A DNA stretch of 64,000 bases from Myxococcota bacterium (GTDB taxonomy: Bacteria; Myxococcota_A; Bradymonadia; UBA7976; UBA1532). Location: NCBI GenBank assembly GCA_963169045.1, contig CAUJDF010000075.1:98434-162433 (forward strand). Reading direction: 5' to 3'. How positions within the stretch are numbered: position 1 is the stretch's first letter; the number at the start of each line of letters is the position of its first letter. The notes under the pieces were generated by a model. It worked only from the letters and a program-made list of their open reading frames with translations. It did no database searches and was not told the DNA's origin. Shown piece after piece: positions 1 through 64,000 of this stretch. Both the position numbers and the translations under genes were made by a program.

Positions 1-1124
1 TAGAAGGGCACGCTCGGGTCCGCGGGGAAGCGCGCCGCGAACTCGCCGAGCATGTAGTCCTCGCTGAACGGCATGCCGACGAGGTCGCCGGCCTCGGCGG
101 CCAGCAGGCGCACGCCGCGGTGCGGGCTCGACACGCTGGTGGCCGAGGCGACCCGGTCGCCGTAGCCGAAGCCGCCGAGCAGCACGCGGATGTCGACGCC
201 GCCCTGGCTGTGCCCGATGAGGTGGACGCGGGCGGCGCCGGTCTCGGCGAGCACGTCGTCGATCACGGCGGCGAGGTCGACGGCGCGGCGCTCGGAGGCG
301 CCGACGGGCGTCAGCGCCGGCGTGTAGACGACGTAGCCGCGCGCCGTCAGCGCCTCGCGTACGCCGAGCCAGTACTCGAGCACGCCGAAGTAGACGTCGG
401 TGCCGAACGCGCCGTGCACCAGCACGATGGGCGAGCGCGTCGCCTCGAGGTCGCAGCCGGCGCGGCAGGCGAGGCGGGCCACGTAGCGGGTGTGCCCACG
501 GATCGGGGCGGCCGGTGTCAAGCGAAAGCGGACCTCGCCGGCGGCGGGGGGGCGGAACTCGACGGCGCCGTCGCCCGCGGGCAGGTCGGCGGCGGCGAGG
601 GGCGCGTCGCGGACGTCGAGGACCTCGGCGCGGGCCGGCACGGGCAGGCCGCGGACGGCGAAGGTGAGGTCCTGGCCGGCGGCGGCGACGCCGAAGTGGT
701 GGAGGGGCGCGCAGGGGGGCGCGTCGAAGGGCGTCCACTCCGCGTGCACCTCGCCCTGGTGCGCGGCCTCTCGCGCCTCGGCGCCGCAGCCGGCGTCGGC
801 GCAGGGAGGCGCGCCGGGTTCGGCGCAGTCCTCGGGGTCCGCCGGCGGCGGTCCGCAGTCCTCGCAGGCGGCGGCGTCCGGTGACGGCGCGGCGGCGTCG
901 GCGGGCGCGGCGGCGTCGGCGGGGGCGGCGGCGTCCGGTGACGGCGCGGCACCGTCGGCGGGCGCGGCGGCGTCGGCGGGGGCGGCGGCGTCGGCGGCGG
1001 CGTCGGCCTCGACCGCCCGCGCCGCGTCCGGCGTGGGCCCTTCGGCGTCGCCCGGCGTCGACGCCGACCCGCAGGCCGTCACGACGAACGCCACCAGGAT
1101 CGCCCACCCGCATCGTCCGTTCAT
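1..1124 (-). CDS. Secreted lipoprotein lipase, alpha/beta hydrolase; 3' end runs off the window
   Basis: My minus-strand translation reads MNGRCGWAILVAFVVTAC (signal peptide plus lipobox), then an Ala/Asp/Pro-rich linker, then ...PIVLVHGAFG...ARVHLIGHSQGGVDIR (lipase nucleophile elbow GHSQGG). There is no in-frame stop before position 1, so the C-terminus lies outside the window. The gene is absent from the ORF track because it has no stop. Confidence 0.8.
   Translation of the reverse strand, partial: MNGRCGWAILVAFVVTACGSASTPGDAEGPTPDAARAVEADAAADAAAPADAAAPADGAAPSPDAAAPADAAAPADAAAPSPDAAACEDCGPPPADPEDCAEPGAPPCADAGCGAEAREAAHQGEVHAEWTPFDAPPCAPLHHFGVAAAGQDLTFAVRGLPVPARAEVLDVRDAPLAAADLPAGDGAVEFRPPAAGEVRFRLTPAAPIRGHTRYVARLACRAGCDLEATRSPIVLVHGAFGTDVYFGVLEYWLGVREALTARGYVVYTPALTPVGASERRAVDLAAVIDDVLAETGAARVHLIGHSQGGVDIRVLLGGFGYGDRVASATSVSSPHRGVRLLAAEAGDLVGMPFSEDYMLGEFAARFPADPSVPF
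880..1010. repeat. Tandem ~60-nt GC-rich repeat inside the lipase linker, encoding (ADAAAPADAAAPADGAAPSPD)n
   Basis: Direct repeats gcggcgtccggtgacggcgcggc...gtcggcgggggcggcg seen twice. In the lipase frame they code an Ala/Asp/Pro low-complexity linker. Confidence 0.6.
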
Positions 1125-1472
1125 CGTCGTTCCCCCCGGCCGGAGCATCTCATCTCCGGATGCGGCAGGGGAGACGCCCGTGGCGCAAAGCCACGAGCCG
1201 GTCGCCCGCGCGGCGACGCGCCCCGAGCCTGCGGCAGGGAGGTGTTTCATGGGACGGTTCCGGGAGGCGGACGCGTGGGCCCGCATCGGTCGGGCGGCCG
1301 GCGCGTGGATTCCCTGACAGCCCCGCATCCCCGACCCCCCGGTCGCAATTCGCCGCAGCCGGGCCCGCCGCCCCATGGCCCCAGGCCGCCCTCCGGCGCT
1401 GGCAACCCCATTGCATACGGGAATTCGCGTAGGCCGCGTGGAGCGGACGCGAAATCGAGAGGGAGCCACGGG

Positions 1473-2177
1473 ATGAACACTCAGTTCCAGGATCGGAAGG
1501 ACGCCGGACAGCGTCTGGCCGGCCTGCTCGGGCACTATGCCCATCGCGACGATGTCGTCGTGCTGGCCCTGCCCCGTGGTGGGGTGGCGATCGCCTACGA
1601 GATCACCCGCGCGATCTTCGCGCCCCTGGACGTCTATCTCGTCCGCAAGGTGGGCGTTCCAGGTCAGAAGGAGATGGCGATGGGGGCGGTCGCCTCCGGC
1701 GGCGTCACCGTCCGCAACGAGGACATCATCGCCTCGCTGCGGATCTCGGAGGCCGACTTCCAGGCCGTGGCCGACGCCGAGCGGCGCGAGCTGCGGCGCC
1801 GGGAGGAGGCCTATCGTCCCGACCGGCCACCGCACGCGCTGCGCGACAAGACGGTGCTGCTGGTCGACGACGGCCTGGCCACCGGCGCGACGATGCGCGC
1901 AGCCATCCACGCCGTGCGCCGCCTGGATCCGCGCGGCATCGTCGTGTGCTCGCCGACCGGATCGGCCTACGCGTGCACGGAGCTGCGTCGCGAGCCATCG
2001 GTCGATGAAGTCGTCTGCTACACGACGCCGCAGCCCTTCCACGCGGTCGGGCAGTCGTACCTCTCGTTCCCGCAGTGCACCGACCAGGAGGTCCGCGACC
2101 TGCTCGCCCGCGCCGAGCGCGACTTCCGGCCGTTGCCCGGCATCGGCGTCGGCCCCGAGAGCCGCGTCAACAACTAG
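1473..2177 (+). CDS. Phosphoribosyltransferase-domain protein
   Basis: ATG at 1473 with a GGGAG RBS. The protein reads MNTQFQDRKDAGQRLA...VVLALPRGGVAIAY...VLLVDDGLATGATMRAA (PRTase type-I fold with a PRPP-binding VLLVDDGLATGAT motif). The 5' extension in the ORF track is not supported. Confidence 0.8.
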   Translation: MNTQFQDRKDAGQRLAGLLGHYAHRDDVVVLALPRGGVAIAYEITRAIFAPLDVYLVRKVGVPGQKEMAMGAVASGGVTVRNEDIIASLRISEADFQAVADAERRELRRREEAYRPDRPPHALRDKTVLLVDDGLATGATMRAAIHAVRRLDPRGIVVCSPTGSAYACTELRREPSVDEVVCYTTPQPFHAVGQSYLSFPQCTDQEVRDLLARAERDFRPLPGIGVGPESRVNN

Positions 2178-2595
2178 GCTCGAGCGGCGGCCGGTGCCCG
2201 CGCCGCCGCAACGCGTTGACGGCGCGCAGGACGGAGCGCCGGCCGAGGATGGCACGCACGACGCGGTGTTTGCCGGGCAGGTCCGAGAGGATGGCCGCGG
2301 CGAGGATCGTCAGAAGCCCCTGTCCCGGCAGCACCAGCATCAGCACCCCCGCCACGCCGACCACCACCGCCATGCCATTGCGGATGACGTGCAGCGCGCG
2401 GCGGGCCCAGGTGTCGGCCGGGCGCCGCTCGCTGGCGACGCGGTGCAGGTAGTCGGGCGGCAGCCGCAGCAGGATCCACGGCAGCACGGCCACACTGGCC
2501 AGCAGCATCACCAGCGAGGAGACGGCGAGGCCCGCGACGACGGGCGCCCAGTCGACGCCCTGCAGGGCGGGGAAGTAGGTGGACAGGTCAGGCAC
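2167..2595 (-). CDS. Small PGPGW-family two-TM membrane protein
   Basis: GTG start at 2595 (there is no ATG before the first TM helix). Two hydrophobic helices are followed by LPGQG..LSDLPGKHR, the PGPGW family signature. It converges on the PRTase gene with an 11-nt overlap. Confidence 0.55.
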   Translation of the reverse strand: MPDLSTYFPALQGVDWAPVVAGLAVSSLVMLLASVAVLPWILLRLPPDYLHRVASERRPADTWARRALHVIRNGMAVVVGVAGVLMLVLPGQGLLTILAAAILSDLPGKHRVVRAILGRRSVLRAVNALRRRGHRPPLEPSC

Positions 2596-2618
2596 CGTCT
2601 TCAGGATGCCGGTGGGGC

Positions 2619-3977
2619 CTATTTCGCCGCAGCGGGTTCCGCCGGCACCTCGACCCGGGGGTTGTACTTCGCCGCCCGGGCGAACGCCTGACGGGCCTTG
2701 TCGGGCTCGCCGAGCGCGGCGTGCGCGTGGCCGAGCGCCTCGAAGTACTCGTCGTAGCGCAGCGGGGAGCGGGCCGCCTCGCCGACGAGCAGGCGCGCCT
2801 GCGCGGGATCGGTCGGCGCCAGGGCGCGCGCCGCCTGGAGCAGCGACATCGCGTCGCGCCGGACCTCGAGGTTGAGCTTCGCCCACTTCGCCGCCTCGGC
2901 GGGGTCCGGCTTGTCGTCGAGCCAGAAGCCGATGGCGTGGGCCGCCCACGCGTGCGGGTGCTTCGCCAGCCGCGCCTTCCACTCGCGGTCGGCCTCGAGG
3001 AGCGCCGCCTCCGCGCCCGGCGCGTCGCCCTTCGCCCGCAGCGCCTCGCCCCGCGCGGCGATGAACTCCGGCAGGCGCGTGCGCTTCACGATGTCGTCGT
3101 ACAGCTTCAGCGCCGCGTCGACGTTGCCGAGCAGCAGCTCCGTCTCGGCGAGGTGCTCCGCCGCCACGATGTAGTCGGGCAGGCGGTCGGTGGCGGCGGC
3201 GAAGAACGCGCGCGCCTCGGCCCATCGGCCCGTCCGCAGTCGCACGTGGCCCCGGAGGAAGTCGATCCAGGCGAGCACCATGGGGTGCACGTCGTCGTAG
3301 GCGGCGTAGGCGCGTCGCAGCAGCTGGTCGGCGTTGTCGGGGTCGCCGGTGACGAAGGCGATGTGCGCGCGCTGCGCCCAGTCCTCGTGGGACAGCGGCT
3401 CGGGCAGCGGCAGCGCGAGCAGGCGCGCCCCGTCGAGATAGCGGCCCGTGTTCCAATACAGATCGCCGAGGGTGTTCTGGATGCGCGCGTCGTCGGGTTT
3501 CGCCGCGAGACGCTGCTTCCAGTACGCGATCGCCTCGCCGAAGCGGTGCAGGTGGGCCTGGATCGCGGCGCGCCGGGCGCCGACCGCCTCGTCGCCGGGG
3601 AACTTCTTCTCTGCCTCGTCGAGCAGCGCCAGCGCCGCGTCCGCGTGCGCGAGGTCGCCGTCGAGCTGCGCCTTCTCCATCTCGAGCGCCGCCAGGCGGG
3701 CGAAGTGACCCGGCGTGGCCTGGGGCGTCCGGATGCGCTCGCGCAGGCTCGCCTCGAGGGCCTCCTGGTTGCGCTTGTAGATCGCGGGGCTCGTCGACCG
3801 CACCTTGCCCGGCCCCTCGGGGCCGAGCTTCGGCCCGGCGGCGGGCGGCACCGGGGCCTCCGACGCCGGGACCGCCGCCGAAGCGACGGCGGGTGCAGGC
3901 GCCGCCGGAGACGGCTCGCGGTTACAGGCGACGGTGGCGGTCAGGCCGAGGAGGGCGATGAGACGACGAGTGTCCAT
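2619..3977 (-). CDS. TPR-repeat lipoprotein
   Basis: 452-aa ORF with signal peptide and lipobox LTATVAC, multiple TPR-like helical repeats, and a TAG stop at 2619. Confidence 0.85.
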   Translation of the reverse strand: MDTRRLIALLGLTATVACNREPSPAAPAPAVASAAVPASEAPVPPAAGPKLGPEGPGKVRSTSPAIYKRNQEALEASLRERIRTPQATPGHFARLAALEMEKAQLDGDLAHADAALALLDEAEKKFPGDEAVGARRAAIQAHLHRFGEAIAYWKQRLAAKPDDARIQNTLGDLYWNTGRYLDGARLLALPLPEPLSHEDWAQRAHIAFVTGDPDNADQLLRRAYAAYDDVHPMVLAWIDFLRGHVRLRTGRWAEARAFFAAATDRLPDYIVAAEHLAETELLLGNVDAALKLYDDIVKRTRLPEFIAARGEALRAKGDAPGAEAALLEADREWKARLAKHPHAWAAHAIGFWLDDKPDPAEAAKWAKLNLEVRRDAMSLLQAARALAPTDPAQARLLVGEAARSPLRYDEYFEALGHAHAALGEPDKARQAFARAAKYNPRVEVPAEPAAAK

Positions 3978-4025
3978 GGCGGCGCATCATCGGACGACCG
4001 CCGCACGGACGCAATCGGGCTCACG

Positions 4026-5045
4026 TCAGTGCGGGGTGGCGAGGAAGGGGAAGGTCATCGAGAACTCCTTGTCGTTCTCGCGGATGCAGTCCCAGTCGGT
4101 CGTGCCGAGGTCGGCCAGGCCGATCCCGCCGACGAGCGCCGACAGGGTGGTGTCGATGACGTCCTGGCCCATCCAGCGGCCGCCCGAGGTCGACATGTTG
4201 TCGGGGATGATCCCGAGCAGCACGAGCTCCCGGTGCAGGTAGCCGTTGTTCGCGAAGGGCTTGCTCGAGTCGAGGACGAGCCAGTCCTGCGCCAGCGCGG
4301 GCGCGACGGCGGCGGCGTTGAAGCCGGCGCCCTCGAGCACCGTGTTGCCCACCGTGCCGTCGAGCGCGTCGGCGCCGGTGAGGCCGGCCTGGATCGTCGC
4401 CGACCAGTTCTCGGCCCACGCCGCGGGATCAGCGTCGCGGTTGTACGCGTCCTTCTGGGCGGCCGGGATGAGCGCGGTGTTGACCGCCGCGCGGCCCATG
4501 CGGTCGATCTGGCCCTCGGCCATCCCGCCGCCGGCGCCGCCCTCGCCTCCCGCGCCGCCCATGCCGCCGGCGCCGCCCTCGCCGCCGGCGCCGCCGGCGC
4601 CGGTGCAGCTGTCGGAGAACGCCGGCGACAGGCCCTTGAGCGTGTTGACGAGCTGCGTGCAGTCGTTCTGCTGCTCGACGATGGGGCGCAGCGCGGGGTT
4701 GTCCGCGCACGTCGGGATGCAGCCCTCGATGAACGCCATGCGGTTGGCCTCTTCGAGGCCCGGGCACAGGTCGGCCGGCGTGTCGATGATCGCGCAGTTG
4801 AACAGCTTGGTGCAGGCGTTCTCGCAGGGCGTGCCCATCATGCCGCCCATGCCGCCCTGACCACCGGCGCCGCCCTGACCACCGGCGCCGCCCTGGCCGC
4901 CGGCGCCGCCCTGGCCGCCGGCCGCGCCGGCGCCACCGGCGCCATCGTCGTCGTCGTCACCGTCGTCGCAGCCGGCCGCGAAGGCGAAGGCCGCGAGGAC
5001 CGCCGTCAGGAGGAGCGTGCCCCTGGATTCAATCGTCTTGCGCAT
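4026..5045 (-). CDS. Lipoprotein with (GGAGGQGG)n linkers and a Cys-containing globular C-terminal domain; possibly the C-terminal half of a DUF4331-like protein
   Basis: MRKTIESRGTLLLTAVLAAFAFAAGC lipobox, two GGAGGxGG low-complexity blocks, and a C-terminus reading ...DCIRENDKEFSMTFPFLATPH. It sits 1 codon downstream of gene 5049..5675, in the same frame. Confidence 0.75.
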   Translation of the reverse strand: MRKTIESRGTLLLTAVLAAFAFAAGCDDGDDDDDGAGGAGAAGGQGGAGGQGGAGGQGGAGGQGGMGGMMGTPCENACTKLFNCAIIDTPADLCPGLEEANRMAFIEGCIPTCADNPALRPIVEQQNDCTQLVNTLKGLSPAFSDSCTGAGGAGGEGGAGGMGGAGGEGGAGGGMAEGQIDRMGRAAVNTALIPAAQKDAYNRDADPAAWAENWSATIQAGLTGADALDGTVGNTVLEGAGFNAAAVAPALAQDWLVLDSSKPFANNGYLHRELVLLGIIPDNMSTSGGRWMGQDVIDTTLSALVGGIGLADLGTTDWDCIRENDKEFSMTFPFLATPH

Positions 5046-5048
5046 CGC

Positions 5049-5675
5049 TCAGCCCCCCTCGCCCATGCGGGCGGTGCTGCCCCAGATGCGGAGCTGCGGG
5101 TTCGCCTGGTCCGCCCACAGGATCGTCCGGTCGAGCTCGAGCACGATCGCCAGCGTGTTCAGGCCGGCGAAGAAGTCGGTGCCGGTCTGGTCCATCTGCA
5201 CGCGGCAGAGCGGATCGGCGTTCGGGTTGGCCCCGACGACGGCCAGAAAGCCGTTCAGATCGAAGAAGAACGGATCGTCGCGCAGGCCGGCCCACGCCTT
5301 GATGCTGTCGCCGGTCGCCGGCTCGCCGCCGACGGTGCCGCTCGCCACCACGCCCGGCGGGCCCGAGCAGGTGTAGGCGTCGTCGGCGCCGAAGGTGCAC
5401 ACCACGTCGCGGCGGGCGTTGCCGTCGGCGATCTGCTGCACGTTGAAGCGGTACTCGACGGCGTCGCTGAAGGCCGCGTTGGCGTCCGCCTGCGGGAACA
5501 CCGTCATGATGACGATGACCTTGTTCGGGTTCTCGGGCGAAACGAACGCGTAGACGTCGTTGATGTCCGCCGCCGGGTCGGCTTGCACGCCGGGGCCGTC
5601 ACGATGATCGGCTGCCCAGGCGGAACCCCCGGTCACGGCGAGCAAGAGCGTAAGAAGCCGCGACGCTCTCCTCAT
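5049..5675 (-). CDS. Secreted DUF4331-like protein, N-terminal (HRD-motif) half
   Basis: ATG at 5675 with a GGGGAG RBS (the track's TTG start at 5681 is rejected). Signal peptide, then ADHRDGPG...DINDVYAF, as in DUF4331 N-termini. It ends with a TGA that is in frame with the next gene. Confidence 0.7.
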   Translation of the reverse strand: MRRASRLLTLLLAVTGGSAWAADHRDGPGVQADPAADINDVYAFVSPENPNKVIVIMTVFPQADANAAFSDAVEYRFNVQQIADGNARRDVVCTFGADDAYTCSGPPGVVASGTVGGEPATGDSIKAWAGLRDDPFFFDLNGFLAVVGANPNADPLCRVQMDQTGTDFFAGLNTLAIVLELDRTILWADQANPQLRIWGSTARMGEGG

Positions 5676-5875
5676 GACCAACTCCCCTGTCGATGTCGGT
5701 GCCTCGGGGGCACCCCCCCTGTCCTGCTGGAACGCTGCGAACTATACCGATTCCCGTCCCACAAGGAAGTTGCAGTGAGACGAAATCGAGACAGATGCCG
5801 CGGCGGCGCTTGCGGCAAAGACGCCGACCGCCGATCATGCGGCGTCGTTCCGCCCGCACATTCCGGAGGAAAACC

Positions 5876-7042
5876 GTGGAGATCCGGCCTCTCACGCTGC
5901 TCGCCGACGACGAGCGCATGTTCTACGACGCCGTCCTCGACTACGCCCGCCACGAGATCGGCCCGCACGTGTCCGCGATGGATCACGCCGGCCAGTTCCG
6001 CAAGGAGCTGCTGCCTGGCCTGTTCGGGCTCGGCGTGATGGGCATCGAGATCCCCGAGACGTATGGCGGCTCGGGCAGCAGCTTCTTCAACGCCTGCCTC
6101 GCGGTCGAGGCGTTCGCCGTCGTCGACCCGTCGGTGTCCGTGCTGGTCGACGTGCAGAACACGTTGTGCATCAACGCGGTGATGCGCTGGGGCAACGACG
6201 AACAGAAGAAGCGCTACCTGCCACGCCTGGCCCGCGAGTGGGTCGGCGCCTACGCCCTCTCCGAGCCGTCGTCGGGCTCCGACGCCTTCGCGCTGCGCAC
6301 GCGCGCCGAGAAGCGCGGCGACAAGTGGGTCATCAACGGCGGCAAGCTGTGGATCACCAACGGCGCCGAGGCGTCCGTCTTCATCGTCCTGGCCAACGCC
6401 GACTTCGAGAAGGGCTACCGCGGCATCACCGCCTTCCTCGTCGAGCGCGGCTTCTCCGGCTTCACCGTCGGCAAGAAGGAGGACAAGCTCGGCATCCGCG
6501 CCTCTTCGACGTGCGAGCTCGTCTTCGAGGACTGCGAGGTGCCGGCGGCCAACGTCCTCGGCGAGGTGGGCATCGGCTACAAGATCGCCATCGAGACGCT
6601 CAACGAGGGGCGCATCGGCATCGGCGCCCAGATGGTGGGCCTCGCGCAGGGCGCCTTCGACGCGGCGATGAAGTACATGCTCGAGCGGCAGCAGTTCGGC
6701 AAGCCGATCGCCGACTTCCAGGGCATGCAGTTCCAGTACGCGCAGCTCGCGGCGGACATCGAGGCGGCACGCCTCCTGGTGTACAACGCGGCGCGCCTCA
6801 GGGAGGCGGGTCGGCCGTTTCTCAAGGAGGCGGCCATCGCCAAGCTGTTCGCGTCGCAGGTGGCCGAGCGGACGGCGTCGCAGTGCGTCGAGTTCTTCGG
6901 CGGCGTGGGCTTCACCAAGGAGTTCCCGGCCGAGAAGTTCTATCGAGACGCCAAGATCGGCAAGATCTACGAAGGCACGTCGAACATGCAGCTCGGCACG
7001 ATCGCGAAGCTGCTTCAAAGTGAATACAAAACGCGGGGTTGA
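5876..7042 (+). CDS. Acyl-CoA dehydrogenase
   Basis: GTG at 5876, preceded by GGAGGA 5 nt upstream. It reads EIRPLTLLADDERMFYDAVLDYARHEIGP...YALSEPSSGSDAFALRT...GGVGFTKEFPAEKFYRDAKIGKIYEGTSNMQ, a canonical ACAD. The long N-terminal extension in the track lacks support. Confidence 0.9.
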   Translation: MEIRPLTLLADDERMFYDAVLDYARHEIGPHVSAMDHAGQFRKELLPGLFGLGVMGIEIPETYGGSGSSFFNACLAVEAFAVVDPSVSVLVDVQNTLCINAVMRWGNDEQKKRYLPRLAREWVGAYALSEPSSGSDAFALRTRAEKRGDKWVINGGKLWITNGAEASVFIVLANADFEKGYRGITAFLVERGFSGFTVGKKEDKLGIRASSTCELVFEDCEVPAANVLGEVGIGYKIAIETLNEGRIGIGAQMVGLAQGAFDAAMKYMLERQQFGKPIADFQGMQFQYAQLAADIEAARLLVYNAARLREAGRPFLKEAAIAKLFASQVAERTASQCVEFFGGVGFTKEFPAEKFYRDAKIGKIYEGTSNMQLGTIAKLLQSEYKTRG

Positions 7043-7101
7043 ATCTCTGGCGACGACCCGTTTCGAGACGCATCCTAAAGATGAGTCAAGGAGGTGACAC
7101 C

Positions 7102-7758
7102 GTGGCCAGGACCGCCCGTGTTCCACGCATCGAGACACGCGAAGACCCCGTGGTCGGCCTGCTCGGCTACCTGCGGGTGGCGGCGGTGCAGACCGACGCG
7201 CGGGGGCGCATCCTTCACGTCAACGACTCGGCGCGCACGCTCTTCGGGCGCGGCGCCGAGGAGTTGAACGGGGAGCGTCTCTCGGCGCTCGCCCGCTTCC
7301 GCAAGGGCGACGTCGAACGGCTGCGCGTCATGGTCGAGCGCCCCACGACGCAGCGCGAGACGCTCACGCTGCGCTTCACGGGCGGCTCGGGCCGCACGTA
7401 CCGCGTCGAGGTCGACGCCGTCGACGATCCGCGCAACGACCGCCGCCGGCTGCTGTTCTTCTACGACGTCACGGAGCTGCACGAGCTGCGACGGCTCCGC
7501 GAGTCGCTGTCGCGCGCCATCGCCCGGTGGCGCAGCGCCATCGGCGAGCGGCCCCCGATCTCGTCGGCGCCGCAGTCGGCGGTCAGCTCCCCGGCGGCCC
7601 GCCCCACCGAGGAGGACGAGCGCCAGCGCATCCGGGCCGCGCTCCGCGCCGCCGGCCAGAACCGCAGCGAGGCCGCGCGCCTGCTCGGCATCAGCCGCGC
7701 GACGTTCTACCGGCGCCTCGGCGCCCTGGGCATCGCGCCCGACGAAGAGGCCGGGTAA
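7102..7758 (+). CDS. PAS-domain transcriptional regulator with a C-terminal Fis-type HTH
   Basis: GTG at 7102 with AGGAGG 8 nt upstream (alternative ATG at 7081). A PAS-like N-terminus is followed by ...NRSEAARLLGISRATFYRRL (Fis/NtrC-type HTH). Confidence 0.8.
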   Translation: MARTARVPRIETREDPVVGLLGYLRVAAVQTDARGRILHVNDSARTLFGRGAEELNGERLSALARFRKGDVERLRVMVERPTTQRETLTLRFTGGSGRTYRVEVDAVDDPRNDRRRLLFFYDVTELHELRRLRESLSRAIARWRSAIGERPPISSAPQSAVSSPAARPTEEDERQRIRAALRAAGQNRSEAARLLGISRATFYRRLGALGIAPDEEAG

Positions 7759-7809
7759 CCGGCAACCCACCACGGGTCAAGCAGCGCCCGCCCGCTCCCG
7801 TTTTTCGGG

Positions 7810-10800
7810 GTGATGAAGATCGCCTCGAACCGAGAAGACGCCGTCGGGTCCGGCCCGTCGGCAGGCGGGCGCATCATCGACGGCCGGTACGAGCTGGTCC
7901 GGCGCCTCGGCGCCGGCGCCGGCGGCAGCGTGTATGCCGCCCGCGACCTGCTGGCCGGGGTCGATGTCGCGCTCAAGCTCGTCCCCCACTCGGCCGGCGA
8001 TCCGGGCGAGGAGTTCCTGCTCGCCCGGACGCTGGTCCACCCCAACGTCGTCCGCGTGTTCGACGCGGGCCGCGCCGGCCAAGGCGAGAGCTGGTTCACG
8101 ATGGAGCTGCTGGCGGACGCCGACCTGCTCGACGTCCGCGCGCGCCATGGCGTCGAGGGCGTCCTGCGGGCGGCGATGGGCTGCGCGCTGGCGCTCGACT
8201 ACGTGCACGGCCGCGGCTTCATCCACGGGGACATCAAGCCGGCCAACGTGTTGACCGTCGCCGGCCCCGCGGGCGTGGACGCCCGGGTCATCGACTTCGG
8301 CCTCGCCACCGGCGACGGGCTGCGCGGCACGCCCGCCTACATGGCGCCGGAGCTGACGCGGGGCGGGCGCCCCGACGCGGCGGCGGACCTGTACGCGCTC
8401 GGCGTGACGCTGTACGAGGCGCTCACGGGGCAGAACCCGTTCCGGGCGGCGACCGTCTCCGAGACGCTCGACCGGCAACGGGCGCTCGTCCCGCCGGCGC
8501 TCGAGGACGTGCCGCCGCTGGTGGCGGCAGTGGTCGCGCGCCTGCTGCAGAAGAACGCGGACGCGCGTTATCGCGACGCGCGGGCGCTGCTCCATGCGCT
8601 GACCGACGCCGCGCCGCCGGCGGCCGCGTCGCTCGCCTCGGGCGGTACGCCGATGCCGCCGGGCTGCGGCCCGTTCTTCGGACGCGACACGGAGCTCGCG
8701 GCGCTCGTGAAGCGGCTGCCCCCGGCGGGCGGGGGGCTCGTGGCCCTCGGCGGCGGGCCGGGATCGGGCAAGACGCGGCTCCTCGACGAGCTGGCCGCGC
8801 GGGCGCGCCTGCGCGGCCTGCGCGTGCTGCGGGTGGACGGCGCCGAGCCGGCGCCGCTCGCGACGCTCGCGCGGGCGCTTTACCTCTCGGAGGGCGGGCG
8901 GCCGCGCGCCGCCGACGAGACGCCGGCGGCGAGGGTGGCCCAGGTGCCCACGCTGCTGCTCATCGACGGCCCCGAGCGCGCGGACGCGACGGCGCGGGCC
9001 TTCCTCGAGCAGCTGGTGGCGAAGACCCGCAAGGCCGAGCACGTGCTGGTCGTCGTCGCCTCGCGCGCCGTGCAGACGGCGCTGGGGCCGCTGAAGCTCG
9101 AGGCGTTCCGTTCGCTCCTGGCGGCGACGCTCGGCGCGCCGGACCCGGAGGGCCGCCTCGCCGGCCTGCTGCACCGCGCTGCGGACGGCCGGCCGGGGCG
9201 CCTCGAGGCGATCCTCGCGGCGCAGGTCGCGGCGGGCACCATCGCGTGGCGCGAAGGGCGCTGGACGGTCGATCCGCGCCTCCTGCGCGCCGAGCCGGCG
9301 GAGCTGGCGCAAGCGGCGACGGCGGCGAGCGGGGCGGAGGGCGCAGCGCGGCTGTCGGCGCGCGAGCGCGCGCTGCTCGAGCCGGCGGCGGTGCTCGGCG
9401 ACGGCTTCGCGGCGGCGGAGCTCGCGGCGTTCTTCGCGCAGGACGAGGCGGCGGTCGGCGCGGCGCTCGCGGCCTGCGCGGCGCTCCAGCGCGAGGACGA
9501 GCGGTGGCGCTTCGCCGAGCCGGGGCTGCGCGAGGCGGTGTACGCGGCGCTGGCGGCGGAGCGGCGTGGGGCGCTGCACGCCCGGGCGGCCGAGATCGTC
9601 GCGCGTCACCGGCCCGTGGACCACGAGGCGCGGGCGCGGCACCTCGAGGGCTGCGGCCGCACCGAAGCGGCGCTCGAGGCGCTCGAGCAGGCGGCGGCGG
9701 GCGCGGCGGCGGGCGGGCGTCCGGACCGGGCGGCGCGCCTCTTCCGTCAGGGCGCGTCGTTGGCGACGGCGCCGGCCTCGTGGCACGAGCGCGCCGGCGA
9801 CGCGGCGATGGTGGCCGGCGCCTTCGACGCCGCCCGCGAGGACTACGGGAGAGCGGGGCGCGCGCCCCGTGTCCGGCGCAAGCTCGGCTGGGCCTTCACC
9901 GAGGAGGGCCGCTTCGCCGACGGCCTGCCGATCGTGTCCGAGGCGCTGGCCGCCGCGCTCGACGCCGGCGAGACGGAGGAAGTCCTCGCGTGCCGCTTCG
10001 CGACGGGCTGGACGGCGATGATGTCCGGCGACTATGCGCGCGCCGCCGAGGAGGCCCGCCTGGGGCTCGAGGCGGCGGCGGACCGGGATCTGCCATTCGT
10101 GGCGCGGCTCTGGCGCCTCGAGGGGACGATCGCCTGGCACAAGGGCGACGCCGAGCGGGCCATCCGGGCCTTCGAGCGCGGCATCGACGTGGCGGGCCGC
10201 ACGGGCGACGCGGCGGCCAGCGCCGACTGCCAGATGGGTCTCGGCACGGCGCTGCGCATCCGCGGCGATCTCGACGGGGCGGTGCGCGCCTACGAGGCGG
10301 CGTCCCGCGACAACGAGCGGCTCGCGCGGCTGGTGCAGGTCGCCAAGTGTCAGAACGGCCTGGGCATCGTGCACTACATCGCCGGCCGCTGGGACGACGC
10401 CGCCGCCGCGTGGGAGCGGTTCCGCGATACGTGCGTGCGCACCGGGGACCGCTCGGACCTGGTGATGGGCCACAACAACCTCGGCTTCCTCTTCAAGGAC
10501 CGGGGCGAGCTCGAGCGGGCGGAGATCGAGCTCGAGCGCGGCCGCGCGGTGGCCGAGGCGGCGGGCTTCACGCGCGGCCTCGCCATGGTGACCGGCAACC
10601 TGGGCGAGGTGCTGACGCGGCGCGGCCGCCCCGCGGACGCCCGCAAGCGCCTCGAGGAGGCCTGCCGGCTCGCGGCGCAGATCGACAGCCAGGACGAGCT
10701 GCTCGAGAACCGACGGCGCCTCGTGGCCCTCGCCGTGGTCGAGGGCGACGCGGAGCGCGCGCTGCGCGAGGCGGACGAGGTGCTGGCCCTGGCGCGCGAG

Positions 10801-12351
10801 CAGAACAACAAGGGCGAGGAGGGGCATCTGCTCCAGGCGCGCGGCGACGCCCTGCTGGCGCTCGGGCGGCCCGACGAGGCGGCGCGGGCGCTGGCCGAGG
10901 CCCGGGCGCTGCTCGGCGCCCACGGCGGCGCGCTCGACGCCGCGCGGGCCTCGCTGCGGCTCGCCGACGCCGAGCTGCGGCGCGATCCCGACGGCCCGGC
11001 GCGCCTCGTGGCCGACGCGCGGGCCGCCGGCGTGAAGTTCGGCGCCGCCGACGTGCTGCGCGACGCCGATCGTCTCGCCGAGGCGCTGCGGGCGCGCCAG
11101 CAGTCCACCCAGGGCGCGCTCGACACGGTGCTCGCCGTGGCGCGCGACCTGTGCCAGGAGCTGCACCTCGACCGGCTGCTGTCGCTCATCGCCGAGCGCG
11201 CGCTCGACGTCACCGGCGCCGACCGCGGTCTCGTGATCCTGTACGAGTCGAACGGCGAGGTGCGCCTCGGCGGCGCGCGCTGGCGCGACGGCGAGGACCG
11301 CGACGGCCTGGCGCTGCGCATCAGCCGCACCATCGCCGACCGGGTGCACCGCGAGGGGCGCGCCGTCGTCGTCACCGACGTCGAGAGCGAGTCGGACCTG
11401 CGCCAGCAGGCGAGCATCCTGGCGATGCAGCTGCGCACCATCGTGTGCGTGCCGCTCGCCGTGCGCGACCAGTCGCTCGGCCTGCTCTATATCGACAGCC
11501 GTCGGCCGCAGCAGCGCTTCGACGGGCCCGAGCTGGCCATCCTCGAGGCGCTGGCGGCGCAGGCGGCGGTCGCGGTGCAGAACGCGCGCCTCTTCGAGGC
11601 GGAGCGCCGCCGACGCGACCTCGTGGCGATGATGGCCAACGACTTCCGGACGCCGCTGAACGCGCTGAAGCAGGCGGTCGACATGGTGGTGCACACCGCG
11701 GTCGACTTGGACTTCGACCTGCGCCGGCTGCTCGGCACCGTCGCGGAGCAGATCGGCCGGCTCGACCGCCTGAGCAAGGACGTGGTGGACCTCGAGCACC
11801 TCGACGACGGCGACGTCCCCATCGAGCCGGAGGACATGGACGTCGGGCAGTTCCTGATGCTCGCGACGTTCTATGTGGACGCCATGGCGCGCGAGGCCGG
11901 CGTGGAACTGGTGGTCGACGAGATCGCGGGCGTGCCCGAGGTGCGCGCCGACGGCGATCGCGTGAGCCAGATCCTGTCGAACCTCGTCGGCACGGCGCTC
12001 CGCTTCGTCCCCGCCGGTGGGCGCGTCCGCCTGACCGCGGACCTGCTGGACTTCGGCGGCGCCGGGGCGCCGTCGGCCCAGGACGGCCTCGGGTGGTCGC
12101 TGCGCCCCGCGCTCGACGGCCCCTGCGCACGGATCTCCGTCATCGCCGAAGGGGCGAACGTGTCCGCCGAGCAGGCCGCGCGTCTGCTCGCGAGCCGCCG
12201 CGTCAGCGACGACGCCGGCAACGACACGCTGGGCCTCGCCATCGCCCGCGAGCTCGTGCAGCGCCAGGGCGGCGAGGTATGGGCCAGCGATGGCCGCGGG
12301 CTCGGCACCGCCTTCCACTTCACCCTCCCGCTCGCCCGCGGTGCGGCCTGA
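7810..12351 (+). CDS. Multidomain signalling protein: Ser/Thr protein kinase - P-loop STAND/AAA ATPase - TPR array - GAF - histidine kinase (HisKA+HATPase)
   Basis: 1513-aa ORF. It contains the Hanks-type kinase motifs (GAGAGGSVY...ALK, HGDIKPANV, APE), the Walker A GGGPGSGKT, long TPR-like repeats, a GAF domain (...VILYESNGEV...LGLLYIDSRR) and a phospho-acceptor plus ATPase module (MMANDFRTPLNAL...LSNLVGTALRF). The alternative ATG is at 7813. Confidence 0.85.
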   Translation: MMKIASNREDAVGSGPSAGGRIIDGRYELVRRLGAGAGGSVYAARDLLAGVDVALKLVPHSAGDPGEEFLLARTLVHPNVVRVFDAGRAGQGESWFTMELLADADLLDVRARHGVEGVLRAAMGCALALDYVHGRGFIHGDIKPANVLTVAGPAGVDARVIDFGLATGDGLRGTPAYMAPELTRGGRPDAAADLYALGVTLYEALTGQNPFRAATVSETLDRQRALVPPALEDVPPLVAAVVARLLQKNADARYRDARALLHALTDAAPPAAASLASGGTPMPPGCGPFFGRDTELAALVKRLPPAGGGLVALGGGPGSGKTRLLDELAARARLRGLRVLRVDGAEPAPLATLARALYLSEGGRPRAADETPAARVAQVPTLLLIDGPERADATARAFLEQLVAKTRKAEHVLVVVASRAVQTALGPLKLEAFRSLLAATLGAPDPEGRLAGLLHRAADGRPGRLEAILAAQVAAGTIAWREGRWTVDPRLLRAEPAELAQAATAASGAEGAARLSARERALLEPAAVLGDGFAAAELAAFFAQDEAAVGAALAACAALQREDERWRFAEPGLREAVYAALAAERRGALHARAAEIVARHRPVDHEARARHLEGCGRTEAALEALEQAAAGAAAGGRPDRAARLFRQGASLATAPASWHERAGDAAMVAGAFDAAREDYGRAGRAPRVRRKLGWAFTEEGRFADGLPIVSEALAAALDAGETEEVLACRFATGWTAMMSGDYARAAEEARLGLEAAADRDLPFVARLWRLEGTIAWHKGDAERAIRAFERGIDVAGRTGDAAASADCQMGLGTALRIRGDLDGAVRAYEAASRDNERLARLVQVAKCQNGLGIVHYIAGRWDDAAAAWERFRDTCVRTGDRSDLVMGHNNLGFLFKDRGELERAEIELERGRAVAEAAGFTRGLAMVTGNLGEVLTRRGRPADARKRLEEACRLAAQIDSQDELLENRRRLVALAVVEGDAERALREADEVLALAREQNNKGEEGHLLQARGDALLALGRPDEAARALAEARALLGAHGGALDAARASLRLADAELRRDPDGPARLVADARAAGVKFGAADVLRDADRLAEALRARQQSTQGALDTVLAVARDLCQELHLDRLLSLIAERALDVTGADRGLVILYESNGEVRLGGARWRDGEDRDGLALRISRTIADRVHREGRAVVVTDVESESDLRQQASILAMQLRTIVCVPLAVRDQSLGLLYIDSRRPQQRFDGPELAILEALAAQAAVAVQNARLFEAERRRRDLVAMMANDFRTPLNALKQAVDMVVHTAVDLDFDLRRLLGTVAEQIGRLDRLSKDVVDLEHLDDGDVPIEPEDMDVGQFLMLATFYVDAMAREAGVELVVDEIAGVPEVRADGDRVSQILSNLVGTALRFVPAGGRVRLTADLLDFGGAGAPSAQDGLGWSLRPALDGPCARISVIAEGANVSAEQAARLLASRRVSDDAGNDTLGLAIARELVQRQGGEVWASDGRGLGTAFHFTLPLARGAA

Positions 12352-12457
12352 CCCACCGGGTCGCGCCGCCGGGTCATTCTTCTCCCGCTTCGTTTCTTTC
12401 TCTTCGACGCGCCGATTTTCGAGAGTGTGGGGCCACCGCCCCCGAGGAGTCGGTGCG

Positions 12458-15022
12458 ATGCAGACGACGAAGAATCGCAAGGTGATGCGGCGGGTGGCGG
12501 TCGCCCTCGTGGCGGGCGCCGGCGCCGTCGGCGGGGCGGCGCTGCTCGACCGCGCCGACGAGGCGCTCGGCCTGAGCGCCGCGACGCCGGCGACCAGCGC
12601 GGCGGGGGAGATCGCGCGGCAACGGTCGCTGACCCCGCTGCCGGCCGTGCGGCAGGCGCCGTCCGCGCCCCAGGCGACGCGGCTGCCGGCGGCGGGCGAG
12701 GACCTCGCCCCCGGCGCGCCCGAGCCCGAGATGCTCGACCTGGGCGGCGGTCGTGTCCTCGAGGTGGCGCGCGGCGAGGTGCTGCTGCGGTTCGCCCCGG
12801 CGACGCCGGACGAGGCGGTTGCCGAGGTGGCGGCGCGGCACGGCCTCGACGTGGTCCAGCGCGGGCGCGGGACGTTCCGGGCGCGGGCGCGCGGCGAGCT
12901 GCGCGCGGCGCTCGCGGCGCTCGCCGCCGACCCGGCCGTCGCCTCGGCCACGCCCAACGCCATCGCCCGCGGCGCGGGCCGCGGCTCGGGCCGGGGCGCC
13001 GACGTCTGGCGCAGTCTCGAGTGGGAGACCGCCGGTCGCTCGCCGGGCACGCGCTGGTGGAACGGCGCGCGGGGCCACGCCCGGCGCCAGCCCCTCGTCG
13101 CGCTGCTCGACTCCGGCGTCGCCTACGAGGACCACCGGGACGCCGGCGGCCGCTACGCGCTCGCGCCCGACCTCGAGTGCACGCCCTTCGCGGCCGGCCA
13201 CGACTTCGTCAACGCCGACGCGCACCCCAACGACGACCACCAGCACGGCACCCACCTGGCCACGCTGCTCGCCGCGGAGCCGGACTGCGGCAGCCCGCTG
13301 TCGGGCTACGCGCCGGGGGTGACCCTCCTGCCGGTGAAGGTGCTCGACGCGGACCTCGCGGGCACCGAGATGATGCTCGTCGAAGGCCTGCACTTCGCGA
13401 TCGACCGCGGTGCCGACGTCATCAACATGAGCCTGGCGTTCGGCGACGGGTACTTCCCGAGCCCGGCGCTCTCCGAGGCCCTGCTGCGCGCCGCCGAGGA
13501 GGGGGCGGTGCTCGTGGCCGCCGCGGGCAACGACGGATCGGCCAGCGTGGCGTACCCCGCCGCCGCCCGCGACGTGATCGCCGTCGGCGCGTTCCGCCTC
13601 GGCGACCGCCCGGGGCGCGAGGAGATCGTCGCCGACTACTCCCAGCGCGGCCCCGGCCTCGACGTGCTCGGCCCCGGCGGCGACGTCGACCGCGACGAGA
13701 ACGACGACGGCCGGCCCGACGGGCTCGTGGCGCAGTCGTTCGCGCCCGGCAACCCCACCGAGTTCGGCTACTGGGCCGGCGCCGGCACGTCCCAGGCCGC
13801 GGTGGCCGTCTCGGGCCTCGCCGCGCGCGCCATCGCTCGCGGCGTCCCGGCCGCCGAGGTCCGGGCGCTGCTCGTGCGGCACACGGACCGCGCGGCGTTC
13901 ACCGAGGCCGCCGGCCGCGGCGCCGTGCGGCCGGACGAGGCGGAGCGCGCCGCCGACCGCGGCCGCAGCCAGGCGCTCCCCGAGGCCTTCGTCAACCTCG
14001 TCGGCGCGCTCGAGAAGGCGGGCGACGATGTGCGCGCCCGCGTCGCGCTGCAGGTCGCCGGCGACGACCTCGCGCCGCTCGCCGGCGTCGCGGTGCACGG
14101 CCACTGGATCGGCGCCGCGTCGGGCAGCGCCGTCTGCGTCACCGACGGCGAGGGGGCGTGCCACGTCGTGTCGTCGCCCATCGACGTCACCGGTGCCGGC
14201 GTGCTCGCCGGCTTCCACGCCGACCGCGTGGTCATCGCCACCCGCGACGGCGACCTGCCGGTGGCGCCGCTCGGCTTCTTCCGCATGGGCGAGGCCCAGG
14301 CGGAGGCCATCGGCGAGGCCTTCAACGGGCAGGGGACGCTCGCGTTCGCCGTCGACCCGGGCGACGCCGCCCAGCGCGCGCTCTTCGGCAGCGAGGACCT
14401 CGTGCCGAGCGCGATGATTCGGGATCTCGGCCCGGCCACGGCGGTGACGCCCTTCGTGCTCGTGCTGGACCCGCCGTTCGGCGCCCGCTTCGGCCTCGCG
14501 CACCCGGTGGACGTCGAGGGCAGCGGGCTCGGCGCGAGCTCCTTCGATTACGGCTGGTACCGCCAGTGGCGCATGAATCCGACGTTCGGCGGCAGCGGGC
14601 TCGGCGCCAGCTCGCTGACGTGGAACTGGTACGGCATGTGGGGCTGGAACTTCGGCGGCAGCGGGCTCGGCGCGAGCTCGCTGAACCTGGGCTGGTTCCA
14701 GCAGTGGTCGTCGTTGTTCGGCGGGTTCTCCGGCAGCGGGCTCGGCGCCAGCTCGCTGGCGTTCCCGTTCGGCGGCTGGATGTTCCGCGCCGGCTTCGGC
14801 GGGGCGGGCCTCGGCGCCAGCTCCATCGTCGTCAACGACTACCACCGGCTGTTCTCGCCCGGCGCCGGCTTCAACTGGTCGGCTTGGGGCAGCGGCCTCG
14901 GCGCCAGCTCGCTGAACGGCTCCTTCGGCATGCTGACGATGAGCCCGTCGTTCCGCGGCCTCGGCGAAGGCATGAGCCCGCTGCGCGGCGCCTCCATCGG
15001 TCTGCGATTCCTCGGCCGCTGA
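12458..15022 (+). CDS. Subtilisin-like serine peptidase (S8) with signal peptide and a C-terminal Trp/Gly-rich GSGLGASS repeat region
   Basis: ATG at 12458 with a GAGGAG RBS. Catalytic triad motifs are present: VALLDSGV (Asp), HGTHLATLLAA (His) and GTSQAAVAVSGLAA (Ser). The last ~170 aa are novel repeats. Confidence 0.85.
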   Translation: MQTTKNRKVMRRVAVALVAGAGAVGGAALLDRADEALGLSAATPATSAAGEIARQRSLTPLPAVRQAPSAPQATRLPAAGEDLAPGAPEPEMLDLGGGRVLEVARGEVLLRFAPATPDEAVAEVAARHGLDVVQRGRGTFRARARGELRAALAALAADPAVASATPNAIARGAGRGSGRGADVWRSLEWETAGRSPGTRWWNGARGHARRQPLVALLDSGVAYEDHRDAGGRYALAPDLECTPFAAGHDFVNADAHPNDDHQHGTHLATLLAAEPDCGSPLSGYAPGVTLLPVKVLDADLAGTEMMLVEGLHFAIDRGADVINMSLAFGDGYFPSPALSEALLRAAEEGAVLVAAAGNDGSASVAYPAAARDVIAVGAFRLGDRPGREEIVADYSQRGPGLDVLGPGGDVDRDENDDGRPDGLVAQSFAPGNPTEFGYWAGAGTSQAAVAVSGLAARAIARGVPAAEVRALLVRHTDRAAFTEAAGRGAVRPDEAERAADRGRSQALPEAFVNLVGALEKAGDDVRARVALQVAGDDLAPLAGVAVHGHWIGAASGSAVCVTDGEGACHVVSSPIDVTGAGVLAGFHADRVVIATRDGDLPVAPLGFFRMGEAQAEAIGEAFNGQGTLAFAVDPGDAAQRALFGSEDLVPSAMIRDLGPATAVTPFVLVLDPPFGARFGLAHPVDVEGSGLGASSFDYGWYRQWRMNPTFGGSGLGASSLTWNWYGMWGWNFGGSGLGASSLNLGWFQQWSSLFGGFSGSGLGASSLAFPFGGWMFRAGFGGAGLGASSIVVNDYHRLFSPGAGFNWSAWGSGLGASSLNGSFGMLTMSPSFRGLGEGMSPLRGASIGLRFLGR
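14518..15019 (+). repeat. Seven tandem GSGLGASS units, spaced by Trp/Phe/Gly-rich segments at a ~22-aa period, with matching DNA-level direct repeats
   Basis: The protein reads ...GSGLGASSFDYGWYRQWRMNPTFGGSGLGASSLTWNWYGMWGWNFGGSGLGASSLNLGWFQQW...GSGLGASSLNGSF. The DNA unit ggcagcgggctcggcgc(c/g)agctcgctg recurs. Confidence 0.8.
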
Positions 15023-15079
15023 CCGCGGGGTTGCGGCATCGGACTCCATCGGGCAGCTTGCCGCCCGAGAGAGGTCCCG

Positions 15080-17671
15080 ATGTCGCACCCCACCGTCGTC
15101 CTCAAGTTCGGCGGCACCAGCGTCGCCTCCGTCGAGCGCTGGCGCACCATCGCCCACTGCATCGTCGACCGCCTCGGCGAGGGCCTGCGCCCCGTCGTCG
15201 TCTGCTCGGCGGTCGCCGGCATCTCCGACCAGCTCGTGAAGGTCGCCGACCTCGCCCCCGAGGGACGGCACGAGGCCGTCGTCCAGGCCATCGCCGAGCG
15301 GCACCGGGCGCTCGCCGCCGAGATGGGCGTCGATCCGGCGCCGCTCGAGCAGGCCCTCGCCGAGCTCTCGCGCCTCGCGCTCGGCGCCTCGCTGACCGGC
15401 GAGGTGAGCCCGCGCCTGCGCGCCCGCCTCATGGCGTGGGGCGAGCTGACCTCGACCCGCCTCGGCGCCGCCTGGATGGCCGCGCAGGGCATCGACGTGA
15501 CGTGGCTCGACGCCCGCGACCTGCTCACGTCCGCCGATCCGCCAGGCACACCCGCGGCGCGCCGCTACCTCTCGGCGACGTGCGCGCACGACGCCGACGC
15601 GGGCCTGCGCGCGCGCGTCGGCGCGCTGTCCGGCGCCGTCCTCACGCAAGGCTTCATCGCCCGCGACCGGGCCGGCGACATGGTGGTGCTCGGCCGCGGC
15701 GGCTCCGACACCTCCGCCTCGATCCTCGCCGCCCGCCTCGGGGCCGTCCGCTGCGAAATCTGGACGGACGTGCCGGGCATGTTCACCGCCAACCCGCGCC
15801 AGGTCCCCGCCGCGCGCCTCATCCGCGCCGTCGACTATGACGAGGCGCAGGAGATCGCGTCGACCGGCGCCAAGGTCCTGCACCCGCGCTGCCTGCCGCC
15901 GGTGCGCGACGCCCACGTGCCGCTCTTCGTGAAGTGCACCGAGCAGCCGGACCTGCCCGGCACGGTCGTCGCCGACGCCGACGTGGACCGCCCCGCCGGG
16001 GTGAAGGCGATCAGCATGCGCTCCGGCCTCGTGCTCGTCTCCATGGAGACGCTGGGCATGTGGGGCCAGGCCGGCTTCCTCGCCGACGCCTTCGCCTGCT
16101 TCAAGGCGCATGGCGTCAGCATCGACCTCGTCAGCACCTCGGAGAGCAACGTCACCGTCTCGCTCGACCCGGCGACGCAGGTGCTCGACGCCGCCACCCT
16201 CGACCGGCTCGTCGCGGACCTCGCAGCCATCTGCCAGCCGCGCCTCATCCGCGACTGCGCGAGCGTCAGCCTCGTCGGCCGGCACATCCGCCGCATCCTG
16301 CACCGCCTCGCCCCGGCGCTCGAAGCCTTCGAGGAGCAGCGCATCCATCTGTTGACGCAGGCGGCGAGCGATCTGAACCTGACCTTCGTCGTCGACGGCG
16401 ACCAGGCGGACCGCGTCGTCCGCGACCTGCACGCCCATCTGTTCGGCGCCGATGCCATGGCCGTCGATGCCTTGGGACCCACGTGGACGGAGCTCTCCGG
16501 CAAGGGCGCGCCGGCGCGGCCGGTGGGGGAGGGCCGCTGGTGGCGCCACCGCCGCGACGACCTGACGGCGATCGCCGCGCAGGGCACCCCCCGTTATGTG
16601 TACGACGGCGCCACGCTCTGCCGGGGCGTCGCGGGCCTGCGCGCGCTGACATCGGTCTCGCGCGTCCTGTATGCCGTGAAGGCCAACGCCAACGCCGATG
16701 TGTTGCGCCGTCTGTTCGACGCCGGCGTCGGCGGCTTCGAGTGCGTGTCGCCGGGCGAGCTCGCGCACGTCGCCGGTCTGTTCCCGGACCTGCAGGGCCG
16801 CACGGTGCTGTTCACGCCCAACTTCGCGCCGCGCGCCGAGTACGAGCGGGCGTTCGCCGCCGGCGCGACGGTGACGCTCGACAACCTGCACCCGCTCGAG
16901 GCCTGGCCCGACGTCTTCCGCTTCCGCGAGGTGTTCGTGCGCCTCGATCCGGGGCGGGGGATGGGCCACCACCACCACGTGCGCACCGCGGGCACGGCCT
17001 CCAAGTTCGGCATCGCCCCGGACCAGCTCGGCGCGCTCGCCCGCCTCGTCGCGCGCGCCGGCGCCCGCGTCGTCGGCCTGCACGCCCACGTCGGCAGCGG
17101 CGTGCGCGAGCCCGAGGCGTGGGCCCGCACCGGCGCCTTCCTCGCCGACGTGGCGACGAACGGCGGCTTCGCGGCGCACGTCCGCGTCCTCGACCTCGGC
17201 GGCGGCCTCGGCGTGCCCGAGAAGCCCGGCGAGCCGACGCTGGACCTCGCCGCGCTCGACCGCGCGCTCGCCCGCCTGCGCGGCGCGCACCCGCACCTCG
17301 AGCTGTGGCTCGAGCCCGGGCGCTACCTCGTCGCCGAGGCCGGCGTCCTGCTCGCCCGCGTCACGCAGCTCAAGCAGAAGGGCGACGTGACGTACGTGGG
17401 CGTCGACGCCGGCATGAACAGCCTCATCCGCCCGGCGCTCTACGGCGCGTGGCACGAGATCGTGAACCTCACGCGCCTCGACGAGGAGCGCACCGCCACC
17501 GTCCACGTGGTCGGCCCCATCTGCGAGAGCGGCGACACGCTCGGGCATGATCGCCGCCTGCCGCCGAGCCGCGAGGGCGACGTGATCCTCGTCGGCGTGA
17601 CCGGCGCGTACGGCGCCGCGATGGCGTCGCGCTACAACCTGCGCGAGCCGGCGGCCGAGGTCGTCATCTGA
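15080..17671 (+). CDS. lysAC: Bifunctional aspartate kinase / diaminopimelate decarboxylase (LysC-LysA fusion)
   Basis: ATG at 15080 with a GAGAGAGG RBS. The N-terminus has an amino-acid kinase fold (VVLKFGGTSV...) plus ACT-like regions. The C-terminus has a PLP-dependent Orn/DAP decarboxylase fold (YAVKANANADVLRRL...GFECVSPGEL...). Confidence 0.85.
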   Translation: MSHPTVVLKFGGTSVASVERWRTIAHCIVDRLGEGLRPVVVCSAVAGISDQLVKVADLAPEGRHEAVVQAIAERHRALAAEMGVDPAPLEQALAELSRLALGASLTGEVSPRLRARLMAWGELTSTRLGAAWMAAQGIDVTWLDARDLLTSADPPGTPAARRYLSATCAHDADAGLRARVGALSGAVLTQGFIARDRAGDMVVLGRGGSDTSASILAARLGAVRCEIWTDVPGMFTANPRQVPAARLIRAVDYDEAQEIASTGAKVLHPRCLPPVRDAHVPLFVKCTEQPDLPGTVVADADVDRPAGVKAISMRSGLVLVSMETLGMWGQAGFLADAFACFKAHGVSIDLVSTSESNVTVSLDPATQVLDAATLDRLVADLAAICQPRLIRDCASVSLVGRHIRRILHRLAPALEAFEEQRIHLLTQAASDLNLTFVVDGDQADRVVRDLHAHLFGADAMAVDALGPTWTELSGKGAPARPVGEGRWWRHRRDDLTAIAAQGTPRYVYDGATLCRGVAGLRALTSVSRVLYAVKANANADVLRRLFDAGVGGFECVSPGELAHVAGLFPDLQGRTVLFTPNFAPRAEYERAFAAGATVTLDNLHPLEAWPDVFRFREVFVRLDPGRGMGHHHHVRTAGTASKFGIAPDQLGALARLVARAGARVVGLHAHVGSGVREPEAWARTGAFLADVATNGGFAAHVRVLDLGGGLGVPEKPGEPTLDLAALDRALARLRGAHPHLELWLEPGRYLVAEAGVLLARVTQLKQKGDVTYVGVDAGMNSLIRPALYGAWHEIVNLTRLDEERTATVHVVGPICESGDTLGHDRRLPPSREGDVILVGVTGAYGAAMASRYNLREPAAEVVI

Positions 17672-17762
17672 CGCGGTCGTGCGCGGGCGTCAGCGAGGCT
17701 TCGGCTTCCCTCGTCCGCTCGCGAAAGTGAAGTCTGGCTTCAGTTTCGTGCAAGAGGTGGAA

Positions 17763-18650
17763 ATGAGCGAAGCGCTCGACGATCTGATCGCACGGCTCGA
17801 CGTCCGCAGCGACGCGTTCAAGGCCGCGTGGGTCGACGCGGCCCTCGAGCGCTTCGACGAGGTGGCGCCGCGCCTCGTCGCGTACCTCGAACAGGCGGTG
17901 GCCGACCCCGTGGGGTTCGACCGCTCGCGCGGCGCGGCGCTCGGGCACCTGTACGCGCTCGCGGTGTTGGCGCACCGGCACGAGGCGCGCGCGCACGACG
18001 TGGTGGCCGACCTGGCGTCGCTGCCGCCGGACGTGCTCGATTCGCTGCTCGGCTGGTTCGTGATGGAGGGGCTCGCGGGCGCGCTGGCGGCGACGAGCGG
18101 CGGGCGCACCGACCGGCTCGTCGCGCTGCTGGCCGACGACGCCGCCGACGAGTACGCGCGCGGCGCGGCCGCCGACGCGCTCGCCTTCCTCGCCCACCGC
18201 GGGGAGGCGGACCGCGCCGCCGTCGTCGAGCGGCTCGCCGGCCACCTGCATTCGGCCTCGTCCCACGTCGCGGCCAGGGCCGTCGTGGCGCTCGTCGACC
18301 TGCACGCCGTGGATCGGCGCGACGCCATCGAGGCCGCGTATGCCGCGGGGACCGTGGAAGAGGCGACGTTCGGCCCGGAGGAGGTCGAGGCGCTGTTCGC
18401 CGAGGGCCCCGAGGCGGCCGCCGCGCGCCTCGAGCACCGGCTGACACGCGAAATGCCGCAGGATCCGCGCGGCGTGCTCGGCGGCATGTACGACCTGCCC
18501 GACCTGCCGCCGCCGCACCGTGATCGCGACGAGGCGCGGCCGGCGGCGCCGCGAACGGCTGCCCCGCCACCGCCGCGGAGGGATCCGGCAAAGGCCAGGG
18601 CGAAGCGGAAATCGGCGAGGGCGGCGCGAAAGAAGCAGCGCAAGCGGTAG
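17763..18650 (+). CDS. Hypothetical protein with a Lys/Arg-rich C-terminal tail
   Basis: ATG at 17763 with a GAGGTGGA RBS. 295 aa, helical and Ala-rich, ending ...AKARAKRKSARAARKKQRKR. Confidence 0.65.
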   Translation: MSEALDDLIARLDVRSDAFKAAWVDAALERFDEVAPRLVAYLEQAVADPVGFDRSRGAALGHLYALAVLAHRHEARAHDVVADLASLPPDVLDSLLGWFVMEGLAGALAATSGGRTDRLVALLADDAADEYARGAAADALAFLAHRGEADRAAVVERLAGHLHSASSHVAARAVVALVDLHAVDRRDAIEAAYAAGTVEEATFGPEEVEALFAEGPEAAAARLEHRLTREMPQDPRGVLGGMYDLPDLPPPHRDRDEARPAAPRTAAPPPPRRDPAKARAKRKSARAARKKQRKR

Positions 18651-18659
18651 CCGGAACGA

Positions 18660-18942
18660 GCGGCATCGGCGCGAGCCGCCGGCGCGTCAGCGCGCGGGAT
18701 CGGTGCGAGCCGCCGGCGCGTCAGCGCGCGGGATCGGCGCGAGCCGCCGGCACGGGGGCGACGAGACGGCCGCGCGTCAGCGCGCCGGCGGCGGCGGGCG
18801 AGCGGGGCGAGCAGCAGCGACGGCCGCGCGTCAGCGCGCGCGGCGTCGGCGGCGGCCGAGCGGGGCGAGCAGCAGCGACGGCCGCGCGTCAGCGCGCCGG
18901 CGGCGGCGGCCGAGCGGGGCGAGCAGCAGCGACGGCCGCGCG
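18660..18942. repeat. Array of about five tandem 35-58-nt GC hairpin repeats. Each is a degenerate copy of the last ~54 nt of the amidase gene (its MYXO-CTERM tail) and carries a TGA in the hairpin loop
   Basis: tcagcgcgc recurs at 18686, 18721, 18777, 18831 and 18889, and then at 18943, which is the true stop. Each unit has the stem gccgcgcg / cgcgcggc around tcag. On the minus strand the copies read ARPSLLLAPLGRRRRRA in the +1 frame. Confidence 0.8.
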
Positions 18943-20679
18943 TCAGCGCGCGCGGCGGCGGCGGGCGAGCGGGGCGAGCAGCAGCAGCGCGAGCCACGCG
19001 GGCGCGGCGCCGCCCGTGCGGCAGCCGCCGTCGTGCGCGGCCGCGGACTGGCGCGTCGGCGGGGCGAAGCGGGCGTCCCCCGTCGCGGCGTCGGCGGGCG
19101 CCTCCTCGGCCGCGTCCACGCCCGCGTCCGGGTCGCCGCCGCAGTCGTCGGCGCAGGGCGCGGCCGCGTCCGGGGGCGGCGGCGGCGCGCCGGCGTCGGG
19201 TCGGGGCAGGACGTCCAGCTCGGCATACGCCTGCAACGGCCGTCCGAGCGTGTTCGTCGACGGCGGCGCGTCCCACGCGTCCTGGTCGCCGTACACGCCG
19301 TCGATGTGGCGCACCCATCCGCGCACGTCGGGGTGGTCCGCCTGCCCGACGCTCGGCGGCCCGGCCTCGAGCGTCACCCGCACGCGCTTCGCCTCGCCCG
19401 CCCCGAACGCGTACATCGTCAGGAAGCCCGCCTGCTCCATCGCCGCCTTGGGCGGGTTCTCCGGCGCGCCGTCGGCGTCATTCGTCATCCACGTCGCCCG
19501 GTCGCGGGCGGGGTGGTCCGTCTCGATCACGTAGTCGACGGCCCGGAGCCACGGCTCCTCGATCCAGAAGCCGGCCTGCACGCCGCGGATGGGACCCTCG
19601 GACCGGTTCTCGATGCGGATCTCGGCCTCGAAGCGGTCGCCGGGGAACACGTCGGCGCGACCGTCCCCGTCGCGATCGGTGACGCCGAGCCAGCGCACCG
19701 ATACGTCCACCTCGGTGCGCGGCGGGGGCGGCGGCGCGCCCCCGTTTCCGGCGCGACGCAAGAGCTCGTCGAGCTTGCCGAGCAGGTCGCCGCCGGGGCA
19801 CTCGGTGCCCTGGCCGGGCCACTCCCGGTGGCCCTTGACCACGCTGCGCTCGAGCGGGATGCCATACGTGCGCGACACCCACCCGACGATGGCCGCCGCC
19901 GCGTTCAGCTGCGCCTCACCGACCTGCTGCTGCTGGAAGTTGCCGATGAGGCAGACGCCGACGTTGCCGCTGTTCTGGTTGCCGACGTGGGCGCCCGGCC
20001 GCCGCTCGTCGGAGCGCCCCTGGAACACGAGCCCGCTCTGGCTGACCACGAAGTGGTAGCCGATGTCGCACCAGCCGTTGCTGTCGATGTGGTAGGCCTG
20101 GATCTGTCGCAGGCGCGCCGCCGGATCGCCGCCGTCGTCGGCGGGCTGGGCCGTGTGGTGGATGCTCATGCGGTAGGGCGCCACCACGTCGCCGCAGACG
20201 CGCCCGGGATCGCGCGCGCCCCACTCCGCCCGGGGGATGACGAGGTCGCGCGGCGCCAGCGCCTGGCGCCGCGTGCCGTAGGGCAGCTCGCGCGTCAGCG
20301 GGCCGTCGCCGGCGCGCCGCTCGTCGTAGAGCTCGACGCGCGCCACGTCGAGGCCGGCGCCGCCGCGCAGCGCGACCGACACCGCGCGCCGCGGCAACAC
20401 GACGCGGCCGACGTGCAGCCGGCCCTCGCTCCACGTGATCTCGACCGGCGCCCACTCGCTCTCGCCGCCGTCGGCCCACACGGCGCGCCAGGCGAGCCCC
20501 GCGGGATCCCCGTCGAGCATCAGCCCGACCTGGGCGGCGTCGCCGTCGAGCCGCACGCCGGCGGCCAGCTCGGCGCCGCTGAAGTGCGCGAGGGGGCCGC
20601 CGTGGTCGTGGTCGTCATGGGGGGGGGCGCAGGCGGCGAGGAGGAGGGCCAGGGCGAGGGCGATGCGCATGGGGGTCAT
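18943..20679 (-). CDS. N-acetylmuramoyl-L-alanine amidase (PGRP/amidase_2 domain) lipoprotein with a MYXO-CTERM-type C-terminal sorting tail
   Basis: MRIALALALLLAAC signal and lipobox. The amidase_2 motifs are HHTAQP...YHIDSNGWCDIGYHFVV. The C-terminus reads ...GGCRTGGAAPAWLALLLLAPLARRRRAR* (Cys, hydrophobic stretch, Arg cluster). Confidence 0.85.
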   Translation of the reverse strand: MTPMRIALALALLLAACAPPHDDHDHGGPLAHFSGAELAAGVRLDGDAAQVGLMLDGDPAGLAWRAVWADGGESEWAPVEITWSEGRLHVGRVVLPRRAVSVALRGGAGLDVARVELYDERRAGDGPLTRELPYGTRRQALAPRDLVIPRAEWGARDPGRVCGDVVAPYRMSIHHTAQPADDGGDPAARLRQIQAYHIDSNGWCDIGYHFVVSQSGLVFQGRSDERRPGAHVGNQNSGNVGVCLIGNFQQQQVGEAQLNAAAAIVGWVSRTYGIPLERSVVKGHREWPGQGTECPGGDLLGKLDELLRRAGNGGAPPPPPRTEVDVSVRWLGVTDRDGDGRADVFPGDRFEAEIRIENRSEGPIRGVQAGFWIEEPWLRAVDYVIETDHPARDRATWMTNDADGAPENPPKAAMEQAGFLTMYAFGAGEAKRVRVTLEAGPPSVGQADHPDVRGWVRHIDGVYGDQDAWDAPPSTNTLGRPLQAYAELDVLPRPDAGAPPPPPDAAAPCADDCGGDPDAGVDAAEEAPADAATGDARFAPPTRQSAAAHDGGCRTGGAAPAWLALLLLAPLARRRRAR

Positions 20680-20710
20680 GACAGCACGCCGCGGCGCGCG
20701 ATGCCAAGGC

Positions 20711-21184
20711 TCAACGCAGCCACGACGACACCGTGAAGAGCGTGGCGCGCTCCGCCGCCGCGGCGCGCGCGAAGAAGGCGCGCAGCGAGACGAACCAGCC
20801 CCAGACGTACTCGAAGTCCTCGTCGGTGAGCGGCTCGCCGTACGCGTCGGGATCGAGGGCGAAGTAGCGGCCGCGCAGGTCGTCCTCGCCGAGCTCGGCG
20901 AGGAAGGCGGCGACGTCGCGCACCTCCGCCGGCGCGAGGTACGTCACGACGTGGTCGCCCCCGTGATACAGGCGGCGCCCGCCGTCGAACGCCCGCGCGC
21001 CCGGGCCGCCGCTCAGGCTGCGCTGGATGGCGTCCCATGCGAGATCGGTCTCCTGGCGCCAGTCGTCCTCGCGGACGGCGAGCTCGTCCAGCGCGATCTC
21101 GAGCACCTCGTCGTCGCTCTCCGCCGTGAGCAGCCGCGTCGCGTCGCTCGCCTCGAGCGCGATGTGGAGACCTCGACCCCCCAT
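20711..21184 (-). CDS. YfbM-like (DUF1877-type) cytoplasmic protein
   Basis: ATG at 21184 with GGGAGG 6 nt upstream. 157-aa acidic protein; the family assignment is tentative. Confidence 0.6.
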   Translation of the reverse strand: MGGRGLHIALEASDATRLLTAESDDEVLEIALDELAVREDDWRQETDLAWDAIQRSLSGGPGARAFDGGRRLYHGGDHVVTYLAPAEVRDVAAFLAELGEDDLRGRYFALDPDAYGEPLTDEDFEYVWGWFVSLRAFFARAAAAERATLFTVSSWLR

Positions 21185-21318
21185 GCGTCGCCTCCCGGTC
21201 ACCGCCCGTCCGGGCGCGATTCTGCGCCCTTCCCGTGCGGGAGGGAACGGCGCCGACGCGGACTCGGGGGATCGATTTCAAATCGGCGGAGGTCGCGAAG
21301 ACGGACTTCTGGGCGCGG

Positions 21319-23190
21319 TCAGCGCGGCGACACGACCGTCTCGGGCAGCGTCGCGCCGCCGGACGCCGAGACGGTGTGGACGAGGCCGCCGTGCTCGAGG
21401 TCGTACTCGACCTTCCACGAGAGCCGGACGTCGCCGATCGTGGCGGTGAGGGCGTCGTTCCAGTTGTGGTGGGTGTTCGTGTAGTCGAACGCGTCCCAGG
21501 CATCCGCCAGGTACGTGCGCCCGCCGAACGTCAGCGCGAACGACACCGGCGCGTAGATGGCGCTCTGACCGACGCCCTGCGCGCCCCAGCGCCGGACGAG
21601 CGTCATCGAGACGCCGCCGTCGGCGCTGCGCGCCTCGAGCACGTCGTCCGGGAAGTGGCGCGGCGCGTCGTCGATCGGCTCGGCGAGCGCATCCGTCACC
21701 ACCTCGCCGCCGGCGTCGAACACCCGCACGAAGTACCAGCGCTCGCCGGCGCGGCGCGTGACCGTGACGCGGTGTCCGCCCACCGTCGCCTCGTACCCCG
21801 CGCGCCCCTCGATCGTGACCGGGCGGATGGCCTCGCCCTCGAAGACGGTGCCCACCGCCGCCGGCTCGACGGCGAGCTCGAGCGGGACGAGGCCGACGAG
21901 GATGAAGCCGGGGGCGGCGTCGCTCGCGCAGGTGAGCAGGCGCGCCGAGCCCTGCCACCAGCCCAGCGTGGTCACCGCCGCGCCCTCGCAGCTGCCCTCG
22001 ATGCGGCGCAGCAGCGCGCTGCGGTCCACCCGCGTCCAGGGGCCCACCTCGGCGAGCTCGAGCGTGCGCTGCGCGTCGGTCTCCATGTGCTGCAGGACGA
22101 CCCGGGCGCGCGACGTCGCGTCGACGGGGTTCAGGTCGACGAGCTCCACTGAGCGCACCACCTCGCCGGCGAAGCGGTCGATCTGCGGGCGCGCCCCGAA
22201 GTACAGCGCGTGGTGGACGAGGTCGCGCGTGAAATCGAGGTGCGTGTCCTCGTTCCAGTTGTGGTGCTCGGCGGCGTAGGTGAACGAGAAGGGGCCGCGG
22301 GCGGCGAAGGTCTGCGCCGGGACGTCGCTCAGCGCGACGACGTGCTCGTGGATGAACATCGGTTCCGAGCCGGCGCTGAACTCGCCGCTGCTGCCGCGCC
22401 GGAAGCGCCGCACGCTCAGCGTGCGCGGCCCGTCGCGCGCCACGAGCACCTCCTCGACGTCCTCGAGGTCGGGCGTGCCGTCGCAGCCGCGCAGCTGTGC
22501 GCCCTGGCCCTGCGGGTCGGCGCCGGCGGGGAACCACGCCCACATCACCTCGCCGTCGCCGGCGTCGAGGTCCGTCGTCTCGCCTTCGGCGCGGAACACC
22601 CCGATCGCCTCGAACAGCGTGCCGGCGGGGCCGAGGTCGTGCTCGATCCAGGCGTTCAGCAGCGTGCTGCCGTTCGGCGTGGCCTGCACCTCGAAGTGCG
22701 TCACCGTCGGCGTGTCGGCGGGCGCGTGCCAGCGCTCGCCGGCGAACGGCCCGTGCTCCGCGACGACGCCCTGCAGCGGGCGCCCGACGTCGCGGCGGCG
22801 CAGCGTGCCGTCGGGCTGGGGCGGCAGCGTGACCCGCACCTTGCGGGCGCGCTCCTCGTCGAGCGAGGCGTATTCGGTGAAGGCATTGCAGAGCTCGAGC
22901 GGGCGGGACCACTTGAAGGCGATGCCCTCGAGCGGCGTGCCGTCGATGGGATCGGGGCCGCCGGCGTCGGGCGGCGGACCGGCGTCGGGAACCGGTCCGC
23001 CGCCGTCGGGATCGGGCCGGGCCGCGTCGGGATCGGGGTCGCCCGCGTCGGGGCCGGGACCGCCGCCGTCCGGCGCCGCCGCGTCCGGCGTCGCGCCGCC
23101 GTCGGGGCGGGGGTCGGCGCCGTCGCCGGCGCCGCCGTCGTCGCACGCCGCGAGGGACACCGCCAACATGAGGGAAAAGAGCTTGCGCAT
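21319..23190 (-). CDS. Secreted lipoprotein with an internally duplicated domain (HHNWN motif twice)
   Basis: MRKLFSLMLAVSLAAC lipobox, an Asp/Pro/Gly-rich linker, then two homologous modules (...FTYAAEHHNWNEDTHLDF... and ...FDYTNTHHNWNDALTATI...). It lies 10 nt downstream of the PPDK_N lipoprotein gene. Confidence 0.75.
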   Translation of the reverse strand: MRKLFSLMLAVSLAACDDGGAGDGADPRPDGGATPDAAAPDGGGPGPDAGDPDPDAARPDPDGGGPVPDAGPPPDAGGPDPIDGTPLEGIAFKWSRPLELCNAFTEYASLDEERARKVRVTLPPQPDGTLRRRDVGRPLQGVVAEHGPFAGERWHAPADTPTVTHFEVQATPNGSTLLNAWIEHDLGPAGTLFEAIGVFRAEGETTDLDAGDGEVMWAWFPAGADPQGQGAQLRGCDGTPDLEDVEEVLVARDGPRTLSVRRFRRGSSGEFSAGSEPMFIHEHVVALSDVPAQTFAARGPFSFTYAAEHHNWNEDTHLDFTRDLVHHALYFGARPQIDRFAGEVVRSVELVDLNPVDATSRARVVLQHMETDAQRTLELAEVGPWTRVDRSALLRRIEGSCEGAAVTTLGWWQGSARLLTCASDAAPGFILVGLVPLELAVEPAAVGTVFEGEAIRPVTIEGRAGYEATVGGHRVTVTRRAGERWYFVRVFDAGGEVVTDALAEPIDDAPRHFPDDVLEARSADGGVSMTLVRRWGAQGVGQSAIYAPVSFALTFGGRTYLADAWDAFDYTNTHHNWNDALTATIGDVRLSWKVEYDLEHGGLVHTVSASGGATLPETVVSPR

Positions 23191-23200
23191 CGCGGAGTTC

Positions 23201-25383
23201 CTAGGGTTCGAGGTTCACGTAGGGGCGGACCTGCTTGAGGGTCACGCGGCCGTCGCGCTCGATCTTGACCTCGAGGTCGAGCCGCAGCGGCCGCACGTTC
23301 GGGTAGACCTCGGCCTCGAAGTGGTCCTGCACGGAGAACAGCAGGGACGCGAGCAGGCCGAGGTCACCCTCGGACCAGATGCCGTCCGGCGCCAGCGACG
23401 AGGCCACGAGCACGCGCGGATCGGCGAGCGCGTCGCCGTCGCGGCGGAACGTCAGCACCTCGGGCACCGCCGTCGGGTCGACGGGCCGGACGACGCTCTC
23501 CTCGCCGGCCTGCGAGACGACGCGGTACAGCGGCAGGCCGGCGTCCGGCGCGAGGTTGGTCACGACGACGGCGCTGGCGCGCTCCTCGACGAACGCCGGG
23601 TTCACCGCGAGCCCCATGAACACCTTGCCGTGGTCGATGCCGTAGAACTCGCGCTCGTCGAAGGCGCGCTCGTTCCAGAGGCTCGCCCAGACCTTGCGGA
23701 CGGCCTTCGCGACGGGCTTCTCGTCGGTCAGGTCGTCCTCGATCTCGTCGATGACGTCCCGCAGCCAGTCGCGCTCGGGGTGGGCGGCGAGCTCGGCGCG
23801 CTTCTCGGCGAGGCGCGTCCGCAGCAGCGCGGCGTCGGCGTCGGCGAGGCAGCGCGACGGGCCGTCCTCGTCGCCGTCGAGGTCGTCGGCGAGGCAGCCG
23901 CTCTTCGAGTCGTACAGCCCCGCGCCGGAGAGCTCGTCGAGGTCCTCGGCGTTGGTGCTGCTTCGGAAGCGCATCTTGCGCGTCGGATCGCCGATGTGGC
24001 CGGCCAGCGTCTCGAGGAACGACGCGGGCAGCGGCGCGTCCTCGATGCGGTCGCGCAGGTCGTCGAGGGCGGCGCGCTTCCAGGCGCGGTCGGTGCGCAG
24101 GCGCGGATCGGCGAGCAGCGTCGCGATGCGGGCCTCGAGGCCGTGCGCGGCGAGGAAGTCCCGCGACGCCGCGAACGGCACGGCGAAGCCCTCCGTCCGG
24201 TGCGCGGACGGCAGCACGTGCCACAGCTCGGCCAGGTTCGCCGCCTTGGCGCCGTAGGCGACGGCGTCGGCGGCGTGCAGATCCGCGAACCGCGCGATGG
24301 CGGTCACCGACAGGTCGGCGCGCGGCTCGCCGACATGCGGGCGGTGCGCGGCCCAGAACGCCTCGGCGTCCTCGAGGCGCGCCGGTTCGAGCGTGACGCG
24401 CGCCTCCTCGACGACGAGGTGCACGAGGGCGCCCTCGAGCGCGCGCACGAGCTCGCTGTCGTAGACGAGCGGCACGGCGGCGTTCGGCACGCCCTTCTCG
24501 CGCAGCCGCAGGTTCACGTGGCTGTGCAGGTTCTGCGGATCGGCGGTGACGAGGCCGGCGACGAGCGAGATGTCGTTGGGCGCCGTCCGCACGACGACCA
24601 CGTCGCGCGGGCCGTAGTCCTCGAGCCGCTGCCCGGCGGGCACGACGTTGAGGTAGCCGTAGCCCTCGCCCGGGCTGTACGCGATCGACGGAAGGCCGCG
24701 CACGAGGTCCTCGGGGAAGAGCGTCGCCACGCCGCGCGCGGCGAGCGTCGCCCGCTGCGCGCGCGCCATCTGCTGCTGCCGCGGATCGGTGGGCACGAAG
24801 ACGAGCAGGTCGCGCGCGAACGGGGCGCAGCCCTTCAGCGTCGCGTCGACCTCGGCGATCTGGTCGACGGTCAGGTCCTCGCCGGGCGCGTTGGCCGAGT
24901 AGAGCGTGTAGGTGACGACGCCGAGGCGGTCGCCGGCGGGGTGGGGGACGGCGGGCCACAGCTGCGCCGCGCCGGCCCACCAGGCGCGGGTCGCCGCCCG
25001 CAGCACGAGCTGCTCGTAGGCGGTGGTCGAGAGGTCGGCGAACTCCGCGAAGCTGCGGAGGAACTGCAGATGCCACTCGAAGCGGCGCATGTCCTGGAAG
25101 TAGCAGGCGTCCGTGAGCGGCGGTCGCGCGGGGCGGCCGGCGACCGGGAGCAGGAACTTCACCTCGCCGCCGGTCGCGGCCTGCAGGTCGGCATAGTCGG
25201 CGGGCGTGGCGAGGGTGGTCCGGTAGCGCGGATCGGCGGGGGACGGGCCGGCGTCCGGATCGGGCGCGGCGTCCGGATCGGGTGACGCGTCGGGCGCGGT
25301 CGCGTCCGGCGGGTCGGACGCGGGCGCGCCGTCGTCGCAGGCGGGGGTCACGAGCAGCAGCAGGAGCGCGGCGCGGCGAAGCA
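23201..25383 (-). CDS. Lipoprotein with a PEP-utilising-enzyme N-terminal (PPDK_N / ATP-grasp-like) domain
   Basis: ATG at 25383 with GGAGG 5 nt upstream. MLRRAALLLLLVTPAC lipobox. PPDK_N motifs GAKAANLAEL and FRSSTNAEDLDELSGAGLYDS are present. Confidence 0.8.
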
Positions 25384-25407
25384 TGGAACCTCCGATGCGT
25401 CGCGGCG

Positions 25408-25425
25408 ATTGCACGGCGGGTGCCA
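25408..25425 (-). promoter_or_regulatory. Weak candidate sigma54 (-24/-12) promoter upstream of the PPDK_N lipoprotein operon
   Basis: On the minus strand I read TGGCAC-CCGCC-GTGCA. The GG and GC spacing is correct, and the element sits ~25 nt before the ATG at 25383. Confidence 0.3.
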
Positions 25426-25576
25426 CGGGCGCGGGGCGCGGTGGGATGGGCGGAAGTCAGGGATTTTCGAGGATCCCCTCGGCGGTCGGTCTCGGATTTT
25501 CGGCGGCGATCTTGGGCGCAACCCACATCCCCCCGGAGCATCCGACGCCTCAGGGGATCCGAAGGGGAGACGTTCC

Positions 25577-27094
25577 ATGCCCGGCACCCAGGCGACCGCC
25601 AGCACCCGCCCGCTCTGGCGGCGCTGTGACGACGAGAATCCCTTCGCGCCGCTGCAGCACGACCTCGACGTCGACGTCGCGATCGTCGGCGCCGGCATCA
25701 CGGGCATCACGCTGGCGGCCCTGCTGAAGCAGGGGGGGCGGCGCGTCGCGGTGATCGAGGCGCGCGACGTGGGCGCGGGTTGCAGCGGGCACTCGACGGG
25801 GCACCTGTCGCCCCTGCTGGACTCCGGGGTCTGCCAGGTCGAGCGGCTGTTCGGCGAAGAGGCCGCGAAGCTGCTCGCGCGCGCGACGATCGAGGCCATC
25901 GACCTCGTCGGCACGCTGGTCGACGTCCACCGCGTCGAGTGCGGCTACCGGCGGATGCCCGGCTACCTGTTCACCGAGGACGAGTCGGGCGTGCGCGAGC
26001 TCGAGCAGGAGATGGAGGCCGGCGTCCGTGCCGGGCTCGACATGGCGCTCGTGCGCGAGACGCCGCTGCCGTTCACGGTGCGGCTGGCGCTGCGGACGCA
26101 GGGCGGCGGGCAGCTCGATCCGCGCGCCTACGTGACCGGCATGGCGCGCAGCCTGGCCGCGCAGGGGGTGGCCATCCACCCTGCGACGCGGGCGCTCGAC
26201 GTCGAGCCCGGCGCGCCCTGCCGCGTCTTCACGGAGCGCGGGACGGTGCGCGCCGCCGACGTCGTCCTCGCGACGCACTCGCCGATCGGCGTGCACCTGG
26301 TGCAGACGGAGCTCTTGCCGTACTCGTCGTATGCCATCGCGGCGAAGCTGCGCGGGGTCGCGCCGCCGGAGGGCCTCTTCTGGGACACGGCCGACCCCTA
26401 CCACTACCTGACGCGCCACGTGTACGACGACGGCGTGTACCTCGTCGCCGGCGGCGCCGATCACAAGACCGGGAGCGTCGAGGAGACGGGCCGCCACTAC
26501 GACGCGCTCGAGGCGTACGTGCGCTCGCGCTTCCCGGTGGCGGCGATCACGCACCGCTGGTCGTTCGACTTCTTCGAGCCCGCCGACCAGCTGCCGTACG
26601 TGGGCCGCACGCCGCTGGCGAACCACGTCTGGTTCGCGACCGGGTTCAGCGGCGACGGCCTCGTGCTCGGCCCGGCCGCGGCGCGCCTCCTCGCCGACCA
26701 GCTGCTCGGCCGCGCCTCGCCGTACGAACGCCTCTTCGACGCGCGCCGCTTCAAGCCCCGCGCGAGCGCGAAGCGGGTCTTCGAGGAGGGGCTCGACGTC
26801 GCGCGGCACTTCATCGGCGACCGCATCGGGAACGGCGGCGGCGCGCCCGAGGACCTGGCGCGCGGCGAAGGGCGCGTCCTCGTCGCGCAGGGCGAGCGCC
26901 TCGCCTGCTACCGCGACGAGGGCGGCACGCTGCACGCGTTCTCGGCCGTCTGCCCCCACATGAAGTGCATCGTGCACTGGAACGGCGCCGAGAAGAGCTG
27001 GGACTGCCCCTGCCATGGCAGCCGCTTCAGCGCCCTCGGCGAGCTCATCGCCGGCCCGGCCCAGCGTCCGCTCACCCGCAAGCCGATCGACTGA
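25577..27094 (+). CDS. FAD-dependent oxidoreductase (DAO-type) fused to a C-terminal Rieske [2Fe-2S] domain
   Basis: ATG at 25577 with a GGGGAG RBS. Rossmann motif VAIVGAGITGITLAALL. C-terminal Rieske motifs are CPHMKC...H and CPCHGSRF. Confidence 0.85.
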   Translation: MPGTQATASTRPLWRRCDDENPFAPLQHDLDVDVAIVGAGITGITLAALLKQGGRRVAVIEARDVGAGCSGHSTGHLSPLLDSGVCQVERLFGEEAAKLLARATIEAIDLVGTLVDVHRVECGYRRMPGYLFTEDESGVRELEQEMEAGVRAGLDMALVRETPLPFTVRLALRTQGGGQLDPRAYVTGMARSLAAQGVAIHPATRALDVEPGAPCRVFTERGTVRAADVVLATHSPIGVHLVQTELLPYSSYAIAAKLRGVAPPEGLFWDTADPYHYLTRHVYDDGVYLVAGGADHKTGSVEETGRHYDALEAYVRSRFPVAAITHRWSFDFFEPADQLPYVGRTPLANHVWFATGFSGDGLVLGPAAARLLADQLLGRASPYERLFDARRFKPRASAKRVFEEGLDVARHFIGDRIGNGGGAPEDLARGEGRVLVAQGERLACYRDEGGTLHAFSAVCPHMKCIVHWNGAEKSWDCPCHGSRFSALGELIAGPAQRPLTRKPID

Positions 27095-27110
27095 CCGCGC
27101 CCTCGCCGGG

Positions 27111-28406
27111 TCAGACCTCGTCGGGCACGGGCGCCGGGCGGCGCGGCAGCTCGAGGCGGAAGCACGCGCCGGCCCCGGGGGCGGCGGTGGTCGTCACGCG
27201 CCCGCCGTGGCGGCGGGCGATGCGGTCGACCGTCGCCAGGCCGATGCCGGTGCCGGGGTAGTCGGCGTGCAGCCGCTGGAAGGGCCGGAACAGGCGCCGG
27301 ACGTGGTCCATGTCGAAGCCGACGCCGTTGTCGCGCACCTCGATGACGTCGAGCCCGGCCTCGGGCCCGCCCGTGACGCGCAGCGCCGCGTCCGCCCGCG
27401 CCCCCGTGAACTTGAAGGCGTTGGAGACGAGGTTCTGCAGCGCGACACGCAACAGGTCGCGGTCGCCGTCGGCGACGAGGCCGTCCTGGATGTGCACGCG
27501 CACCCGGCGGCCGGGGCTGGCGGCAGCGACCTCGGCGGCGACCTCGGCGGCCAGGGCGGACACGTCCTGCGGTTCGCGGCGCAGCTCGGCGCTCGAGACG
27601 CGGGCCAGGTCGAGGAGCGCGACGATGAGGGCGCCCATGCGGTCCGCGGCGCCGGCGGCGCGCGTCAACAGATCGCGGCCCTCGTCGTCGAGCGAGGCGC
27701 CATGCTCCTCGAGGACGATCTCGATGAGGCTCCGGACGCCCCGCAGCGGCACCTGCAGGTCGTGGGAGACGGCGTACGAGAAGCTCTCGAGCTCGGCGAG
27801 GGCGGCCTGCAGGTGCTCCGTCCGCGCGGCGAGCGCGTCGTGGGCCTGTTGCAGGCGGCGGTACAGGCGGGCGTTGGTGATGGCGAGCGCCGCGTGGTCC
27901 GCCAGCCGCTGCAGGAACTCGACGTCGTCGCCCGTGTACGGCGCGACGGTGCGGTCGCGCCACACGGACAGCGCGCCGATCACGCCGTCCCGCGTGCGCA
28001 GCGGGACGCTGATCGCGCTGCGCACCGGGAAGCGGTCCATGTAGGCCTGCACGGGCGCCGCGAGCAGCGCGCGCAGGGCCGCCGGATCGACGGACGGGTA
28101 GAACGCGGGCCGTCCCGTGCGGACGACGCCGCCCGTGACCCCTTCGGACACGAGCGACTGGGCGCCGCGGGCCAGGCCCAGCGCCAGCTCCATGGCCGCG
28201 GGATCGGGGTGGTGCAGCGCGACGGGGATCAGCGCGCTGGCCTCGAGGTCGAGCAGCTCGACGAGGCAGGCGTCGCCGAGCAGCGCGGCGACGCGCGCCG
28301 CCAGCGCCCGCAGGACCGAGGCATAGTCCACGCCGGTCTCCGCCAGCAGGCGGGACAGCTCGGCCAGATCGGAGGCGCGCGTCTCGCTCACGGGCCGACG
28401 GTACAC
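27111..28406 (-). CDS. GAF-sensor histidine kinase
   Basis: GAF-like N-terminus, HisKA (FSYAVSHDLQVPLRGV) and HATPase_c (NLVSNAFKF...GTGIGLATV). Starts at GTG 28406. Confidence 0.85.
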   Translation of the reverse strand: MYRRPVSETRASDLAELSRLLAETGVDYASVLRALAARVAALLGDACLVELLDLEASALIPVALHHPDPAAMELALGLARGAQSLVSEGVTGGVVRTGRPAFYPSVDPAALRALLAAPVQAYMDRFPVRSAISVPLRTRDGVIGALSVWRDRTVAPYTGDDVEFLQRLADHAALAITNARLYRRLQQAHDALAARTEHLQAALAELESFSYAVSHDLQVPLRGVRSLIEIVLEEHGASLDDEGRDLLTRAAGAADRMGALIVALLDLARVSSAELRREPQDVSALAAEVAAEVAAASPGRRVRVHIQDGLVADGDRDLLRVALQNLVSNAFKFTGARADAALRVTGGPEAGLDVIEVRDNGVGFDMDHVRRLFRPFQRLHADYPGTGIGLATVDRIARRHGGRVTTTAAPGAGACFRLELPRRPAPVPDEV

Positions 28407-28427
28407 CGCCTCGCCGCCGGACGTAAG

Positions 28428-29939
28428 TCAGGCCTCGCCGCGCTCGATCCAGGCCCGCCGCGCGGCCTCGGCCTCGGGCGTGCGCGGACCGTCGCAGAAC
28501 AGCGCGAAGAGGGGGTCGATCTGGCCGGCGCGCGGCGCGCGGCCCGATGCCTGCCATATCCGGAAGGCGCGCTGGGCGGCGGTGCGTCCGCCCTCGCCGA
28601 AGGTGGCCGAGACGAGGCGCGACACGGTCTCGCGCCGGCGGCCCAGCGCGGCGGCGGTGTCGCTGACGTTGAAGTCGTGGGCGGCGAGCAGCGCCAGCAG
28701 CTCCTCGGGGGAGGGCGGCCAGACGGGGGCGGCCTCGACGGCGGCGACGGCGACCGGCGGCGGTGGGAGGGAGACGCCGGCGCCGCGCTCGGCGTGCGCC
28801 TTCACCATCGCGGGCGTCGGCGCCTCGCCGAGCGCCACGCGCCGCGCCAGCGTCTCGAGGCCGCGCACGTTCTCGACCCATGACGCGAGCAGCAGCGCCT
28901 GGGCGACCTCGACACTGCGGACGACCGGCCCCTCGACGCCCGCCGCCGCCAGCGCGGCGTCGAACATCGCCAGCAGGTCCTCCCGCCGGGCCCGCAACGG
29001 CGGCACGACGAGCTGTCCGACCACCATGCGGCTGAGCAGGTCGTGGCGCAGCGCCCCCGCGGCGGCGAGCGCGAACACGTCGCGGTTGGTCGCCGAGACC
29101 AGCCGGCACTCGGTGCGCAGCCGCTTGGCGCCGCCGACCGGCAGGAAGCCGGGATCGAGCGGGTCGAAGGCGTCGAGCAGCTTGGCCTGCGCCGGGACCG
29201 GCAGGTCGGCCAGCTCGTCGAGGAAGAGCGTCCCGCCGCGGGCCCGTGTCAGCAGGCCCGCCTGCTCCTTGACCGACGGGATGAAGCCGCCGACGACGCC
29301 GAACAGCGTCGCCTCCTCGAGGTTCACGGGCAGCGCGCTGCAATTGTGGCTCACGAACGGCCCGTTGCAACGCCCCGAGCGCTCGTGCAGCAGCCGCGCG
29401 ACCCGCGTCTTGCCCGTGCCCATCTCGCCGAGCAGCAGGACGGGCAGGTCGCTCGCCGCGAGGGACAGCACGCGGTCCCAGAGCTGACGCATCCCCCACG
29501 AGCGGCACGAGAAGTCGGGCGGCGGCGGCGACGCCGGCGCCGCGCTGGTGGTGCCGACCACGAAGAGCGAGCCGCCGATCTGCAGCACGGCGCCGAGCGG
29601 GGCGACCGTGCGCTCCGTGATGCGGCGGCCGTCGACGTACGTGCCGTTGCGGGAGCCCAGGTCCTCGACGACGACGCCCGGCTCTCCGCCGTTGCGCGGC
29701 ACGAGGCGCGCGTGGCGACGGCTGAGCCAGCCGTCGTCGCCGACCGCCAGGCCGCCCTCCGGCGCGCGGCCGATCTCGAGCCCGGCGCCGATCGCGATCA
29801 CGGCGTCGGTCCGGGCCGACGGCGCCTCGGCGAACACCCAGCGCACGTAGGGCGCGCCCCCCGGCGTCTCGCCGCCGCCGTCGGCGAGGCCCTGCGGCCG
29901 CGTGAGTGTCGTCCCGCCGTCGATCACGGCGGGCATCAT
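28428..29939 (-). CDS. FHA-domain sigma54-dependent transcriptional activator (bacterial enhancer-binding protein)
   Basis: FHA (...GSRNGTYVDGRRI...), the sigma54-interaction AAA+ domain (LLLGEMGTGKTRVARLLH; the GAFTGA-loop region reads GVVGGF) and a C-terminal HTH (NVSDTAAALGRRRETVSRL). It lies 22 nt upstream of the GAF histidine kinase. Confidence 0.85.
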   Translation of the reverse strand: MMPAVIDGGTTLTRPQGLADGGGETPGGAPYVRWVFAEAPSARTDAVIAIGAGLEIGRAPEGGLAVGDDGWLSRRHARLVPRNGGEPGVVVEDLGSRNGTYVDGRRITERTVAPLGAVLQIGGSLFVVGTTSAAPASPPPPDFSCRSWGMRQLWDRVLSLAASDLPVLLLGEMGTGKTRVARLLHERSGRCNGPFVSHNCSALPVNLEEATLFGVVGGFIPSVKEQAGLLTRARGGTLFLDELADLPVPAQAKLLDAFDPLDPGFLPVGGAKRLRTECRLVSATNRDVFALAAAGALRHDLLSRMVVGQLVVPPLRARREDLLAMFDAALAAAGVEGPVVRSVEVAQALLLASWVENVRGLETLARRVALGEAPTPAMVKAHAERGAGVSLPPPPVAVAAVEAAPVWPPSPEELLALLAAHDFNVSDTAAALGRRRETVSRLVSATFGEGGRTAAQRAFRIWQASGRAPRAGQIDPLFALFCDGPRTPEAEAARRAWIERGEA

Positions 29940-30025
29940 AGACCGTCACGCCGCCGATCACACCGCGTCACGCCCGATCACGCCGCCCGGACGACCTCCG
30001 CCACGCGCCCCCGCGGTGCGCGCGT

Positions 30026-30040
30026 TGGCACGTGCGTTGC
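30026..30040 (+). promoter_or_regulatory. Near-consensus sigma54 promoter (TGGCAC-N5-TTGC)
   Basis: TGGCACGTGCGTTGCG against the consensus TGGCAC-N5-TTGCW. It sits between the divergent activator gene and the downstream + strand genes; the predicted TSS is ~20 nt before the small ORF's RBS. Confidence 0.6.
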
Positions 30041-30072
30041 GATGGGCCCCGCCCCGCGAAGGGGGAGAGGCG

Positions 30073-30228
30073 ATGAAGCGACACGGAAGCATCGGCGCGG
30101 CGGTCATCCCGGTGGCCTTGCGCGCGCCCGTCGCTCTCGCCTGTCTGGTGCTCGCGCACGGGCTGGCGCTCGTCGCCGTGCTCGCCTTCGTACGCCTGCG
30201 CGTCGGCGCCGGGCGCGATCGGCGTTGA
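30073..30228 (+). CDS. Putative 51-aa small membrane protein
   Basis: ATG at 30073 with GGGGGAGAGG 2 nt upstream. The protein MKRHGSIGAAVIPVALRAPVALACLVLAHGLALVAVLAFVRLRVGAGRDRR has one TM helix. It lies ~35 nt downstream of the sigma54 promoter. Confidence 0.35.
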   Translation: MKRHGSIGAAVIPVALRAPVALACLVLAHGLALVAVLAFVRLRVGAGRDRR

Positions 30229-30291
30229 AGGCGTCGCGCGCCGCCCGGCGCGCGTGCGAGACTGGCGCCTCCACCACCCGACGGGGATGTC

Positions 30292-32970
30292 GTGACGCCG
30301 CGCCGGTCGCTCGCGCTGCTGTCGAGCCTGCTCGTGGCCTGCGGCGAGCCCGTGGCGCCGGACGCCGGCGGCCCCCCCGACGCTGCGGTGACGCGCCCGC
30401 CGGACGCGGCCCCGCCCGACACCGGCGAAGCCGCGGACGCCGCGGCGGGGCGCCCGCCCGACGGCGCGCTGCCCGACGCGGCGCCGCCGCCCCCGCCGCT
30501 CCTCCGCATCAACGAGGTCGACTGCCGCGACCCGGCCCACGTGGAGATCGCCAACGCCGGCTCCGCCGCCGCGGACCTCGCCGGCTTCACCGTCGTCGCG
30601 GCACAGCACCCCGGCCGCGTCCTGCGCCTCGACGGCCGGCTCGAGGCCGGCGCCCTGCTCGACGTCGCCGCGCCACCGTTCGCCGTGCACTGCGGCGCCA
30701 CGACGGTGACGCTCCTCCGGCCCGACGGGACGGAGGCCGACCGCGTGGACGTCCCGCTCGGCCCCGCCGCGGCGACCTGGGGGCGACTGACGGACGGCTG
30801 GGGGACGACGGAGCCCACGCCCGGCACGCCCAATGTCCCGCTCTTGCCGCCGGCGCCCGAGCTGTTCGACCCGGCCGTCGTGCACGAGATCGCGCTGACG
30901 ATCGCCCCGGACGCCTGGCAGGTGCTGCGCGACGCAGGGCACATCATGGTGGACGCGGCGCTCGCCGCGGAGGGCGACACGACGCCCGTCGGCGTCCGCC
31001 TCGGCGGGCGCGACGGCCGGTACCGGCGCATCGATCAGAAGCCGTCCCTGCGGCTCGCCTTCGACCACCGCGCTCCGGAGCGGCGCTTCCGCGGCCTGCA
31101 GGGCCTCGTCCTCGATCCGGCGGGCCTCGATCCGGCGGTGCTCACCCGCTGGCTCGCCGGCGAGGTGCTCCGCGCGGCGGGCGTCGTCGCCCCGCGCGTC
31201 GGCTTCGCGCGCCTCGCCGTGAACGGCGAGGACTACGGCCTGTACCTGGTCGTCGAGGCGTGGGACGCGGGGCTCGCCGACCGGCACTTCCCCTCGACGT
31301 GGCATGTCTACGAGGGCGCCGGCCTCGACCTCGTGTCCGAGCACGTCGAGGCCTTCGACGTGGAGGTCGGCGAGCCGGCCGGCCGCCGCGGGCTCGTCCC
31401 CGTCGTCGCCGCGCTCGAGGCGGCGGGCGCCGACCTCTTCGGCGCCACCGCGGATTACGTGGACTGGGACGCCGTGTTGCGCGCGATGGCCGCGGAGGTC
31501 TGGATGGGCAGCGTCGACGGCTACGCGGTGGGCCGCCGCGCCGTCGCGCTCCACATCGACGCGCTGCCGCGGCTCACGCTGCTGCCGGCGGGGACGGATC
31601 TCGCCTTCCGCGCGCGGTCGCCCGTCCACGCCGGCGCCGGCCGCCTCCTGACGGCGTGCCTCGCCGACGCCGCGTGCGCCGCTGCGTGGGACGCGACGCT
31701 GGCCGACGTCTCCGCGGCGCTCGCCGATCTCGAGCTCCTCCCCGCGGCGCAGGCGCTGGCCGCCCGTTTGCGCCCGCACGTGGCGCGCGATCCGCGAACG
31801 CTGTTCTCGGTCGAGATGTTCGACGCCGACGTCGCCGTGATCCTCGGCTTCCTCGCCGAGCGGCCCGCGGAGATGGCCGCGCTCGGAGCGTGCCTGCGCG
31901 ACGCCGCCGACGCGGACGGCGACGGCGCAGTGTGCGACGCCGACTGCGCGCCGGACGATCCCGCCGTCCACGCGGGCGCGGCCGAGGTGTGCGGCGACGG
32001 CGTCGATCAGGACTGCAGCGGCGTCGCCGACGACGGCGCCTGCCCGGTGTGTACGCCGCTCGATCGCGGCGGGCATGGCTACCTCGTGTGCCCCGGCAGC
32101 TGGACGTGGGCGGACGCGCGCCGCGTGTGCACCGATCGCGGCCTCGACCTCGTCGCGATGGACGACGCCGGCGAGAACCGCTGGCTGCGGGCGCGCGCGG
32201 CGGCGGTGCGCCGCCAGGACTGGTGGCTCGGCCTCTCCGACACGGCGCGCGAGGGCACGTTCGCCTGGGTCGACGGTCGGGAGCGCGGGTTCGCGAACTG
32301 GGGCGGCGGCGAGCCCAACGACTACGGGGCCGGCGAGGATTGCGCCCAGCTCCGCAGCGACGGCGCCTGGAACGACCTGCCCTGCGACGCCGGCCTCGGC
32401 GCGCTGTGCGAGGCGCCGTGCGATCCGGCGACCGACGCCGACGGCGACGGCCACTCCGCGTGCGGCGCCGACTGCGACGACGCCGATCCGCAGGTGCACC
32501 CCGGCGCGGTCGACGTGTGCGGCGACGGCGTCGACCAGGACTGCTCCGGTGTCCCGGACGACGGCGCCGGCGAGGGGGACTGCGACTGCGCCGCCTTCGA
32601 GCGCGAGGGGCGGCGCTACCTCGTGTGCCCGCGGCCGCAGCCCTACGCCGCGGCCCGCGAGCTCTGCCGCGCGCACGGCGGCGACCTGGTCGTGGTCGGC
32701 GACGCCGCCGAGAACGCGTGGCTGTTCGCCACCGCCACCGGCCTCGTCCCGCAGCGCTACTGGATCGGCCTCGACGACCTCGCCGTGGAGGGCGCCTACC
32801 GCTGGGTGGACGGCACGCGTCCGCGCTTCGTGGCCTGGAGCCGCGGCGAGCCCAACGACTCGGGGCGCGCCGAGGACTGCGGCCACTTCTGGGAGGACGC
32901 GCCGCGCTGGAACGACATCGGCTGCGACGCGGCGCTCGGCGCGATCTGCGTCCTCAGAACGGCAGACTGA
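30292..32970 (+). CDS. Lipoprotein combining a lamin-tail domain, a CotH kinase-like domain, two C-type lectin domains and MopE-like Cys-rich metal-binding motifs
   Basis: GTG at 30292. LLSSLLVAC lipobox. LTD reads LRINEVDCRDPAHVEIANAG...FTVV. The central CotH-like region reads ...SLRLAFDH...GLYLVVEA.... CTLD signatures are WWLGLSD...WNDLPCD and YWIGLDDLAVEGAYRWVDG...WNDIGCDAALGAICV. CDDADPQVHPGAVDVCGDGVDQDCSG appears twice. Confidence 0.85.
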   Translation: MTPRRSLALLSSLLVACGEPVAPDAGGPPDAAVTRPPDAAPPDTGEAADAAAGRPPDGALPDAAPPPPPLLRINEVDCRDPAHVEIANAGSAAADLAGFTVVAAQHPGRVLRLDGRLEAGALLDVAAPPFAVHCGATTVTLLRPDGTEADRVDVPLGPAAATWGRLTDGWGTTEPTPGTPNVPLLPPAPELFDPAVVHEIALTIAPDAWQVLRDAGHIMVDAALAAEGDTTPVGVRLGGRDGRYRRIDQKPSLRLAFDHRAPERRFRGLQGLVLDPAGLDPAVLTRWLAGEVLRAAGVVAPRVGFARLAVNGEDYGLYLVVEAWDAGLADRHFPSTWHVYEGAGLDLVSEHVEAFDVEVGEPAGRRGLVPVVAALEAAGADLFGATADYVDWDAVLRAMAAEVWMGSVDGYAVGRRAVALHIDALPRLTLLPAGTDLAFRARSPVHAGAGRLLTACLADAACAAAWDATLADVSAALADLELLPAAQALAARLRPHVARDPRTLFSVEMFDADVAVILGFLAERPAEMAALGACLRDAADADGDGAVCDADCAPDDPAVHAGAAEVCGDGVDQDCSGVADDGACPVCTPLDRGGHGYLVCPGSWTWADARRVCTDRGLDLVAMDDAGENRWLRARAAAVRRQDWWLGLSDTAREGTFAWVDGRERGFANWGGGEPNDYGAGEDCAQLRSDGAWNDLPCDAGLGALCEAPCDPATDADGDGHSACGADCDDADPQVHPGAVDVCGDGVDQDCSGVPDDGAGEGDCDCAAFEREGRRYLVCPRPQPYAAARELCRAHGGDLVVVGDAAENAWLFATATGLVPQRYWIGLDDLAVEGAYRWVDGTRPRFVAWSRGEPNDSGRAEDCGHFWEDAPRWNDIGCDAALGAICVLRTAD

Positions 32971-33643
32971 TCGCCGCGCACAGGAACGAGAGGTAGTCGC
33001 GCGTTCGCTCGAACCGGCCGGCGAGCTCGTCGACGACGGCGGGTGAGCCGAACACGACGGGATCGAGGTCGCACACGGCGATGAACGAGGTGCGCTTCAG
33101 CTCCTCGGCCAGCGGGTGCGTCGCGTCGAACCCGCGCGGCACGCGCTTCAGCTTGTCGCCGCCCTGGCGGAACGTCTCGGCGAAGGCGGGCTCGCCGAGG
33201 ATGGCCGCAAAGCGCTCGCCCTTGTCGGCCACCTGCTCCCGGAGGCGCTGCAGCACCGCCGGCTCCGGCCCCCACAGGCCGGCCCCGAGGAAGCACCCCT
33301 CCGGCGCGAGGTGCACGTACAGCCCGGGCGCGTGCACGTCCTTGCCGGCGTCGTGCCGGAACTGGATGCCGACGTTCGTCTTGTACGGCGTCTTGTCCTT
33401 CGAGAAGCGCGTGTCGCGGTGGACGCGCATCAGCGAGCCGCCCACCTTGCGGTCGTCCGCCACGAAGTGGGGCGACAGCGCCTGCAGGCGCGGCTTCATC
33501 GCGCGGATGAACGCCCGCGCCGGCTCGCGCACGTCGCGCTCGTAGCGATCGCGGTTGGCCTCGAACCACGTGCGCTCGTTGCGCAGCGAGAGCTCCTCGA
33601 GGAACTCGAGCGTGCCCGCGGGGAAGCCGTCGAACGTCTCCAT
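32954..33643 (-). CDS. DUF2461 (TIGR02453) family protein
   Basis: ATG at 33643 with a GGAGGGAGG RBS. It reads METFDGFPAGTLEFLEELSLRNERTWFEANRDRYERDVREP..., a typical DUF2461 N-terminus. The long 5' extension in the track is not supported. Confidence 0.8.
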   Translation of the reverse strand: METFDGFPAGTLEFLEELSLRNERTWFEANRDRYERDVREPARAFIRAMKPRLQALSPHFVADDRKVGGSLMRVHRDTRFSKDKTPYKTNVGIQFRHDAGKDVHAPGLYVHLAPEGCFLGAGLWGPEPAVLQRLREQVADKGERFAAILGEPAFAETFRQGGDKLKRVPRGFDATHPLAEELKRTSFIAVCDLDPVVFGSPAVVDELAGRFERTRDYLSFLCAAISLPF

Positions 33644-33684
33644 TGCCCCCTCCCTCCGTCGTCGGAGCGGGGAGCGTGGCACAC

Positions 33685-34404
33685 TCAGCGCGGGCGGACC
33701 ACCAGCCACGTGCGGCGGATTTGACGCGCCTCGATGCGGCCGCCCTCGCCGAAATTCGAGTCGAGCTCGCCGCGGCGCACGCGGGCCACGGTCACCTCCA
33801 CGCGGCAGCTCTCCTCGCCGTGGGCCTCGAGGTCGCCCGGCTGCACGACCAGGCCGCCGCGGTCGTCGTGGATCACGCGCTCGAAGGGCCAGATGCAGTC
33901 GCCCTCGAGCCGCACCTCGACGGGATCGCCGGCGGCGCGGTCCCACGTGATGCGCACGCGGTCCTCGCCGGGCACGACGAGCGCGCCGGCCCGCGGCGAC
34001 GTCAGCCGGAACGGCTCGGGCAGCGACACCGTCGAGTCGTCGGCGTCCTCGCCGTTCTCGGACGGCCGCTCGAACGCCACGCGGAACTCGGTGTCGGCCT
34101 CGTCGCGCGAGAAGGCGGCCAGGTAGTGGACCTCGTCCCAGACGTTGCGGCTCGCGACCATCGTCTTCGTCTGCGCCTGCGCCGTGGCCAGCAGACGGTC
34201 GCCTGCGGTCAGCTCGAGGTAGGTGTTCGACGAGTCGCCGCCGGGGCGCAGCGTCGTGCGGACGATGCTCTGTCCGTCGCCGTGCGCCTCCACCTCGATC
34301 TCGGCGTACACACCCGAGGTACGCAGGTCGGCGGAGTCGAGCGTCTCGCAGGCGGCGACGGAGAGCAGGCTGACGGCGACGGCGATCTTCGCGGAACGAT
34401 TCAT
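33685..34404 (-). CDS. Hypothetical lipoprotein
   Basis: ATG at 34404 with a GGGGGAG RBS. MNRSAKIAVAVSLLSVAAC lipobox. It occupies the 3' end of the 2271-aa shadow ORF. Confidence 0.7.
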   Translation of the reverse strand: MNRSAKIAVAVSLLSVAACETLDSADLRTSGVYAEIEVEAHGDGQSIVRTTLRPGGDSSNTYLELTAGDRLLATAQAQTKTMVASRNVWDEVHYLAAFSRDEADTEFRVAFERPSENGEDADDSTVSLPEPFRLTSPRAGALVVPGEDRVRITWDRAAGDPVEVRLEGDCIWPFERVIHDDRGGLVVQPGDLEAHGEESCRVEVTVARVRRGELDSNFGEGGRIEARQIRRTWLVVRPR

Positions 34405-34650
34405 GATTCTCCCCCGGTGTTCGTGTGTTTCGCCGCGGGATGGAGCAACGACCGTGCCGAGGGCGGCGGGCCCGCGGCGATGGCGGTCGGGCGTGCGCCG
34501 TGTGAACGCGCGTTCATGCAGTCGCCGACCGCCGTGCACAGGGGGGCGCCGTCCGGCGGGCGGCCCGCTTGCGTCATTCGGGGACCTGCCCGCACAATCG
34601 GGCCGTTTCGCGCCCCGGGGGGCGTCTCGACTCGTCAAGTCCATCAGAGG

Positions 34651-37600
34651 ATGTCCATGCGTAGGGTCACTTCGCTGACGAGCCTGCTGTGCCTTCTGTT
34701 CATGTTCGGCTGCACCGGCGAAGGCGGGGGCGGCGGTGACGGAGGCTCGGGCGGTGCCGGTGCTCAGGGCGGTGAAGGCGGCGCGGGCGGCTCGGGTGGC
34801 GAGGGCGGGGCCGGTGGAGAAGGCGGCGTCGGCGGCCAGGGCGGCGCCGGCGGCCCGGGCGGCGCCGGCGGCCAGGGCGGCGCCGGTGGACAAGGCGGCG
34901 CCGGCGGACAGGGCGGCGCCGGCGGTCAAGGCGGCGCCGGCGGTCAAGGCGGCGCCGGCGGTCAAGGCGGCGCCGGCGGAGAAGGCGGCGCCGGCGGAGA
35001 AGGCGGCGCCGGCGGAGAAGGCGGCGCCGGCGGAGAAGGCGGCGCCGGCGGAGAAGGCGGCGCCGGAGGTCAGGGCGGCGCCGGAGGTCAGGGCGGCGCC
35101 GGTGGCGCCGGCGGCCAGGGTGGCGCCGGCGGCGCGGGCGGTGAGGGCGGAGCGGGCGGCGCCGGCGGTGCGCCCGAGGTCGTCCTGCAGGGGCTGACGG
35201 TCGCGCCCGACGCCCTCCAGCTCGTCGCCGGCCAGACCGCGTACCTGCGCGTCGCCGGCACCTTCAGCGACGGCGACGAACGCGATCTGACCGACACCGC
35301 GGTCTGGCGCAGCGCCAACGGCGCGATCGTCGCCGTCGGCGCCCTCGGCGACGAGGGCAAGCAGGTCGTCGCCATCGGCGCCGGCCAGACGGCGATCACC
35401 GCCCGCGTCGGCGACGTCGTCAGCGGTCCGGTCGTGGTCACCGTGGCCGAGGTCGAGCCCGTCCGCATCGTCATCACGCCCGACGAGGCCACCGTGCCCG
35501 CCGGCGACTTCTTCGAGTTCACGGCGACCGCCGAGTTCAACGACGGTAACACCGCCGACGTGACCGAGCTGGCCGAGTGGCGCACCAGCAACGGCATCGT
35601 GGCCGAGATCTCCAACGAGCCCGGCGAGCGCGGGCGCCTCTCGGCCCACGTGGCGGGGGCGACGCAGGTCACGGCGATCTACGAGGGCCTGGTCTCGGCG
35701 CCGGTCCGCGTCGACGTCGCCGAGGCCGTCCTCATGGCGATCGACGTCTCGCCCGCCGATCCGACGGTGGCCGTCGGCCAGACGGTCTCCTTCACCGCGA
35801 CTGGCACCTACAGCGACGGCGACGAGGGCGACGTCACGGCGCTGGTGCAGTGGACGTCCTCCGACGAGGCCGTCGCGACCTTCGACGGCGCGCAGGGCGT
35901 GGCGCGCGGCGTCGCCGCCGGCCGGGCGCAGGTCGTCGCCCGCATCGGCGACCTCGCCAGCGCGCCGCGCACGATCAACGTCACGGCGGCGCGCGTCGTC
36001 GCGCTCGCCGCGCGCGGCGAGTCCGCCGAGGTGCCGGTCGGCGCGAACACACGCTTCCACGTCACCGCGACCCTGAGCGACGGCAGCGAGGTCGACTACT
36101 CGGCGCAGGCGGAGTGGCGCTCCTCCGACGCCGCGATCGCGCGCATCGTCGCCGGCGGCGTCGCCACCGGCGTGGCGCCCGGCGACGTGCAGATCACGGC
36201 GCACGCCGGCAACGTCGCGAGCGCGGCCCTGCCGCTGCGCGTCGTGCCCGTGGCGCTCACCGCGCTCGCGGTCGAGCCCGACAGCGCCGACCTCCGCGTG
36301 GGCGAGGTGACCCGCCTCGTGGCCCGCGGCACGTTCAACGACGGCTCCCGCGCCGACGTCACCGCGCGGGCCCAGTGGCGCAGCGCCAACGGCCTGATCG
36401 CCAGCGTCGGCGACGCCGAGCCCGACAAGGGCGCGGTCCGCGGCGTCGGCGCCGGGCAGACGCGCATCACCGCTTCCCTCGACGGCCAGGCGGCGGTCGC
36501 CACGGTCAACGTCCGCGCCCTCGCGGTCGCCCGGCTCGAGGTCGCGCCGGCCCAGGCCGAGGTCCCGCTGGGCGGCGAGCAGGCGTTCACCGCCACGGCG
36601 GTGCTCGAAGACGCCTCGCGCCGCGACGCTACCGCCGAGGTCAGCTGGCACAGCAGCGACGAGGGCGTGGCCACGGTCGACAACGAGGGCGAGGGCCGCG
36701 GTGTCGCCACCGGCCGCGGGCGCGGCCAGGCGTCGATCACCGCCCGGCTCGGCGCCGTCGTCAGCCCCGCGGCGACGCTCACCGTGACCGAGCCCGAGCT
36801 CACCGAGGTCTACGTCACGCCCGACGAGACCGAGGTGATCGTCGGCGAGACCGTGCAGTTCGAGGCGACCGCGGTGTACTCCGACGGCACCGAGCTCGAC
36901 GTCACCGAGCAGGCGCGCTGGACGATCGAGCCCGCCGAGCTCGCCGACATCTCCAACGCCGAGGGCACGCGCGGCGCGGCCACCGGCCAGCGTCTCGGCG
37001 TCGCCGACGTCTTCGCCTCCTTCGACGGCGAGCTCTCCGGGGCGGCGTCCCTGACGGTGCTGCCCGTGCCGAACCGCGCGCCGATCGTTCAGCTGCAGTG
37101 CCCGGAGTCGGGCCGCGAGGGCGACGCGCTCGACTTCGGCGCCGTGGGCACGAGCGACCCCGACGGCTCGATCGCCCGGCTGCTGTGGAACTTCGGGGAC
37201 GGCTCGCCGGCCATCGACATCGGCGACGGGCGCGCCGTCTCGTACACCTACGACGCCTCGGGCCCCTTCACGGTCGAGGTGACGGCCATCGACGACGAGG
37301 GCGCGCGGACGATCGCGCGCTGCAACGTGACCATCCTCAGCGCGAACGCCCCGACGGTGCGGCTCGTCCGCCCGCAGGGCGCCCGCGACACCACCCAGGG
37401 GGAGGTGATCTCGGCGCTCGTCGACGCGCGCCCCGGTCCGGGTCGCAACATCCGGCGCGTGGCGCTGCTGCTCGACGGGGAGGAGGTCGCCTTCGACGCC
37501 GACCTGCCCTACGAGATGGACTTCACGGTCCCCGCCGACGCGGCCACCGGCGCCACGCTGCGCCTCGTCGCCCAGGCGACGGACGACCGCAACGAGTCCG

Positions 37601-40575
37601 GCATCTCGGCGGCCACGCTGCTCAACGTCGTCAACGAGCTGCCCACGGCGACGTTCGTGGCCGTACCGTTCGCCATCCGCCAGGTGCGCGTGGACGCCGG
37701 CGGCGTGACCGACGACACGACGACGACCGCAAACCTGCAGGTTCGTTGGGATTTCCAGAACGACGGCGTCTGGGACACGCCCTTCGCCGCCGAGAAGACC
37801 GCCACCTTCGAGTACCCGGCCGTCGGCGACTACACCATCAAGATGGAGGTCCGCGACAACATCGGCCAGACGGCGTCGACGACGCGCGAGGTGCGCTTCC
37901 GCGACCAGCAGGTGGTGTTCGGCGACATCGAGAGCCAGGTCTGGTTCGGCACGATCATCGTGACGGGTGACGTCCGCGTGTTGCCGAACAACACGCTGAC
38001 CATCGCCGCCGGCACCCGCGTCCTCGTGACCAACGTCGACCAGGACCGCAACAACATCGGCGACTACACTTTGCAGGTCGACGGCCGCATGGTGGTCGAG
38101 GGCGAGCCGACGAACCCGGTGGTGTTCACCGTCTTCGGTGACGCGCAGCGGGCGGGCGCCTGGGACCGCATCATCCTCGCCGGCGCCGGCAGCACCATCA
38201 CCCACGCGGTGGTCGAGTACGCCGACGTCGGCATCGAGGCCCGCGCCGCGGCGACGCTCTCCAACGTCACCGTCCAGAACACCCGCTGGGACGGCATCTG
38301 GATCAACCGCGGCAACAACACGGCGCTGACCGACGTCACGGCGCACCACACGCGCAGCGGCGTCTCCGTCACGAACGCGACGGGCGTCCAGATCACGCGC
38401 CTGACGAGCCGTGAGAACGGCCAGGTCGGCCTCTACGCCGCCGACTCGACCGCGACGGTGGCCGACTCGGTGTTCCAGCAGAACGCGAACGACGGCGTCT
38501 ACGCGGAGCGCAGCAGCCTGACGTTCACCAACCCGTCGATCACGCGGAACGGCGGCAACGGCGTGCAGCAGTTCGACGGCACGCTCAACCTTCGCGACGG
38601 CGCGGTCGGTCGCAACGGCGCCGTCGGCATCGCGGTCCGCGGCGCCGTCAACGGCACGATCCAGCGGAACAACATCACCGAGAACGCGTTCGAGGGCGTC
38701 TCCGTCACCTACCACCAGGGCCGCAACCCGACCGTCGCGGTGACGCGCAACAACATCCACTCGAACGCGACGACGCGCAGCCACGTCTACACGGTGATCA
38801 CGGCGGGGCTGCCGTCCGCGAGCGACAGCTCGCGCGACGGTGTGCGCGTCACGTCGCAAGTGTGGACGCCGCCCGCGGGACACACGCTGCTGTTCGTCGA
38901 GGCCGACTACTCCGGCAATCAGGACGACTTCGGCGAGCTGCAGGACGGCACCGGCCGCGTCATCGATACCTTCCGGCCCGGCGCGAGCGCGCGCGTCTAT
39001 GACCGCAGCAGCGCCGAGCAGCGCCTGCGCGTGAGCGCCTGGGACGACGACTGCTGCACGGCGTCGACGATCCGCGTCGCCCGGGTCGTGACGCGGAGCA
39101 ACGGGCAGCGCGGCCAGCTCGTCGTCGCCGCCACGGCGGGCGCGATCAACGCCCGCGAGAACTACCTCGGCGTGTACCCCGACGTGCTGAGCGCCGTCTC
39201 CATCTCCCCGGCCATGGCCGCCGACCTCCAGGGCTTCGTCGGCGTCCCCTTCGACAACACGTGGAACACCGGGCCCTACTACGGCGGCGCCCTCGCGGCC
39301 GACACGACGTGGTCGGGCACGATCTTCGTGAGCGGCGACGTCACGGTGCCGGCCGGCCGGACGCTGACGGTCGAGGCGGGGACGCAGGTGCTCGTCGCGC
39401 CGATCGACCAGGACGGCAACGGCATCGGCGACTACAAGGTCGAGAGCAGCGGCGCCCTGGTGATCGCCGGCGCCCAGGGCAACCCGGTGAACTTCCGGGC
39501 GGACGACGCCGCGGGCGCCGTCCGGGACTGGGAGGGCATCCGCGTCCTCGGCGGTGGCTCGTCCGCGCGCTTCGTCACCGTGGCCGACACCGACACCGGT
39601 CTGCACCTCGCCGGCGCCGGCGCCGTCGTCGAAGACGCGACCATTCGCCGCGCCCACGTGGGCGTGCGCGTCGCGGGCGGCAACCCCACGCTGCGCCGCC
39701 TCCTCGTGCGCGACAGCGCGAGCCACGGCGTGCACGCGCAGCAGGCGGTGACGATCGAGGTGGCGACGGCGCGCAACAACGCCGGCAACGGCTTCGTGCT
39801 CGAGGGCGGGGCGGGTCGCCTCTCCGACATCTACTCGATCGAGAACGCCGGCCACGGCATCGACGTGCGCAGCCAGGGCAACAACGTGACGTTCTTCGAG
39901 TCGAGCGGCAACGGCCAGCAGGGCGTCCACCTGTACGCCGCGGCGTCGGGGACGTTCTCGGACTGCCTCGTCACGCTGAACGGCGGTGCCGGCTTCTACT
40001 TCGGCTCGCAGTACGACAACCACCCGCAGGCGACGGTCACGCGCTGCAACATCCTGAGCAACGCCAGCGTGGAGGGCGGCGGCGTGACGACGGCGACGGA
40101 GGCCCTCAACGTCGTCTCCGCCACCGACAGTGCGCGCGACGGCGTCCGCGTCACGTCCGGCGACTACAACGCGCCGTTCCCCATCTACGAGGCGAGGGTC
40201 GCGACCAGCGGCAACCAGGACGACTTCAGCGAGCTGATCAACTCGGTCAACGGTCAGTCCTTCGGCGCGCTGTCGCCGGGCACGATCCGCTGGTACGACA
40301 TCGCCAGCCTCATGCGCCTCCGCGTGTCGGCCTGGGACGACGACTGCTGCACGGCGAGCTCGATCACCGTGACCAACGTGCGCATGTACCGAGCGGGCCA
40401 GCAGAACCTCGACCTGGTCTCGAACGCGTTCGCCGCGAACCGCATCAACGCCCAGAACAACTTCTGGGGCGTCTTCCCGAACGTGGCGGGGAAGATCCAC
40501 GAGGGTCTGGCCGGCTCGGTCGATTACCGCGGCTTCCAGCCGAACGCGTTCCAGAACGTGGGGCCGCGGCAGTGA
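34651..40575 (+). CDS. Giant (~1975 aa) surface lipoprotein: (GGAGGxGG)n linker, ~10 Big_2 Ig-like domains, 2 PKD domains, and two duplicated parallel beta-helix modules each ending in a DDCCTAS motif
   Basis: MSMRRVTSLTSLLCLLFMFGC lipobox; a ~150-aa GGAGG repeat block; Big_2-like repeats (...VTAIYEGLVSAPVRVDV...); PKD motifs (LWNFGDGSP...YTYDASG and WDFQNDGVWD); and two beta-helix modules each followed by VRVTS...SGNQDDF.ELx...LRVSAWDDDCCTAS. Confidence 0.9.
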   Translation: MSMRRVTSLTSLLCLLFMFGCTGEGGGGGDGGSGGAGAQGGEGGAGGSGGEGGAGGEGGVGGQGGAGGPGGAGGQGGAGGQGGAGGQGGAGGQGGAGGQGGAGGQGGAGGEGGAGGEGGAGGEGGAGGEGGAGGEGGAGGQGGAGGQGGAGGAGGQGGAGGAGGEGGAGGAGGAPEVVLQGLTVAPDALQLVAGQTAYLRVAGTFSDGDERDLTDTAVWRSANGAIVAVGALGDEGKQVVAIGAGQTAITARVGDVVSGPVVVTVAEVEPVRIVITPDEATVPAGDFFEFTATAEFNDGNTADVTELAEWRTSNGIVAEISNEPGERGRLSAHVAGATQVTAIYEGLVSAPVRVDVAEAVLMAIDVSPADPTVAVGQTVSFTATGTYSDGDEGDVTALVQWTSSDEAVATFDGAQGVARGVAAGRAQVVARIGDLASAPRTINVTAARVVALAARGESAEVPVGANTRFHVTATLSDGSEVDYSAQAEWRSSDAAIARIVAGGVATGVAPGDVQITAHAGNVASAALPLRVVPVALTALAVEPDSADLRVGEVTRLVARGTFNDGSRADVTARAQWRSANGLIASVGDAEPDKGAVRGVGAGQTRITASLDGQAAVATVNVRALAVARLEVAPAQAEVPLGGEQAFTATAVLEDASRRDATAEVSWHSSDEGVATVDNEGEGRGVATGRGRGQASITARLGAVVSPAATLTVTEPELTEVYVTPDETEVIVGETVQFEATAVYSDGTELDVTEQARWTIEPAELADISNAEGTRGAATGQRLGVADVFASFDGELSGAASLTVLPVPNRAPIVQLQCPESGREGDALDFGAVGTSDPDGSIARLLWNFGDGSPAIDIGDGRAVSYTYDASGPFTVEVTAIDDEGARTIARCNVTILSANAPTVRLVRPQGARDTTQGEVISALVDARPGPGRNIRRVALLLDGEEVAFDADLPYEMDFTVPADAATGATLRLVAQATDDRNESGISAATLLNVVNELPTATFVAVPFAIRQVRVDAGGVTDDTTTTANLQVRWDFQNDGVWDTPFAAEKTATFEYPAVGDYTIKMEVRDNIGQTASTTREVRFRDQQVVFGDIESQVWFGTIIVTGDVRVLPNNTLTIAAGTRVLVTNVDQDRNNIGDYTLQVDGRMVVEGEPTNPVVFTVFGDAQRAGAWDRIILAGAGSTITHAVVEYADVGIEARAAATLSNVTVQNTRWDGIWINRGNNTALTDVTAHHTRSGVSVTNATGVQITRLTSRENGQVGLYAADSTATVADSVFQQNANDGVYAERSSLTFTNPSITRNGGNGVQQFDGTLNLRDGAVGRNGAVGIAVRGAVNGTIQRNNITENAFEGVSVTYHQGRNPTVAVTRNNIHSNATTRSHVYTVITAGLPSASDSSRDGVRVTSQVWTPPAGHTLLFVEADYSGNQDDFGELQDGTGRVIDTFRPGASARVYDRSSAEQRLRVSAWDDDCCTASTIRVARVVTRSNGQRGQLVVAATAGAINARENYLGVYPDVLSAVSISPAMAADLQGFVGVPFDNTWNTGPYYGGALAADTTWSGTIFVSGDVTVPAGRTLTVEAGTQVLVAPIDQDGNGIGDYKVESSGALVIAGAQGNPVNFRADDAAGAVRDWEGIRVLGGGSSARFVTVADTDTGLHLAGAGAVVEDATIRRAHVGVRVAGGNPTLRRLLVRDSASHGVHAQQAVTIEVATARNNAGNGFVLEGGAGRLSDIYSIENAGHGIDVRSQGNNVTFFESSGNGQQGVHLYAAASGTFSDCLVTLNGGAGFYFGSQYDNHPQATVTRCNILSNASVEGGGVTTATEALNVVSATDSARDGVRVTSGDYNAPFPIYEARVATSGNQDDFSELINSVNGQSFGALSPGTIRWYDIASLMRLRVSAWDDDCCTASSITVTNVRMYRAGQQNLDLVSNAFAANRINAQNNFWGVFPNVAGKIHEGLAGSVDYRGFQPNAFQNVGPRQ

Positions 40576-41720
40576 GCCGCTCGGCGCTCGCGCTGGCGGC
40601 GCTGCTGCTGGCGGCGTGCGCCCAGGTGGACGGCGGCGGCGTCGCCGAGGACGACGCCGCCCCTGCCGCCGACGCCGCGCTCCCGTCCGACGGGGACACC
40701 GACGGCGCCTCGCCCGACCTCGGCTGGCTCGACGACGCCTTCCGGCCCCTTCCGCCCCCCCTCGACGGCGCCGTCCGCCCGCCCGATGCGGCCCTGCCGC
40801 CGCCCGACGCCTCCGAGTCCGAGCCCGACTCGAACCCGCCGCCGCCCCCGCCGCCTGACGCGGCGCCCCCGCCGCCTCCGGTCGTGCAGTGCGTCTTTCG
40901 CGCCGTCGACTTCGACGGACCGCAGCGCGAGTACGACGTGATGGGGCGGTCCGACGAGCGATTGCGCTTCACGATCAACGACCTGCCCGATCCGGCGAGC
41001 GTGCGCCGCGCGGTGCTGACGTTCGATACGTGGGACGCCGACCACCCCGGCGAGGAGGGCCGCCTCTGGCTCAACGGCCAGGGCCCGTGGGACATCCCCG
41101 CCCGCGCCGACGGCGACAACCAGCCCGGGACGGGCGAGGTGGACGTCACCGGCGCCACGATCGCCGGCAGCAACCGCGTCGAGTTCGGCAGCAGCCTCAC
41201 CGAGGCGCGCACCTTCTACCGCATCGGCCGCGTCGCCCTGCGGCTCGACGTCCAGGCCGCCGCCTGCCCCGACGGCCCGCCGCCGCCCCCGCCGGACGCG
41301 GTCGTGCGCTCGCTCCACTACCGCCGCGCCGAGTACACGCAGCGCCGCAACTGGGTCGTGCGTTGCAACGACTATGCGTACACCGGACGCGGCGAGGAGC
41401 ACCTCGAGGAGGACTGCGACGGCCTCTTCCGCCCCGACGGCTCCCGCCGCGGCACCGCCATCTTCCGCTTCCCGGCGGTGGTCGAGGCCGAGTACGAGGT
41501 GCGCATCCGCTCGCGGCACACCGTGAACCGCAATCCGCGCGGCGCGCTGTTCGTCGTGAACGGGGTCGAGGGCCGCGTCGCCCAGAACGACGACCGCGAC
41601 CGGGTCGAGGACGTCTGGGGCCGCATCCGGCTCGGCGGCGACGTCACCGTCGTCCTCGACAGCAGCCGGGACGACGGCAGCGACAGCGTCATCGAGGTGC
41701 GGCTCGTCCCCGTCCGCTGA
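40572..41720 (+). CDS. Hypothetical Pro-rich lipoprotein translationally coupled to the giant adhesin-like gene
   Basis: GTG at 40572 overlaps the TGA of the upstream gene (GTGA). VSRSALALAALLLAAC lipobox, Pro-rich linkers, and a Cys-containing C-terminal domain. Confidence 0.7.
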   Translation: MSRSALALAALLLAACAQVDGGGVAEDDAAPAADAALPSDGDTDGASPDLGWLDDAFRPLPPPLDGAVRPPDAALPPPDASESEPDSNPPPPPPPDAAPPPPPVVQCVFRAVDFDGPQREYDVMGRSDERLRFTINDLPDPASVRRAVLTFDTWDADHPGEEGRLWLNGQGPWDIPARADGDNQPGTGEVDVTGATIAGSNRVEFGSSLTEARTFYRIGRVALRLDVQAAACPDGPPPPPPDAVVRSLHYRRAEYTQRRNWVVRCNDYAYTGRGEEHLEEDCDGLFRPDGSRRGTAIFRFPAVVEAEYEVRIRSRHTVNRNPRGALFVVNGVEGRVAQNDDRDRVEDVWGRIRLGGDVTVVLDSSRDDGSDSVIEVRLVPVR

Positions 41721-41731
41721 CCCTCCGAGGC

Positions 41732-42619
41732 TTACTCCCACACGTGCAGGGCGCCGGGGGCGCGGCGCGGGGCGGCCAGCGCCCGGAGCCGGCGGATGCG
41801 CTCCGCCGTGCGCGGGTGCGTCGAGAACAGCGACACGACGCCGTCGACGCCGGCGAACGGGCTCACGATGAACAGGCTGGCCGTCGCCGGCGACGCGTGG
41901 TGCGGGACGACCGCCTGGGCGCCGCGCTCGAGCGTCGCCAGCGCGCTCGCGAGCGCCTCGGGATCGCCGGTCAGCTTCGCGCCCGTCTCGTCGGCCAGGT
42001 ACTCGCGGGACCGCGAGATGCCGAGCTGGATCAGCGTCGCCGCGATCGGCGCCACGATGGCCAGCGCCAGCGTGGCGAGCGGCGAGGGGCCCTCCTCCTC
42101 GTCGTTCGCGGCGCCGAACAACCCGCCCGTCCACGCGGCGATGTTCGCGATCCACGAGACCGCCGCCGCCACCGTCGCCGCGATCGACGACACGAGGATG
42201 TCGCGGTTCTTGACGTGCGCGATCTCGTGCGCCAACACGCCGCGCAGCTCCCGCGGGCTCAGCAGGTGCAGGATGCCCTCGGTCACCGCGACGACGCCGT
42301 GGGCCGGGTTGCGGCCGGTGGCGAACGCGTTCGGCTGCGGATCGGGGATCACGTACAGCCGCGGCTTCGGGATGCCGGCGCGCGCCGCGAGGACCGCCAC
42401 CTCCTTCTCGAGATCCGGCAGCTCGCCGGGCTCGACCGCGCGAGCGCCGTGGATGCGCAGCACGAGGCGGTCCGAGAAGAAGTACGCGCCGACGTTCATC
42501 AGCACCGCCAGGGCGCCGAACGCGTACACGTAGCCGGGACCGAGCAGGCTGCCGAGCCCGATGAGCACGGCGGACAGCGCGCCGAGCAGCGCGATCGTCT
42601 TGAGCTGGTTCTTCCACAT
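41732..42619 (-). CDS. htpX: Zinc metalloprotease HtpX (M48 family)
   Basis: ATG at 42619 with a GGAGGTGA RBS. It reads MWKNQLKTIALLGALSAV...GVLAHEIAHVKNRD (HEIAH zinc motif) and has four TM segments over ~295 aa. Confidence 0.85.
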   Translation of the reverse strand: MWKNQLKTIALLGALSAVLIGLGSLLGPGYVYAFGALAVLMNVGAYFFSDRLVLRIHGARAVEPGELPDLEKEVAVLAARAGIPKPRLYVIPDPQPNAFATGRNPAHGVVAVTEGILHLLSPRELRGVLAHEIAHVKNRDILVSSIAATVAAAVSWIANIAAWTGGLFGAANDEEEGPSPLATLALAIVAPIAATLIQLGISRSREYLADETGAKLTGDPEALASALATLERGAQAVVPHHASPATASLFIVSPFAGVDGVVSLFSTHPRTAERIRRLRALAAPRRAPGALHVWE

Positions 42620-42654
42620 CGTCGTCACCTCCATGGCCCACACAGATAGGGCCG

Positions 42655-42715
42655 CGATGACGTGTCGACAATGAAGATAGTTCGGACGTAATCTGTCGAA
42701 ATAGTCGACGGAATG
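42655..42715. promoter_or_regulatory. AT-enriched divergent htpX/lysR intergenic region with palindromes TGTCGACA and GTCGAC. Candidate operator and promoters
   Basis: This is the only conspicuously lower-GC intergenic stretch in the window. It reads gtgtcgacaatgaagatagttcggacgtaatctgtcgaaatagtcgac and holds interrupted dyad elements, as expected for a LysR autoregulatory site. Confidence 0.4.
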
Positions 42716-42723
42716 GGCGCGCG

Positions 42724-43623
42724 ATGGAGTGGCTCAACTACCACCACCTGCTCTACTTCCGGACGGTGGTGCGCGAGGGCGGCGTCGCGGCCGCCGCGCG
42801 CAAGCTGCGCCTCGCGCACCCCACCGTCAGCGGACAGATCCACGCGCTCGAAGATGCGCTCGGCGTGAAGCTCTTCGCGCGCAGCGGCCGACGCCTCGTC
42901 CTCACCGACGACGGCCGCCTCGTCTACCGCTACGCCGAGGAGATCTTCTCGCTCGGCGGCGAGCTGCTCGACGCCATCCGTGGTCGTCCCACGGGGCGGC
43001 CGTTGCGCCTCGACGTCGGGATCGCCGACGTCTTGCCGAAGCTGGTGGTGCACGAGCTGCTGCAACCCGTGCGGCACCTCGAACAGCCCGTGCGCCTCGT
43101 GTGCCGCGAGGACAAGCCGGACCGCCTGCTGGCGGCCCTATCGCTCCACGAGCTCGACGTCATCCTCGCCGACACGCCCGTCCCGCCGGGCAGCACCGTG
43201 CGCGTCTACTCCCACGTCCTCGGCGCGTGCGGCGTCACCTTCCTCGCCACGCCGGCCCTCGCCGCCGCCCGCGGCCCCGACTTCCCCGCCTGCCTCGACG
43301 GAGCGCCCGTGCTGCTGCCCACCGACAACACGCACCTTCGGCGCGCCCTCGAGCCGTGGTTCCAGCGCGTCGGCGTGCACCCGCAGGTCGTCGCCGAGTT
43401 CGAGGACGCCGCCCTCATGAAGGTCTTCGGCGCCGACGGCATGGGGGTCTTCCCCGTGGCGACGATCATCGCCGACGTGGTGATGCGGCAGGATGGCCTC
43501 GTCGAGGTCGGCCGCCCCGAGGGGGTGGTGGAGCGCTTCTACGCGCTGACGGCGGAGCGCCGCCTGAAGCATCCGGCGGTGGTGGCGATCTGCGAGAGCG
43601 CCCGGCAGGAGCTCTTCGCCTGA
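42724..43623 (+). CDS. LysR-family transcriptional regulator (NhaR-like N-terminus)
   Basis: MEWLNYHHLLYFRTVVREGGVAAAARKLRLAHPTVSGQIHALE, an NhaR-type HTH, followed by a LysR substrate-binding domain. Confidence 0.85.
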   Translation: MEWLNYHHLLYFRTVVREGGVAAAARKLRLAHPTVSGQIHALEDALGVKLFARSGRRLVLTDDGRLVYRYAEEIFSLGGELLDAIRGRPTGRPLRLDVGIADVLPKLVVHELLQPVRHLEQPVRLVCREDKPDRLLAALSLHELDVILADTPVPPGSTVRVYSHVLGACGVTFLATPALAAARGPDFPACLDGAPVLLPTDNTHLRRALEPWFQRVGVHPQVVAEFEDAALMKVFGADGMGVFPVATIIADVVMRQDGLVEVGRPEGVVERFYALTAERRLKHPAVVAICESARQELFA

Positions 43624-43631
43624 AGACGAAG

Positions 43632-43663
43632 GACCCGGGCCGACCGCGTGGGTCGCCCGGGTC
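43632..43663. terminator. Bidirectional GC hairpin terminator candidate between two convergent genes
   Basis: gacccgggccgacc-gcgtg-ggtcgcccgggtc, a 13-bp stem with a 5-nt loop and no U-tract. Confidence 0.45.
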
Positions 43664-43675
43664 TCGGCGGCGGGA

Positions 43676-44512
43676 TTACTTGACGTTGACCGTCGCGGTG
43701 ACCGACTTGCCGCTCGGCTCCGAGGCGGTGATCGTCGCGCTGCCCGCGCCGACGGCGGTGATGGTGCCGTCGGGGCCGACGGTGGCGATCTTGTCGTCGC
43801 TGGTGGCGAACGTCACCACGAGGTCCGCGATCGCGGTGCCGGCGGCGTCGACCGGGGTGACCTCGAACTTCGCCGTCGCGGCGGGGGCGAGGTCGAAGGT
43901 CGTCGTGGCGGCGTTGAGCGCGCTCGGGCCGGCCGGGGAGACCTTCACGGTCGCGGTGCCGGTCAGGCTGCGGCTGGTGGCGGTGATCTTGGCCTCGCCG
44001 GCGGCGACGGCGGTCACGTTGCCGTTGGCGTCGACCTTGGCGACGTTCTCGTCGCTCGAGGACCAGGTGATGGCGGCGTCACCGATGGCGGCGCCCGCCT
44101 CGTCGGCCACCTCGCCCTTGAGGGCGCCGAGATCGCCGACCTTGGCGTCCCAGCTCTCGGGGGTGACCTTGAGGGTCTGATAGATCTTGATGGTGACCGG
44201 GATCTGCTTCTTCACCTCGCCGACCGACGCCGTGATGGTCGTCTTGCCGGACTTCTTGGCGAGGACCTCGCCGCTGGCCGAGACCGTCGCGATGTCCGCC
44301 TTGTCGGACGCGAAGGCGACCTTGGCATCGGCGATGGGCTTGCCTTCCGCGTCGACGACCTTGGTCTTGAGGGTGACCTTCTCGTCGGCCGAGAAGAGGT
44401 TGACCGCCGCCGGATCGGACTGGATGTCGTGGGGCTTCTGACCGCAGGCCGAGAGGGAGAGAGCCGCGAGGAGGCTCACGCACGCTACCTGAACCGAACG
44501 AACGCCGCGCAT
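43676..44512 (-). CDS. Lipoprotein with tandem Big_2 (bacterial Ig-like) domains
   Basis: ATG at 44512 with an AGGAG RBS. MRGVRSVQVACVSLLAALSLSAC lipobox. The repeats read ...ATVSASGEVLAKKSGKTTITASVG... and ...KITATSRSLTGTATVKV.... Confidence 0.8.
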   Translation of the reverse strand: MRGVRSVQVACVSLLAALSLSACGQKPHDIQSDPAAVNLFSADEKVTLKTKVVDAEGKPIADAKVAFASDKADIATVSASGEVLAKKSGKTTITASVGEVKKQIPVTIKIYQTLKVTPESWDAKVGDLGALKGEVADEAGAAIGDAAITWSSSDENVAKVDANGNVTAVAAGEAKITATSRSLTGTATVKVSPAGPSALNAATTTFDLAPAATAKFEVTPVDAAGTAIADLVVTFATSDDKIATVGPDGTITAVGAGSATITASEPSGKSVTATVNVK

Positions 44513-44653
44513 CTGACAACGCTCCTGGTGAAATGGCCGGATGGGTCTCCCCCGGCCCTGAAAGCGCGCGGAGAAATGCGCCGACTCCTGTGCGCCGTCA
44601 AGATCAATTCCGTCGATCGACGGAATTCCGAACATGCTGTGACTACGAAGGAT

Positions 44654-47600
44654 TCAGCCGGCGAGGGCCCGCACGACGTGGAACCAGACGGGGTCGTGAC
44701 CGGGGGCCTGGAGGCGTCCGAAGGCGGCTGTCTCCATCTCTTCGCCACCCACGTCGCTCCAGATGGCCTGGCATCGCTGGCGGGCGGACTCCTCCTGCCA
44801 TCCGCCGCCGACGAGCACCGTCGCGATGCCGTCGCGCCGCGCGCGCGAATCGCCGAGCTCGGGGCGACGGAAGTACTCGGACTGCTCGAGCACGAGGTGC
44901 GCCGCCTTCTGGACGCCGCCGGCGAGGCTCCGGCCCCCGTGGACCTCGCGGAACGGCACGCCCGGGCCGATGCAGACGGCGGCGCGCACGGCGATGCCCG
45001 CGTCCAGCGCGGCGCGGTAGACATCGCGGGCGAAGCGCGCGACGTTCGTCCAGTTCACGGGGGTCACGTCGTTGCGCACCACGACCGACAGGCTGTCGGC
45101 GACGCGGCCGTGGTCGACCGAGGCGCCGGCGAGCCACCCCTCCGCGGCGGCGATCGCGGCGGAGAGCGTGCCGAAGATGCGCCCGAGGTCCTCGCCCTGG
45201 ACCGCGAGCGCGCCGATCACGTTGAGCTCGACGTAGCCGAAGACCTCGGTCTCGGCGCCCCCGGGCAGCGCCGGCGGGAAGAGCGACTGGAGCGCGTCCC
45301 GCAGCCGCCATGGCCCCGGCTCGGCGCGCAGCACCAGCTCGTGGAGCAGCTGGACGGCGCCGGCGGGCGGCATCTGCCGCGGGCGCGCCAGCAGCGCCTC
45401 GACGACCACCGTCGCCACGCGGAACACCTGCCGCATCGCAGAGGCGGTGCAGCCCTCGCGGGCCAGGGCCGCCACGAGCGCGTCGACGTCGACCGGCATG
45501 GGCCCGCCGAGCTCGTCCGGCGCGCCGAGCGCGTCTGCGGTGAAGCGACGCGGCGAGGCGCCGCCGTCGCCATCCGTCGGCGCGTCGGAGGCGAGGGCTT
45601 CGCGCAGGTGCCGCAGGTCGCCGGGCTCGCCGAGCGGGCGGTACCAGGGCGGGACGAGGCCCGGGCACACGTCCTCGGGGAGGACGGCGACGGCGAGCGG
45701 GTAGGGGCCTTCGTCGGGGCCGCCGGTGAGGGCGACGATGCGGCCCGTGAGCTGCGTCCGCGACTCGACGTGCTCGGGGTGGAGCAGGCACAGCGCGCGC
45801 ACCGGTTCGACCTCGCGCGCCCCGTCGACCCACAGCGGCGGCAGGACGCCGGTCACGGTGGCGACCGCGGGTCGCAGCACGCTCCACAGGCTCGTCTCGA
45901 CCCACTTCACTGCCTGCGCGGGCCCGCCGCCGGCGGCGAGCAGGCGCTCGACCTGCCGGTCGATGCGACGGAGCGCGCGCCGGCCGTCGTGGTCCGCCTC
46001 CGCGCGGGTCAGGCCGTGCTCGTCGGGCGACTGCAGGCGGCCGCGGGCGACGCGCAGGGCCGCGAGCAGGTCGCGCCGCGCGTCGGGCGGCAGGCGCGCC
46101 GGCGTCGGCAGGCGTTCGGCGACGTCGAGGGCGGCCTCGAGCACGTGGGTGCGGCAGATCATGTCGGAGCTGCCGGCGATGGCCCGCCGGAGCGACGCGT
46201 CCGTCGTCGCGAGCGCGTCGGGCGGCAGGCCGGCCTCGATCCACCGCGACGCGCTCGGGCGCCACGCGTCGACGTACGCCGCCGGCAGCGGCAGGACCAT
46301 CGTGCGCAGGTCGAGCTCCGTGCGCGCCTCGACCACGCCGGCGTGGCGCCCCGCCTCGGGAATGCCCGGCAACACCTCGGCGAGCGCCGCCCGGTAGCGG
46401 GTCGCCTGCCGCCCCACCCAGCGCGTGCGCGCCTCGAAGTCGTCGGCGGCGTCGGCGCGCAGCCGGTGCCGCTGCGGGGGCGCGAACGGGGGCGCCAGCG
46501 GTGCCTCGCCGGGGCGCACCGGGCACGCCTCGAGCAGCGTCGCGACCACGTGGGACAGCGGCCCGCCCACCGACGTCGTCAGGCAGTGGACGGGCTCGGC
46601 GACGCGCGTCCAGTCGATGTGCTGCGACGGAGACTCGGTGCGCACGTACGGCGTCTGCCGCAGCAGGACGTGCGTCGCCTTCGCGATCTGCACCAGGCCC
46701 GACGCCGCCAGCGCGTGCCCGAACGCGGTCAGGCCGCCGTACGGGTTCGGCCAATAGGAGCGCGCGCGCCGCCACGCGTCGTGGGGCGTGCAGCCGAGCG
46801 ACAGCAGGAACGCCATCTCGATCGACGGGAAGGCGTCGTGCAGCACGAGGAACGCCGAGGTGCGGAGAAAGTCATCGTTCGTGCCCGTGCTGCGCCGCAC
46901 TTCGACGAGCGCCTGGCGCACGGACTTGAAGTAGGCGAAGGGCTCGGCGCGCATCGTCACACGCGGATCGGCGTCGCCCTCGCCCACGCCCAGCACGCGC
47001 ACGATGCGGCGCTGCTGCCGGTCGGCGAGCCAGTCGCGCACGAGCGCCTCGTCGGTCGTCAGCAGCACCGCGCAGGCGCCGTTGCTGGCCTGGGCGGTAT
47101 GCCATCCGCGCAGCCAGCGTCCCATCGGCCGGGAGCGCTCGTACTCGTCGAGCTGTCGCTGGACCGACTCCGGCCTTCCGGGATCGACGTACCGCTGCGC
47201 CGCCCGGTACTCGTTGGCGAGCCCGAGCTTGTACATCACGACCTCGCGCAGCCAGGCTTCGACGTCCGGCGCCCGCGAGGCCGGCCGCGCGCGCCCCGCC
47301 ACGCGCACGCCCTCGGACCACGCCTGACCCAGCCCCTCCTGCCGCAGCCAGTGGCCGTACAGGTCCACGAGCATGTCGCCGACGCCGATCATCGTCAGGC
47401 CGAGCGTCCGCTCCGCCTCTTCGAGGACCTGGGCGACCGTGTCGATGGCGCGCCGCCCGCCCGGCAGCACCTGCCCGGCCACGACGAGCGCCGTCGCCGG
47501 CGCGTCGAGCCCGCGCAGCTGGCGGACGGCCGAGGCGAAGAGCGCCGCGCCGGCGTCGGACGAGCCGATCTCGAGGCGCGCCTGGCACCGGTCGCTCAGG

Positions 47601-47917
47601 GCCAGCGCGCGCTTGAGCCGGTTGGGCAGGTTGATCGCGCGCCGCGAGATCTCGCCCTCGAGGTCGGGCATCGTGGTGACGAGCAGGTGGTTGATCGCGT
47701 GGCTGCAGCGCGGTCCGAGGCCGGTGGAGCCGAGCGCGCGCCGGCCGGCGTCCAGCATCAGCGCCTCGAGGCGCCGCCCGTTCTCGCCGGGGGGCTCGTC
47801 GCCGCTGCGGGCCTTCTCGAATACGCGGGTCAGATCGCCTTCGGGCGCGCCGGGCCGCTGCGAATACTCGCCGGCCAGCACGTAGACGGTGCGCGTGGGG
47901 TCCAGCATGCGCGACAC
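44654..47917 (-). CDS. Large (1087 aa) protein with an N-terminal thiolase-like (condensing-enzyme fold) domain and an uncharacterised ~600-aa C-terminal region
   Basis: N-terminus reads TVYVLAGEYS.... A thiolase-type C-terminal signature NPYGGLTAFGHALAASGLVQ is present. The C-terminal half has a weak resemblance to a nucleotidyl-cyclase-like fold (…VRAAVCIGPGVPFREVHG…) that I cannot confirm. GTG start at 47917, with an alternative ATG at 47908. Confidence 0.75.
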   Translation of the reverse strand: MSRMLDPTRTVYVLAGEYSQRPGAPEGDLTRVFEKARSGDEPPGENGRRLEALMLDAGRRALGSTGLGPRCSHAINHLLVTTMPDLEGEISRRAINLPNRLKRALALSDRCQARLEIGSSDAGAALFASAVRQLRGLDAPATALVVAGQVLPGGRRAIDTVAQVLEEAERTLGLTMIGVGDMLVDLYGHWLRQEGLGQAWSEGVRVAGRARPASRAPDVEAWLREVVMYKLGLANEYRAAQRYVDPGRPESVQRQLDEYERSRPMGRWLRGWHTAQASNGACAVLLTTDEALVRDWLADRQQRRIVRVLGVGEGDADPRVTMRAEPFAYFKSVRQALVEVRRSTGTNDDFLRTSAFLVLHDAFPSIEMAFLLSLGCTPHDAWRRARSYWPNPYGGLTAFGHALAASGLVQIAKATHVLLRQTPYVRTESPSQHIDWTRVAEPVHCLTTSVGGPLSHVVATLLEACPVRPGEAPLAPPFAPPQRHRLRADAADDFEARTRWVGRQATRYRAALAEVLPGIPEAGRHAGVVEARTELDLRTMVLPLPAAYVDAWRPSASRWIEAGLPPDALATTDASLRRAIAGSSDMICRTHVLEAALDVAERLPTPARLPPDARRDLLAALRVARGRLQSPDEHGLTRAEADHDGRRALRRIDRQVERLLAAGGGPAQAVKWVETSLWSVLRPAVATVTGVLPPLWVDGAREVEPVRALCLLHPEHVESRTQLTGRIVALTGGPDEGPYPLAVAVLPEDVCPGLVPPWYRPLGEPGDLRHLREALASDAPTDGDGGASPRRFTADALGAPDELGGPMPVDVDALVAALAREGCTASAMRQVFRVATVVVEALLARPRQMPPAGAVQLLHELVLRAEPGPWRLRDALQSLFPPALPGGAETEVFGYVELNVIGALAVQGEDLGRIFGTLSAAIAAAEGWLAGASVDHGRVADSLSVVVRNDVTPVNWTNVARFARDVYRAALDAGIAVRAAVCIGPGVPFREVHGGRSLAGGVQKAAHLVLEQSEYFRRPELGDSRARRDGIATVLVGGGWQEESARQRCQAIWSDVGGEEMETAAFGRLQAPGHDPVWFHVVRALAG

Positions 47918-47971
47918 ATTAACAAACAGTCGTCCGCGGTCACGATCCCCACGGTCGACCGTCGCCGTCGA

Positions 47972-48946
47972 TCAGACGAGGCGGCCGGCGCGACAACGGT
48001 AAAGGGCCCCGCGGACGACGGCGTCGAGGACGGCGTCGACGGTCTTGAGGCCGGCGAGCGCGGCGGACCGGTAGATCGGCGCGCCCGGGTCGAGGTCGGG
48101 CGTGGTGTCCGCCTCGAGGCACCAGACGCGGCCGTCGTCGGTGACGCGGAAGTCCACGGCCCCGAAGTCGCGCAGGCCGAGCACCTCCACGGCGCGGCGC
48201 GAGAGGCGGCGCAGCGCCGTCGTCTGGTCGACGCTCAGGTCGGCGGGCGTGCGCGTCTCGAGGGCGGCGTGCCCGCGGCGGCGGCGATCCTCGTCGAGGA
48301 TCGGCCAGCGTCGCCCGGCGGCGGCGGGGTGGACGATCTCGCAAGGGGGCAGGATCCCTGCGGTTTCGGGTGAGGCGCCCCGCACGAACGGCACGACGAC
48401 GTCCCGGCCGTCGACGTACTCCTCGACGAGCACGCCCTCCCGATGCCGCGTCAACAGATCGGCGAGGCGCGCGCCCAGCTCGTCGGTCCGCTCGACGACC
48501 GACTGCTGCGTGACGCCGGCGGAGCCGTCGCCGAAGGCCGGCTTCAGGATGACCGGGAAGGCCAGGCTGAGGTGGGCGACCTCGCCCATGTCGCGCAGGA
48601 CGGCGGCCCGCGGGGTGGGCACGCCCACGGCGGCGAGCGCGTGCTTGGTGCGGCCCTTGTCGGCGGCGAGCGCGCAGACGAACGGATCGGCGCCGACATA
48701 GGGCAGGCCGAGCTCTTCGAGCAGCGACGGCAGCAGCGCGCGCCCGAAGCCGCCGCGCCGGCCGGACGCCGCCGGCAGCACGAGGTGCGGCCGCGCCGCC
48801 TCGAGCCGCGACACGTCCTCGGCGAGACGGCCCGTCCAGGGCAGCGCGATCACGTCGTGTCCCGCGCGCTGCAGGGCGGCGATCACGAGCGCCGCCGTCC
48901 CGTCGCCGTCATGGCGCGGCGCCTCGTGGACGAACGCGATCCGCAT
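47972..48946 (-). CDS. ATP-grasp ligase, D-alanine--D-alanine ligase family
   Basis: ATG at 48946. It reads MRIAFVHE...ADKGRTKHALAAVGVPTP...VILKPAFGDGSAGV...VEEYVDGRDVVVPFV, which are Ddl-like motifs. Its stop lies 55 nt upstream of the thiolase-like gene. Confidence 0.8.
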   Translation of the reverse strand: MRIAFVHEAPRHDGDGTAALVIAALQRAGHDVIALPWTGRLAEDVSRLEAARPHLVLPAASGRRGGFGRALLPSLLEELGLPYVGADPFVCALAADKGRTKHALAAVGVPTPRAAVLRDMGEVAHLSLAFPVILKPAFGDGSAGVTQQSVVERTDELGARLADLLTRHREGVLVEEYVDGRDVVVPFVRGASPETAGILPPCEIVHPAAAGRRWPILDEDRRRRGHAALETRTPADLSVDQTTALRRLSRRAVEVLGLRDFGAVDFRVTDDGRVWCLEADTTPDLDPGAPIYRSAALAGLKTVDAVLDAVVRGALYRCRAGRLV

Positions 48947-49157
48947 CGGTGTTTTTCCCCGTTCCGGCCTCGGCGTCCGCTCCTGCAAGAGACGTCGCGC
49001 CGCGCCGGCGCGGGGCGTCGCGCGGTCGGGGCGTGGCACGCTGCCCTCGCGGCCGCCCGCCCGGGGCACGATGCCCCGCCGCCACGCGAAGGCGTCCGCC
49101 TGTCTCTCCGCGGCACGTCCCTTGCTGACCTCTCGCCGAGACCAACGGGGGCGGACG

Positions 49158-49586
49158 ATGGACGCAACGCTCGGCAACTTCCTGGGGATCGCGCTCGTCG
49201 TGCTGGTCGCCATCGGCATCGGGATGCTCATGCCGGTGCTGGCCCAGGCGAAGCGCACGCTGTCCGTCGCGGAGCGACGCTTCGATCGCATCGGCGCGCA
49301 GGTCGAGGAGGTGCTCGACGACACCCGCCGCGTCGTCCGGCGCGTCGACCGCATCACCGAGGACCTCGAGGACTCGGGCGTGCCGGCGGCCCGCCTCGTC
49401 GAGTCGATGGCCGGCCTCGCGAACACGCTCGAGGCGGTGCGCGACCGGGTCGGCACCGTCGCCGCCATCGCGTCCACCGTGGGGCCGGTGGTCGTCTCGG
49501 CGTACCGCGCGTGGCGCGGCAACGGCCAAGACGAGCACGCCGACTTCGACGACCTGCCCCCGGGCGACGACGGGCCGCGCAACTGA
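49158..49586 (+). CDS. Small membrane-anchored protein (DUF948-like)
   Basis: MDATLGNFLGIALVVLVAIGIGMLMPVLA TM helix, then a helical, charged region. ATG at 49158. Confidence 0.55.
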   Translation: MDATLGNFLGIALVVLVAIGIGMLMPVLAQAKRTLSVAERRFDRIGAQVEEVLDDTRRVVRRVDRITEDLEDSGVPAARLVESMAGLANTLEAVRDRVGTVAAIASTVGPVVVSAYRAWRGNGQDEHADFDDLPPGDDGPRN

Positions 49587-49686
49587 CGCCGCTTTCTCGC
49601 AAAAGCCTCCCCACTTCGCCCCATTTCGAATGAAATGCCGGGCGTCCGCCGTCGGTCCGGCGAACGCGACAGGGGAGGTGCGGGTG

Positions 49687-51402
49687 ATGGGGAAGCGGGC
49701 CGTCTTCGTGATGGCGATGTTCTGGGGCTCGGGCTGCGTCGTCGTGAGCGACGGCGGCGGGGGCGCGCCGCCCGGCGACGCCGGCGACGACGCGTGCGCC
49801 GAGGGCTGCGAGGCGCTCGACGCCTGCGGCCTGTGCCTGCCGGACGGCGCGGGCGGCTGCCTCGACGTCTTCTCGTGCGCCGACCAGTGCCGCGCCACCG
49901 GCGAGGACGAGCTCGGCGGGTGCCTGGCCGGCGCCCGCTGTGACGACGCCGCCGTCGCCGCGTGTTACGACGCGACCGACATCGGCGACGACGCCTGCGC
50001 GCAGGGGTGCCTGGCGCTCGACGCGTGCGACCTCTGCGCCGAGGAGGGCGAGTGCCTGACGCCGCGCCAGTGCGCCGAGGTCTGCCGCGAGGCCGGCGAC
50101 GACGACGTCTACGCCTGCGTCGCCGAGGTCCGGGGCTGCGGCCAGGAGGCGATCGACGCCTGCTTCGATCGCGACGCGATCGGCGACGACGCCTGCGCGC
50201 AGGGGTGCCTGGCGCTCGACGCCTGCGACCTGTGCGAGACGGGCGACGGCGACGAGTGCCTGACCCCGGCGGCGTGCGCCGAGGCCTGCCGGGAGGCGGA
50301 ACTGGACGCGCGCTTCGGCTGCCTCGCCGAGGTCGACGCGTGCGACGCCGACGCCATCGACGCGTGCTACGACGACGCCCCGCCGGCGGACGCGTGCGCC
50401 GCGGGCTGCGCCGCGCTCGACGCGTGCGACCTGTGCCTCGAGGACGAGGAGGGCGCCTGTCTGTCGATCGACGCGTGCGCCGAGGCCTGCCGCGCCGGCG
50501 GCAGCGCCGCGAACAGCGCCTGCGTCGCCGAGGTCGAGGGCTGCGATGCGGACGCCATCGAGGCGTGCTTCGCCGAGGCGCCCGCGCCGTCGTGCGACGT
50601 CGTCTGCCAGCGCGTGGTCGAGTGCGCTCAGCCGGCGGACGCCGACGCCGCGCTCGCCGCCTGCGTGGCCGACTGCGCCGAATTCACTGACGAGACGCGC
50701 ACTTGCGTGGTCGACGCCGCCGAGTGCCCCGCGGTCGGGGCGTGCGTCGAGCGTGACTTCGCCTGCGAGGCGGTCTGCGCCGGCCTCGACGCGTGCGACC
50801 TGGGTCAACCTGGAGGCTGCACCTGCGCCGGCTTCTCGCCCGAGGCGCGCGCCTGTCTCGACGCCGCGATGGACTGCGAGGTGCGCGCCGCGTGCCTGAA
50901 CCCGGCGCCGCCGGCCCCGACCTGCGCGGACGCCTGCGCCCGGCGCGCCGACTGCGACATGGTGCCTGGCGAGGAGCGCGACGCGGCGGTCGCCGAGTGC
51001 GTGGCGAGCTGCGACGGCGAGGACGCCGCGCGCCTGCGTTGCGTCGTGGAGGCTCCGGCCTGCGGCGACGTGCCCGCGTGCGACGCGCCGGCCGAGTGCG
51101 CCGCGATCTGCGGCCGCGCCGCCGAGTGCGGCGACGCCGGCGAGGGCTGCGCGGAGGCGTGCGTCCGCGACACCGGGCCCGAGCTGCGTGCCTGCCTGCT
51201 GGCCGCCGCCGACTGCGAGGCCGCGGCGGCCTGCGAGCGCGCGGCGCGGTGCGAGCTCGTCTGCGAGCGGACGGCCGGCTGCGGCCTCGCCGTCGGCCCC
51301 GACTGCGCCGCCGAGTGCGCCGCGACCCTGACCCCCGAGCAGCTCGGCTGCGCGCTCGAGGCCGAGTGCGCCGACCTGCCCGCCTGCACCGAAGGCGCGT
51401 AG
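49687..51402 (+). CDS. Cysteine-rich tandem-repeat lipoprotein (Myxococcus-type Cys-rich repeat; about 70 Cys in 571 aa)
   Basis: ATG at 49687 with a GGGGAGGTG RBS. MGKRAVFVMAMFWGSGC lipobox. There are about 9 repeats of the form DDACAQGCLALDACDLC...ECLTP.QCAE.CREAG.D...C.AEV.GC...AIDAC. Confidence 0.85.
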   Translation: MGKRAVFVMAMFWGSGCVVVSDGGGGAPPGDAGDDACAEGCEALDACGLCLPDGAGGCLDVFSCADQCRATGEDELGGCLAGARCDDAAVAACYDATDIGDDACAQGCLALDACDLCAEEGECLTPRQCAEVCREAGDDDVYACVAEVRGCGQEAIDACFDRDAIGDDACAQGCLALDACDLCETGDGDECLTPAACAEACREAELDARFGCLAEVDACDADAIDACYDDAPPADACAAGCAALDACDLCLEDEEGACLSIDACAEACRAGGSAANSACVAEVEGCDADAIEACFAEAPAPSCDVVCQRVVECAQPADADAALAACVADCAEFTDETRTCVVDAAECPAVGACVERDFACEAVCAGLDACDLGQPGGCTCAGFSPEARACLDAAMDCEVRAACLNPAPPAPTCADACARRADCDMVPGEERDAAVAECVASCDGEDAARLRCVVEAPACGDVPACDAPAECAAICGRAAECGDAGEGCAEACVRDTGPELRACLLAAADCEAAAACERAARCELVCERTAGCGLAVGPDCAAECAATLTPEQLGCALEAECADLPACTEGA

Positions 51403-51410
51403 CCCGGCGA

Positions 51411-53480
51411 CTACCGGCAGGCGGAGACGCAGGGCCCGTCGCAGGGCGGCGCGACGACGCCGTCCGGGCGCCAGAACGCGTCGGTCTGGACCTGGATGGT
51501 GTCGAGGCGGCGCACGCCCTCGTGCACGCAGTTCTCCTCGCGCGGGATGAACGAGCGCAGCGTCGGATCGGGGTCGATGCCGAAGTCGACCTCGACGACC
51601 GCGGACACGTCGGCGCCCTCGGGCGGCAGCGCCAACGGCTCGAGGCCCGCGATGGGCCGCGGCGCCGGCTGCACGTGGCCGAGGCCGAGCGCCCGCGCGT
51701 GGAGCTGGCTGGCGAGGTTGGGCACCGACGTGTCGCCGATGCCGATGTGCATGAGAATGCGGCGGCCGTCCGGGCTGTCGGGGTACGGGTCGTCGAGCAC
51801 GTGCGGCGCGTAGGTGATCGGATCGATGCGGTCCATCACGGGCGAGACGAGCGCGATGAACTTCTGGACGTCGAGCGGATCGTTGATGCCGACGCGCACC
51901 AGGGTCAGGAACCGCGAGAACGGCACCGCCCGCGACATCATGAAGCCGAAGGACGCGCCGCCGACGCCGAGCACCGCGCGGCGCACGTGCGGCGACAACG
52001 CCATGTAGGTCCCGCCGAGGATGTGCCCCTGGCTGATGCCGTAGAAGTAGACCTCCGCCGGATCGAAGGCGGCGCGGCCCTGCACCTGCGTCGAGGCGTC
52101 CGTCGCGAGCGGCCCGCGCAGCGCGTAGGTCAGCGCGATGAAGTTCACCATCCCCTGGTGGACGCGGTCCGTGAAACGCAGCGCGTCGCTCGGCGCAATG
52201 ATCAAGGCTTCCGAGACCTTGGCGGCGTCGGGCGTCGACATGCCCCACCAGTCGACGGCGGCGACGACGAGGCCGAGCCGGTCGGACATCTCGCGCACGA
52301 AGCCACCCTCGATTTCGGCGCGCCCGCCGAAGAAGCCGTGTCCGAACTGCAGGACGCGGGCGGGCGCAGCGCCGTCGGCCACGGAGCGGGGGATGAGCAG
52401 GGTGAACTCGACGTCCGCCTCGCCGTTGGCGGCGGGGCGGCCGTCGGGGCCGCGGTGCAGGGTCGCAAAGGGCTCGGCCGACTCCATGTAGAGCGGCACG
52501 CGCAGCCGGCCGCGGACGCGGCGCGCCGTCGGCTCGTCGGGCGAGGCGGCGTCCTCGACGGCGTCGATGGTGACCGCGGGCGGCGCCGCCTCGAAGCGGC
52601 GGAGCGCGTCCTCGCGGACGGCGAGCATGTCGCCGGTGACGCTCGCCTCCGACTGGACGGTGAAGTCCCACGCGAGCAGCACGTCGCCGCGCGCCAGGCC
52701 GAACGCCTCGAGCTTCGGGAAGATCTCGCGGTCGTAGCGCTCGGCGAGCGGCGCGAGCACGGCGTCATCGCCCGCCTCGCCGTCGCGCAGGCGCCGGAAG
52801 CCCTCCGGGGCCGCGAGCGCCCCGCCGTCCGGGCCCCGCAACCCATGGAGCGCCACGATGTAGCGCGCGCCGTTCCGCAGCCGCACCATGGGGCGGATCT
52901 GGATCGCCCGCCTGCCCTCGGCCTCGTCGAGCGCGTCGAGCTCGGCGAAGTGCAACACCGGGGCGCCGGTCTCCGCGTCGAGCAGGGTCGTGGGGCTCGC
53001 GGCGGTCAGCGAGCCGGACGGGTCGGTGTGGAACACGAGGCCGGCGGGGTCGATCTCGCCGCCGAACCAGGCCAGGAGGAGCGGATGGTGCGAGAAGCCG
53101 TCGGCCGCGTGCACCCGCGTGGGATCGACCGCCTCGCCGTTCTTCGTCTTCGGCAGGGCGGCGTCGGGGATGGCCAGGCGCCGGCCCGAAGGCTGCGAGG
53201 GGTCGTCGGTCAGGAAGACGTCGCTCGGATAGGGCAGCAGGCAGTCGTGCTCGAACGCGAGCGGGTTGCAGCCCGGCGGCACGATCGTCTCGGCGGCGGG
53301 CGGCGCGGCGTCGGCCTCGGGCGGTTGCCCGCCGCATCCCCCGTCGGCGAGCGGCGCCGGGCAGGGCGGCGCCGCGTCGGGCGTCGGGCCGGCGTCGGCG
53401 AGCGTCTCGGTCGGCACGTCGACCTTCGACTCGCTGTCGCACCCCAGGACGAGCAGACAGAGCAGCCACGCGCGCCGCAT
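51411..53480 (-). CDS. Secreted lipoprotein of the alpha/beta-hydrolase (serine esterase/lipase-like) type
   Basis: ATG at 53480 with a GGGGAGG RBS. MRRAWLLCLLVLGC lipobox. Nucleophile elbow FYGISQGHILGG. 689 aa. Confidence 0.8.
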   Translation of the reverse strand: MRRAWLLCLLVLGCDSESKVDVPTETLADAGPTPDAAPPCPAPLADGGCGGQPPEADAAPPAAETIVPPGCNPLAFEHDCLLPYPSDVFLTDDPSQPSGRRLAIPDAALPKTKNGEAVDPTRVHAADGFSHHPLLLAWFGGEIDPAGLVFHTDPSGSLTAASPTTLLDAETGAPVLHFAELDALDEAEGRRAIQIRPMVRLRNGARYIVALHGLRGPDGGALAAPEGFRRLRDGEAGDDAVLAPLAERYDREIFPKLEAFGLARGDVLLAWDFTVQSEASVTGDMLAVREDALRRFEAAPPAVTIDAVEDAASPDEPTARRVRGRLRVPLYMESAEPFATLHRGPDGRPAANGEADVEFTLLIPRSVADGAAPARVLQFGHGFFGGRAEIEGGFVREMSDRLGLVVAAVDWWGMSTPDAAKVSEALIIAPSDALRFTDRVHQGMVNFIALTYALRGPLATDASTQVQGRAAFDPAEVYFYGISQGHILGGTYMALSPHVRRAVLGVGGASFGFMMSRAVPFSRFLTLVRVGINDPLDVQKFIALVSPVMDRIDPITYAPHVLDDPYPDSPDGRRILMHIGIGDTSVPNLASQLHARALGLGHVQPAPRPIAGLEPLALPPEGADVSAVVEVDFGIDPDPTLRSFIPREENCVHEGVRRLDTIQVQTDAFWRPDGVVAPPCDGPCVSACR

Positions 53481-53669
53481 GCGCTACCTCCCCACGGTTT
53501 CTCCGGAAGCGCCGAGGGTAGCCGAGCGGGCGAGGCGTGCGCCACGTGGGGCATCCTGTCCGCCCGCGAGGCGTGCCGCCCCGCACCGGCGCGACTCGGG
53601 GCCGCGCGGGCTGGAACGGGCGTTGCTGTGCATCGGGCGTCGGTGCGATCGCCCGGTGAGGGTTTGCCC

Positions 53670-54074
53670 GTGTGGTCACGCTGGATGCCGCTGGTCCTGC
53701 TGTCCGGATGCGTGCCCGACCTCGCGAGCGAGTGCGTCGGCGAGGGCGACTGTCCCGCCGAGCGACCGATCTGCCTCGCCGGCGTATGCAGCGCCGAGAC
53801 GGCCGAGACGGAGCCCGGCGCCCCCGATGCGCTCGACTTTCTGAGCCTGCGGCCGCGGGCGTCCGACGCCTCGCCGCCCGACGCCGCGCCGGCGCCCGAC
53901 GCCGCGCCGGCGCCCGACGCCGCGGACGCCGCCGGAGAGGCGTGTGCCCCCGAGCGCTGCCACGGCCGCGACGACGACTGCGACGAGCGGCGCCGCGAGT
54001 GTCGCGACGACCGCCGCGGGCGCGGCCACGGCGACCACTGCGACGAGGACTGCGACGAGGAGTCGGACGAATGA
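53670..54074 (+). CDS. Small lipoprotein with a Cys/His/Asp/Arg-rich, metal-binding-like C-terminal tail
   Basis: GTG at 53670 or ATG at 53685. (W)MPLVLLSGC lipobox. The tail reads ...ERCHGRDDDCDERRRECRDDRRGRGHGDHCDEDCDEESDE. Its TGA overlaps the ATG of the next gene (ATGA). Confidence 0.4.
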   Translation: MWSRWMPLVLLSGCVPDLASECVGEGDCPAERPICLAGVCSAETAETEPGAPDALDFLSLRPRASDASPPDAAPAPDAAPAPDAADAAGEACAPERCHGRDDDCDERRRECRDDRRGRGHGDHCDEDCDEESDE

Positions 54075-54802
54075 GCGACATCGACCGGCTCGCCCCCACG
54101 CGCCGTCCGCCCGGCTCGGCCGCCGGCACGCAGAAGTGGCGCCACCTGCTCTTCGCGCACTGGCCGGTGCCGGTAGAGGCGCTGCGGCCGCTGGTGCCGC
54201 CGCGGCTGTCGATCGACCTGCACGAGGGCGTGGCATACGTGGGCCTCGTCCCGTTCGCGATGGAGGCCGTGAGGCCGTCCTGGCTGCCCCGCCGGCTGGC
54301 GCTGGATTTCCTCGAGACGAACGTGCGCACCTACGTGCACTTCGAGGGGCGCGATCCCGGCGTGTGGTTCTTCTCGCTCGACGCCGCGTCGCGGCTGGCG
54401 GTGCGCGCGGCCCGGCTCGGCTGGCACCTGCCCTACCACTACGCGCGGATGGACCTGCGGCTCGGCGAGGATGGCATCCACTACGAGTGCGCGCGCGCGA
54501 CGCCGGCCCGGCCGCGGCTGCGGGTGCGCTACCGGCCAGGCGATCCGCTGCCGGCGAGCGAGCCGGGCAGCCTGCAGTTCTTCCTGCTCGAGCGGTACGT
54601 CCTCTACGCCGCGCGCGACGGGCGGCTGTTCACGGGGAGCGTCCACCACCGGCCGTACCCGGCCTACGCCGCCGAGGTGCACGAGATCGAGGACGGGCTC
54701 GTCGCCGCCGCCGGCGTGCCGCGTCCCGCCGGGCCGCCGCCGCTCACCCACTACTCGCCGGGCGTCGACGTGGAGGTCTTCGCGCTGCGCCGCGCCGTGT
54801 GA
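54071..54802 (+). CDS. DUF2071 (YqjF-like) family protein
   Basis: It reads MSDIDRLAPTRRPPG...WRHLLFAHWPVPVEALRPLVPP...VGLVPF, typical of DUF2071. The start overlaps the upstream stop. Confidence 0.75.
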   Translation: MSDIDRLAPTRRPPGSAAGTQKWRHLLFAHWPVPVEALRPLVPPRLSIDLHEGVAYVGLVPFAMEAVRPSWLPRRLALDFLETNVRTYVHFEGRDPGVWFFSLDAASRLAVRAARLGWHLPYHYARMDLRLGEDGIHYECARATPARPRLRVRYRPGDPLPASEPGSLQFFLLERYVLYAARDGRLFTGSVHHRPYPAYAAEVHEIEDGLVAAAGVPRPAGPPPLTHYSPGVDVEVFALRRAV

Positions 54803-54826
54803 TCCGACCGGCGCGTCGCCGACGGA

Positions 54827-56515
54827 TCAATCGACCGGTTCGTCCGGGGCGTGCAGCACCTGCTCGACGAGGCCGCGCGGGCCGCGCCGGACCAGGGCGA
54901 CGAGGGCGAGCGCGCCGAGCGCGACGGCGCACGCGACGGCGAACGGGCCGCCCGCCGCGATCGGCGGCGTCGTCGGCAGCGCCTGGACCACGACGCCGGC
55001 GACCACGGCCACGGCGACCACCGTGGCGCCGTACGCCGCCGCGGCGCGCCCGCCGTACAGGGCAGCGACGCCCCGCAGCACGCGCCACGCGGCGACGGGG
55101 GCCACCACGAGCCACGCCGCCGCCGCGCCCGGCGCGAGCCCCGCCGCCACCAGCGCCGCCACCGCTGGCGCGAGCCCCGCCACGGACATCCAGAGCGTCA
55201 GGCCGAGCGCCGCCGCCAGCGCGATGCTCGCCGGCGCCCCGAGCGTGGGCAGCGCCACCTCGTGCCGTCCGAGCAGCGCCGCCAGGCAGAACCCCACCAG
55301 GATCCAGGGGATGGCGTGCTCCGTGGCCGCGAACAGGCCGGCACGGAAGCCGGACGGGCCGTGCGCGTGGGAGTGGGGGTCCGCCGCGGCGGGCGCGCGC
55401 CGCGCCAGCGCGCCCGCGGCGACGGCGGCGGCGAGCGTCGCGACGACCGCCGCGGCGACGCGGGCGCCGCCCACCGCCGGCCCGAGCATCGCCAGGGACA
55501 CGAGCACCCCGTCGAGCGCGAGGGCCGGCATGGCGGCCAGCATCGCGAGCGTCGCCGCCGGCGCGGCGCCCTCCGCGGCCTCCCGGCGGCAGGTCGGCAG
55601 CGCGGAGCCGGCCATCGCCGAGCCCGCGACCCCGCGGACCAGGCCGGACCCCGGGCCGCCGGGTCGTCCCGCGGCGCGCCACCGCGCGAGCAGCCCCGCG
55701 CCCACGATGCCGGCGACGATCCACGGCGCGGTCGCGAGCGCCTGCTCGATCAGATGGACGCCGAGCCCGTGGTCGCCGTGCTCGGCCTCGGTGACCTCGA
55801 GGAAGGCCAGCAGGCCGACGGCGAAGAGCGCGCCGAGCGCGCCGCCGATCTGGAGGCCGCCGGCCTCGGCGACGTCGTGTCGGTGGTGGTGCGCGTCGTC
55901 GTCGTGGGCCTCGACGGGGACGCCGGCGGGGTGGTGCAGCAGGATGTGCAGGAGCGACCCGGCGACGAACGCCTGGAACGTGCCGAGGGCCCCCTGCGGC
56001 AGCGCGCGCAGGTTGTTCTCGCCGATCGCGAAGCCGAGCACGGTCGCCGCCGCCACCAGCAGCAGCAGCCCCACGGCCCAGCGCGGCCCCTGCCACGGGC
56101 GCACGATGAGCCAGATGGCCAGGCCGTCGGGCACGCGGTGGAAGATCACGCCGAGCGCCAGCAGCTCGTCGGCGCCTTCGCCGTGCCCGGCCAGCGCCGC
56201 GCCGTCCATGAGGGCGTGCAGCGCGAGGCCGCCGAGCGCGCCGAGCAGCACGAGACGCGCGCCGGGCGACGCCTCGGCGGCGCGCAGGCGCTTCTCGACG
56301 AGGCCGGGCAGCACGAAGCCGACGACCGAGGCGAGCACGGCCCAGGCGCCGGCCTGCTCGACCGCGTGGGGCAGCACGTGGAGCGCCATCAGGCCGCCGA
56401 CGGCGACCAGCGCGAAGCCGTCGAGCGCCGCCAGCACCGACCGGTGGCCGCCCACGAGGCCCGCCACCGCGGGCCCCGCCCCCAGCGCCAGCAGGCTCGC
56501 GAGCAGCTCGAGCAT
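54827..56515 (-). CDS. Polytopic membrane protein: ZIP-family (ZupT-like) metal transporter domain with a His-rich loop, fused to an extra ~300-aa permease-like domain
   Basis: LHALMDGAALAG and FHRVPDGLAIWL match the ZIP H-x3-(D/E)-G motifs. HDDDAHHHRHD is a His-rich loop. More than 14 predicted TM helices over 562 aa. Confidence 0.75.
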   Translation of the reverse strand: MLELLASLLALGAGPAVAGLVGGHRSVLAALDGFALVAVGGLMALHVLPHAVEQAGAWAVLASVVGFVLPGLVEKRLRAAEASPGARLVLLGALGGLALHALMDGAALAGHGEGADELLALGVIFHRVPDGLAIWLIVRPWQGPRWAVGLLLLVAAATVLGFAIGENNLRALPQGALGTFQAFVAGSLLHILLHHPAGVPVEAHDDDAHHHRHDVAEAGGLQIGGALGALFAVGLLAFLEVTEAEHGDHGLGVHLIEQALATAPWIVAGIVGAGLLARWRAAGRPGGPGSGLVRGVAGSAMAGSALPTCRREAAEGAAPAATLAMLAAMPALALDGVLVSLAMLGPAVGGARVAAAVVATLAAAVAAGALARRAPAAADPHSHAHGPSGFRAGLFAATEHAIPWILVGFCLAALLGRHEVALPTLGAPASIALAAALGLTLWMSVAGLAPAVAALVAAGLAPGAAAAWLVVAPVAAWRVLRGVAALYGGRAAAAYGATVVAVAVVAGVVVQALPTTPPIAAGGPFAVACAVALGALALVALVRRGPRGLVEQVLHAPDEPVD

Positions 56516-56678
56516 TCGCCCCCCGAGGTCGAAAGGGGCCGCAGGGTAGAGGCGAGCGTCCCGCGATACAAGCTGCGCCGCTCTTCGGCGCGCCCGATTT
56601 CGCGGGGGACACGACAGACGCTATCCAACGACCGGCCTTTGCCCGTAGAGTCTCGCCTTCGGTGGGGAGGACGTCTCG

Positions 56679-58787
56679 ATGGGCGGTCTGATGAACGCGT
56701 GGAAGTGCTTGAAGTCCCTCGCGATCCCGGCGATCGCGGCCGCGGCCCTGACGGCCTGCGGCGGCGACGACGGCGACGGGTCGGGCGGGGCCGGCGGCGC
56801 CGGCGCCGCCGGCGGCGAAGGCGGCGCCGGTGGCATGGGCGGCATGGGCGGCGCCGGCGGCGAAGGCGGCGCTGGTGGCGTGGGCGGCGCCGGCGGCGAA
56901 GGCGGCGCCGGTGGCATGGGCGGCGCCGGCGGCCAGGGCGGCGGCCCGCAGGGCGAGTGCGGCGACGACGTGACGGTCATCGACTTCAACGCCGAGGCGA
57001 CGCCCGACGGCGCGGCGCTCGCGTATGCCGGCGAGACCGGCACCAGAGACGTGTTCGCGGCCAGCTGCTCCGGTGAGACCGAGGGCTCCGAGGCCGTGCT
57101 GCGCTTCAGCGCGCCCGAGGCGGGCTTCTGGGTCTTCTCGACGGCCGGCGTCGGCTTCGACTCGATCCTGTACGCGCTCGGCGACTGCAACGACGGCTTC
57201 ACCGAGCTGGCCTGCAACGACGACATCGCCCAGGACGACCTCAGCAGCCGCATCCTCCTCGAGCTCGAGGCCGACGAGACGGTCTACCTGTTCGTCGACC
57301 AGCTGCGCGGCACGTCGGCGACGCCGTTCCGCGTGACGGCGGAGCGCATCGACGCCGAGCCGCCGGTGATCAGCGAGTTCGAAGCCTTCTTCAACCCCGC
57401 GTTCTCGTCGGTGGGCATCTCCGCCACCGCGACCGACGCCGACGGGGACATCACGCGGTTCCGCTTCGGCATGATCGACACCGAGGGCATGCCGATCCCG
57501 CTCACCCAGGCGAGCGACGAGTTCGAGGCCGGCTTCGACGAGGTCGACTTCTTCACCCTCACGCAGAACGGCGACGGCACCTACGCCGTCGAGGGCACGG
57601 TCGTCTTCGATGCCCTGCCGCCCGTCGGCCAGCTGACGCTCGCGCTCGGCGACGCGAACGGCCTGTGGGGCGAGACGGCCACCGCCGCGGTGATGGCGCC
57701 GACGACCGAGCGCGCCGCGGGCGAGGCCTGCGACGGCGGACGCGCCCGCGACCTCTGCGCGGCGGGCACGGCCTGCGTCGACCGCGACGAGGACGACGCC
57801 TTCACCTGCGAGGTGGCCACCGCGCCCGTGCTCGGCGAGAGCAGCGCCTCGGTCAACGGCGACGAGGGCACCGTCGGCCTGCACCTCGTCGGCACCGACG
57901 CGGAGAGCGACGTGGCCTTCGTCAAGCTCACCGCCCTCGATGCCGGGGGCGCCGAGATCCCGTTCGGCGCCGAGCCCGGGCCGTCCTCGATCGGCTTCTA
58001 CCGGCTGCGCCAGGCCGAGGGCGCGTTCGACGGTATCGTGTCCTTCTTCGCTTTCTTCCAGAGCTGCCTCGACCGCGCGCAGGCGCAGTTCGACGAGTGC
58101 ATGGACGACGAGGAGACGTGCGTCGACGCCGCGAACGCGACGCTCGACGCGTGCAACGTGGAGACGGCGGGCCGGATCGCGACCCTGCGTGTCGTCACGG
58201 TCGACGACGCGCTCCTCGAGTCGGCGGCGGTGGATCTCGCGGTCGGGCCGACGCCCGCGGCCGAGGCCGGCGGCATCTGCGAGCCGCTCGGCGCCATCGC
58301 GTCCTGCCCCGAGGGCACGGCGTGCGGCGACCTGCAGGGCGGCGACGTGTTCGAGACCTGCGTCGCGCCGGTGACGGCGTGCGCCGAGGTCTGGGGCGCC
58401 ATCGAGCTGACGGCGGAGGGCGACGCGTTCGTCCACACGGGCGACAGCACGGGGGCCGAGAATCACGGCGGCGCCGGCAGCTGCGGCGGCGGCGGCCCCA
58501 ACGTGGTGCACCGCTTCACGGCGCCGGAGTCGGGCACCTACCACGCCGAGGTCACGGGCATCCCCGAGGACGGCGACTCGCTGCTCTTCGTGCGGAGCCA
58601 CTGCGGGTTCGCCGGCGCGGCGTTCGAGCTGGCGTGCAACGACGACATCGACACCCAGGGCGGCGAGCTCAACAGCGCCGTCGACTTCGAGCTCGAGGCG
58701 GGCGCCGAGGCGTTCCTGTTCGTCGACGGGTACGACGGCGCCTTCGAGGGCCCGTACACGCTGACCGTCACCCGCACCGACGACTGA
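56679..58787 (+). CDS. Lipoprotein with a (GGAGGxGG)n linker and two homologous domains ending in a ...ACNDDI... motif
   Basis: ATG at 56679 with a GGGGAGG RBS. LTAC lipobox. The two domains read FTELACNDDIAQDDLSSRILLELEADETVYLFVD and FELACNDDIDTQGGELNSAVDFELEAGAEAFLFVD. Confidence 0.8.
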   Translation: MGGLMNAWKCLKSLAIPAIAAAALTACGGDDGDGSGGAGGAGAAGGEGGAGGMGGMGGAGGEGGAGGVGGAGGEGGAGGMGGAGGQGGGPQGECGDDVTVIDFNAEATPDGAALAYAGETGTRDVFAASCSGETEGSEAVLRFSAPEAGFWVFSTAGVGFDSILYALGDCNDGFTELACNDDIAQDDLSSRILLELEADETVYLFVDQLRGTSATPFRVTAERIDAEPPVISEFEAFFNPAFSSVGISATATDADGDITRFRFGMIDTEGMPIPLTQASDEFEAGFDEVDFFTLTQNGDGTYAVEGTVVFDALPPVGQLTLALGDANGLWGETATAAVMAPTTERAAGEACDGGRARDLCAAGTACVDRDEDDAFTCEVATAPVLGESSASVNGDEGTVGLHLVGTDAESDVAFVKLTALDAGGAEIPFGAEPGPSSIGFYRLRQAEGAFDGIVSFFAFFQSCLDRAQAQFDECMDDEETCVDAANATLDACNVETAGRIATLRVVTVDDALLESAAVDLAVGPTPAAEAGGICEPLGAIASCPEGTACGDLQGGDVFETCVAPVTACAEVWGAIELTAEGDAFVHTGDSTGAENHGGAGSCGGGGPNVVHRFTAPESGTYHAEVTGIPEDGDSLLFVRSHCGFAGAAFELACNDDIDTQGGELNSAVDFELEAGAEAFLFVDGYDGAFEGPYTLTVTRTDD

Positions 58788-58797
58788 GGAGCGCGCC

Positions 58798-60141
58798 ATG
58801 AAGGTCTGGACGGCGCTGGCGCTGCTCGCGCTCGCCGGCTGCGGCGGCGAGGGGGGCGGGAACGACGGGGCGGCCGGCGGGGCGGGCGGCGCGGGCGGCA
58901 GCGTCGCGCCGGCGCCCGACGCGGCGGGCGGTGGCGGAGGCGGCGGCGACGCACCGGACGCGGCGCTCGAGGCCGCGGTCACCGGCCTGCGGCTCGGTCC
59001 TGCGGAGCTCACGCTGAAGCGCGGCGCGGAGGCACGGCTCGTCGTGACCGCCCTGCGCGACGACGGCAGCGAGGTCGACGTCACCGACCAGGCCGCCTTC
59101 GAGACCTCGAACGCCGACGTGGCGACGGTCGCCGCGGGCGGCGCGGTGACGGTCCTGCGCGGCGGCGCCGTCACCCTCACCGCCCGTGTCGGCGAGCACA
59201 CGGCGACGCTCGAAACGCGGGCGGCGTGCGACTACCCGCGCTTCGCCAGCGCCATCCGCTACGGCAGCGTGATGCCGCCCCTCTTCTGGCAGGGCGCCTT
59301 CCACCGCGACGGCGCGCCCTTCGACTTCCGCCTCGAGGACGTGCACTGCGACGTGGCCTGGAAGGACACCAAGGTGGTGTTCTTCATCGTGAGCGCCGGC
59401 TGGTGCGCGCCGTGCACCGTCTACGCGCAGCGCCTCCGCCCCGACGCCGCGGCGATCGAGGCGGCGGGCGGCCTGATCGTGTTCCTCGAGGCCGAGACCG
59501 AGGACTTCGGCCCCGCCGACAACGCGTACGCGCAGCGCCACATCGATCACATCATCGGCGACGCCTATGGCATCCGGCTCGGCGACGACGAGGCGCAGCC
59601 GCGCCGCAACTGGCTGCACGCGCAGCCGATCGTGACCGGCTTCCCGACGGTGATCGCGGTGCGCACCCGCGACATGCAGGTGATCACCGACAGCAACCAC
59701 AGTCAGTACTATCTGCCGCTCGAGCAGATCGCCGCCGATCCCGAGGCGGACTGGTCGAACCCGGGCCCGCCGCCGTTCAGCAACCACTGCGCGCCCGGCG
59801 ACGAGGAGGCGAGCGAGCCCAACGACGCCGTCGCCCAGGCGGCGCCGCTGACGCCCGGCGAGATCGGCGCCGGCATCTGCAACGAGAGCCCCGACTTCTA
59901 TCGCATCGACGTCGCCGGCGAGTGGCGGGTGACCGTCGACTTCGATCATGATGTCGGGGACATCGACGTCTTCGCATGGAACGAAGCCATCAACCAGCCC
60001 CTCCAGGTCGGGCAGAACCTCGTCGGCAGCAACGGCACGGGCGACCGGGAGACGTTCGCCTGGCGCGGGCCGACGACCATCGCCGTCATCGGCTACCAGG
60101 GCGCCAGCGCGCCCTACCGGCTGACGCTCGAGGCGCAGTGA
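58798..60141 (+). CDS. Lipoprotein with a Big_2 domain, a thioredoxin-fold domain (WCAPC) and a C-terminal PPC-like domain
   Basis: ATG at 58798 with a GAGGAG RBS. ALLALAGC lipobox. CxxC motif in KVVFFIVSAGWCAPCTVYAQRL. It begins 10 nt after the upstream stop. Confidence 0.8.
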   Translation: MKVWTALALLALAGCGGEGGGNDGAAGGAGGAGGSVAPAPDAAGGGGGGGDAPDAALEAAVTGLRLGPAELTLKRGAEARLVVTALRDDGSEVDVTDQAAFETSNADVATVAAGGAVTVLRGGAVTLTARVGEHTATLETRAACDYPRFASAIRYGSVMPPLFWQGAFHRDGAPFDFRLEDVHCDVAWKDTKVVFFIVSAGWCAPCTVYAQRLRPDAAAIEAAGGLIVFLEAETEDFGPADNAYAQRHIDHIIGDAYGIRLGDDEAQPRRNWLHAQPIVTGFPTVIAVRTRDMQVITDSNHSQYYLPLEQIAADPEADWSNPGPPPFSNHCAPGDEEASEPNDAVAQAAPLTPGEIGAGICNESPDFYRIDVAGEWRVTVDFDHDVGDIDVFAWNEAINQPLQVGQNLVGSNGTGDRETFAWRGPTTIAVIGYQGASAPYRLTLEAQ

Positions 60142-61208
60142 GGCGGCTCGCGGCGGCGGCCCTCCTGCTGTGGGGCTGCGGGGGCGGGGCGGGGGACGAC
60201 GCCGACGCGTCCCCCGCGACCGACACGGGCGGCCGACCCGCGGACGCCGCCTCCGCGCCCGCCGACGCCGCGCCCGCCGACGCCGCGCCCGACGCGACGG
60301 CGGCCGACGCGACGCCCGACACCGACGCGCTGCCGCCGCCGGTCGACGAGGACGTCGACTGGACGCCGGCCACGCCCGCCGCCCTGCACGCCGACATCCC
60401 GGGCGCGCCCACCGACCGGCCCGCCGCCTGCGGCGACCGCTGGGTCTCGGTCGTCCGCGGCTGGGTGGCGGCGCCGGGGGGCGCCCCCGTCCCCGGCGCC
60501 AAGGCCCAGTTCTGCGTGCACACGGTGCCCGGCGACGTCCTGGTCTGCCTGCGCCCCGCGACCGCCGGCGACGACGGCGTCTTCACCGTCGAGGTGCCCG
60601 AGAACACCCGGTGCATGAGCCGCGCCGCGCTGCGCGTGCTGCTGCCGGGGACGGGCAAGGCGACGACCTACTGCTCGGTGCCGCTGCCCGAAGGCGAGGC
60701 GGTGGTGCGGCTCGAGGCGCCGTACGTCGTGTTCCAGACCCGGCCGGCGGTGTCGCTGCCGCCCGCGGGCGACGACGCGGCCACGCGTCCCATCGCGTTC
60801 GACGACGGCCTCGTGATCGACTTCACGCCCGAAGCCTTCTACAGCGGTGGCGGCGACTACGCCGAGCTCGGCGGCCGCCGCGTGCCGGTCTCGGCGCGCG
60901 GCCTCTGCTTCCTCGAGGGCCAGCCCGCGCCCGACGGTCTGTACGCTTTCTTCCCGGAGGGCAGCTTCAGCGGCAGCGGCGCGCCCGTGCACATCCCGAA
61001 CGCGACCGGCCTGCCCGCCGGCGCGCGCGTCGAGCTGAACGTACTCGGCGGCCTCGACTGCCGCCGGCCCGACGGCCGCATCATCCCCGAGGCGTCCTGG
61101 GAGGCCATCGGCACGGGCACCGTGAGCGAGGACGGCGCCCGCATCGACAGCGATCCGGGCGTGGGGCTGCCCTGCCTGACCTGGCTCGGTTACCGGAGGG
61201 CCGAGTGA
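60138..61208 (+). CDS. Hypothetical lipoprotein (beta-rich)
   Basis: GTG at 60138 overlaps the upstream TGA (GTGA). VRRLAAAALLLWGC lipobox; 356 aa. Confidence 0.65.
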   Translation: MRRLAAAALLLWGCGGGAGDDADASPATDTGGRPADAASAPADAAPADAAPDATAADATPDTDALPPPVDEDVDWTPATPAALHADIPGAPTDRPAACGDRWVSVVRGWVAAPGGAPVPGAKAQFCVHTVPGDVLVCLRPATAGDDGVFTVEVPENTRCMSRAALRVLLPGTGKATTYCSVPLPEGEAVVRLEAPYVVFQTRPAVSLPPAGDDAATRPIAFDDGLVIDFTPEAFYSGGGDYAELGGRRVPVSARGLCFLEGQPAPDGLYAFFPEGSFSGSGAPVHIPNATGLPAGARVELNVLGGLDCRRPDGRIIPEASWEAIGTGTVSEDGARIDSDPGVGLPCLTWLGYRRAE

Positions 61209-61810
61209 GACACCTGTGTCTCCTGCTGGCGCTGCTGGGGTGCGACGCCTACACCGAGAAGCGCGAGCGCGGGGCGCCTGCCGACGCGGGGACGCCCGGC
61301 GACGGCGCCGCCCCGGAGGCCTGCGTCGACGTCCGCGCGGGCTACCCCGCGGGGCCCTACGGCGAGGGCGAGGGCGACGTGATCGCGAACCTCGCCTTCA
61401 CCGACGCCGAGGGCGCGCCGCTCGACCTCGCCGCATTGCACGCGCCCTGCGCGAACCGTCTGTTGCTCGTCAGCACCTCGGCGGGCTGGTGCACCGCCTG
61501 CCGCGAGGAGCAGCCCAAGCTGCGCCAGCTCCATCAAGACTTCCGGGGCGACGGCCTCGTGGTGATGGTGGCCTACTTCGAGGACGACAACTACGAGCCG
61601 GGCACCGTCGAGCTCGCCGCCGGCTGGCGCGACCGCTACGACCTCTCGTTCCCGGTGGTGCTCGACGCATCCTTCGCGTTCGGCGACTACTACGACCGCG
61701 AGCTGACGCCCATGACCATGCTCGTCGACCTCGAGACGATGGAGATCGTCAAGATCATGACCGGTTACGACGACTCGGTCGTCCGGTCCCTCCTCGGAGC
61801 GCGACTGTGA
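61205..61810 (+). CDS. Thioredoxin-fold lipoprotein (TlpA/AhpC-TSA-like; WCTAC)
   Basis: GTG at 61205 overlaps the upstream TGA. VRHLCLLLALLGC lipobox. CxxC motif in NRLLLVSTSAGWCTACREEQPKL. Confidence 0.7.
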   Translation: MRHLCLLLALLGCDAYTEKRERGAPADAGTPGDGAAPEACVDVRAGYPAGPYGEGEGDVIANLAFTDAEGAPLDLAALHAPCANRLLLVSTSAGWCTACREEQPKLRQLHQDFRGDGLVVMVAYFEDDNYEPGTVELAAGWRDRYDLSFPVVLDASFAFGDYYDRELTPMTMLVDLETMEIVKIMTGYDDSVVRSLLGARL

Positions 61811-62316
61811 TGCTGCGTGCCATCGCCCTGTGTGTGTCGCTGCTCGCCGCCCCCGCGCTCGCGGACGACGCCCCGCGCCCGCCGGTGTCCGACTTCGGCC
61901 TGCGCGCGCTCGGCGGCGAGCGGGTGAAGCTGTCGGGCCACGCCGGCAAGGTGGTGCTCGTGGCCTTCTGGGCCACGTGGTGCAACCCGTGCAAGCAGGA
62001 GCTCGCCTTCCTCGACGAGCTCGCGAAGAAGTACGCCGACCACGGGCTCGTGGTGCTGGCGATCAACACCGACGCGCCGAAGAGCCAGGCCGAGGTGCGG
62101 CGCTTCGTGAACGCGCGCGGCCTGTCGCTGCCCGTCCTGCTCGATCCCGAGGGCGAAGTGGCGGGCCGCCTCAACCCCCGCGCGTCGATGCCCTTCACGA
62201 TCTACGTCGACCGCGCCGGACGCCGCGCCTACGAGCACGAGGGCTTCACCCCCGATGAGCCGGCGAAGATCGAGGCGCGCGTCGCGGCGCTGCTCAAAGA
62301 GGCCGCGCCCCGGTGA
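61807..62316 (+). CDS. Periplasmic TlpA-like thiol:disulfide oxidoreductase (WCNPC)
   Basis: GTGATG at 61807/61810 overlaps the upstream TGA. MLRAIALCVSLLAAPALA signal peptide. Motif GKVVLVAFWATWCNPCKQELAFLDEL, typical of ResA/TlpA. Confidence 0.85.
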   Translation: MMLRAIALCVSLLAAPALADDAPRPPVSDFGLRALGGERVKLSGHAGKVVLVAFWATWCNPCKQELAFLDELAKKYADHGLVVLAINTDAPKSQAEVRRFVNARGLSLPVLLDPEGEVAGRLNPRASMPFTIYVDRAGRRAYEHEGFTPDEPAKIEARVAALLKEAAPR

Positions 62317-63809
62317 CGAAGGCCGCGTTCCTGCTGCTCCTCCCGGCGACCGCGGCCGCCCAGGACGCCGCCTTTCGCTTCGACGAGCGCCTCACGCTCG
62401 AGGCCCGCGGCGACAACGGCAACCGCCACGACGACGACGACGATTACGGCGCGGTCATCCAGCGCCTCACCCTCAGCGGCGACGCCGACCGGCTGAGCGT
62501 CGGCACCGATGTGGACTTCGACGCGTTCGTGAATGCGCCGTCGGACGCCTTCGAGAACGACGTCCGCCTCGAGCGCGTCCGCATCGCCTACGCCGCCGAC
62601 GCCTGGAAGCTCGAGCTGTGGGACTTCCACCGCCAGCTGGGCCGCGGAATCATCCTGTCGCTGCGCAAGGTGGACGAGCTCGGCGAGGACGTGACGCTGC
62701 GCGGCGGCGACATCTCCCTGACCCTCGAAGACCACGAGGCCGACTTCTTCGCCGGCCGCACCAATGCCAGCAACCTCGACGCCGTCTCCCGGCAGCACCT
62801 CGACGACCCCGAAGATCTGATCGTCGGTGGGTCCTATGCCTTCCGCGGTCTGTCGTCGCTCACCGTCGGCGTGCACGGCCTGCACGTGCGCGTGAACGAG
62901 AGCCTCGTCCCCGAGGCGGGGCAGGATCACAGCGCCGCCCTCGGGGGCTTCGTCGAGACGCCGGCGCTCGGCGACGTGCTCGCGCTCTACGTCGAGGTGG
63001 ACTGGCAGGGCAGGCACGTGGCCGGCAACGGCACCCAGGCCAAGGCGGCCTATGCCACCGTCGACGTGGCGCTCGGGCCCGTGAGCCTGCTCGCCGAGGG
63101 GCTGCTGCTCGACGACTTCTTCGTGCGCGGAAGCCCGAACACCGCGCTCCGCAAGCCGTTCGACTACGCGGCCCCGCCCACGCTCGAGCGCATCGACCAG
63201 GAAGTCATCGACAACACGAACACCCGCGGCGGTCGCCTCAAGGCGTCGCTGGCGCTCTTCGGCGGCGACCTCGTCCTCTACGGCAATGGCATGCGGCGCC
63301 AGAACGACCCCGACACCGACGCGCAGCTCGACCAGACGCACGTCTACGCCGGCTTCGAGTCGACGTGGGGCGCCGGCCGTCTGAACGCCAGCGGGGGCTT
63401 TCGCCGCGAGGAGCAGGGCGGCGAGCAGGTCAAGGCCATGACCCACGCCGAGGGGGACTGGCTGCAGCCGGTCGGCGCCGGCTACGCCGTGCACCTGGCC
63501 GTCAACCACGAGTGGCGCACGCTCGAGACGAACGACTACCTCCGCGGCACGTCGCTGCTCGGCGTCGAGAAGGGTGGCCTCGGATCGGTCACCGCGGAGC
63601 TCGGCTACGACACGCAGGATGACGCCGACGAGGTGCGTCAGGTCTTCGTGGCGGGCCATGTGTCGTGGGAGGTCTCGCGCGTTCTGACGTTGCGCGCGCT
63701 CGGCGGCAGTCAGCGCGGCGGTCTGAAGTGTGTCGCCGGGGTGTGTCGCGACTTCCCGGCGTTCACCGGAGGCCGCCTCGAGGTCCTGGCCCGCGGCGAT
63801 CTGCTCTGA
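62313..63809 (+). CDS. Outer-membrane-type (beta-barrel-like) protein with a signal peptide
   Basis: GTG at 62313 overlaps the upstream TGA. MTKAAFLLLLPATAAAQ signal peptide. It has alternating amphipathic beta-strand patterns with conserved Gly/aromatic residues near the C-terminus. 498 aa. Confidence 0.65.
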   Translation: MTKAAFLLLLPATAAAQDAAFRFDERLTLEARGDNGNRHDDDDDYGAVIQRLTLSGDADRLSVGTDVDFDAFVNAPSDAFENDVRLERVRIAYAADAWKLELWDFHRQLGRGIILSLRKVDELGEDVTLRGGDISLTLEDHEADFFAGRTNASNLDAVSRQHLDDPEDLIVGGSYAFRGLSSLTVGVHGLHVRVNESLVPEAGQDHSAALGGFVETPALGDVLALYVEVDWQGRHVAGNGTQAKAAYATVDVALGPVSLLAEGLLLDDFFVRGSPNTALRKPFDYAAPPTLERIDQEVIDNTNTRGGRLKASLALFGGDLVLYGNGMRRQNDPDTDAQLDQTHVYAGFESTWGAGRLNASGGFRREEQGGEQVKAMTHAEGDWLQPVGAGYAVHLAVNHEWRTLETNDYLRGTSLLGVEKGGLGSVTAELGYDTQDDADEVRQVFVAGHVSWEVSRVLTLRALGGSQRGGLKCVAGVCRDFPAFTGGRLEVLARGDLL

Positions 63810-63810
63810 C

Positions 63811-63830
63811 GCGCGCCCGGGCGCGCGGCG
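63811..63830. terminator. GC palindrome / hairpin between two convergent genes
   Basis: gcgcgcccgggcgcgc, a perfect 16-nt palindrome lying directly between the stops at 63809 (+) and 63833 (-). Confidence 0.4.
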
Positions 63831-63832
63831 GT

Positions 63833-64000
63833 CACTGCGGCGTGATCGAGGTGTTGTCGACGAGGACGTCGCCGCCGCGGTCCGAGATGAGCACGAGGCG
63901 GAAGGTGCCGGTGAAGTTGGCGGGGACGGTGAACTGGCGGGTGTACTGCGTCCAGCCGCCGACGACCGCCGTCGAGAACTCCTGGCCGGCGAAGTCGTAG
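63833..64000 (-). CDS. C-terminal fragment of a minus-strand gene that starts beyond the window
   Basis: My translation reads ...YDFAGQEFSTAVVGGWTQYTRQFTVPANFTGTFRLVLISDRGGDVLVDNTSITPQ*, a beta-sandwich-like C-terminus. The stop is the 'tca' at 63833. Confidence 0.5.

What the first reader, a model, noticed from the sequence alone, without database searches (positions are those of the whole stretch)
14518..15019. S8 subtilase carrying a novel C-terminal Trp/Gly/aromatic-rich 'GSGLGASS' tandem repeat
The last ~170 residues of the peptidase contain seven GSGLGASS/GLGASS units. The spacers between them are packed with W, F, Y and G (FDYGWYRQWRMNPTFG; LTWNWYGMWGWNFG; LNLGWFQQWSSLFGGFS; LAFPFGGWMFRAGFGGA ...), and the period is ~22-24 aa. 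The underlying DNA also carries the direct repeat ggcagcgggctcggcgc(c/g)agctcgctg. This matches none of the usual subtilase appendages I know (PPC, P-domain, fn3, autotransporter barrel, PEP-CTERM/MYXO-CTERM). A periodic Gly plus aromatic composition suggests a beta-solenoid, an amyloid-like module, or a cell-wall/membrane-interacting anchor, or a secretion signal.
Basis: seen in the sequence. Interest (0 to 1): 0.65.

Follow-up and report, generated by a model that had tools for sequence, protein, structure and literature searches.

The report
Subtilase tail: beads of private motif
The tail of this secreted protease is a real, translated string of six identical eight-residue motifs, and more than a hundred related proteases each carry their own version of that motif, so it is most likely the enzyme's own cutting site repeated along a disposable tail.

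Summary
Gene 12458-15022 (+) encodes an 854-aa pre-pro-subtilase. Its last 171 residues carry six exact G(S/A)GLGASS units plus one decayed copy, separated by Trp/Phe/Gly-rich spacers. The reading frame is genuinely coding (GC3 0.95-0.98). No Pfam or NCBIfam model matches the tail.

The tail is not strain-specific junk. At least 125 related S8 proteases from Myxococcota and Bradymonadia MAGs carry 2-10 copies of a motif G-x-G-Φ-x-x-(S/T)-(S/P); one locus carries 28. The motif is identical within a protein and differs between proteins. Spacers vary from 0 to about 125 residues and are not conserved.

In 20 of 114 proteins, and in a 28-copy relative of our clade (L008), one further copy lies where the N-propeptide ends and the mature enzyme begins. 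All 124 motif-bearing members checked keep the catalytic triad.

AlphaFold gives no fold for our tail (pLDDT 24-43). In a better-aligned relative it places the motifs in low-confidence loops between strands.

Best reading (about 0.45): the motif is the protease's own recognition or cleavage site, and the tail is a disposable C-terminal pro-region that is shredded on activation. I found no description of this architecture.

The parts
12458..15022 (+). Whole gene: 854-aa pre-pro-subtilase with a C-terminal motif array. The stop codon is at 15020-15022.
   Evidence: The ORF is. The same 854-aa product is called on Logan and NCBI contigs. GC3 is 0.95-0.99 along the whole frame.
12458..12565 (+). 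N-terminal signal peptide or membrane anchor (residues 1 to about 36: basic n-region KNRKVMRR followed by the hydrophobic stretch VAVALVAGAGAVGGAALL).
   Evidence: Read directly from the sequence. AF2 models a single helix at residues 5-36. Whether and where it is cleaved was not tested.
12719..12982 (+). I9-like N-terminal propeptide (residues about 88-175), ending ...VASATPNAIARGAGR. G172 is conserved in at least 90% of the family.
   Evidence: The AF2 beta-alpha-beta fold has pLDDT 80-91. Foldseek top hits are unautoprocessed pro-subtilisin E, pro-Tk-subtilisin, ProN-Tk-SP and fervidolysin. The A1 consensus reads PNxxxxGAG.
12983..13006 (+). Motif-like octamer GSGRGADV (residues 176-183) at the propeptide/mature junction.
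   Evidence: It is the best match to the tail motif anywhere outside the tail, rank 1 of 673 windows. It lies in the low-pLDDT junction segment 176-182. It occupies the position of the exact motif copy in L008 and in clade A proteins. The family-wide test for degenerate copies is at chance, so this may be coincidence.
13088..13885 (+). Peptidase_S8 catalytic domain (residues 211-476) with D218, H263, N358 and S445.
   Evidence: Pfam PF00082, E=2.3e-36. The triad columns are invariant in A1 and in 124/124 motif-bearing relatives.
13970..14506 (+). Family-specific middle region (residues about 505-683): a beta-sandwich followed by a small alpha/beta module. No Pfam model matches it.
   Evidence: AF2 strands at 511-602 and helices/strands at 612-676, mostly pLDDT 87-97 with 70-80 in the 611-630, 651-660 and 671-680 blocks. 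Pfam returns only a sub-threshold DUF6732 hit.
14507..15019 (+). C-terminal tail (residues 684-854): an array of six exact motif copies plus one decayed copy, with W/F/G-rich spacers.
   Evidence: No family hit. AF2 pLDDT 24-43.
14519..14542 (+). Motif copy 1, GSGLGASS (residues 688-695).
14591..14614 (+). Motif copy 2, GSGLGASS (residues 712-719).
14657..14680 (+). Motif copy 3, GSGLGASS (residues 734-741).
14732..14755 (+). Motif copy 4, GSGLGASS (residues 759-766).
14801..14824 (+). Motif copy 5, GAGLGASS (residues 782-789).
14888..14911 (+). Motif copy 6, GSGLGASS (residues 811-818).
14951..14983 (+). Decayed seventh copy and family-type C-terminal end, FRGLGEGMSPL (residues 832-842).
   Evidence: Read from the sequence. 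Similar G-x-G-x-(V/I/M)-x-P-(L/M) ends occur in relatives.
14580..14724 (+). 66-bp tandem duplication (2.2 copies, 76% identity) spanning copies 2-3. It is evidence of recent expansion of the array.

Best explanation
The tail is an array of short linear recognition motifs. It is not a folded repeat domain.

The protein is a secreted pre-pro-subtilase with this layout: signal peptide, I9-like propeptide, active S8 domain, beta-sandwich plus alpha/beta middle region, tail. The tail carries six copies of (F/W)-G-G-S-G-L-G-A-S-S-(L). This is this protein's private version of a family-wide motif, G-x-G-Φ-x-x-(S/T)-(S/P).

I propose that the motif is the sequence that the enzyme's own active-site cleft recognises. 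After export and removal of the N-propeptide, the enzyme would cut its own tail at these sites, in cis or between molecules. The 171-residue extension would then be removed and shredded.

Before that, the Trp/Phe/Gly-rich tail would act as a C-terminal pro-region. It could be a tether to the envelope, or a tethered competing substrate that holds activity back. I cannot tell these apart.

Shown:
- The motif array exists.
- It is conserved within each protein and diverges between proteins.
- Spacing behaves like that of a linear motif.
- A subset of proteins carries a copy at the propeptide junction.
- The catalytic residues are intact throughout.

Inferred:
- The reader of the motif is the protease's own cleft.
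- Cleavage actually occurs.
- The position of the scissile bond. Candidates are G-x|G-Φ, by analogy with the six-residue spacing after the I9 'PN' motif and a small S1 pocket; or Φ-x-x-S|S as in PatA-type sites, which is unlikely where Pro follows.
- What the tail does before it is removed.
For: 1. Family-wide private motif. Of 207 S8 hits with a long C-terminal region, 125 have at least 2 and 105 have at least 3 identical motif cores (2-10 copies). L008 has 28.

2. Positional orthology with motif-only homogenisation. In clade B the copies sit at aligned positions across 15 proteins. The variable motif residues are uniform within each protein (LLSSPLG, LGSCPLG, LFSDTLG, LITDPLS and others), while the spacers are not. 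This argues for one common reader.

3. Spacing runs from 9 to 132 aa, and spacer sequences are unrelated.

4. Junction copy. 20 of 114 proteins carry their own private 5-mer at -65 to -20 from the catalytic Asp, between the I9 propeptide end and the QW(N/H)L start of the mature domain. Only 1 carries it in the roughly 8-fold longer remainder. The label-swapped control gives 21/12294.

5. L008 is a relative with our motif type (GLGSSS). It has one copy right after ..YNAIMRAT and 27 copies in the tail.

6. In our protein the best non-tail match to the motif is GSGRGADV at that same junction.

7. All 124 motif-bearing members keep D/H/N/S. BPN' G127 is S/A/T/V in 123/124 and G166 is mostly T/S/A. 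From established subtilisin engineering this narrows S1 to small P1 residues, which fits G-(A/T/S)|G or S|S.

8. AF2 gives our tail pLDDT 24-43. In P0031 the spacers form strands (ten-residue block means of pLDDT 77-88), but the motif copies fall in the segments below 50. They look like exposed flexible loops.

9. Synonymous variation among our six copies shows selection on the peptide.

10. [quoted passage not shown] Foldseek places our model next to Tk-SP and the pro-subtilisins.
Against: - No cleavage has been observed. Everything here is comparative.
- Only about 18% of family members have an exact junction copy. Once these are excluded, degenerate junction matches are no more frequent than chance (12/111 against 11.9 expected). 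The junction match in our own protein may therefore be coincidence.
- Covariation between motif residues and cleft residues showed no general enrichment. The one suggestive signal is confounded by phylogeny: motif position 8 against BPN' positions 100, 222 and 152.
- In clades A and B the motif ends in S-P, which is a poor scissile bond. The cut would have to lie elsewhere in the motif.
- Some relatives with spacers of about 30-45 aa (my estimate from the tails printed) show spacer patterns that look like genuine structural repeats.
- A single site would be enough to remove a tail. Why 6-28 copies are kept is unexplained.
- No conserved gene neighbour gives functional context.
Confidence: 0.45

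Rival explanations
1. Structural repeat. Each unit of about 22 aa forms a coil or hairpin of a beta-solenoid, beta-roll or amyloid-like module. G-x-G would be the turn and Φ-x-S-S-Φ a strand. The module would serve as an adhesin, an envelope anchor or a polymerising domain.
For: - The period of 22-29 aa resembles curli-type and beta-helix coils.
- Relatives P0122, P0127, P0137 and P0152 have regular units of roughly 19-21 aa (my count) with a conserved aromatic residue before G-x-G.
- P0013, P0123 and P0130 have back-to-back 9-mers (GDGFASSSL) reminiscent of nonapeptide beta-rolls.
- In P0031 the spacers are predicted as beta-strands.
- The Gly plus aromatic composition fits.
Against: - AF2 gives no fold for our tail (pLDDT 24-43).
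- In P0031 the conserved motifs are the least confident parts, not the core.
- Spacing varies from 9 to 132 aa within one family, and from 9 to 42 aa within the single protein L008.
- It does not explain the extra copy at the propeptide junction.
- It does not explain why only the motif is homogenised at orthologous positions.
- There is no match to the RTX, curli, choline-binding or autotransporter models.
Confidence: 0.2
2. Fused multi-core peptide precursor. The spacers are the products and the motifs are the recognition sequences at which the attached protease releases them. For this protein that would give Trp-rich peptides of about 16-23 aa, acting as antimicrobial, signalling or RiPP-like molecules. 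The analogy is with multi-core cyanobactin precursors, or with plant BURP cyclases that carry their own core peptides.
For: - Conserved recognition motifs flank hypervariable inserts, which is the logic of multi-core cyanobactin precursors cut by the subtilisin-like PatA (PMC4663559).
- GLGAS resembles PatA's G(L/V)E(A/P)S site (from my own knowledge).
- The spacers in our protein are unusual Trp-rich peptides.
- The producing taxa are predatory.
Against: - There are no modification enzymes or transporters nearby, and no conserved neighbours.
- Spacers shrink to 0-4 residues in P0013 and L008, so spacers cannot be the selected product across the family.
- The S8 domain is not a PatA/PatG member (TIGR03895 scores 43.7 against a cut-off of 421).
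Confidence: 0.1
3. The motif is read by something other than the protease's own cleft. Candidates are a trans-acting maturation protease, a sorting or secretion system, or a Ser/Thr-modifying enzyme such as an O-glycosyltransferase.
For: - The motif always contains Ser or Thr.
- Two paralogues in one Bradymonadia MAG, only 49% identical in the catalytic domain, share the exact motif GNGLGSSS. A 70%-identical orthologue elsewhere has GNGLGASS. This hints at a genome-level reader.
- The family also has a conserved extreme C-terminal signature.
Against: - No conserved partner gene is adjacent.
- A separate reader would have to co-evolve with dozens of private motif variants.
- Other same-genome paralogue pairs have different motifs: L009 has GLKSIPLG and L015 has GMLSSPLG.
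- All members keep an active protease domain, and the junction copy sits at the classical autoprocessing site.
Confidence: 0.15
4. The tail is functionless low-complexity sequence produced by replication slippage at the 3' end of the gene.
For: A recent 66-bp tandem duplication is present. Copy number differs widely between relatives.
Against: - The motif is kept identical despite synonymous differences.
- GC3 coding bias is intact through the tail.
- Motif arrays occur in more than 100 divergent relatives.
Confidence: 0.05

Closest known systems
Subtilases with removable C-terminal propeptides or domains (Tk-SP of Thermococcus kodakarensis; aqualysin I, from my own knowledge)
   Same: Pre-pro-enzyme with an I9-like N-propeptide and an extension beyond the catalytic domain. 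In Tk-SP the N-propeptide is autoprocessed first and the C-domain is then removed (PMC3599501). Our AF2 model's best structural matches include ProN-Tk-SP and fervidolysin.
   Different: Those extensions are single folded domains removed at one site. Here the extension has no predicted fold and is studded with 6 identical motifs (2-28 across the family) that are private to each protein.
Cyanobactin maturation: subtilisin-like PatA acting on multi-core PatE precursors
   Same: An S8 protease reads a 4-5-residue recognition sequence that is repeated before each hypervariable cassette (PMC4663559). Our GLGAS resembles PatA's G(L/V)E(A/P)S (own knowledge).
   Different: In cyanobactins the substrate is a separate small gene inside a biosynthetic cluster. 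Here the repeats are fused to the protease, there is no cluster, and the S8 domain fails the PatA/PatG model cut-off.
Proteases whose prodomain junction matches their substrate specificity (kexin/furin, Plasmodium SUB1, plant phytaspase; own knowledge)
   Same: The autoprocessing site at the propeptide junction carries the same sequence that the mature enzyme recognises elsewhere. This is what clade A and L008 show.
   Different: In those systems the other sites are in separate substrate proteins, not in an array on the enzyme's own C-terminus.
Curli CsgA, RTX beta-roll and other Gly-rich solenoid repeats
   Same: Short Gly-containing motif with a period of 9-25 residues and an aromatic or hydrophobic pattern.
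   Different: No model match. No Asp for Ca2+ binding. Irregular spacing. No confident predicted fold.

Membership tests
Peptidase S8 (subtilase) | Pfam PF00082 match above the gathering score, and a catalytic Asp-His-Ser triad in that order with an oxyanion Asn. | tested here: met
   PF00082 scores 126 bits against a cut-off of 21.8. D218, H263, N358 and S445 are invariant in the family alignment.
Peptidase S8 (subtilase) | I9-type N-terminal propeptide fold packed on the catalytic domain. | tested here: met
   The AF2 model has pLDDT 80-91 for residues 90-172. Foldseek top hits are unautoprocessed pro-subtilisins. There is no Pfam I9 sequence hit; relatives carry PF22148.
Subtilases with an autoprocessed C-terminal pro-region (Tk-SP / aqualysin type) | The C-terminal extension is removed by the enzyme itself during maturation. 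| not testable with these tools
   The extension is present (residues 477-854). Its removal can only be shown biochemically.
T7SS mycosin (TIGR03921) | Score above the NCBIfam equivalog cut-off. | tested here: not met
   120.4 bits against a cut-off of 278.75.
PatA/PatG cyanobactin proteases (TIGR03895) | Score above the cut-off, and a cyanobactin cluster context (PatE-type precursor, PatD, DUF domain). | tested here: not met
   43.7 bits against a cut-off of 421.05. The neighbours are a kinase/histidine-kinase giant gene and a LysC-LysA fusion.
Autotransporter subtilases (type Va) | C-terminal 12-strand beta-barrel translocator domain of about 250-300 aa. | tested here: not met
   No Pfam hit in the tail at E<=10. 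The tail is only 171 aa. AF2 predicts no strands there.
Usual subtilase appendages and sorting tags (PPC, P-domain, fn3, PEP-CTERM, MYXO-CTERM) | Match to the corresponding Pfam or NCBIfam model. | tested here: not met
   The full-length and in-frame tail scans return only S8 models.
RTX / beta-roll nonapeptide repeats | GGxGxDxUx nonapeptides in tandem with the Ca2+-binding Asp, and a HemolysinCabind match. | tested here: not met
   No Pfam match. The motif has no Asp. The period is 22-29 aa.
Curli / functional amyloid repeats | Regular strand-turn-strand units of about 19-23 aa with conserved Gln/Asn/Ser ladders, confidently modelled as a beta-solenoid. | tested here: inconclusive
   No model match. 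AF2 pLDDT is 24-43 with a shallow alignment, which does not exclude an amyloid-type fold.

The most novel reading that the evidence does not exclude
These Myxococcota and Bradymonadia subtilases are self-contained protease-substrate pairs with a private code. Each enzyme has co-evolved with an array of its own cleavage motifs fused to its C-terminus, and in some lineages also with the motif at its propeptide junction. The array would work as a built-in consumable: a tethered competing substrate or anchor whose copy number (2-28) sets how long the enzyme stays latent or attached. It might also work as a dispenser of short peptides. I found no described subtilase, or other bacterial protease, organised in this way.
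Probability: 0.35. Interest if true: 0.75.

Novelty: new variant of a known kind. Interest (0 to 1): 0.62.

Why it matters
If the motif is the enzyme's own site, this family offers more than a hundred natural pairs of protease and recognition sequence, with motifs that differ by one to three residues. That would be a ready-made data set for how subtilase specificity evolves, and a source of orthogonal protease/tag pairs.

It would also add a new way of regulating a secreted protease: a multi-copy, self-destructing C-terminal pro-region. The bacteria involved (Myxococcota, Bradymonadia) are groups in which extracellular proteolysis is central to predation.

Even if the cleavage idea is wrong, the C-terminal architecture is widespread, has no Pfam or NCBIfam model, and deserves a family definition.

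Tried and rejected
1. My first tail-only queries (the second protein) were out of frame and are void. They were repeated in frame.

2. The in-frame tail-only homology search found nothing. It did not even return the source protein, so it is uninformative. The likely cause is low-complexity word saturation.

3. A metagenome scan with patterns derived from the tail spacers found no relative.

4. A test for a degenerate motif at the propeptide junction across the family came out at chance once exact copies are removed. I do not claim the junction copy for clades B and C in general.

5. Mutual information between motif positions and catalytic-domain columns showed no enrichment of cleft residues.

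6. Conserved gene neighbourhood: none. A Pkinase-AAA-TPR-GAF-HK giant gene lies next door both here and beside P0018, but not beside P0005 or P0020.

7. Aligning the propeptide junction to solved pro-subtilisins by sequence failed. The position of the scissile bond therefore rests on analogy.

8. Literature searches found no description of this architecture.

9. Rejected on domain scans and AF2: autotransporter barrel, RTX, choline-binding repeats and CTERM sorting tags.
Full report
**1. What is in the window**

The finding lies at the 3' end of a gene on the + strand. The longest ORF opens at 12290. Gene callers on two independent assemblies start the product at 12458 (MQTTKNRK...), which gives 854 aa ending at the stop codon 15020-15022.

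Pfam finds one domain, Peptidase_S8 at residues 211-476 (E=2.3e-36). NCBIfam gives only sub-threshold S8 models: mycosin at 120 bits against a cut-off of 279, and PatA/PatG at 44 bits against 421.

The last 171 residues (684-854, window 14507-15019) read VDVE-GSGLGASS-FDYGWYRQWRMNPTFG-GSGLGASS-LTWNWYGMWGWNFG-GSGLGASS-.... There are six exact GLGASS. Five are GSGLGASS and one is GAGLGASS. They start at 14519, 14591, 14657, 14732, 14801 and 14888. A decayed seventh copy, FRGLGEGMSPL, lies near the end.

The period is 22-29 aa. The composition is 23% Gly, 16% Ser, 6.4% Trp and 8.8% Phe, with almost no charge.

TRF reports a 66-bp unit across copies 2-3.

Third-position GC stays at 0.95-0.98 through the tail in the gene's frame, so the tail is translated. 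The copies differ at synonymous sites, so the peptide identity is under selection.

A caveat on my own work. My first tail-only queries (part) were out of frame and are void. The in-frame repeats (against Pfam at E<=10) and the full-length scans still give no family for the tail.

**2. The rest of the protein**

AlphaFold2, run with a 52-sequence family alignment, models residues 80-683 confidently.
- There is an N-terminal helix at residues 5-36, a signal peptide or anchor.
- There is an I9-like propeptide at about residues 90-175.
- The catalytic domain has D218, H263, N358 and S445, all invariant in the alignment.
- A beta-sandwich and a small alpha/beta module follow, up to residue 683.

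Foldseek places the model next to unautoprocessed pro-subtilisin E, pro-Tk-subtilisin, ProN-Tk-SP and fervidolysin.

The tail (684-854) has pLDDT 24-43, so no fold is predicted. The propeptide/mature junction (176-182) is also below 50.

**3. Relatives: the conserved thing is a private motif**

A full-length search returned about 60 proteins with a similar architecture, 700-950 aa long, from Myxococcota, Bradymonadia and 'Deltaproteobacteria' MAGs. An exhaustive phmmer search of 1.8 billion representatives gave 995 hits at E<1e-30.

Reading their C-termini shows the key fact. Almost every one carries a short motif of the form G-x-G-Φ-x-x-(S/T)-(S/P), repeated several times. The motif is identical within a protein and different between proteins. 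Examples:
- GSGLGASS (ours), GTGLGASS, GNGLGSSS
- GTGIGTSP, GQGIATSP, GTGVSTSP
- GTGLLSSPLG, GTGLGSCPLG, GSGLITDPLS
- GDGFASSSL, GSGFSSSTVNV, GAGMASSAI

Of 207 hits with a long C-terminal region, 125 have at least 2 and 105 have at least 3 identical cores. The median is 4 copies, the maximum in these sets is 10, and spacing runs from 9 to 132 aa.

The spacers are not conserved. The Trp-rich spacers of our protein have no counterpart even in the nearest relatives (P0002 and P0003, 55-59% identical in the catalytic domain). In P0013, P0123 and P0130 there are no spacers at all: the 9-mers are back to back.

In clade B the copies sit at aligned, positionally orthologous places across 15 proteins. 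The two or three variable motif residues are nevertheless uniform within each protein, while the neighbouring spacer residues are not. Homogenisation confined to the motif, at orthologous positions, is what a single common reader would produce. Unequal crossing-over alone would also homogenise the spacers.

**4. A copy at the autoprocessing site**

In 18 of the first 58 relatives, the protein's own private 5-mer occurs once more, 33-43 residues before the catalytic Asp. The N-terminal sequences show that this lies between the end of the I9 propeptide (...PN/RN-x4-G-A/T) and the QW(N/H)L start of the mature domain.

Over the larger set:
- 20 of 114 proteins have their own 5-mer in this junction window.
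- 1 protein has it in the roughly 8-fold longer remainder.
- When motifs are swapped between proteins, the rate is 21/12294.

The junction copy tracks rare variants, such as GIETSPG, GAGTSPG, GVGPSPL and GVSTSPT.

A relative carrying our own motif type also shows this. L008 comes from a Bradymonadia MAG that also encodes P0005. It has GLGSSS once right after ..SYNAIMRAT and 27 times in its tail, with spacing of 9-42 aa.

In our protein the same position reads PN-AIARGA-GRGSGRGADV. GSGRGADV is the best match to the tail motif anywhere outside the tail, rank 1 of 673 windows.

The limit of this argument must be stated. Once exact copies are excluded, the family as a whole shows no more junction matches than chance (12/111 against 11.9 expected). 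The junction link is therefore solid for clade A and L008 and only suggestive for our protein.

What all clades share at the junction is G-(A/T/S)-G. G172 is at least 90% conserved. This is also the first half of the C-terminal motif.

**5. Other tests**

- All 124 motif-bearing proteins examined keep D32, H64, N155 and S221 in BPN' numbering. There are no pseudo-proteases with arrays.
- The positions equivalent to BPN' G127 and G166, which line the S1 pocket, are S/A/T/V (123/124) and mostly T/S/A. From the subtilisin engineering literature (own knowledge), this predicts a narrow S1 pocket that takes small P1 residues. That is compatible with cutting at G-(A/T/S)|G or after Ser.
- AlphaFold2 of the clade B representative P0031 predicts the spacers as beta-strands with ten-residue block means of pLDDT 77-88. 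The motif copies fall in the segments below 50 (595-599, 629-635, 671-673, 689-704). The most conserved residues are modelled as exposed, flexible loops.
- Covariation between motif positions and cleft columns showed no general enrichment. For motif position 8 (Pro against Ser) the three top columns are BPN' 100, 222 and 152, all in the cleft, but this coincides with the deepest clade split.
- Gene neighbourhoods are not conserved.
- Two paralogues in one MAG, 49% identical in the catalytic domain, share GNGLGSSS. A 70%-identical orthologue elsewhere has GNGLGASS. This is a weak hint of genome-level matching. Another same-genome pair has different motifs (L009 and L015).

**6. Interpretation**

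The tail behaves as an array of linear motifs. The motifs are most simply read by the active site of the protease that carries them.
- The junction copy lies where subtilases cut themselves.
- The motif is private to each enzyme.
- The enzyme is always catalytically intact.
- The motif sits in loops.
- The spacing is free.

I therefore propose that the 171-residue tail is a C-terminal pro-region that the enzyme removes and shreds at the G(S/A)GLGASS sites after export and N-propeptide release. Tk-SP offers a precedent: it loses its N-propeptide first and then its C-domain (PMC3599501). The novelty here is a multi-copy, sequence-coded set of sites.

What the tail does before removal is inferred only. 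The uncharged Trp/Phe/Gly spacers would suit interfacial binding to the envelope, giving a self-releasing tether. A string of tethered cognate sites would also compete with other substrates and delay activity.

The scissile bond is not determined. The spacing after the I9 'PN' motif is six residues, as in subtilisin E (own knowledge). Together with the small S1 pocket, this favours G-x|G-Φ. A PatA-like cut after ...A-S is possible for our clade but unlikely where Pro follows.

I give this explanation about 0.45.

**7. Rivals**

- **Structural solenoid, roll or amyloid (about 0.2).** It fits the period of 22-29 aa and the more regular relatives. It does not explain the junction copy, the free spacing or the low-confidence motifs.
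- **Fused multi-core peptide precursor (about 0.1).** This borrows the logic of cyanobactin PatA/PatE (PMC4663559). It lacks any cluster context, and spacers vanish in some members.
- **An external reader (about 0.15).** This could be a trans protease, a sorting system or a Ser/Thr modification. It would need a co-evolving partner that is not seen nearby.
- **Slippage junk (about 0.05).** This is contradicted by selection on the peptide and by the breadth of the family.

**8. Novelty**

The enzyme class and the idea of a removable C-terminal extension are known. What I found described nowhere is the architecture itself: a private motif repeated 2-28 times on the C-terminus and, in part of the family, present at the propeptide junction. 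It has no Pfam or NCBIfam model, and five literature searches turned up nothing.

I rate it a new variant of a known kind, with interest 0.62. The claim that matters, self-recognition, is directly testable with one recombinant protein and its S445A mutant.

Noticed in passing
L008:5869-9597 (Bradymonadia MAG Ske_MAG24, contig JBKAGE010000070.1): A relative of about 1200 aa has 28 exact GLGSSS. One lies at the propeptide junction and 27 lie in the tail, alternating between 'QGN-GLGSSS' and 'VM-GLGSSS' flavours with spacers as short as 3-7 residues. The same MAG also encodes P0005 (L003), which has GNGLGSSS three times.
   Followed up: partly
window 14951-15019, and the C-termini of P0004, P0005, P0007, P0020, P0021, P0121, P0142, P0158: Family members end in a loosely conserved signature, G-x-G-x-(V/I/M)-x-P-(L/M)-(P/R). 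Ours reads GLGEGMSPLR; others read ..GVGVRLLP, ..GAGEGIPLP, ..QVGLVPLR. It could be the ancestral last motif copy or a C-terminal sorting or secretion signal.
   Followed up: no
window 7810-12351 (+): Immediately upstream is a 1513-aa Ser/Thr kinase-AAA_16-TPR-GAF-HisKA-HATPase_c fusion. A protein of the same architecture, though without a recorded HisKA hit, lies next to the family member P0018 in L005 on the opposite strand. It is not next to P0005 or P0020.
   Followed up: partly
window 15080-17671 (+): Downstream is an 863-aa fusion of aspartokinase (AA_kinase plus ACT) with diaminopimelate/ornithine-type decarboxylase domains. This puts the first and last steps of lysine synthesis on one polypeptide.
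   Followed up: no
window 14548-14835 (-): A 95-aa antisense ORF mirrors the repeat (SELAPSPLP three times). It is a by-product of the repeat in 75% GC DNA. GC3 supports the + frame.
   Followed up: yes
P0013, P0123, P0130, P0135 (C-termini): Some members have 8-11 back-to-back nonapeptides (GDGFASSSL, GTGFASSSL, GSGFAASSL) with no spacers. This is the motif array in its most compact form, and superficially like a beta-roll.
   Followed up: no
P0008, P0012, P0014, P0019, P0024, P0040 and similar: A sub-clade has only one clear copy (G-x-G-I-A-T-S-P) plus a degenerate 'ATGLG(D/E)TPL' and a Cys-containing insert. It may be a reduced or ancestral state of the array.
   Followed up: no
loci L006, L007, L009, L011, L015: Several high-GC MAG contigs carrying family members are labelled 'uncultured Enterobacterales/Enterobacteriaceae/Rickettsiales' in their record titles. 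Given their gene content, these are probably taxonomic mislabels of Myxococcota-like bins.
   Followed up: no

Follow-up and report, generated by a model that had tools for sequence, protein, structure and literature searches.

MIRU-VNTR loci of Mycobacterium tuberculosis are lineage-specific complex arrays of 40–100-bp units that fill a spacer comprising just a few bases in relatives (PMC2734929). The repeat array described here is located next to an amidase gene in the 64-kb window, the whole stretch of DNA (64,000 nt) that was analysed, and shares several features with MIRU-VNTR. In both cases, head-to-tail units of the 40–100-bp class lie in an intergenic region, the genome is rich in G+C, and units of several lengths occur together at one locus. 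The arrays are specific to a lineage and occupy a spacer which relatives have in a short or different form, and slippage or unequal exchange is presumed as their origin (PMC2734929). In contrast to the MIRUs, which are dispersed (41 loci in H37Rv) and typically located inside operons, the amidase array occupies a single locus in the sequence available; many loci of the MIRU type were not found in the 64 kb and in 80 loci of relatives. It also differs in lying between convergent genes and in being visibly derived from the 3′ end of the adjacent gene, including the stop codon. The closest known elements are bacterial intergenic VNTRs such as MIRU-VNTR. The preliminary description, which knew of no terminator repeats derived from a sorting signal, overstated the novelty of the locus, since high-GC bacteria are well known to have lineage-specific intergenic minisatellites with units of 40–100 bp (PMC2734929).

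Three other systems share single features with the array. REP sequences, too, are short palindromes rich in G+C that cluster in intergenic DNA after stop codons, but a genome contains over 100 of them, and their orientation alternates within BIMEs (PMC2817692). The amidase copies are direct repeats at one locus, so neither the dispersal nor the alternation of REP/BIME elements is seen, and about 40 of the 54 nt of each unit are non-palindromic tail-coding sequence. Intrinsic (Rho-independent) terminators likewise have a G+C-rich stem-loop at or right after the stop codon; unlike them, the array has no U-tract on either strand, and its stability is not above that expected from composition. The intergenic gaps of mitochondrial genomes that derive from tandem duplication are spacers of duplicated adjacent sequence, in which stem-loop units are thought to promote slippage (PMC5370444). 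Those gaps are organellar and subject to another mode of replication, whereas here the 3′ end of a protein-coding gene is the source, on a bacterial chromosome.

The source of the 54/58-nt repeat units is an N-acetylmuramoyl-L-alanine amidase gene of 578 aa (18943–20679, minus strand; Pfam Amidase_2, PF01510, E=2.8e-20), which ends with a TGA stop codon at 18945–18943. The G+C content of the whole window is about 75%, and GC3 reaches 0.94 in the amidase frame. The N-terminus of the protein is lipoprotein-like, and the C-terminus is a sorting tail, the only one encoded by a gene in the 64-kb window. The coding part of this MYXO-CTERM-type tail is located at 18946–19029 (minus strand) and corresponds to the residues 551–578, GGCRTGGAAPAWLALLLLAPLARRRRAR. 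The tail has the three parts of a MYXO-CTERM sorting signal, namely the Cys motif, the hydrophobic helix and the Arg-rich end (GGCRTGG-AAPAWLALLLLAPLA-RRRRAR). According to the NCBIfam models, the residues 550/551–576 match both MYXO-CTERM (TIGR03901, 21.3 bits with a cut-off of 20) and Synerg-CTERM (TIGR04564, 23.6 bits with a cut-off of 22.5). As both cut-offs are passed, the tag type of the amidase tail is not uniquely assigned. A protein search with the amidase gave one 100% identical match (P0001) and one match with 82% identity (P0002), and the remaining matches show identities of 59% or less. The ortholog P0002 shares the end point of the amidase.

The convergent neighbour is a gene for a DUF1186 protein (17763–18650, plus strand; Pfam PF06685, E=4.7e-22) with a TAG stop codon at 18648–18650. 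Its ORF opens with a GTG at 17679, and the homology to the closest relative starts from the ATG at 17763 according to blastn and tblastn. The spacer between the two stop codons has a length of 292 nt (18651–18942), and is repetitive nearly throughout. TRF detected arrays with periods of 34 nt (2.7 copies, 18660–18751, 94% matches, score 170), 54 nt (4.0 copies, 18765–18985, 93% matches, score 387; the 54/58-nt array) and 112 nt (2.0 copies of a dimer, 18765–18985, 95% matches, score 407). These arrays fill nearly all of the 292 nt, in agreement with the earlier statement that the convergent spacer is built almost entirely of repeats. Head-to-tail direct repeats with units in the 10–100-bp range of minisatellites are observed (periods 34, 54 and 112).

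The palindromic core GCGCGTCAGCGCGC is found in six exact copies at 18682, 18716, 18772, 18826, 18884 and 18938, and the spacings between the successive cores are 34, 56, 54, 58 and 54 nt. All six motifs are placed on one strand in direct register. Each includes a TGA on the minus strand, and the final motif contains the true stop codon of the amidase. Exact matches of GCGCGTCAGCGCGC elsewhere were zero in the 64-kb window and in 623 kb of the relatives' loci (80 loci). With one mismatch allowed, nine matches were detected in the 64-kb window, where 2.96 are expected, and a 50-nt unit probe gave three matches in the window versus 0.00 expected. Within the 64 kb, the unit probes and the core palindrome are confined to 18651–18985.

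For the definition of the unit borders, the minus strand was divided after every TGA. Only three units are clear copies of the tail, namely unit 2 (54 nt, 18889–18942), unit 3 (58 nt, 18831–18888) and unit 4 (54 nt, 18777–18830), all read on the minus strand. Each of them is composed of the 12 nt found after the real stop codon (CGCGCGGCCGTC), a stretch coding for SLLLAPL[G/A]RRRRR(A)R, and a TGA. The three units are 91–98% identical to each other and 81–86% identical to the gene tail. Unit 2 is 84% identical to the gene tail and 98% identical to unit 4. Compared with the gene, unit 2 has a 1-nt deletion; its pseudo-tail SLLLAPLGRRRRRA is encoded in the +1 frame, and the tail frame therefore misses the TGA of unit 2. 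The tail-like frame of the 54-nt units skips their own TGA in this manner. The pseudo-tail of unit 3, by contrast, runs in frame into its own TGA (ARPSLLLAPLGRRRRRAR followed by the stop codon), and this unit forms the end of a 131-aa ORF (18831–19226). Thus, the +1 shift that had been ascribed to the tail frame of the copies in general applies to unit 2 and does not apply to unit 3.

Unit 4 combines features of two types. Its body (18786–18818) is identical to the gene tail (18953–18985) over 33 nt (100%), though the part close to the stop codon resembles the 54-nt units. A mosaic of a gene-type body and a 54-nt-type end is expected from exchange between units. The two copies of the 112-nt dimer are 98% identical over 88 nt (18765–18852 versus 18877–18964). 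Together with the alternation of 54, 58 and 54 nt, this high identity indicates that the dimer was duplicated last.

The remaining units on the DUF1186 side are less clear. Unit 5 (56 nt, 18721–18776, minus strand) is a hybrid, which consists of the 12-nt post-stop sequence, a degenerate stretch and a 34-nt-type unit ending with TGA, and it is 65–73% identical to the tail units. The 34-nt units occupy 18651–18720 on the minus strand; the full unit (18687–18720) ends with TGA, and the partial unit (18651–18686) adjoins the DUF1186 stop codon. The tail peptide is not encoded in the 34-nt units. They are 53–59% identical to the tail units and have little in common with them beyond the palindrome. 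When the body of the 34-nt unit was compared with the upstream tail codons (AWLAL), 24% of random windows scored equally, i.e. the similarity is at the chance level. A collinear comparison with the 64 nt following the DUF1186 stop codon of the closest relative gave a marginal similarity, which was equalled by 1.5% of all windows drawn at random and by 6% of those matched in G+C content. Judging from these comparisons, the 34-nt units are not securely traceable to the amidase tail. The count of about five copies (35–58 nt) of the amidase end that had been proposed is therefore upheld for the three clear units (54, 58 and 54 nt) and not for the hybrid unit 5 and the untraceable 34-nt units.

The closest relative is the contig L080 with 84% DNA identity, which encodes P0002 (82% amino-acid identity). 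The gene order is collinear, with a lysA-type gene, the DUF1186 gene and the amidase gene. The segments of the amidase and the lysA-type gene show 84–87% nucleotide homology, and that of DUF1186 shows 73%. In the relative, a single tail without a tandem array was observed, and no palindrome spans the amidase stop codon. The array is thus a derived, lineage-specific state. The tail of the relative can be aligned to the array units with 76–80% identity. Since the ortholog carries just one tail and the units are restricted to the locus described here, the proposal that the 54/58-nt copies were derived from the amidase 3′ end by local tandem duplication is supported. The duplication as such is demonstrated by the sequence together with the comparison.

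On the amidase side, the homology to L080 ends at 18942 of the window, the base adjoining the stop codon; on the DUF1186 side, it extends 5 nt beyond the stop codon, to 18655. Between these two ends, the relative has 2651 nt including a gene for an 810-aa protein, and the window has 286 nt, all of which belong to the array. As the array sits exactly where L080 has the 2.65-kb gene segment, a more complex origin, such as the repair of a deletion, is possible. We also considered whether two MYXO-CTERM tails had recombined, with loss of the intervening gene, and left the array as a remnant. This candidate was rejected, because the 810-aa protein ends with ...GKPGKKGGKK and has no such tail.

Comparable arrays were not detected by TRF in the 80 loci of relatives. 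The distant relatives (Bradymonadales/Lujinxingiaceae-like MAGs, about 50% identity) include none that is syntenic. Among 72 tail-like gene ends from the window and the 80 loci, the amidase is the only one whose last 48 nt recur downstream; its local score for downstream recurrence is 39, and the next best score is 13. In two metagenome scans, neither a 40-nt unit probe nor a degenerate probe based on the conserved QAGFWIEEPW motif gave a match. An origin from a mobile element or a phage is unsupported, as no match was found in plasmids or phages.

According to these results, the array is quite probably a neutral, lineage-specific intergenic minisatellite, which was made locally from the amidase tail by slippage or unequal exchange. 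The assignment to the minisatellite class, whose hallmark is copy-number variation between strains, is based on the unit structure in one sequence, and the closest relative (82%) is without the array. With respect to the mechanism, we infer that slippage was responsible and that the array is neutral. The core of the array would have arisen by local tandem duplication of a segment at the end of the amidase gene, which comprises the last ~42–46 coding bases, the stop codon and 12 bases beyond it. The runs of CTG and CGC triplets beside the G+C palindrome may have favoured slipped-strand mispairing or unequal sister-strand exchange. The first duplication would have produced the second unit, which then gained the 1-nt deletion, and the resulting 112-nt dimer would have been duplicated again. 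Later exchange between units could have generated the mosaic. The 34-nt units at the far end may be decayed derivatives, or may have originated in the DUF1186 3′ flank. On this view, the copies are located in the 3′ untranslated region and undergo decay.

The copy number or arrangement of the units might also be wrong because of collapse or expansion in the assembly, as the contig is probably metagenome-assembled. The locus is known from one NCBI contig of 167 kb, for which no second copy is recorded, and its extreme G+C content and repetitiveness are hard for short reads. We regard an artefact of this kind as quite improbable. The substitutions and indels among the units are nested and mosaic, with decayed variants, and assemblers collapse repeats but do not invent diverged copies. 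The longest exact internal repeat is 51 nt, which is shorter than the usual final k-mer sizes. Since the unit differences are nested as well, the array can be resolved by de Bruijn assembly with k>51. Additional identical units may nevertheless have been collapsed.

The palindrome GCCGCGCG-TCAG-CGCGCGCGGC (18935–18956) spans the true amidase stop codon, and forms an 8–9-bp stem in the folds of single units. In the preliminary description, an 8-bp stem with the stop codon in its loop was attributed to every copy. The TGA is indeed located in or at the loop in the folds, and it is included in all six motifs. Uninterrupted stems of 8–9 bp are formed by two of the six copies (18938 and 18826), whereas the hairpins of the remaining four have a 4–5-bp core with bulged extensions. 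The perfect stem at the amidase stop codon is the longest among 29 gene ends and falls within the top 2% of random 63-mers. Its fold energy is no better than that of shuffled sequences.

A functional role of these hairpins was considered from the same data. The array might act as stacked U-less ('I-shaped') bidirectional terminators, as an insulator, or as 3′-end stabilisers for the converging mRNAs, as do enterobacterial REP sequences, and might have been retained because the spacer would otherwise be a few bases long. The G+C palindrome is kept in every unit, the stop palindrome has the longest perfect stem among the 29 gene ends, and the location between convergent genes fits this role. An 8-bp G+C hairpin is also present in the relative, in the 64-nt spacer after DUF1186. 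We consider such a role unlikely for the following reasons. No U-tract and no terminator-like sites were found on either strand between 17500 and 20800, and the sequence after each stem is G+C-rich. None of the single hairpins is significantly more stable than dinucleotide shuffles (z = -1.7 to +1.5). The whole array has no extra stability either, with z = +2.35 on the minus strand (amidase sense) and z = -0.71 on the plus strand. The stems are interrupted in four of the six copies, and neither the ortholog nor any other locus examined shows the arrangement. A search of Rfam gave no match for the array at E<=1, and the array was consequently rejected as a member of a known RNA family. Given shuffle-level folding, one orientation, no dispersal, no U-tract and no Rfam match, the earlier suggestion of REP-like stacked bidirectional terminators is not supported. 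At most, the array would provide incidental G+C hairpins in the 3′ untranslated parts of both converging transcripts. The unusual perfect 8-bp palindrome at the stop codon, which is kept in some form in each unit, could hint at selection or a mechanistic role. Nothing here opens a new mechanistic question unless termination by the hairpins is shown experimentally.

The reading frames through the array were analysed from the amidase stop codon. The six TGAs are distributed over frame 0 (three) and frame +1 (three), and none is in frame +2, in which the first stop codon downstream of the amidase is met only at 17692. All the copies are downstream of the real amidase stop codon, and are therefore untranslated. 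Only ...SLLLAPL[G/A]RRRRR is encoded in the repeat units. The units include neither the Cys motif nor the first half of the helix, so the copies are not sorting signals; a complete tripartite MYXO-CTERM signal at a translated end is not provided by the units. A separate frameshift in the CGC run would be needed to reach the array in frame.

A 1-nt deletion in the last run of CGC (Arg) codons of the amidase would add 37 aa with two more SLLLAPLGRRRRR modules. The tail frame of unit 3 meets its own TGA, and the predicted product of 615 aa ends there with ...RRRPRADARPSLLLAPLGRRRRRADARPSLLLAPLGRRRRRAR. The arithmetic of the earlier proposal, in which a frameshift attaches tail units to the amidase, is thus correct. 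A contingency locus could be envisaged on this basis, in which slippage in the CGC run, or gain and loss of units, switches the amidase between the normal and an extended tail and changes its sorting. This role is extremely unlikely. The repeats of a contingency locus are located in an ORF or a promoter, whereas the array begins after the stop codon at 18943 and is outside both. Myxosortase removes the helix and the Arg cluster of MYXO-CTERM, and the tail is absent from the mature protein (PMC11980579). In the modules, the invariant-Cys motif is missing and the helix is reduced to half. As the +2 frame is open to 17692, half of the possible shifts would lead to a long nonsense extension, and the near-identity of the units leaves no diversity for switching. 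The proposed tail-switching role is thus not borne out.

More generally, the unit of tail plus stop codon might have been amplified because it is functional, either as a stack of U-less terminators or insulators, or as a reservoir for lengthening or restoring the amidase tail. The probability of this is slim; if true, the array would be the first described regulatory repeat derived from a sorting signal. The version with U-less terminators or insulators assumes that the gene ends of this genome are otherwise without strong hairpins.

As a probable neutral minisatellite, the array has its chief value as a caveat for annotation and assembly. Length variation or misassembly is likely at this site, which could also serve as a marker for strain typing if it proves to be polymorphic. 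It is also a clean example of a coding 3′ end with its stop codon seeding an intergenic minisatellite in a very G+C-rich genome. With respect to annotation, the array could mislead gene callers on the end of the amidase gene. Spurious long ORFs of 131 aa and 542 aa run through the array in other frames.

In the contig of the closest relative (L080), which is collinear with the window, a segment of 2.65 kb (L080 1527–4177) occupies the exact place of the array (window 18656–18941). The segment comprises a less G+C-rich leader and a gene for a protein of 810 aa. The gene product is secreted-looking, and its end is rich in Gly, Asn and Lys. No homologue of this gene was found in the 64-kb window.

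The sorting tail of the amidase, from which the 54/58-nt repeat units derive, corresponds to window 18946–19029 (residues 550–576). The tail scores 23.6 with the Synerg-CTERM profile (curated cut-off of 22.5) and 21.3 with the MYXO-CTERM profile (curated cut-off of 20). Both scores are above the cut-offs, and the profiles give no unique tag class. The name assigned by JGI to the amidase ortholog is 'Synergist-CTERM'. The closest amidase homologues in species-representative genomes belong to Bradymonadales/Lujinxingiaceae-type Myxococcota MAGs and show just ~50% identity. Therefore, the lineage of the window is poorly sampled.

The best perfect stem at the 29 gene ends across the window has a mean length of 4.2 bp, which is not above that of random positions, and strong perfect hairpins are generally missing at these ends. 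No U-tract terminators were detected near the array locus. Canonical intrinsic terminators do not appear to be the norm in this window. The G+C content of the whole window is ~75%.

The TGAs, the minus-strand stop codons present one per palindromic core of the array, occupy only two of the three frames. As a result, long spurious ORFs cross the array on the minus strand, at 17690–19318 (542 aa) and at 18831–19226 (131 aa), one in each non-gene frame. These ORFs are a trap for gene callers.

On the other side of the array, the first start codon of the DUF1186 ORF is GTG 17679. According to the protein and DNA comparisons, homology with the relative begins at residue 29, which is ATG 17763. Thus, ATG 17763 is the likelier start of DUF1186. 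The preceding 863-aa ORF (15080–17671, plus strand) looks like an aspartokinase–diaminopimelate decarboxylase fusion. Its C-terminal half is the counterpart of the L080 Orn/DAP/Arg decarboxylase gene (PF00278, PF02784), and the N-terminal half is assigned by sequence alone.

Another repeat is located at 34786–35159, where an 18-nt unit is repeated 20.8 times with 88% matches. The encoded sequence, (GGAGG[E/Q])n, is an extended linker rich in Gly within a 2354-aa ORF (33511–40575, plus strand).

Follow-up and report, generated by a model that had tools for sequence, protein, structure and literature searches.

A clade of AAA+ regulators that lacks the GAFTGA motif of sigma-54 activators appears to be tied to −24/−12 promoters, and this testable association is the surprising feature of a locus that is a real module and is mostly ordinary for Myxococcota. 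With somewhat better than an even chance, in our estimate, the locus is an enhancer-dependent sigma-54 (−24/−12) promoter module of a myxobacterial lineage, in which the regulator acts as the activator and the CotH gene is variable cargo.

Organization of the locus

We analysed a stretch of 64,000 nt (64 kb; hereafter the window). The features named in an earlier sequence-only reading (kinase, regulator, promoter motif, small ORF and CotH-lectin gene) were confirmed, with corrections. Its interpretation fared unevenly, as the promoter element and the small ORF stood, the kinase/EBP pair did not and control of the CotH gene was weakened. The features are as follows.

27111-28406, minus strand: cytoplasmic histidine kinase of 431 aa with GAF, HisKA and HATPase_c domains (Pfam)
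28428-29939, minus strand: regulator of 503 aa with FHA, AAA+ (sigma-54 interaction family) and Fis-like HTH regions (Pfam)
28611-28673, minus strand: Fis-type HTH-like segment FNVSDTAAALGRRRETVSRLV, aligned to the HTH_8 region in canonical EBPs
29274-29291, minus strand: L1-loop tip GGFIPS, aa 217-222, at the GAFTGA position (MAFFT and HMMER alignments)
29574-29777, minus strand: FHA domain, aa 55-122 (Pfam, clade alignment)
29910-29981, no strand assigned: candidate enhancer (UAS) with three CGTCNCGCC..CGATCAC units (29910-29927, 29944-29961 and 29966-29981)
30026-30041, plus strand: P1, sigma-54-type promoter, 16-mer TGGCACGTGCGTTGCG (GG at 30027-30028, GC at 30039-30040)
30073-30228, plus strand: small ORF of 51 codons, whose 51-aa product has a single hydrophobic helix (aa ~22-40)
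30292-32970, plus strand: CotH-lectin lipoprotein of 892 aa (lipobox LLVAC), in the order signal/lipobox (aa 1-17), LTD-like (69-153), CotH (244-526), MopE repeat, lectin 1 (605-707), MopE (727-757), lectin 2 (~785-886)
32954-33643, minus strand: DUF2461 gene, which overlaps the convergent CotH gene by 17 nt
33685-34404, minus strand: gene for a 239-aa lipoprotein with lipobox VAAC and no assigned Pfam family, oriented like DUF2461 and upstream of it
34444-34459, minus strand: P2, second sigma-54-like element, CGGCACGGTCGTTGCT, preceding the gene for the 239-aa lipoprotein by ~39 nt

Conservation of P1 and its upstream repeats

The sigma-54 consensus match claimed earlier was borne out: TGGCACGTGCGTTGC (30026-30040, plus strand) reads TGGCAC-N5-TTGC and is the sole exact match in the 64 kb. 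Between P1 and the regulator's start codon there are 87 nt, not ~300 nt as first claimed, and the other distances were close to those proposed, 32 nt (~35) to the 51-codon ORF and 251 nt (~250) to the CotH-lectin gene. Transcription is predicted to start near 30051-30053.

A common layout of regulator gene, G(A)TCAC array, TGGCACG-N4-T[TC]G[CA] and a gene for a secreted or membrane protein was found in five independent loci, a small comparative set (the window, L007, L010, L011 and L021) with regulators 56-100% identical. Between the window and L007 the −24 and −12 bases are kept and only the unspecified spacer has changed, with the flanks diverged; P1 equivalents are present in the other three loci, and in all five the −12 element is 32-39 nt from the start codon. 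The relaxed form of the motif, which was defined after the five loci had been seen, gave eight matches in the 338 kb of strand-bases searched, all eight upstream of a correctly oriented gene and five in regulator-divergent intergenic regions. Neither a promoter nor a repeat array adjoins the regulator at four other clade loci (L008/L012, L009, L013 and L023). By its sequence conservation, the −24/−12 element is a conserved promoter-like element beside the family of the 28428-29939 regulator. An aGGGGyCsG block directly 3′ of the −12 element is also conserved.

The candidate UAS straddles the regulator's own start codon. Its G(A)TCAC half-sites are spaced 9-11 bp, and two exact copies of the unit were observed against 0.01 expected, with a third copy also found. 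The window and L007 barely differ in the repeat block, whereas the sequences on either side have diverged, and GATCAC/GTGATC clusters are confined to the regulator-divergent intergenic regions of the five loci. The array sits only ~45-115 nt upstream of the −24 element, a distance that we counted against the best reading.

P2 is kept as TGGCACGGGCGTCGCA at 35-50 in L007, where the DUF2461 gene also serves as a synteny anchor, common to the window, L007 and the P0002 contig. No significant G(A)TCAC array accompanies P2, and a UAS-like match upstream of it was not above chance; thus P2 may answer to another activator.

A conserved small ORF followed by variable cargo

The small ORF, with GGGGGAGAGG just upstream, was called as a gene in a Logan contig and has the same length in L007. 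Its last 35 codons differ from those of L007 by 12 synonymous and five non-synonymous changes, indicating purifying selection, and only three clusters of its protein are known. On these comparisons the 51-aa TM ORF proposed behind the promoter is a real gene and the conserved first gene behind P1.

The cargo behind the promoter varied between loci. The CotH-lectin gene is not the conserved target. L007 keeps the promoter and the small ORF only; the more distant relatives L010, L011 and L021 carry HHH_3/DUF4215 lipoproteins (ComEA-like HhH), and the P0002 contig carries HHH_3/DUF4215, CotH-lectin and Pkinase genes. At L002-L004, the CotH-lectin homologues come without the regulator and without a sigma-54 motif. 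By gene content, the CotH-lectin gene is a putative lineage-specific passenger in a variable cargo slot behind P1. In the window, the small ORF and the CotH gene are separated by a 63-nt same-strand gap with no terminator, the spacer hairpin being no more stable than shuffles, and read-through into the CotH gene is plausible in this genome. Thus the dedicated sigma-54 control of this gene claimed earlier is weakened by L007 and L002-L004, and the short gap without a terminator is what still speaks for it.

Alternatively, P1 may drive the small ORF only, leaving the CotH-lectin gene to an unrecognised promoter of its own outside the regulator's control. We consider this somewhat unlikely. The unit in L007, taken as ancestral, stops at the small ORF and CotH-lectin genes elsewhere lack a P1-type promoter, as expected if it were so, and a sigma-70 scan for a separate CotH promoter was uninformative in the G+C range of the window; against it stand the terminator-free gap and the P0002 contig, where the CotH gene likewise follows, within a cluster on one strand, a gene of the HHH_3/DUF4215 type, which is the divergent target elsewhere.

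The domain assignments of the 892-aa protein largely held. CotH (70.1 bits; cut-off 23.8) and the two Lectin_C domains (131 bits) passed the HMM check and the lipobox is present, whereas the lamin-tail match fell below the Pfam cut-off (21.9 against 34.3 bits), with three homologues having a recorded PF00932 match. Two Cu-binding_MopE Cys/Asp repeats (62 bits), one ahead of each lectin domain, had been missed. Eight homologues share this architecture, and the DGY...H-x-D...D motifs are kept in the nine-member CotH-lectin family. Both lectin domains contain EPN and WND motifs, which mark Ca2+-dependent mannose/GlcNAc/fucose-type binding, and by motif they are putative binders of this type; in two homologues QPD replaces EPN in the first lectin domain.

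Replacement of GAFTGA in an intact AAA+ domain

Pfam analysis of the regulator gave 48.6 bits for FHA and 136 bits for Sigma54_activat, and Walker A, Walker B, the arginine fingers and sensor II are all intact. The regulator itself gave no Pfam HTH_8 match; the clade member P0018 has a recorded PF02954 match. The GAFTGA position was set by MAFFT alignment with canonical FHA-EBPs and by HMMER alignment to Aquifex NtrC1. The regulator clade comprises ~55 clusters at 90% identity (~14 at 50%), and its replacement of GAFTGA by GFIPxV is observed directly: GFIP[STGQ][VI] is present in 51 of 55 members and GAFTGA in none. The clade conserves the L1 tip, F219-I220-P221-x-V223, which indicates that selection acts on the loop and that it is not decaying. 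GAFTGA is the motif by which the field defines sigma-54 activators, and comparative surveys read its loss as loss of sigma-54 activation (PMC3162934, PMC12316311). By alignment, the regulator fails this defining test, which the earlier reading did not see. Among the searchable entries of a 2011 list of defective motifs, GGFIP did not appear.

The regulator could instead be a sigma-54-independent EBP descendant, like TyrR, DhaR, HupR, Rhodobacter capsulatus NtrC and VpsR, that binds the G(A)TCAC array to autoregulate its own operon, or to repress or modulate P1, with a canonical, GAFTGA-bearing EBP encoded elsewhere opening P1. In favour of this, the tip is never canonical, published work takes such changes to mean sigma-70 dependence (PMC3162934, PMC6158489), the repeats reach into the start region of the regulator gene, as would suit autoregulation, and several clade members have no nearby sigma-54 motif. 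However, it leaves unexplained a −24/−12 element at a fixed distance from the array in five loci, and an intact ATPase machinery with a conserved altered tip is unexpected if no partner is remodelled. We judge it unlikely.

Chance matches and other sigma factors

It is very improbable, in our view, that TGGCAC...TTGC is not a sigma-54 promoter but a chance match in 75% G+C DNA or part of another signal, such as an ECF-sigma −35-like box paired with the GGGGYC block. GC-rich DNA does give partial matches (six with one mismatch in the window against 2.2 expected, several inside genes), the conserved block follows the −12 element directly, and the −12 dinucleotide is GA, not GC, in L010 and L021, which also counts against the best reading. 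An exact match, however, was expected only 0.05 times from shuffles against one observed; position, orientation and spacing are kept in five loci with only unspecified bases varying, always beside a sigma-54-activator-family gene, and no consistent ECF-type −10 (CGTC/GTC) was found across them.

Signal input to the regulator

The kinase contains the H-box SHDLQ and G-boxes, and its gene lies 21 nt downstream of the regulator gene (~22 nt as claimed), with which it is probably co-transcribed. Among the predicted genes of the 64-kb window that were scanned, Pfam detected no Response_reg domain, and with respect to these genes the kinase is an orphan. Neither a receiver domain nor a phospho-acceptor module is present in the regulator (Pfam), and thus the adjacent GAF kinase cannot feed it by His-Asp transfer. 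Besides the window, L007, its closest relative (kinase 77% identical), is the only locus in which the kinase adjoins the regulator, and the other seven clade loci lack it there; elsewhere the regulator's neighbours include a Ser/Thr kinase (L009) and a dual-specificity phosphatase, DSPc (L023). The clade shows no variation at the FHA phosphothreonine-binding residues (G57, R58, S73, R74, H76, N98 and G99). The earlier model, in which a dedicated GAF kinase phosphorylates the EBP to switch on sigma-54 transcription of a CotH-kinase/lectin effector, is hardly tenable, since the short gap, the pairing kept in L007 and the terminator-free position of the CotH-lectin gene are outweighed by the missing receivers, by the seven loci lacking the kinase, by L007 with a promoter and no CotH gene, and by CotH-lectin homologues lacking promoter and regulator.

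Proposed mechanism

In the favoured sigma-54 module, the regulator (28428-29939, minus strand) would bind the phased G(A)TCAC repeats at 29910-29981 across its own start codon, probably also autoregulating the regulator/kinase operon; its switch would be a phosphothreonine-dependent interaction made by the FHA domain and not a His-Asp transfer from the kinase. ATP hydrolysis would then open sigma-54 RNA polymerase at 30026-30040. The transcript, from ~30052, would encode the conserved 51-aa membrane peptide and most likely run over the 63-nt gap into the CotH-lectin gene in the window genome.

Comparison with known systems

The 892-aa protein resembles Bacillus CotH (5JD9/5JDA), with similarity to 5JD9 at E 7e-6 over ~270 residues; Asp228 and Asp251 are catalytic in that spore-coat kinase (PMC7821199), and their equivalents here are not mappable with confidence. 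It differs in being a predicted exported lipoprotein of a Gram-negative-type cell, fused to an LTD-like module, MopE repeats and two C-type lectins. Its two Lectin_C domains match solved CTLDs with E down to 1e-46, as in animal C-type lectins (mannose receptor, DEC-205 and DC-SIGN), but the host is bacterial and a Cys/Asp-rich MopE repeat precedes each domain.

The regulator aligns with Aquifex NtrC1 and E. coli PspF (1NY6, 2BJW and 5NSS) over ~225 residues (E ~1e-37), sharing Walker A and B, sensor motifs and arginine fingers. It differs at the L1 tip, LFGVV-GGFIPSV against LFGYEKGAFTGAV, with a one-residue deletion, and in its FHA regulatory domain, where they have a receiver or none. FHA-domain enhancer-binding proteins of Myxococcus xanthus were reportedly described by Jelsbak, Givskov and Kaiser in 2005; the regulator shares with them FHA, sigma-54-family AAA+ and C-terminal HTH regions, a myxobacterial-type genome and an input presumed to come from Ser/Thr-kinase signalling, not His-Asp transfer. 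In searches, the nearest outgroup of the clade is formed by canonical FHA-EBPs, but these carry GAFTGA in place of GFIP(S/T/G)V, and the clade has no recorded PF25601 match and has an extra, clade-specific conserved C-terminal extension of ~60 aa in clade alignments.

A disrupted L1 motif in a sigma-54-activator-family AAA+ domain is shared with TyrR, DhaR, HupR and R. capsulatus NtrC, GAFTGA-less EBP homologues that work with sigma-70 (PMC3162934), and with VpsR, described likewise (PMC6158489). Those proteins are not associated with −24/−12 promoters, whereas here the element and its upstream array are conserved beside the gene.

A sigma-54-type promoter divergent from the regulator gene

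The features of the locus are listed below by position in the window, together with a second sigma-54-like element further along.

Features of the locus (EBP, enhancer-binding protein)
27111-28406, minus strand: kinase gene, GAF-HisKA-HATPase_c by Pfam
28428-29939, minus strand: gene of the FHA + Sigma54_activat regulator (503 aa), 21 nt upstream of the kinase gene
29910-29981: three CGTCNCGCC..CGATCAC units with half-sites 9-11 bp apart (candidate enhancer)
30026-30040, plus strand: core of the promoter P1, TGGCACGTGCGTTGC
30073-30228, plus strand: 51-codon small ORF with the ribosome-binding site GGGGGAGAGG ahead of it
30292-32970, plus strand: CotH-lectin gene, encoding an 892-aa lipoprotein with Pfam CotH, two Lectin_C and two Cu-binding_MopE matches
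34444-34459, minus strand: second sigma-54-like element P2, CGGCACGGTCGTTGCT, ~39 nt upstream of a 239-aa lipoprotein gene (33685-34404, minus) that is followed by a DUF2461 gene (32954-33643, minus)

The window has a base composition of 74.8% G+C, and the source names attached to database homologues (Myxococcota, Polyangiaceae, Kofleriaceae and Bradymonadia) point to Myxococcota. The sigma-54 consensus previously read at P1 was confirmed: it is the sole exact TGGCAC-N5-TTGC match in the 64-kb window, against 0.05 expected from dinucleotide shuffles, and its GG and GC dinucleotides lie exactly 10 bp apart, as the sigma-54 −24/−12 class requires. Sites with one mismatch numbered six against 2.2 expected, and since several of them are intragenic, weak sigma-54 matches mean little in this DNA. 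The distance from the promoter motif to the start of the regulator gene, put at ~300 nt in the sequence-only reading, was measured as 87 nt.

We compared P1 with its counterpart in L007, the metagenomic contig that is the closest relative, and with three further independent loci (L010, L011 and L021/L022) whose regulators are 56-58% identical. The intergenic alignment of the window with L007 showed that the bases specified at −24 and −12 were identical, that two unspecified bases of the spacer differed (GTGCG vs GCACG), and that the flanks had diverged, with an indel. TGGCACG and T[TC]G were retained at the promoter in L010, L011 and L021, and the −12 dinucleotide was GA, not GC, in two of the five loci. 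Reading away from the regulator gene, the three further loci have the layout of a GATCAC/GTGATC cluster, then TGGCACG-N4-T[TC]G[CA] and finally a start codon, 37 nt past the −12 element; the corresponding distance from P1 to the ATG of the small ORF is 32 nt, and the range across all five loci is 32-39 nt. The relaxed pattern TGGCACG-N4-T[TC]G[CA] occurred eight times in the 338 kb of strand-bases of all relevant loci. Every one of these sites lay upstream of a gene in the correct orientation, and five of them were in regulator-divergent intergenic regions.

P1 is very probably a functional sigma-54 promoter, and both the promoter and its tie to the neighbouring regulator family are well supported by the comparison of loci; the window itself carries no rpoN gene. 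Reading P1 as an ECF-sigma promoter was rejected because no consistent −10 element was common to the five loci. No sigma-70-like promoter was detected in 29800-34800. We also observed an unexplained aGGGGyCsG block that directly follows the −12 element and is conserved in each of the five promoters (30042-30052 in the window; L007, L010, L011 and L021), near the predicted transcription start.

A repeat array as candidate enhancer

Ahead of the −24 element, at a distance of 45-115 nt, lie phased G(A)TCAC arrays. Among the loci scanned, at least three GATCAC/GTGATC hexamers within 80 nt occurred only in the regulator-divergent intergenic regions of the five loci, and we infer that the regulator binds at these arrays. 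Repeat array, −24/−12 element and gene are together laid out as in an enhancer-dependent promoter. One more GTGATC cluster (59650-59682) falls within the gene of a Big_2 protein and was set aside as coding sequence.

The gap between array and −24 element is longest in L010 and L011, where unusually A+T-rich tracts are present (L010 3092-3134 and L011 4879-4907), the L010 tract holding the IHF-site-like AAAATCAAGGAGATGG. Such tracts would fit enhancer looping.

The regulator and its clade

The regulator, which starts one Met later in the public gene call, matched the Pfam families Sigma54_activat (PF00158; 136 bits, cut-off 20.2) and FHA (48.6 bits, cut-off 20.7). Among its closest relatives, hereafter the clade, GEMGTGKT, LFLDEL, R298 and R304, representing Walker A, Walker B and the arginine fingers, are invariant, as are the phosphothreonine-binding residues of the FHA domain (G57, R58, S73, R74, H76, N98 and G99). 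The C-terminal segment FNVSDTAAALGRRRETVSRLV aligned with the HTH of canonical EBPs and gave no Pfam HTH_8 match; PF02954 is recorded in one clade member.

At the GAFTGA position, the regulator has GGFIPS with a one-residue deletion, as aligned with canonical FHA-EBPs using MAFFT and in agreement with a HMMER comparison against Aquifex NtrC1. GFIP[STGQ][VI] was present in 51 of the 55 clade members and the canonical motif in none, and the L1-tip residues F219, I220, P221 and V223 are invariant across the clade. The GGFIP variant is absent from the searchable part of a 2011 list of defective motifs. The clade is sharply separated, with ~55 clusters at 90% identity scoring at least 272 bits and the next match 211; at 50% identity an exhaustive profile search gave ~14 clade clusters, and the hits beyond these were canonical GAFTGA, GAFSGA or GSFTGA proteins. 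Just two distant canonical EBPs were returned when the genome contigs were searched with the regulator. Thus the regulator lacks a defining mark of EBP membership, the GAFTGA motif. Among the loci compared, its family is nevertheless the most consistent neighbour of the −24/−12 promoter and putative enhancer.

Phospho-signalling genes beside the regulator

The kinase encoded next to the regulator scored 41 bits for HisKA and 81 bits for HATPase_c, and contains SHDLQ, DNGVGF and GTGIGL. The two genes had been taken for a dedicated kinase/EBP pair, a view that did not hold, because the N-terminal sensory domain of the regulator is, by Pfam, an FHA domain without a receiver, and because the kinase adjoins the regulator only in the window and L007, being absent in the other clade contigs L008-L014 and L021-L024. 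Response_reg had no match in any scanned predicted gene of the window. Elsewhere, the neighbour of the regulator was a Ser/Thr protein kinase (L009), a dual-specificity phosphatase separated by a 16-nt gap (L023/L024), or unrelated genes (L008 and L013). The recurring theme beside the clade is phospho-signalling and not a fixed His-Asp pair, which is consistent with a phosphothreonine input.

The small ORF and the variable genes behind P1

In L007, where the regulator is 85% identical, the kinase, small ORF, DUF2461 gene and 239-aa lipoprotein gene are neighbours as in the window, and the small ORF has 51 codons in both. Over its last 35 codons, 18 were identical, 12 had synonymous and five non-synonymous changes, the other two frames showing almost exclusively non-synonymous changes. 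Its product is predicted to form one strongly hydrophobic helix, and three protein clusters are known for it in total. The small ORF is a genuine gene.

The CotH-lectin gene starts after a 63-nt gap. No intrinsic terminator was found in 29800-34800, and the stability of a hairpin in the spacer equalled that of shuffled sequences (z = −0.02); the two genes are probably, with some reservation, co-transcribed. Read-through or fusion between them, which are in the same frame with one TGA between, was rejected, since L007 keeps both the stop and the length of the small ORF; the CotH gene is absent there, and the convergent DUF2461 gene ends 29 nt past the small ORF.

The gene behind the promoter in L010, L011 and L021 encodes a lipoprotein with ComEA-like HHH_3 repeats and Cys-rich DUF4215 repeats. 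On the contig of P0002, the closest CotH-lectin homologue (62% identity), the order on one strand is HHH_3/DUF4215, CotH-lectin and Pkinase, followed by a convergent DUF2461 gene; a partial gene on the opposite strand upstream may be a regulator orthologue. The more distant homologues in L002-L004 have different neighbours, and no sigma-54 motif was found upstream of them. These differences among loci indicate that the slot behind P1 holds variable exported proteins, of which the CotH-lectin protein is one lineage-specific occupant. The sequence-only reading had made the CotH-lectin gene a dedicated sigma-54 target; missing from L007, and with a different gene in the slot in L010, L011 and L021, it is a passenger and not a conserved target.

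A Ser/Thr kinase gene lies no more than three genes from the CotH-lectin gene in three of four loci (the P0002 contig, L002 9885-11444 and L004 9900-11012, not L003). This proximity may be due to chance, as kinases of this type are numerous in the genomes concerned.

The CotH-lectin lipoprotein

The domain assignments of the CotH-lectin protein stood for the most part. The CotH domain scored 70.1 bits against a Pfam cut-off of 23.8 and matched the Bacillus cereus CotH structure 5JD9 with an E-value of 7e-6. D409 (in DGY), H421-x-D423 and D436 are retained throughout the family, and the reference aspartates of the CotH kinase are D228 and D251 of B. subtilis (PMC7821199); the register near D251 is ambiguous by two residues. 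The two Lectin_C domains reached 131 bits together (Pfam), both having EPN (aa 674 and 853) and WND (aa 693 and 873). Together EPN and WND motifs predict Ca2+-dependent binding of the mannose type. Two Cu-binding_MopE repeats had been overlooked. The lipobox signal MTPRRSLALLSSLLVAC is present, with Cys17 invariant in the family. The part that fell short was the lamin-tail domain (LTD; PF00932), which scored 21.9 bits, under the gathering cut-off of 34.3; PF00932 matches are recorded in the homologues P0005, P0007 and P0008, and an LTD-like fold is likely.

Nine proteins have a common architecture of lipobox, Pro/Ala/Asp-rich linker, LTD-like domain, CotH and two MopE + C-type lectin units. 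A reasonable guess is that the protein is exposed at the surface, binds glycans and has a CotH kinase that may be active.

Other sigma-54-like elements and genes

P2 is kept in L007 (35-50) as TGGCACGGGCGTCGCA. Upstream of P2, five G(A)TCAC-like matches were found against 6.4 expected, no better than chance, and, having no significant G(A)TCAC array, P2 may belong to the regulon of another activator. Divergent from P2, a gene at ~34657-40575 (plus) encodes a giant exported protein whose repeats are of the Big_2, PKD, Y_Y_Y and right-handed beta-helix/NosD types; its true start is uncertain, as the longest ORF overlaps the lipoprotein gene on the opposite strand.

The top score in a rough PWM scan went to the sigma-54-like TGGAACGGGCGTTGCT (53612-53627, plus), which is followed 46 nt later by a DUF2071 gene (53672-54802, plus) and lies in a stretch without an ORF passing the GC3 filter (third-codon-position G+C, used to pick likely real genes). 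In other clade contigs, a perfect 16-mer, TGGCACGCATGTTGCT, is identical at L008 3370-3385 (minus)/L012 349-364 (minus) and L013 70-85 (plus), where it precedes a large gene (with an eCIS_core domain in L008) 4.6-4.9 kb from the regulator-clade gene; the contigs sharing it differ strongly in G+C (66% vs 73%).

Elsewhere in the window, a 239-aa PAS + HTH_8 protein (7039-7758, plus) resembles an EBP without the AAA+ domain. Directly downstream, the gene at 7810-12351 (plus) encodes a 1513-aa Pkinase-AAA_16-TPR-GAF-HisKA-HATPase_c protein, a Ser/Thr kinase fused to a histidine kinase. The 863-aa ORF at 15080-17671 (plus), with amino-acid kinase, ACT and PLP-dependent Orn/DAP/Arg decarboxylase domains, looks like an aspartokinase-diaminopimelate decarboxylase fusion. 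A supposed split DUF4331 gene at 5046 proved to be two ordinary adjacent genes, and no Rfam family matched in 26500-35500.

Does the clade activate sigma-54?

Sigma-54 promoters with FHA-type activators are routine in Myxococcota, and the cassette as first described is unremarkable. From that description the sequence features, the promoter and the link to the regulator family survived, and the kinase/EBP pair and the CotH-lectin gene as conserved target did not; the lipoprotein is better seen as interchangeable cargo behind a promoter, which tempers its reading as a dedicated effector. The unexpected result is an apparent tie between a GAFTGA-less activator clade and −24/−12 promoters. The key point is this mismatch: the clade is associated with such promoters and a well-defined repeat enhancer, yet it lacks GAFTGA. 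To our knowledge, every current survey, like the mutational work, takes the motif to be indispensable for contact with sigma-54.

We favour the reading that the regulator still activates sigma-54, because it retains an intact motor, strong selection acts on the loop tip and the promoter association is conserved. Its specific form, in which a conserved myxobacterial FHA-EBP clade would activate sigma-54 RNA polymerase through a GFIP(S/T/G)V L1 loop replacing GAFTGA, is possible and we put it forward tentatively. A serious rival, which we consider unlikely, is that the role of the regulator at the P1 enhancer is sigma-54-independent or negative. The loss of the canonical motif in every clade member would suit it, and the intact motor and conserved promoter association speak for activation. 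An alternative reading is that the clade has turned into a dedicated negative regulator stationed on sigma-54 enhancers.

If the clade does activate sigma-54, GAFTGA would not be strictly required, and catalogues filtered on GAFTGA would miss real activators. The outcome would either widen the known range of sequences at the activator-sigma-54 interface or bring to light a class of EBP-derived regulators that sit on sigma-54 enhancers but do not activate. In two comparative surveys, GAFTGA is the defining feature of sigma-54 activators, and deviants from it, such as TyrR, DhaR, HupR and VpsR, are classed as sigma-70 dependent (PMC3162934, PMC12316311).
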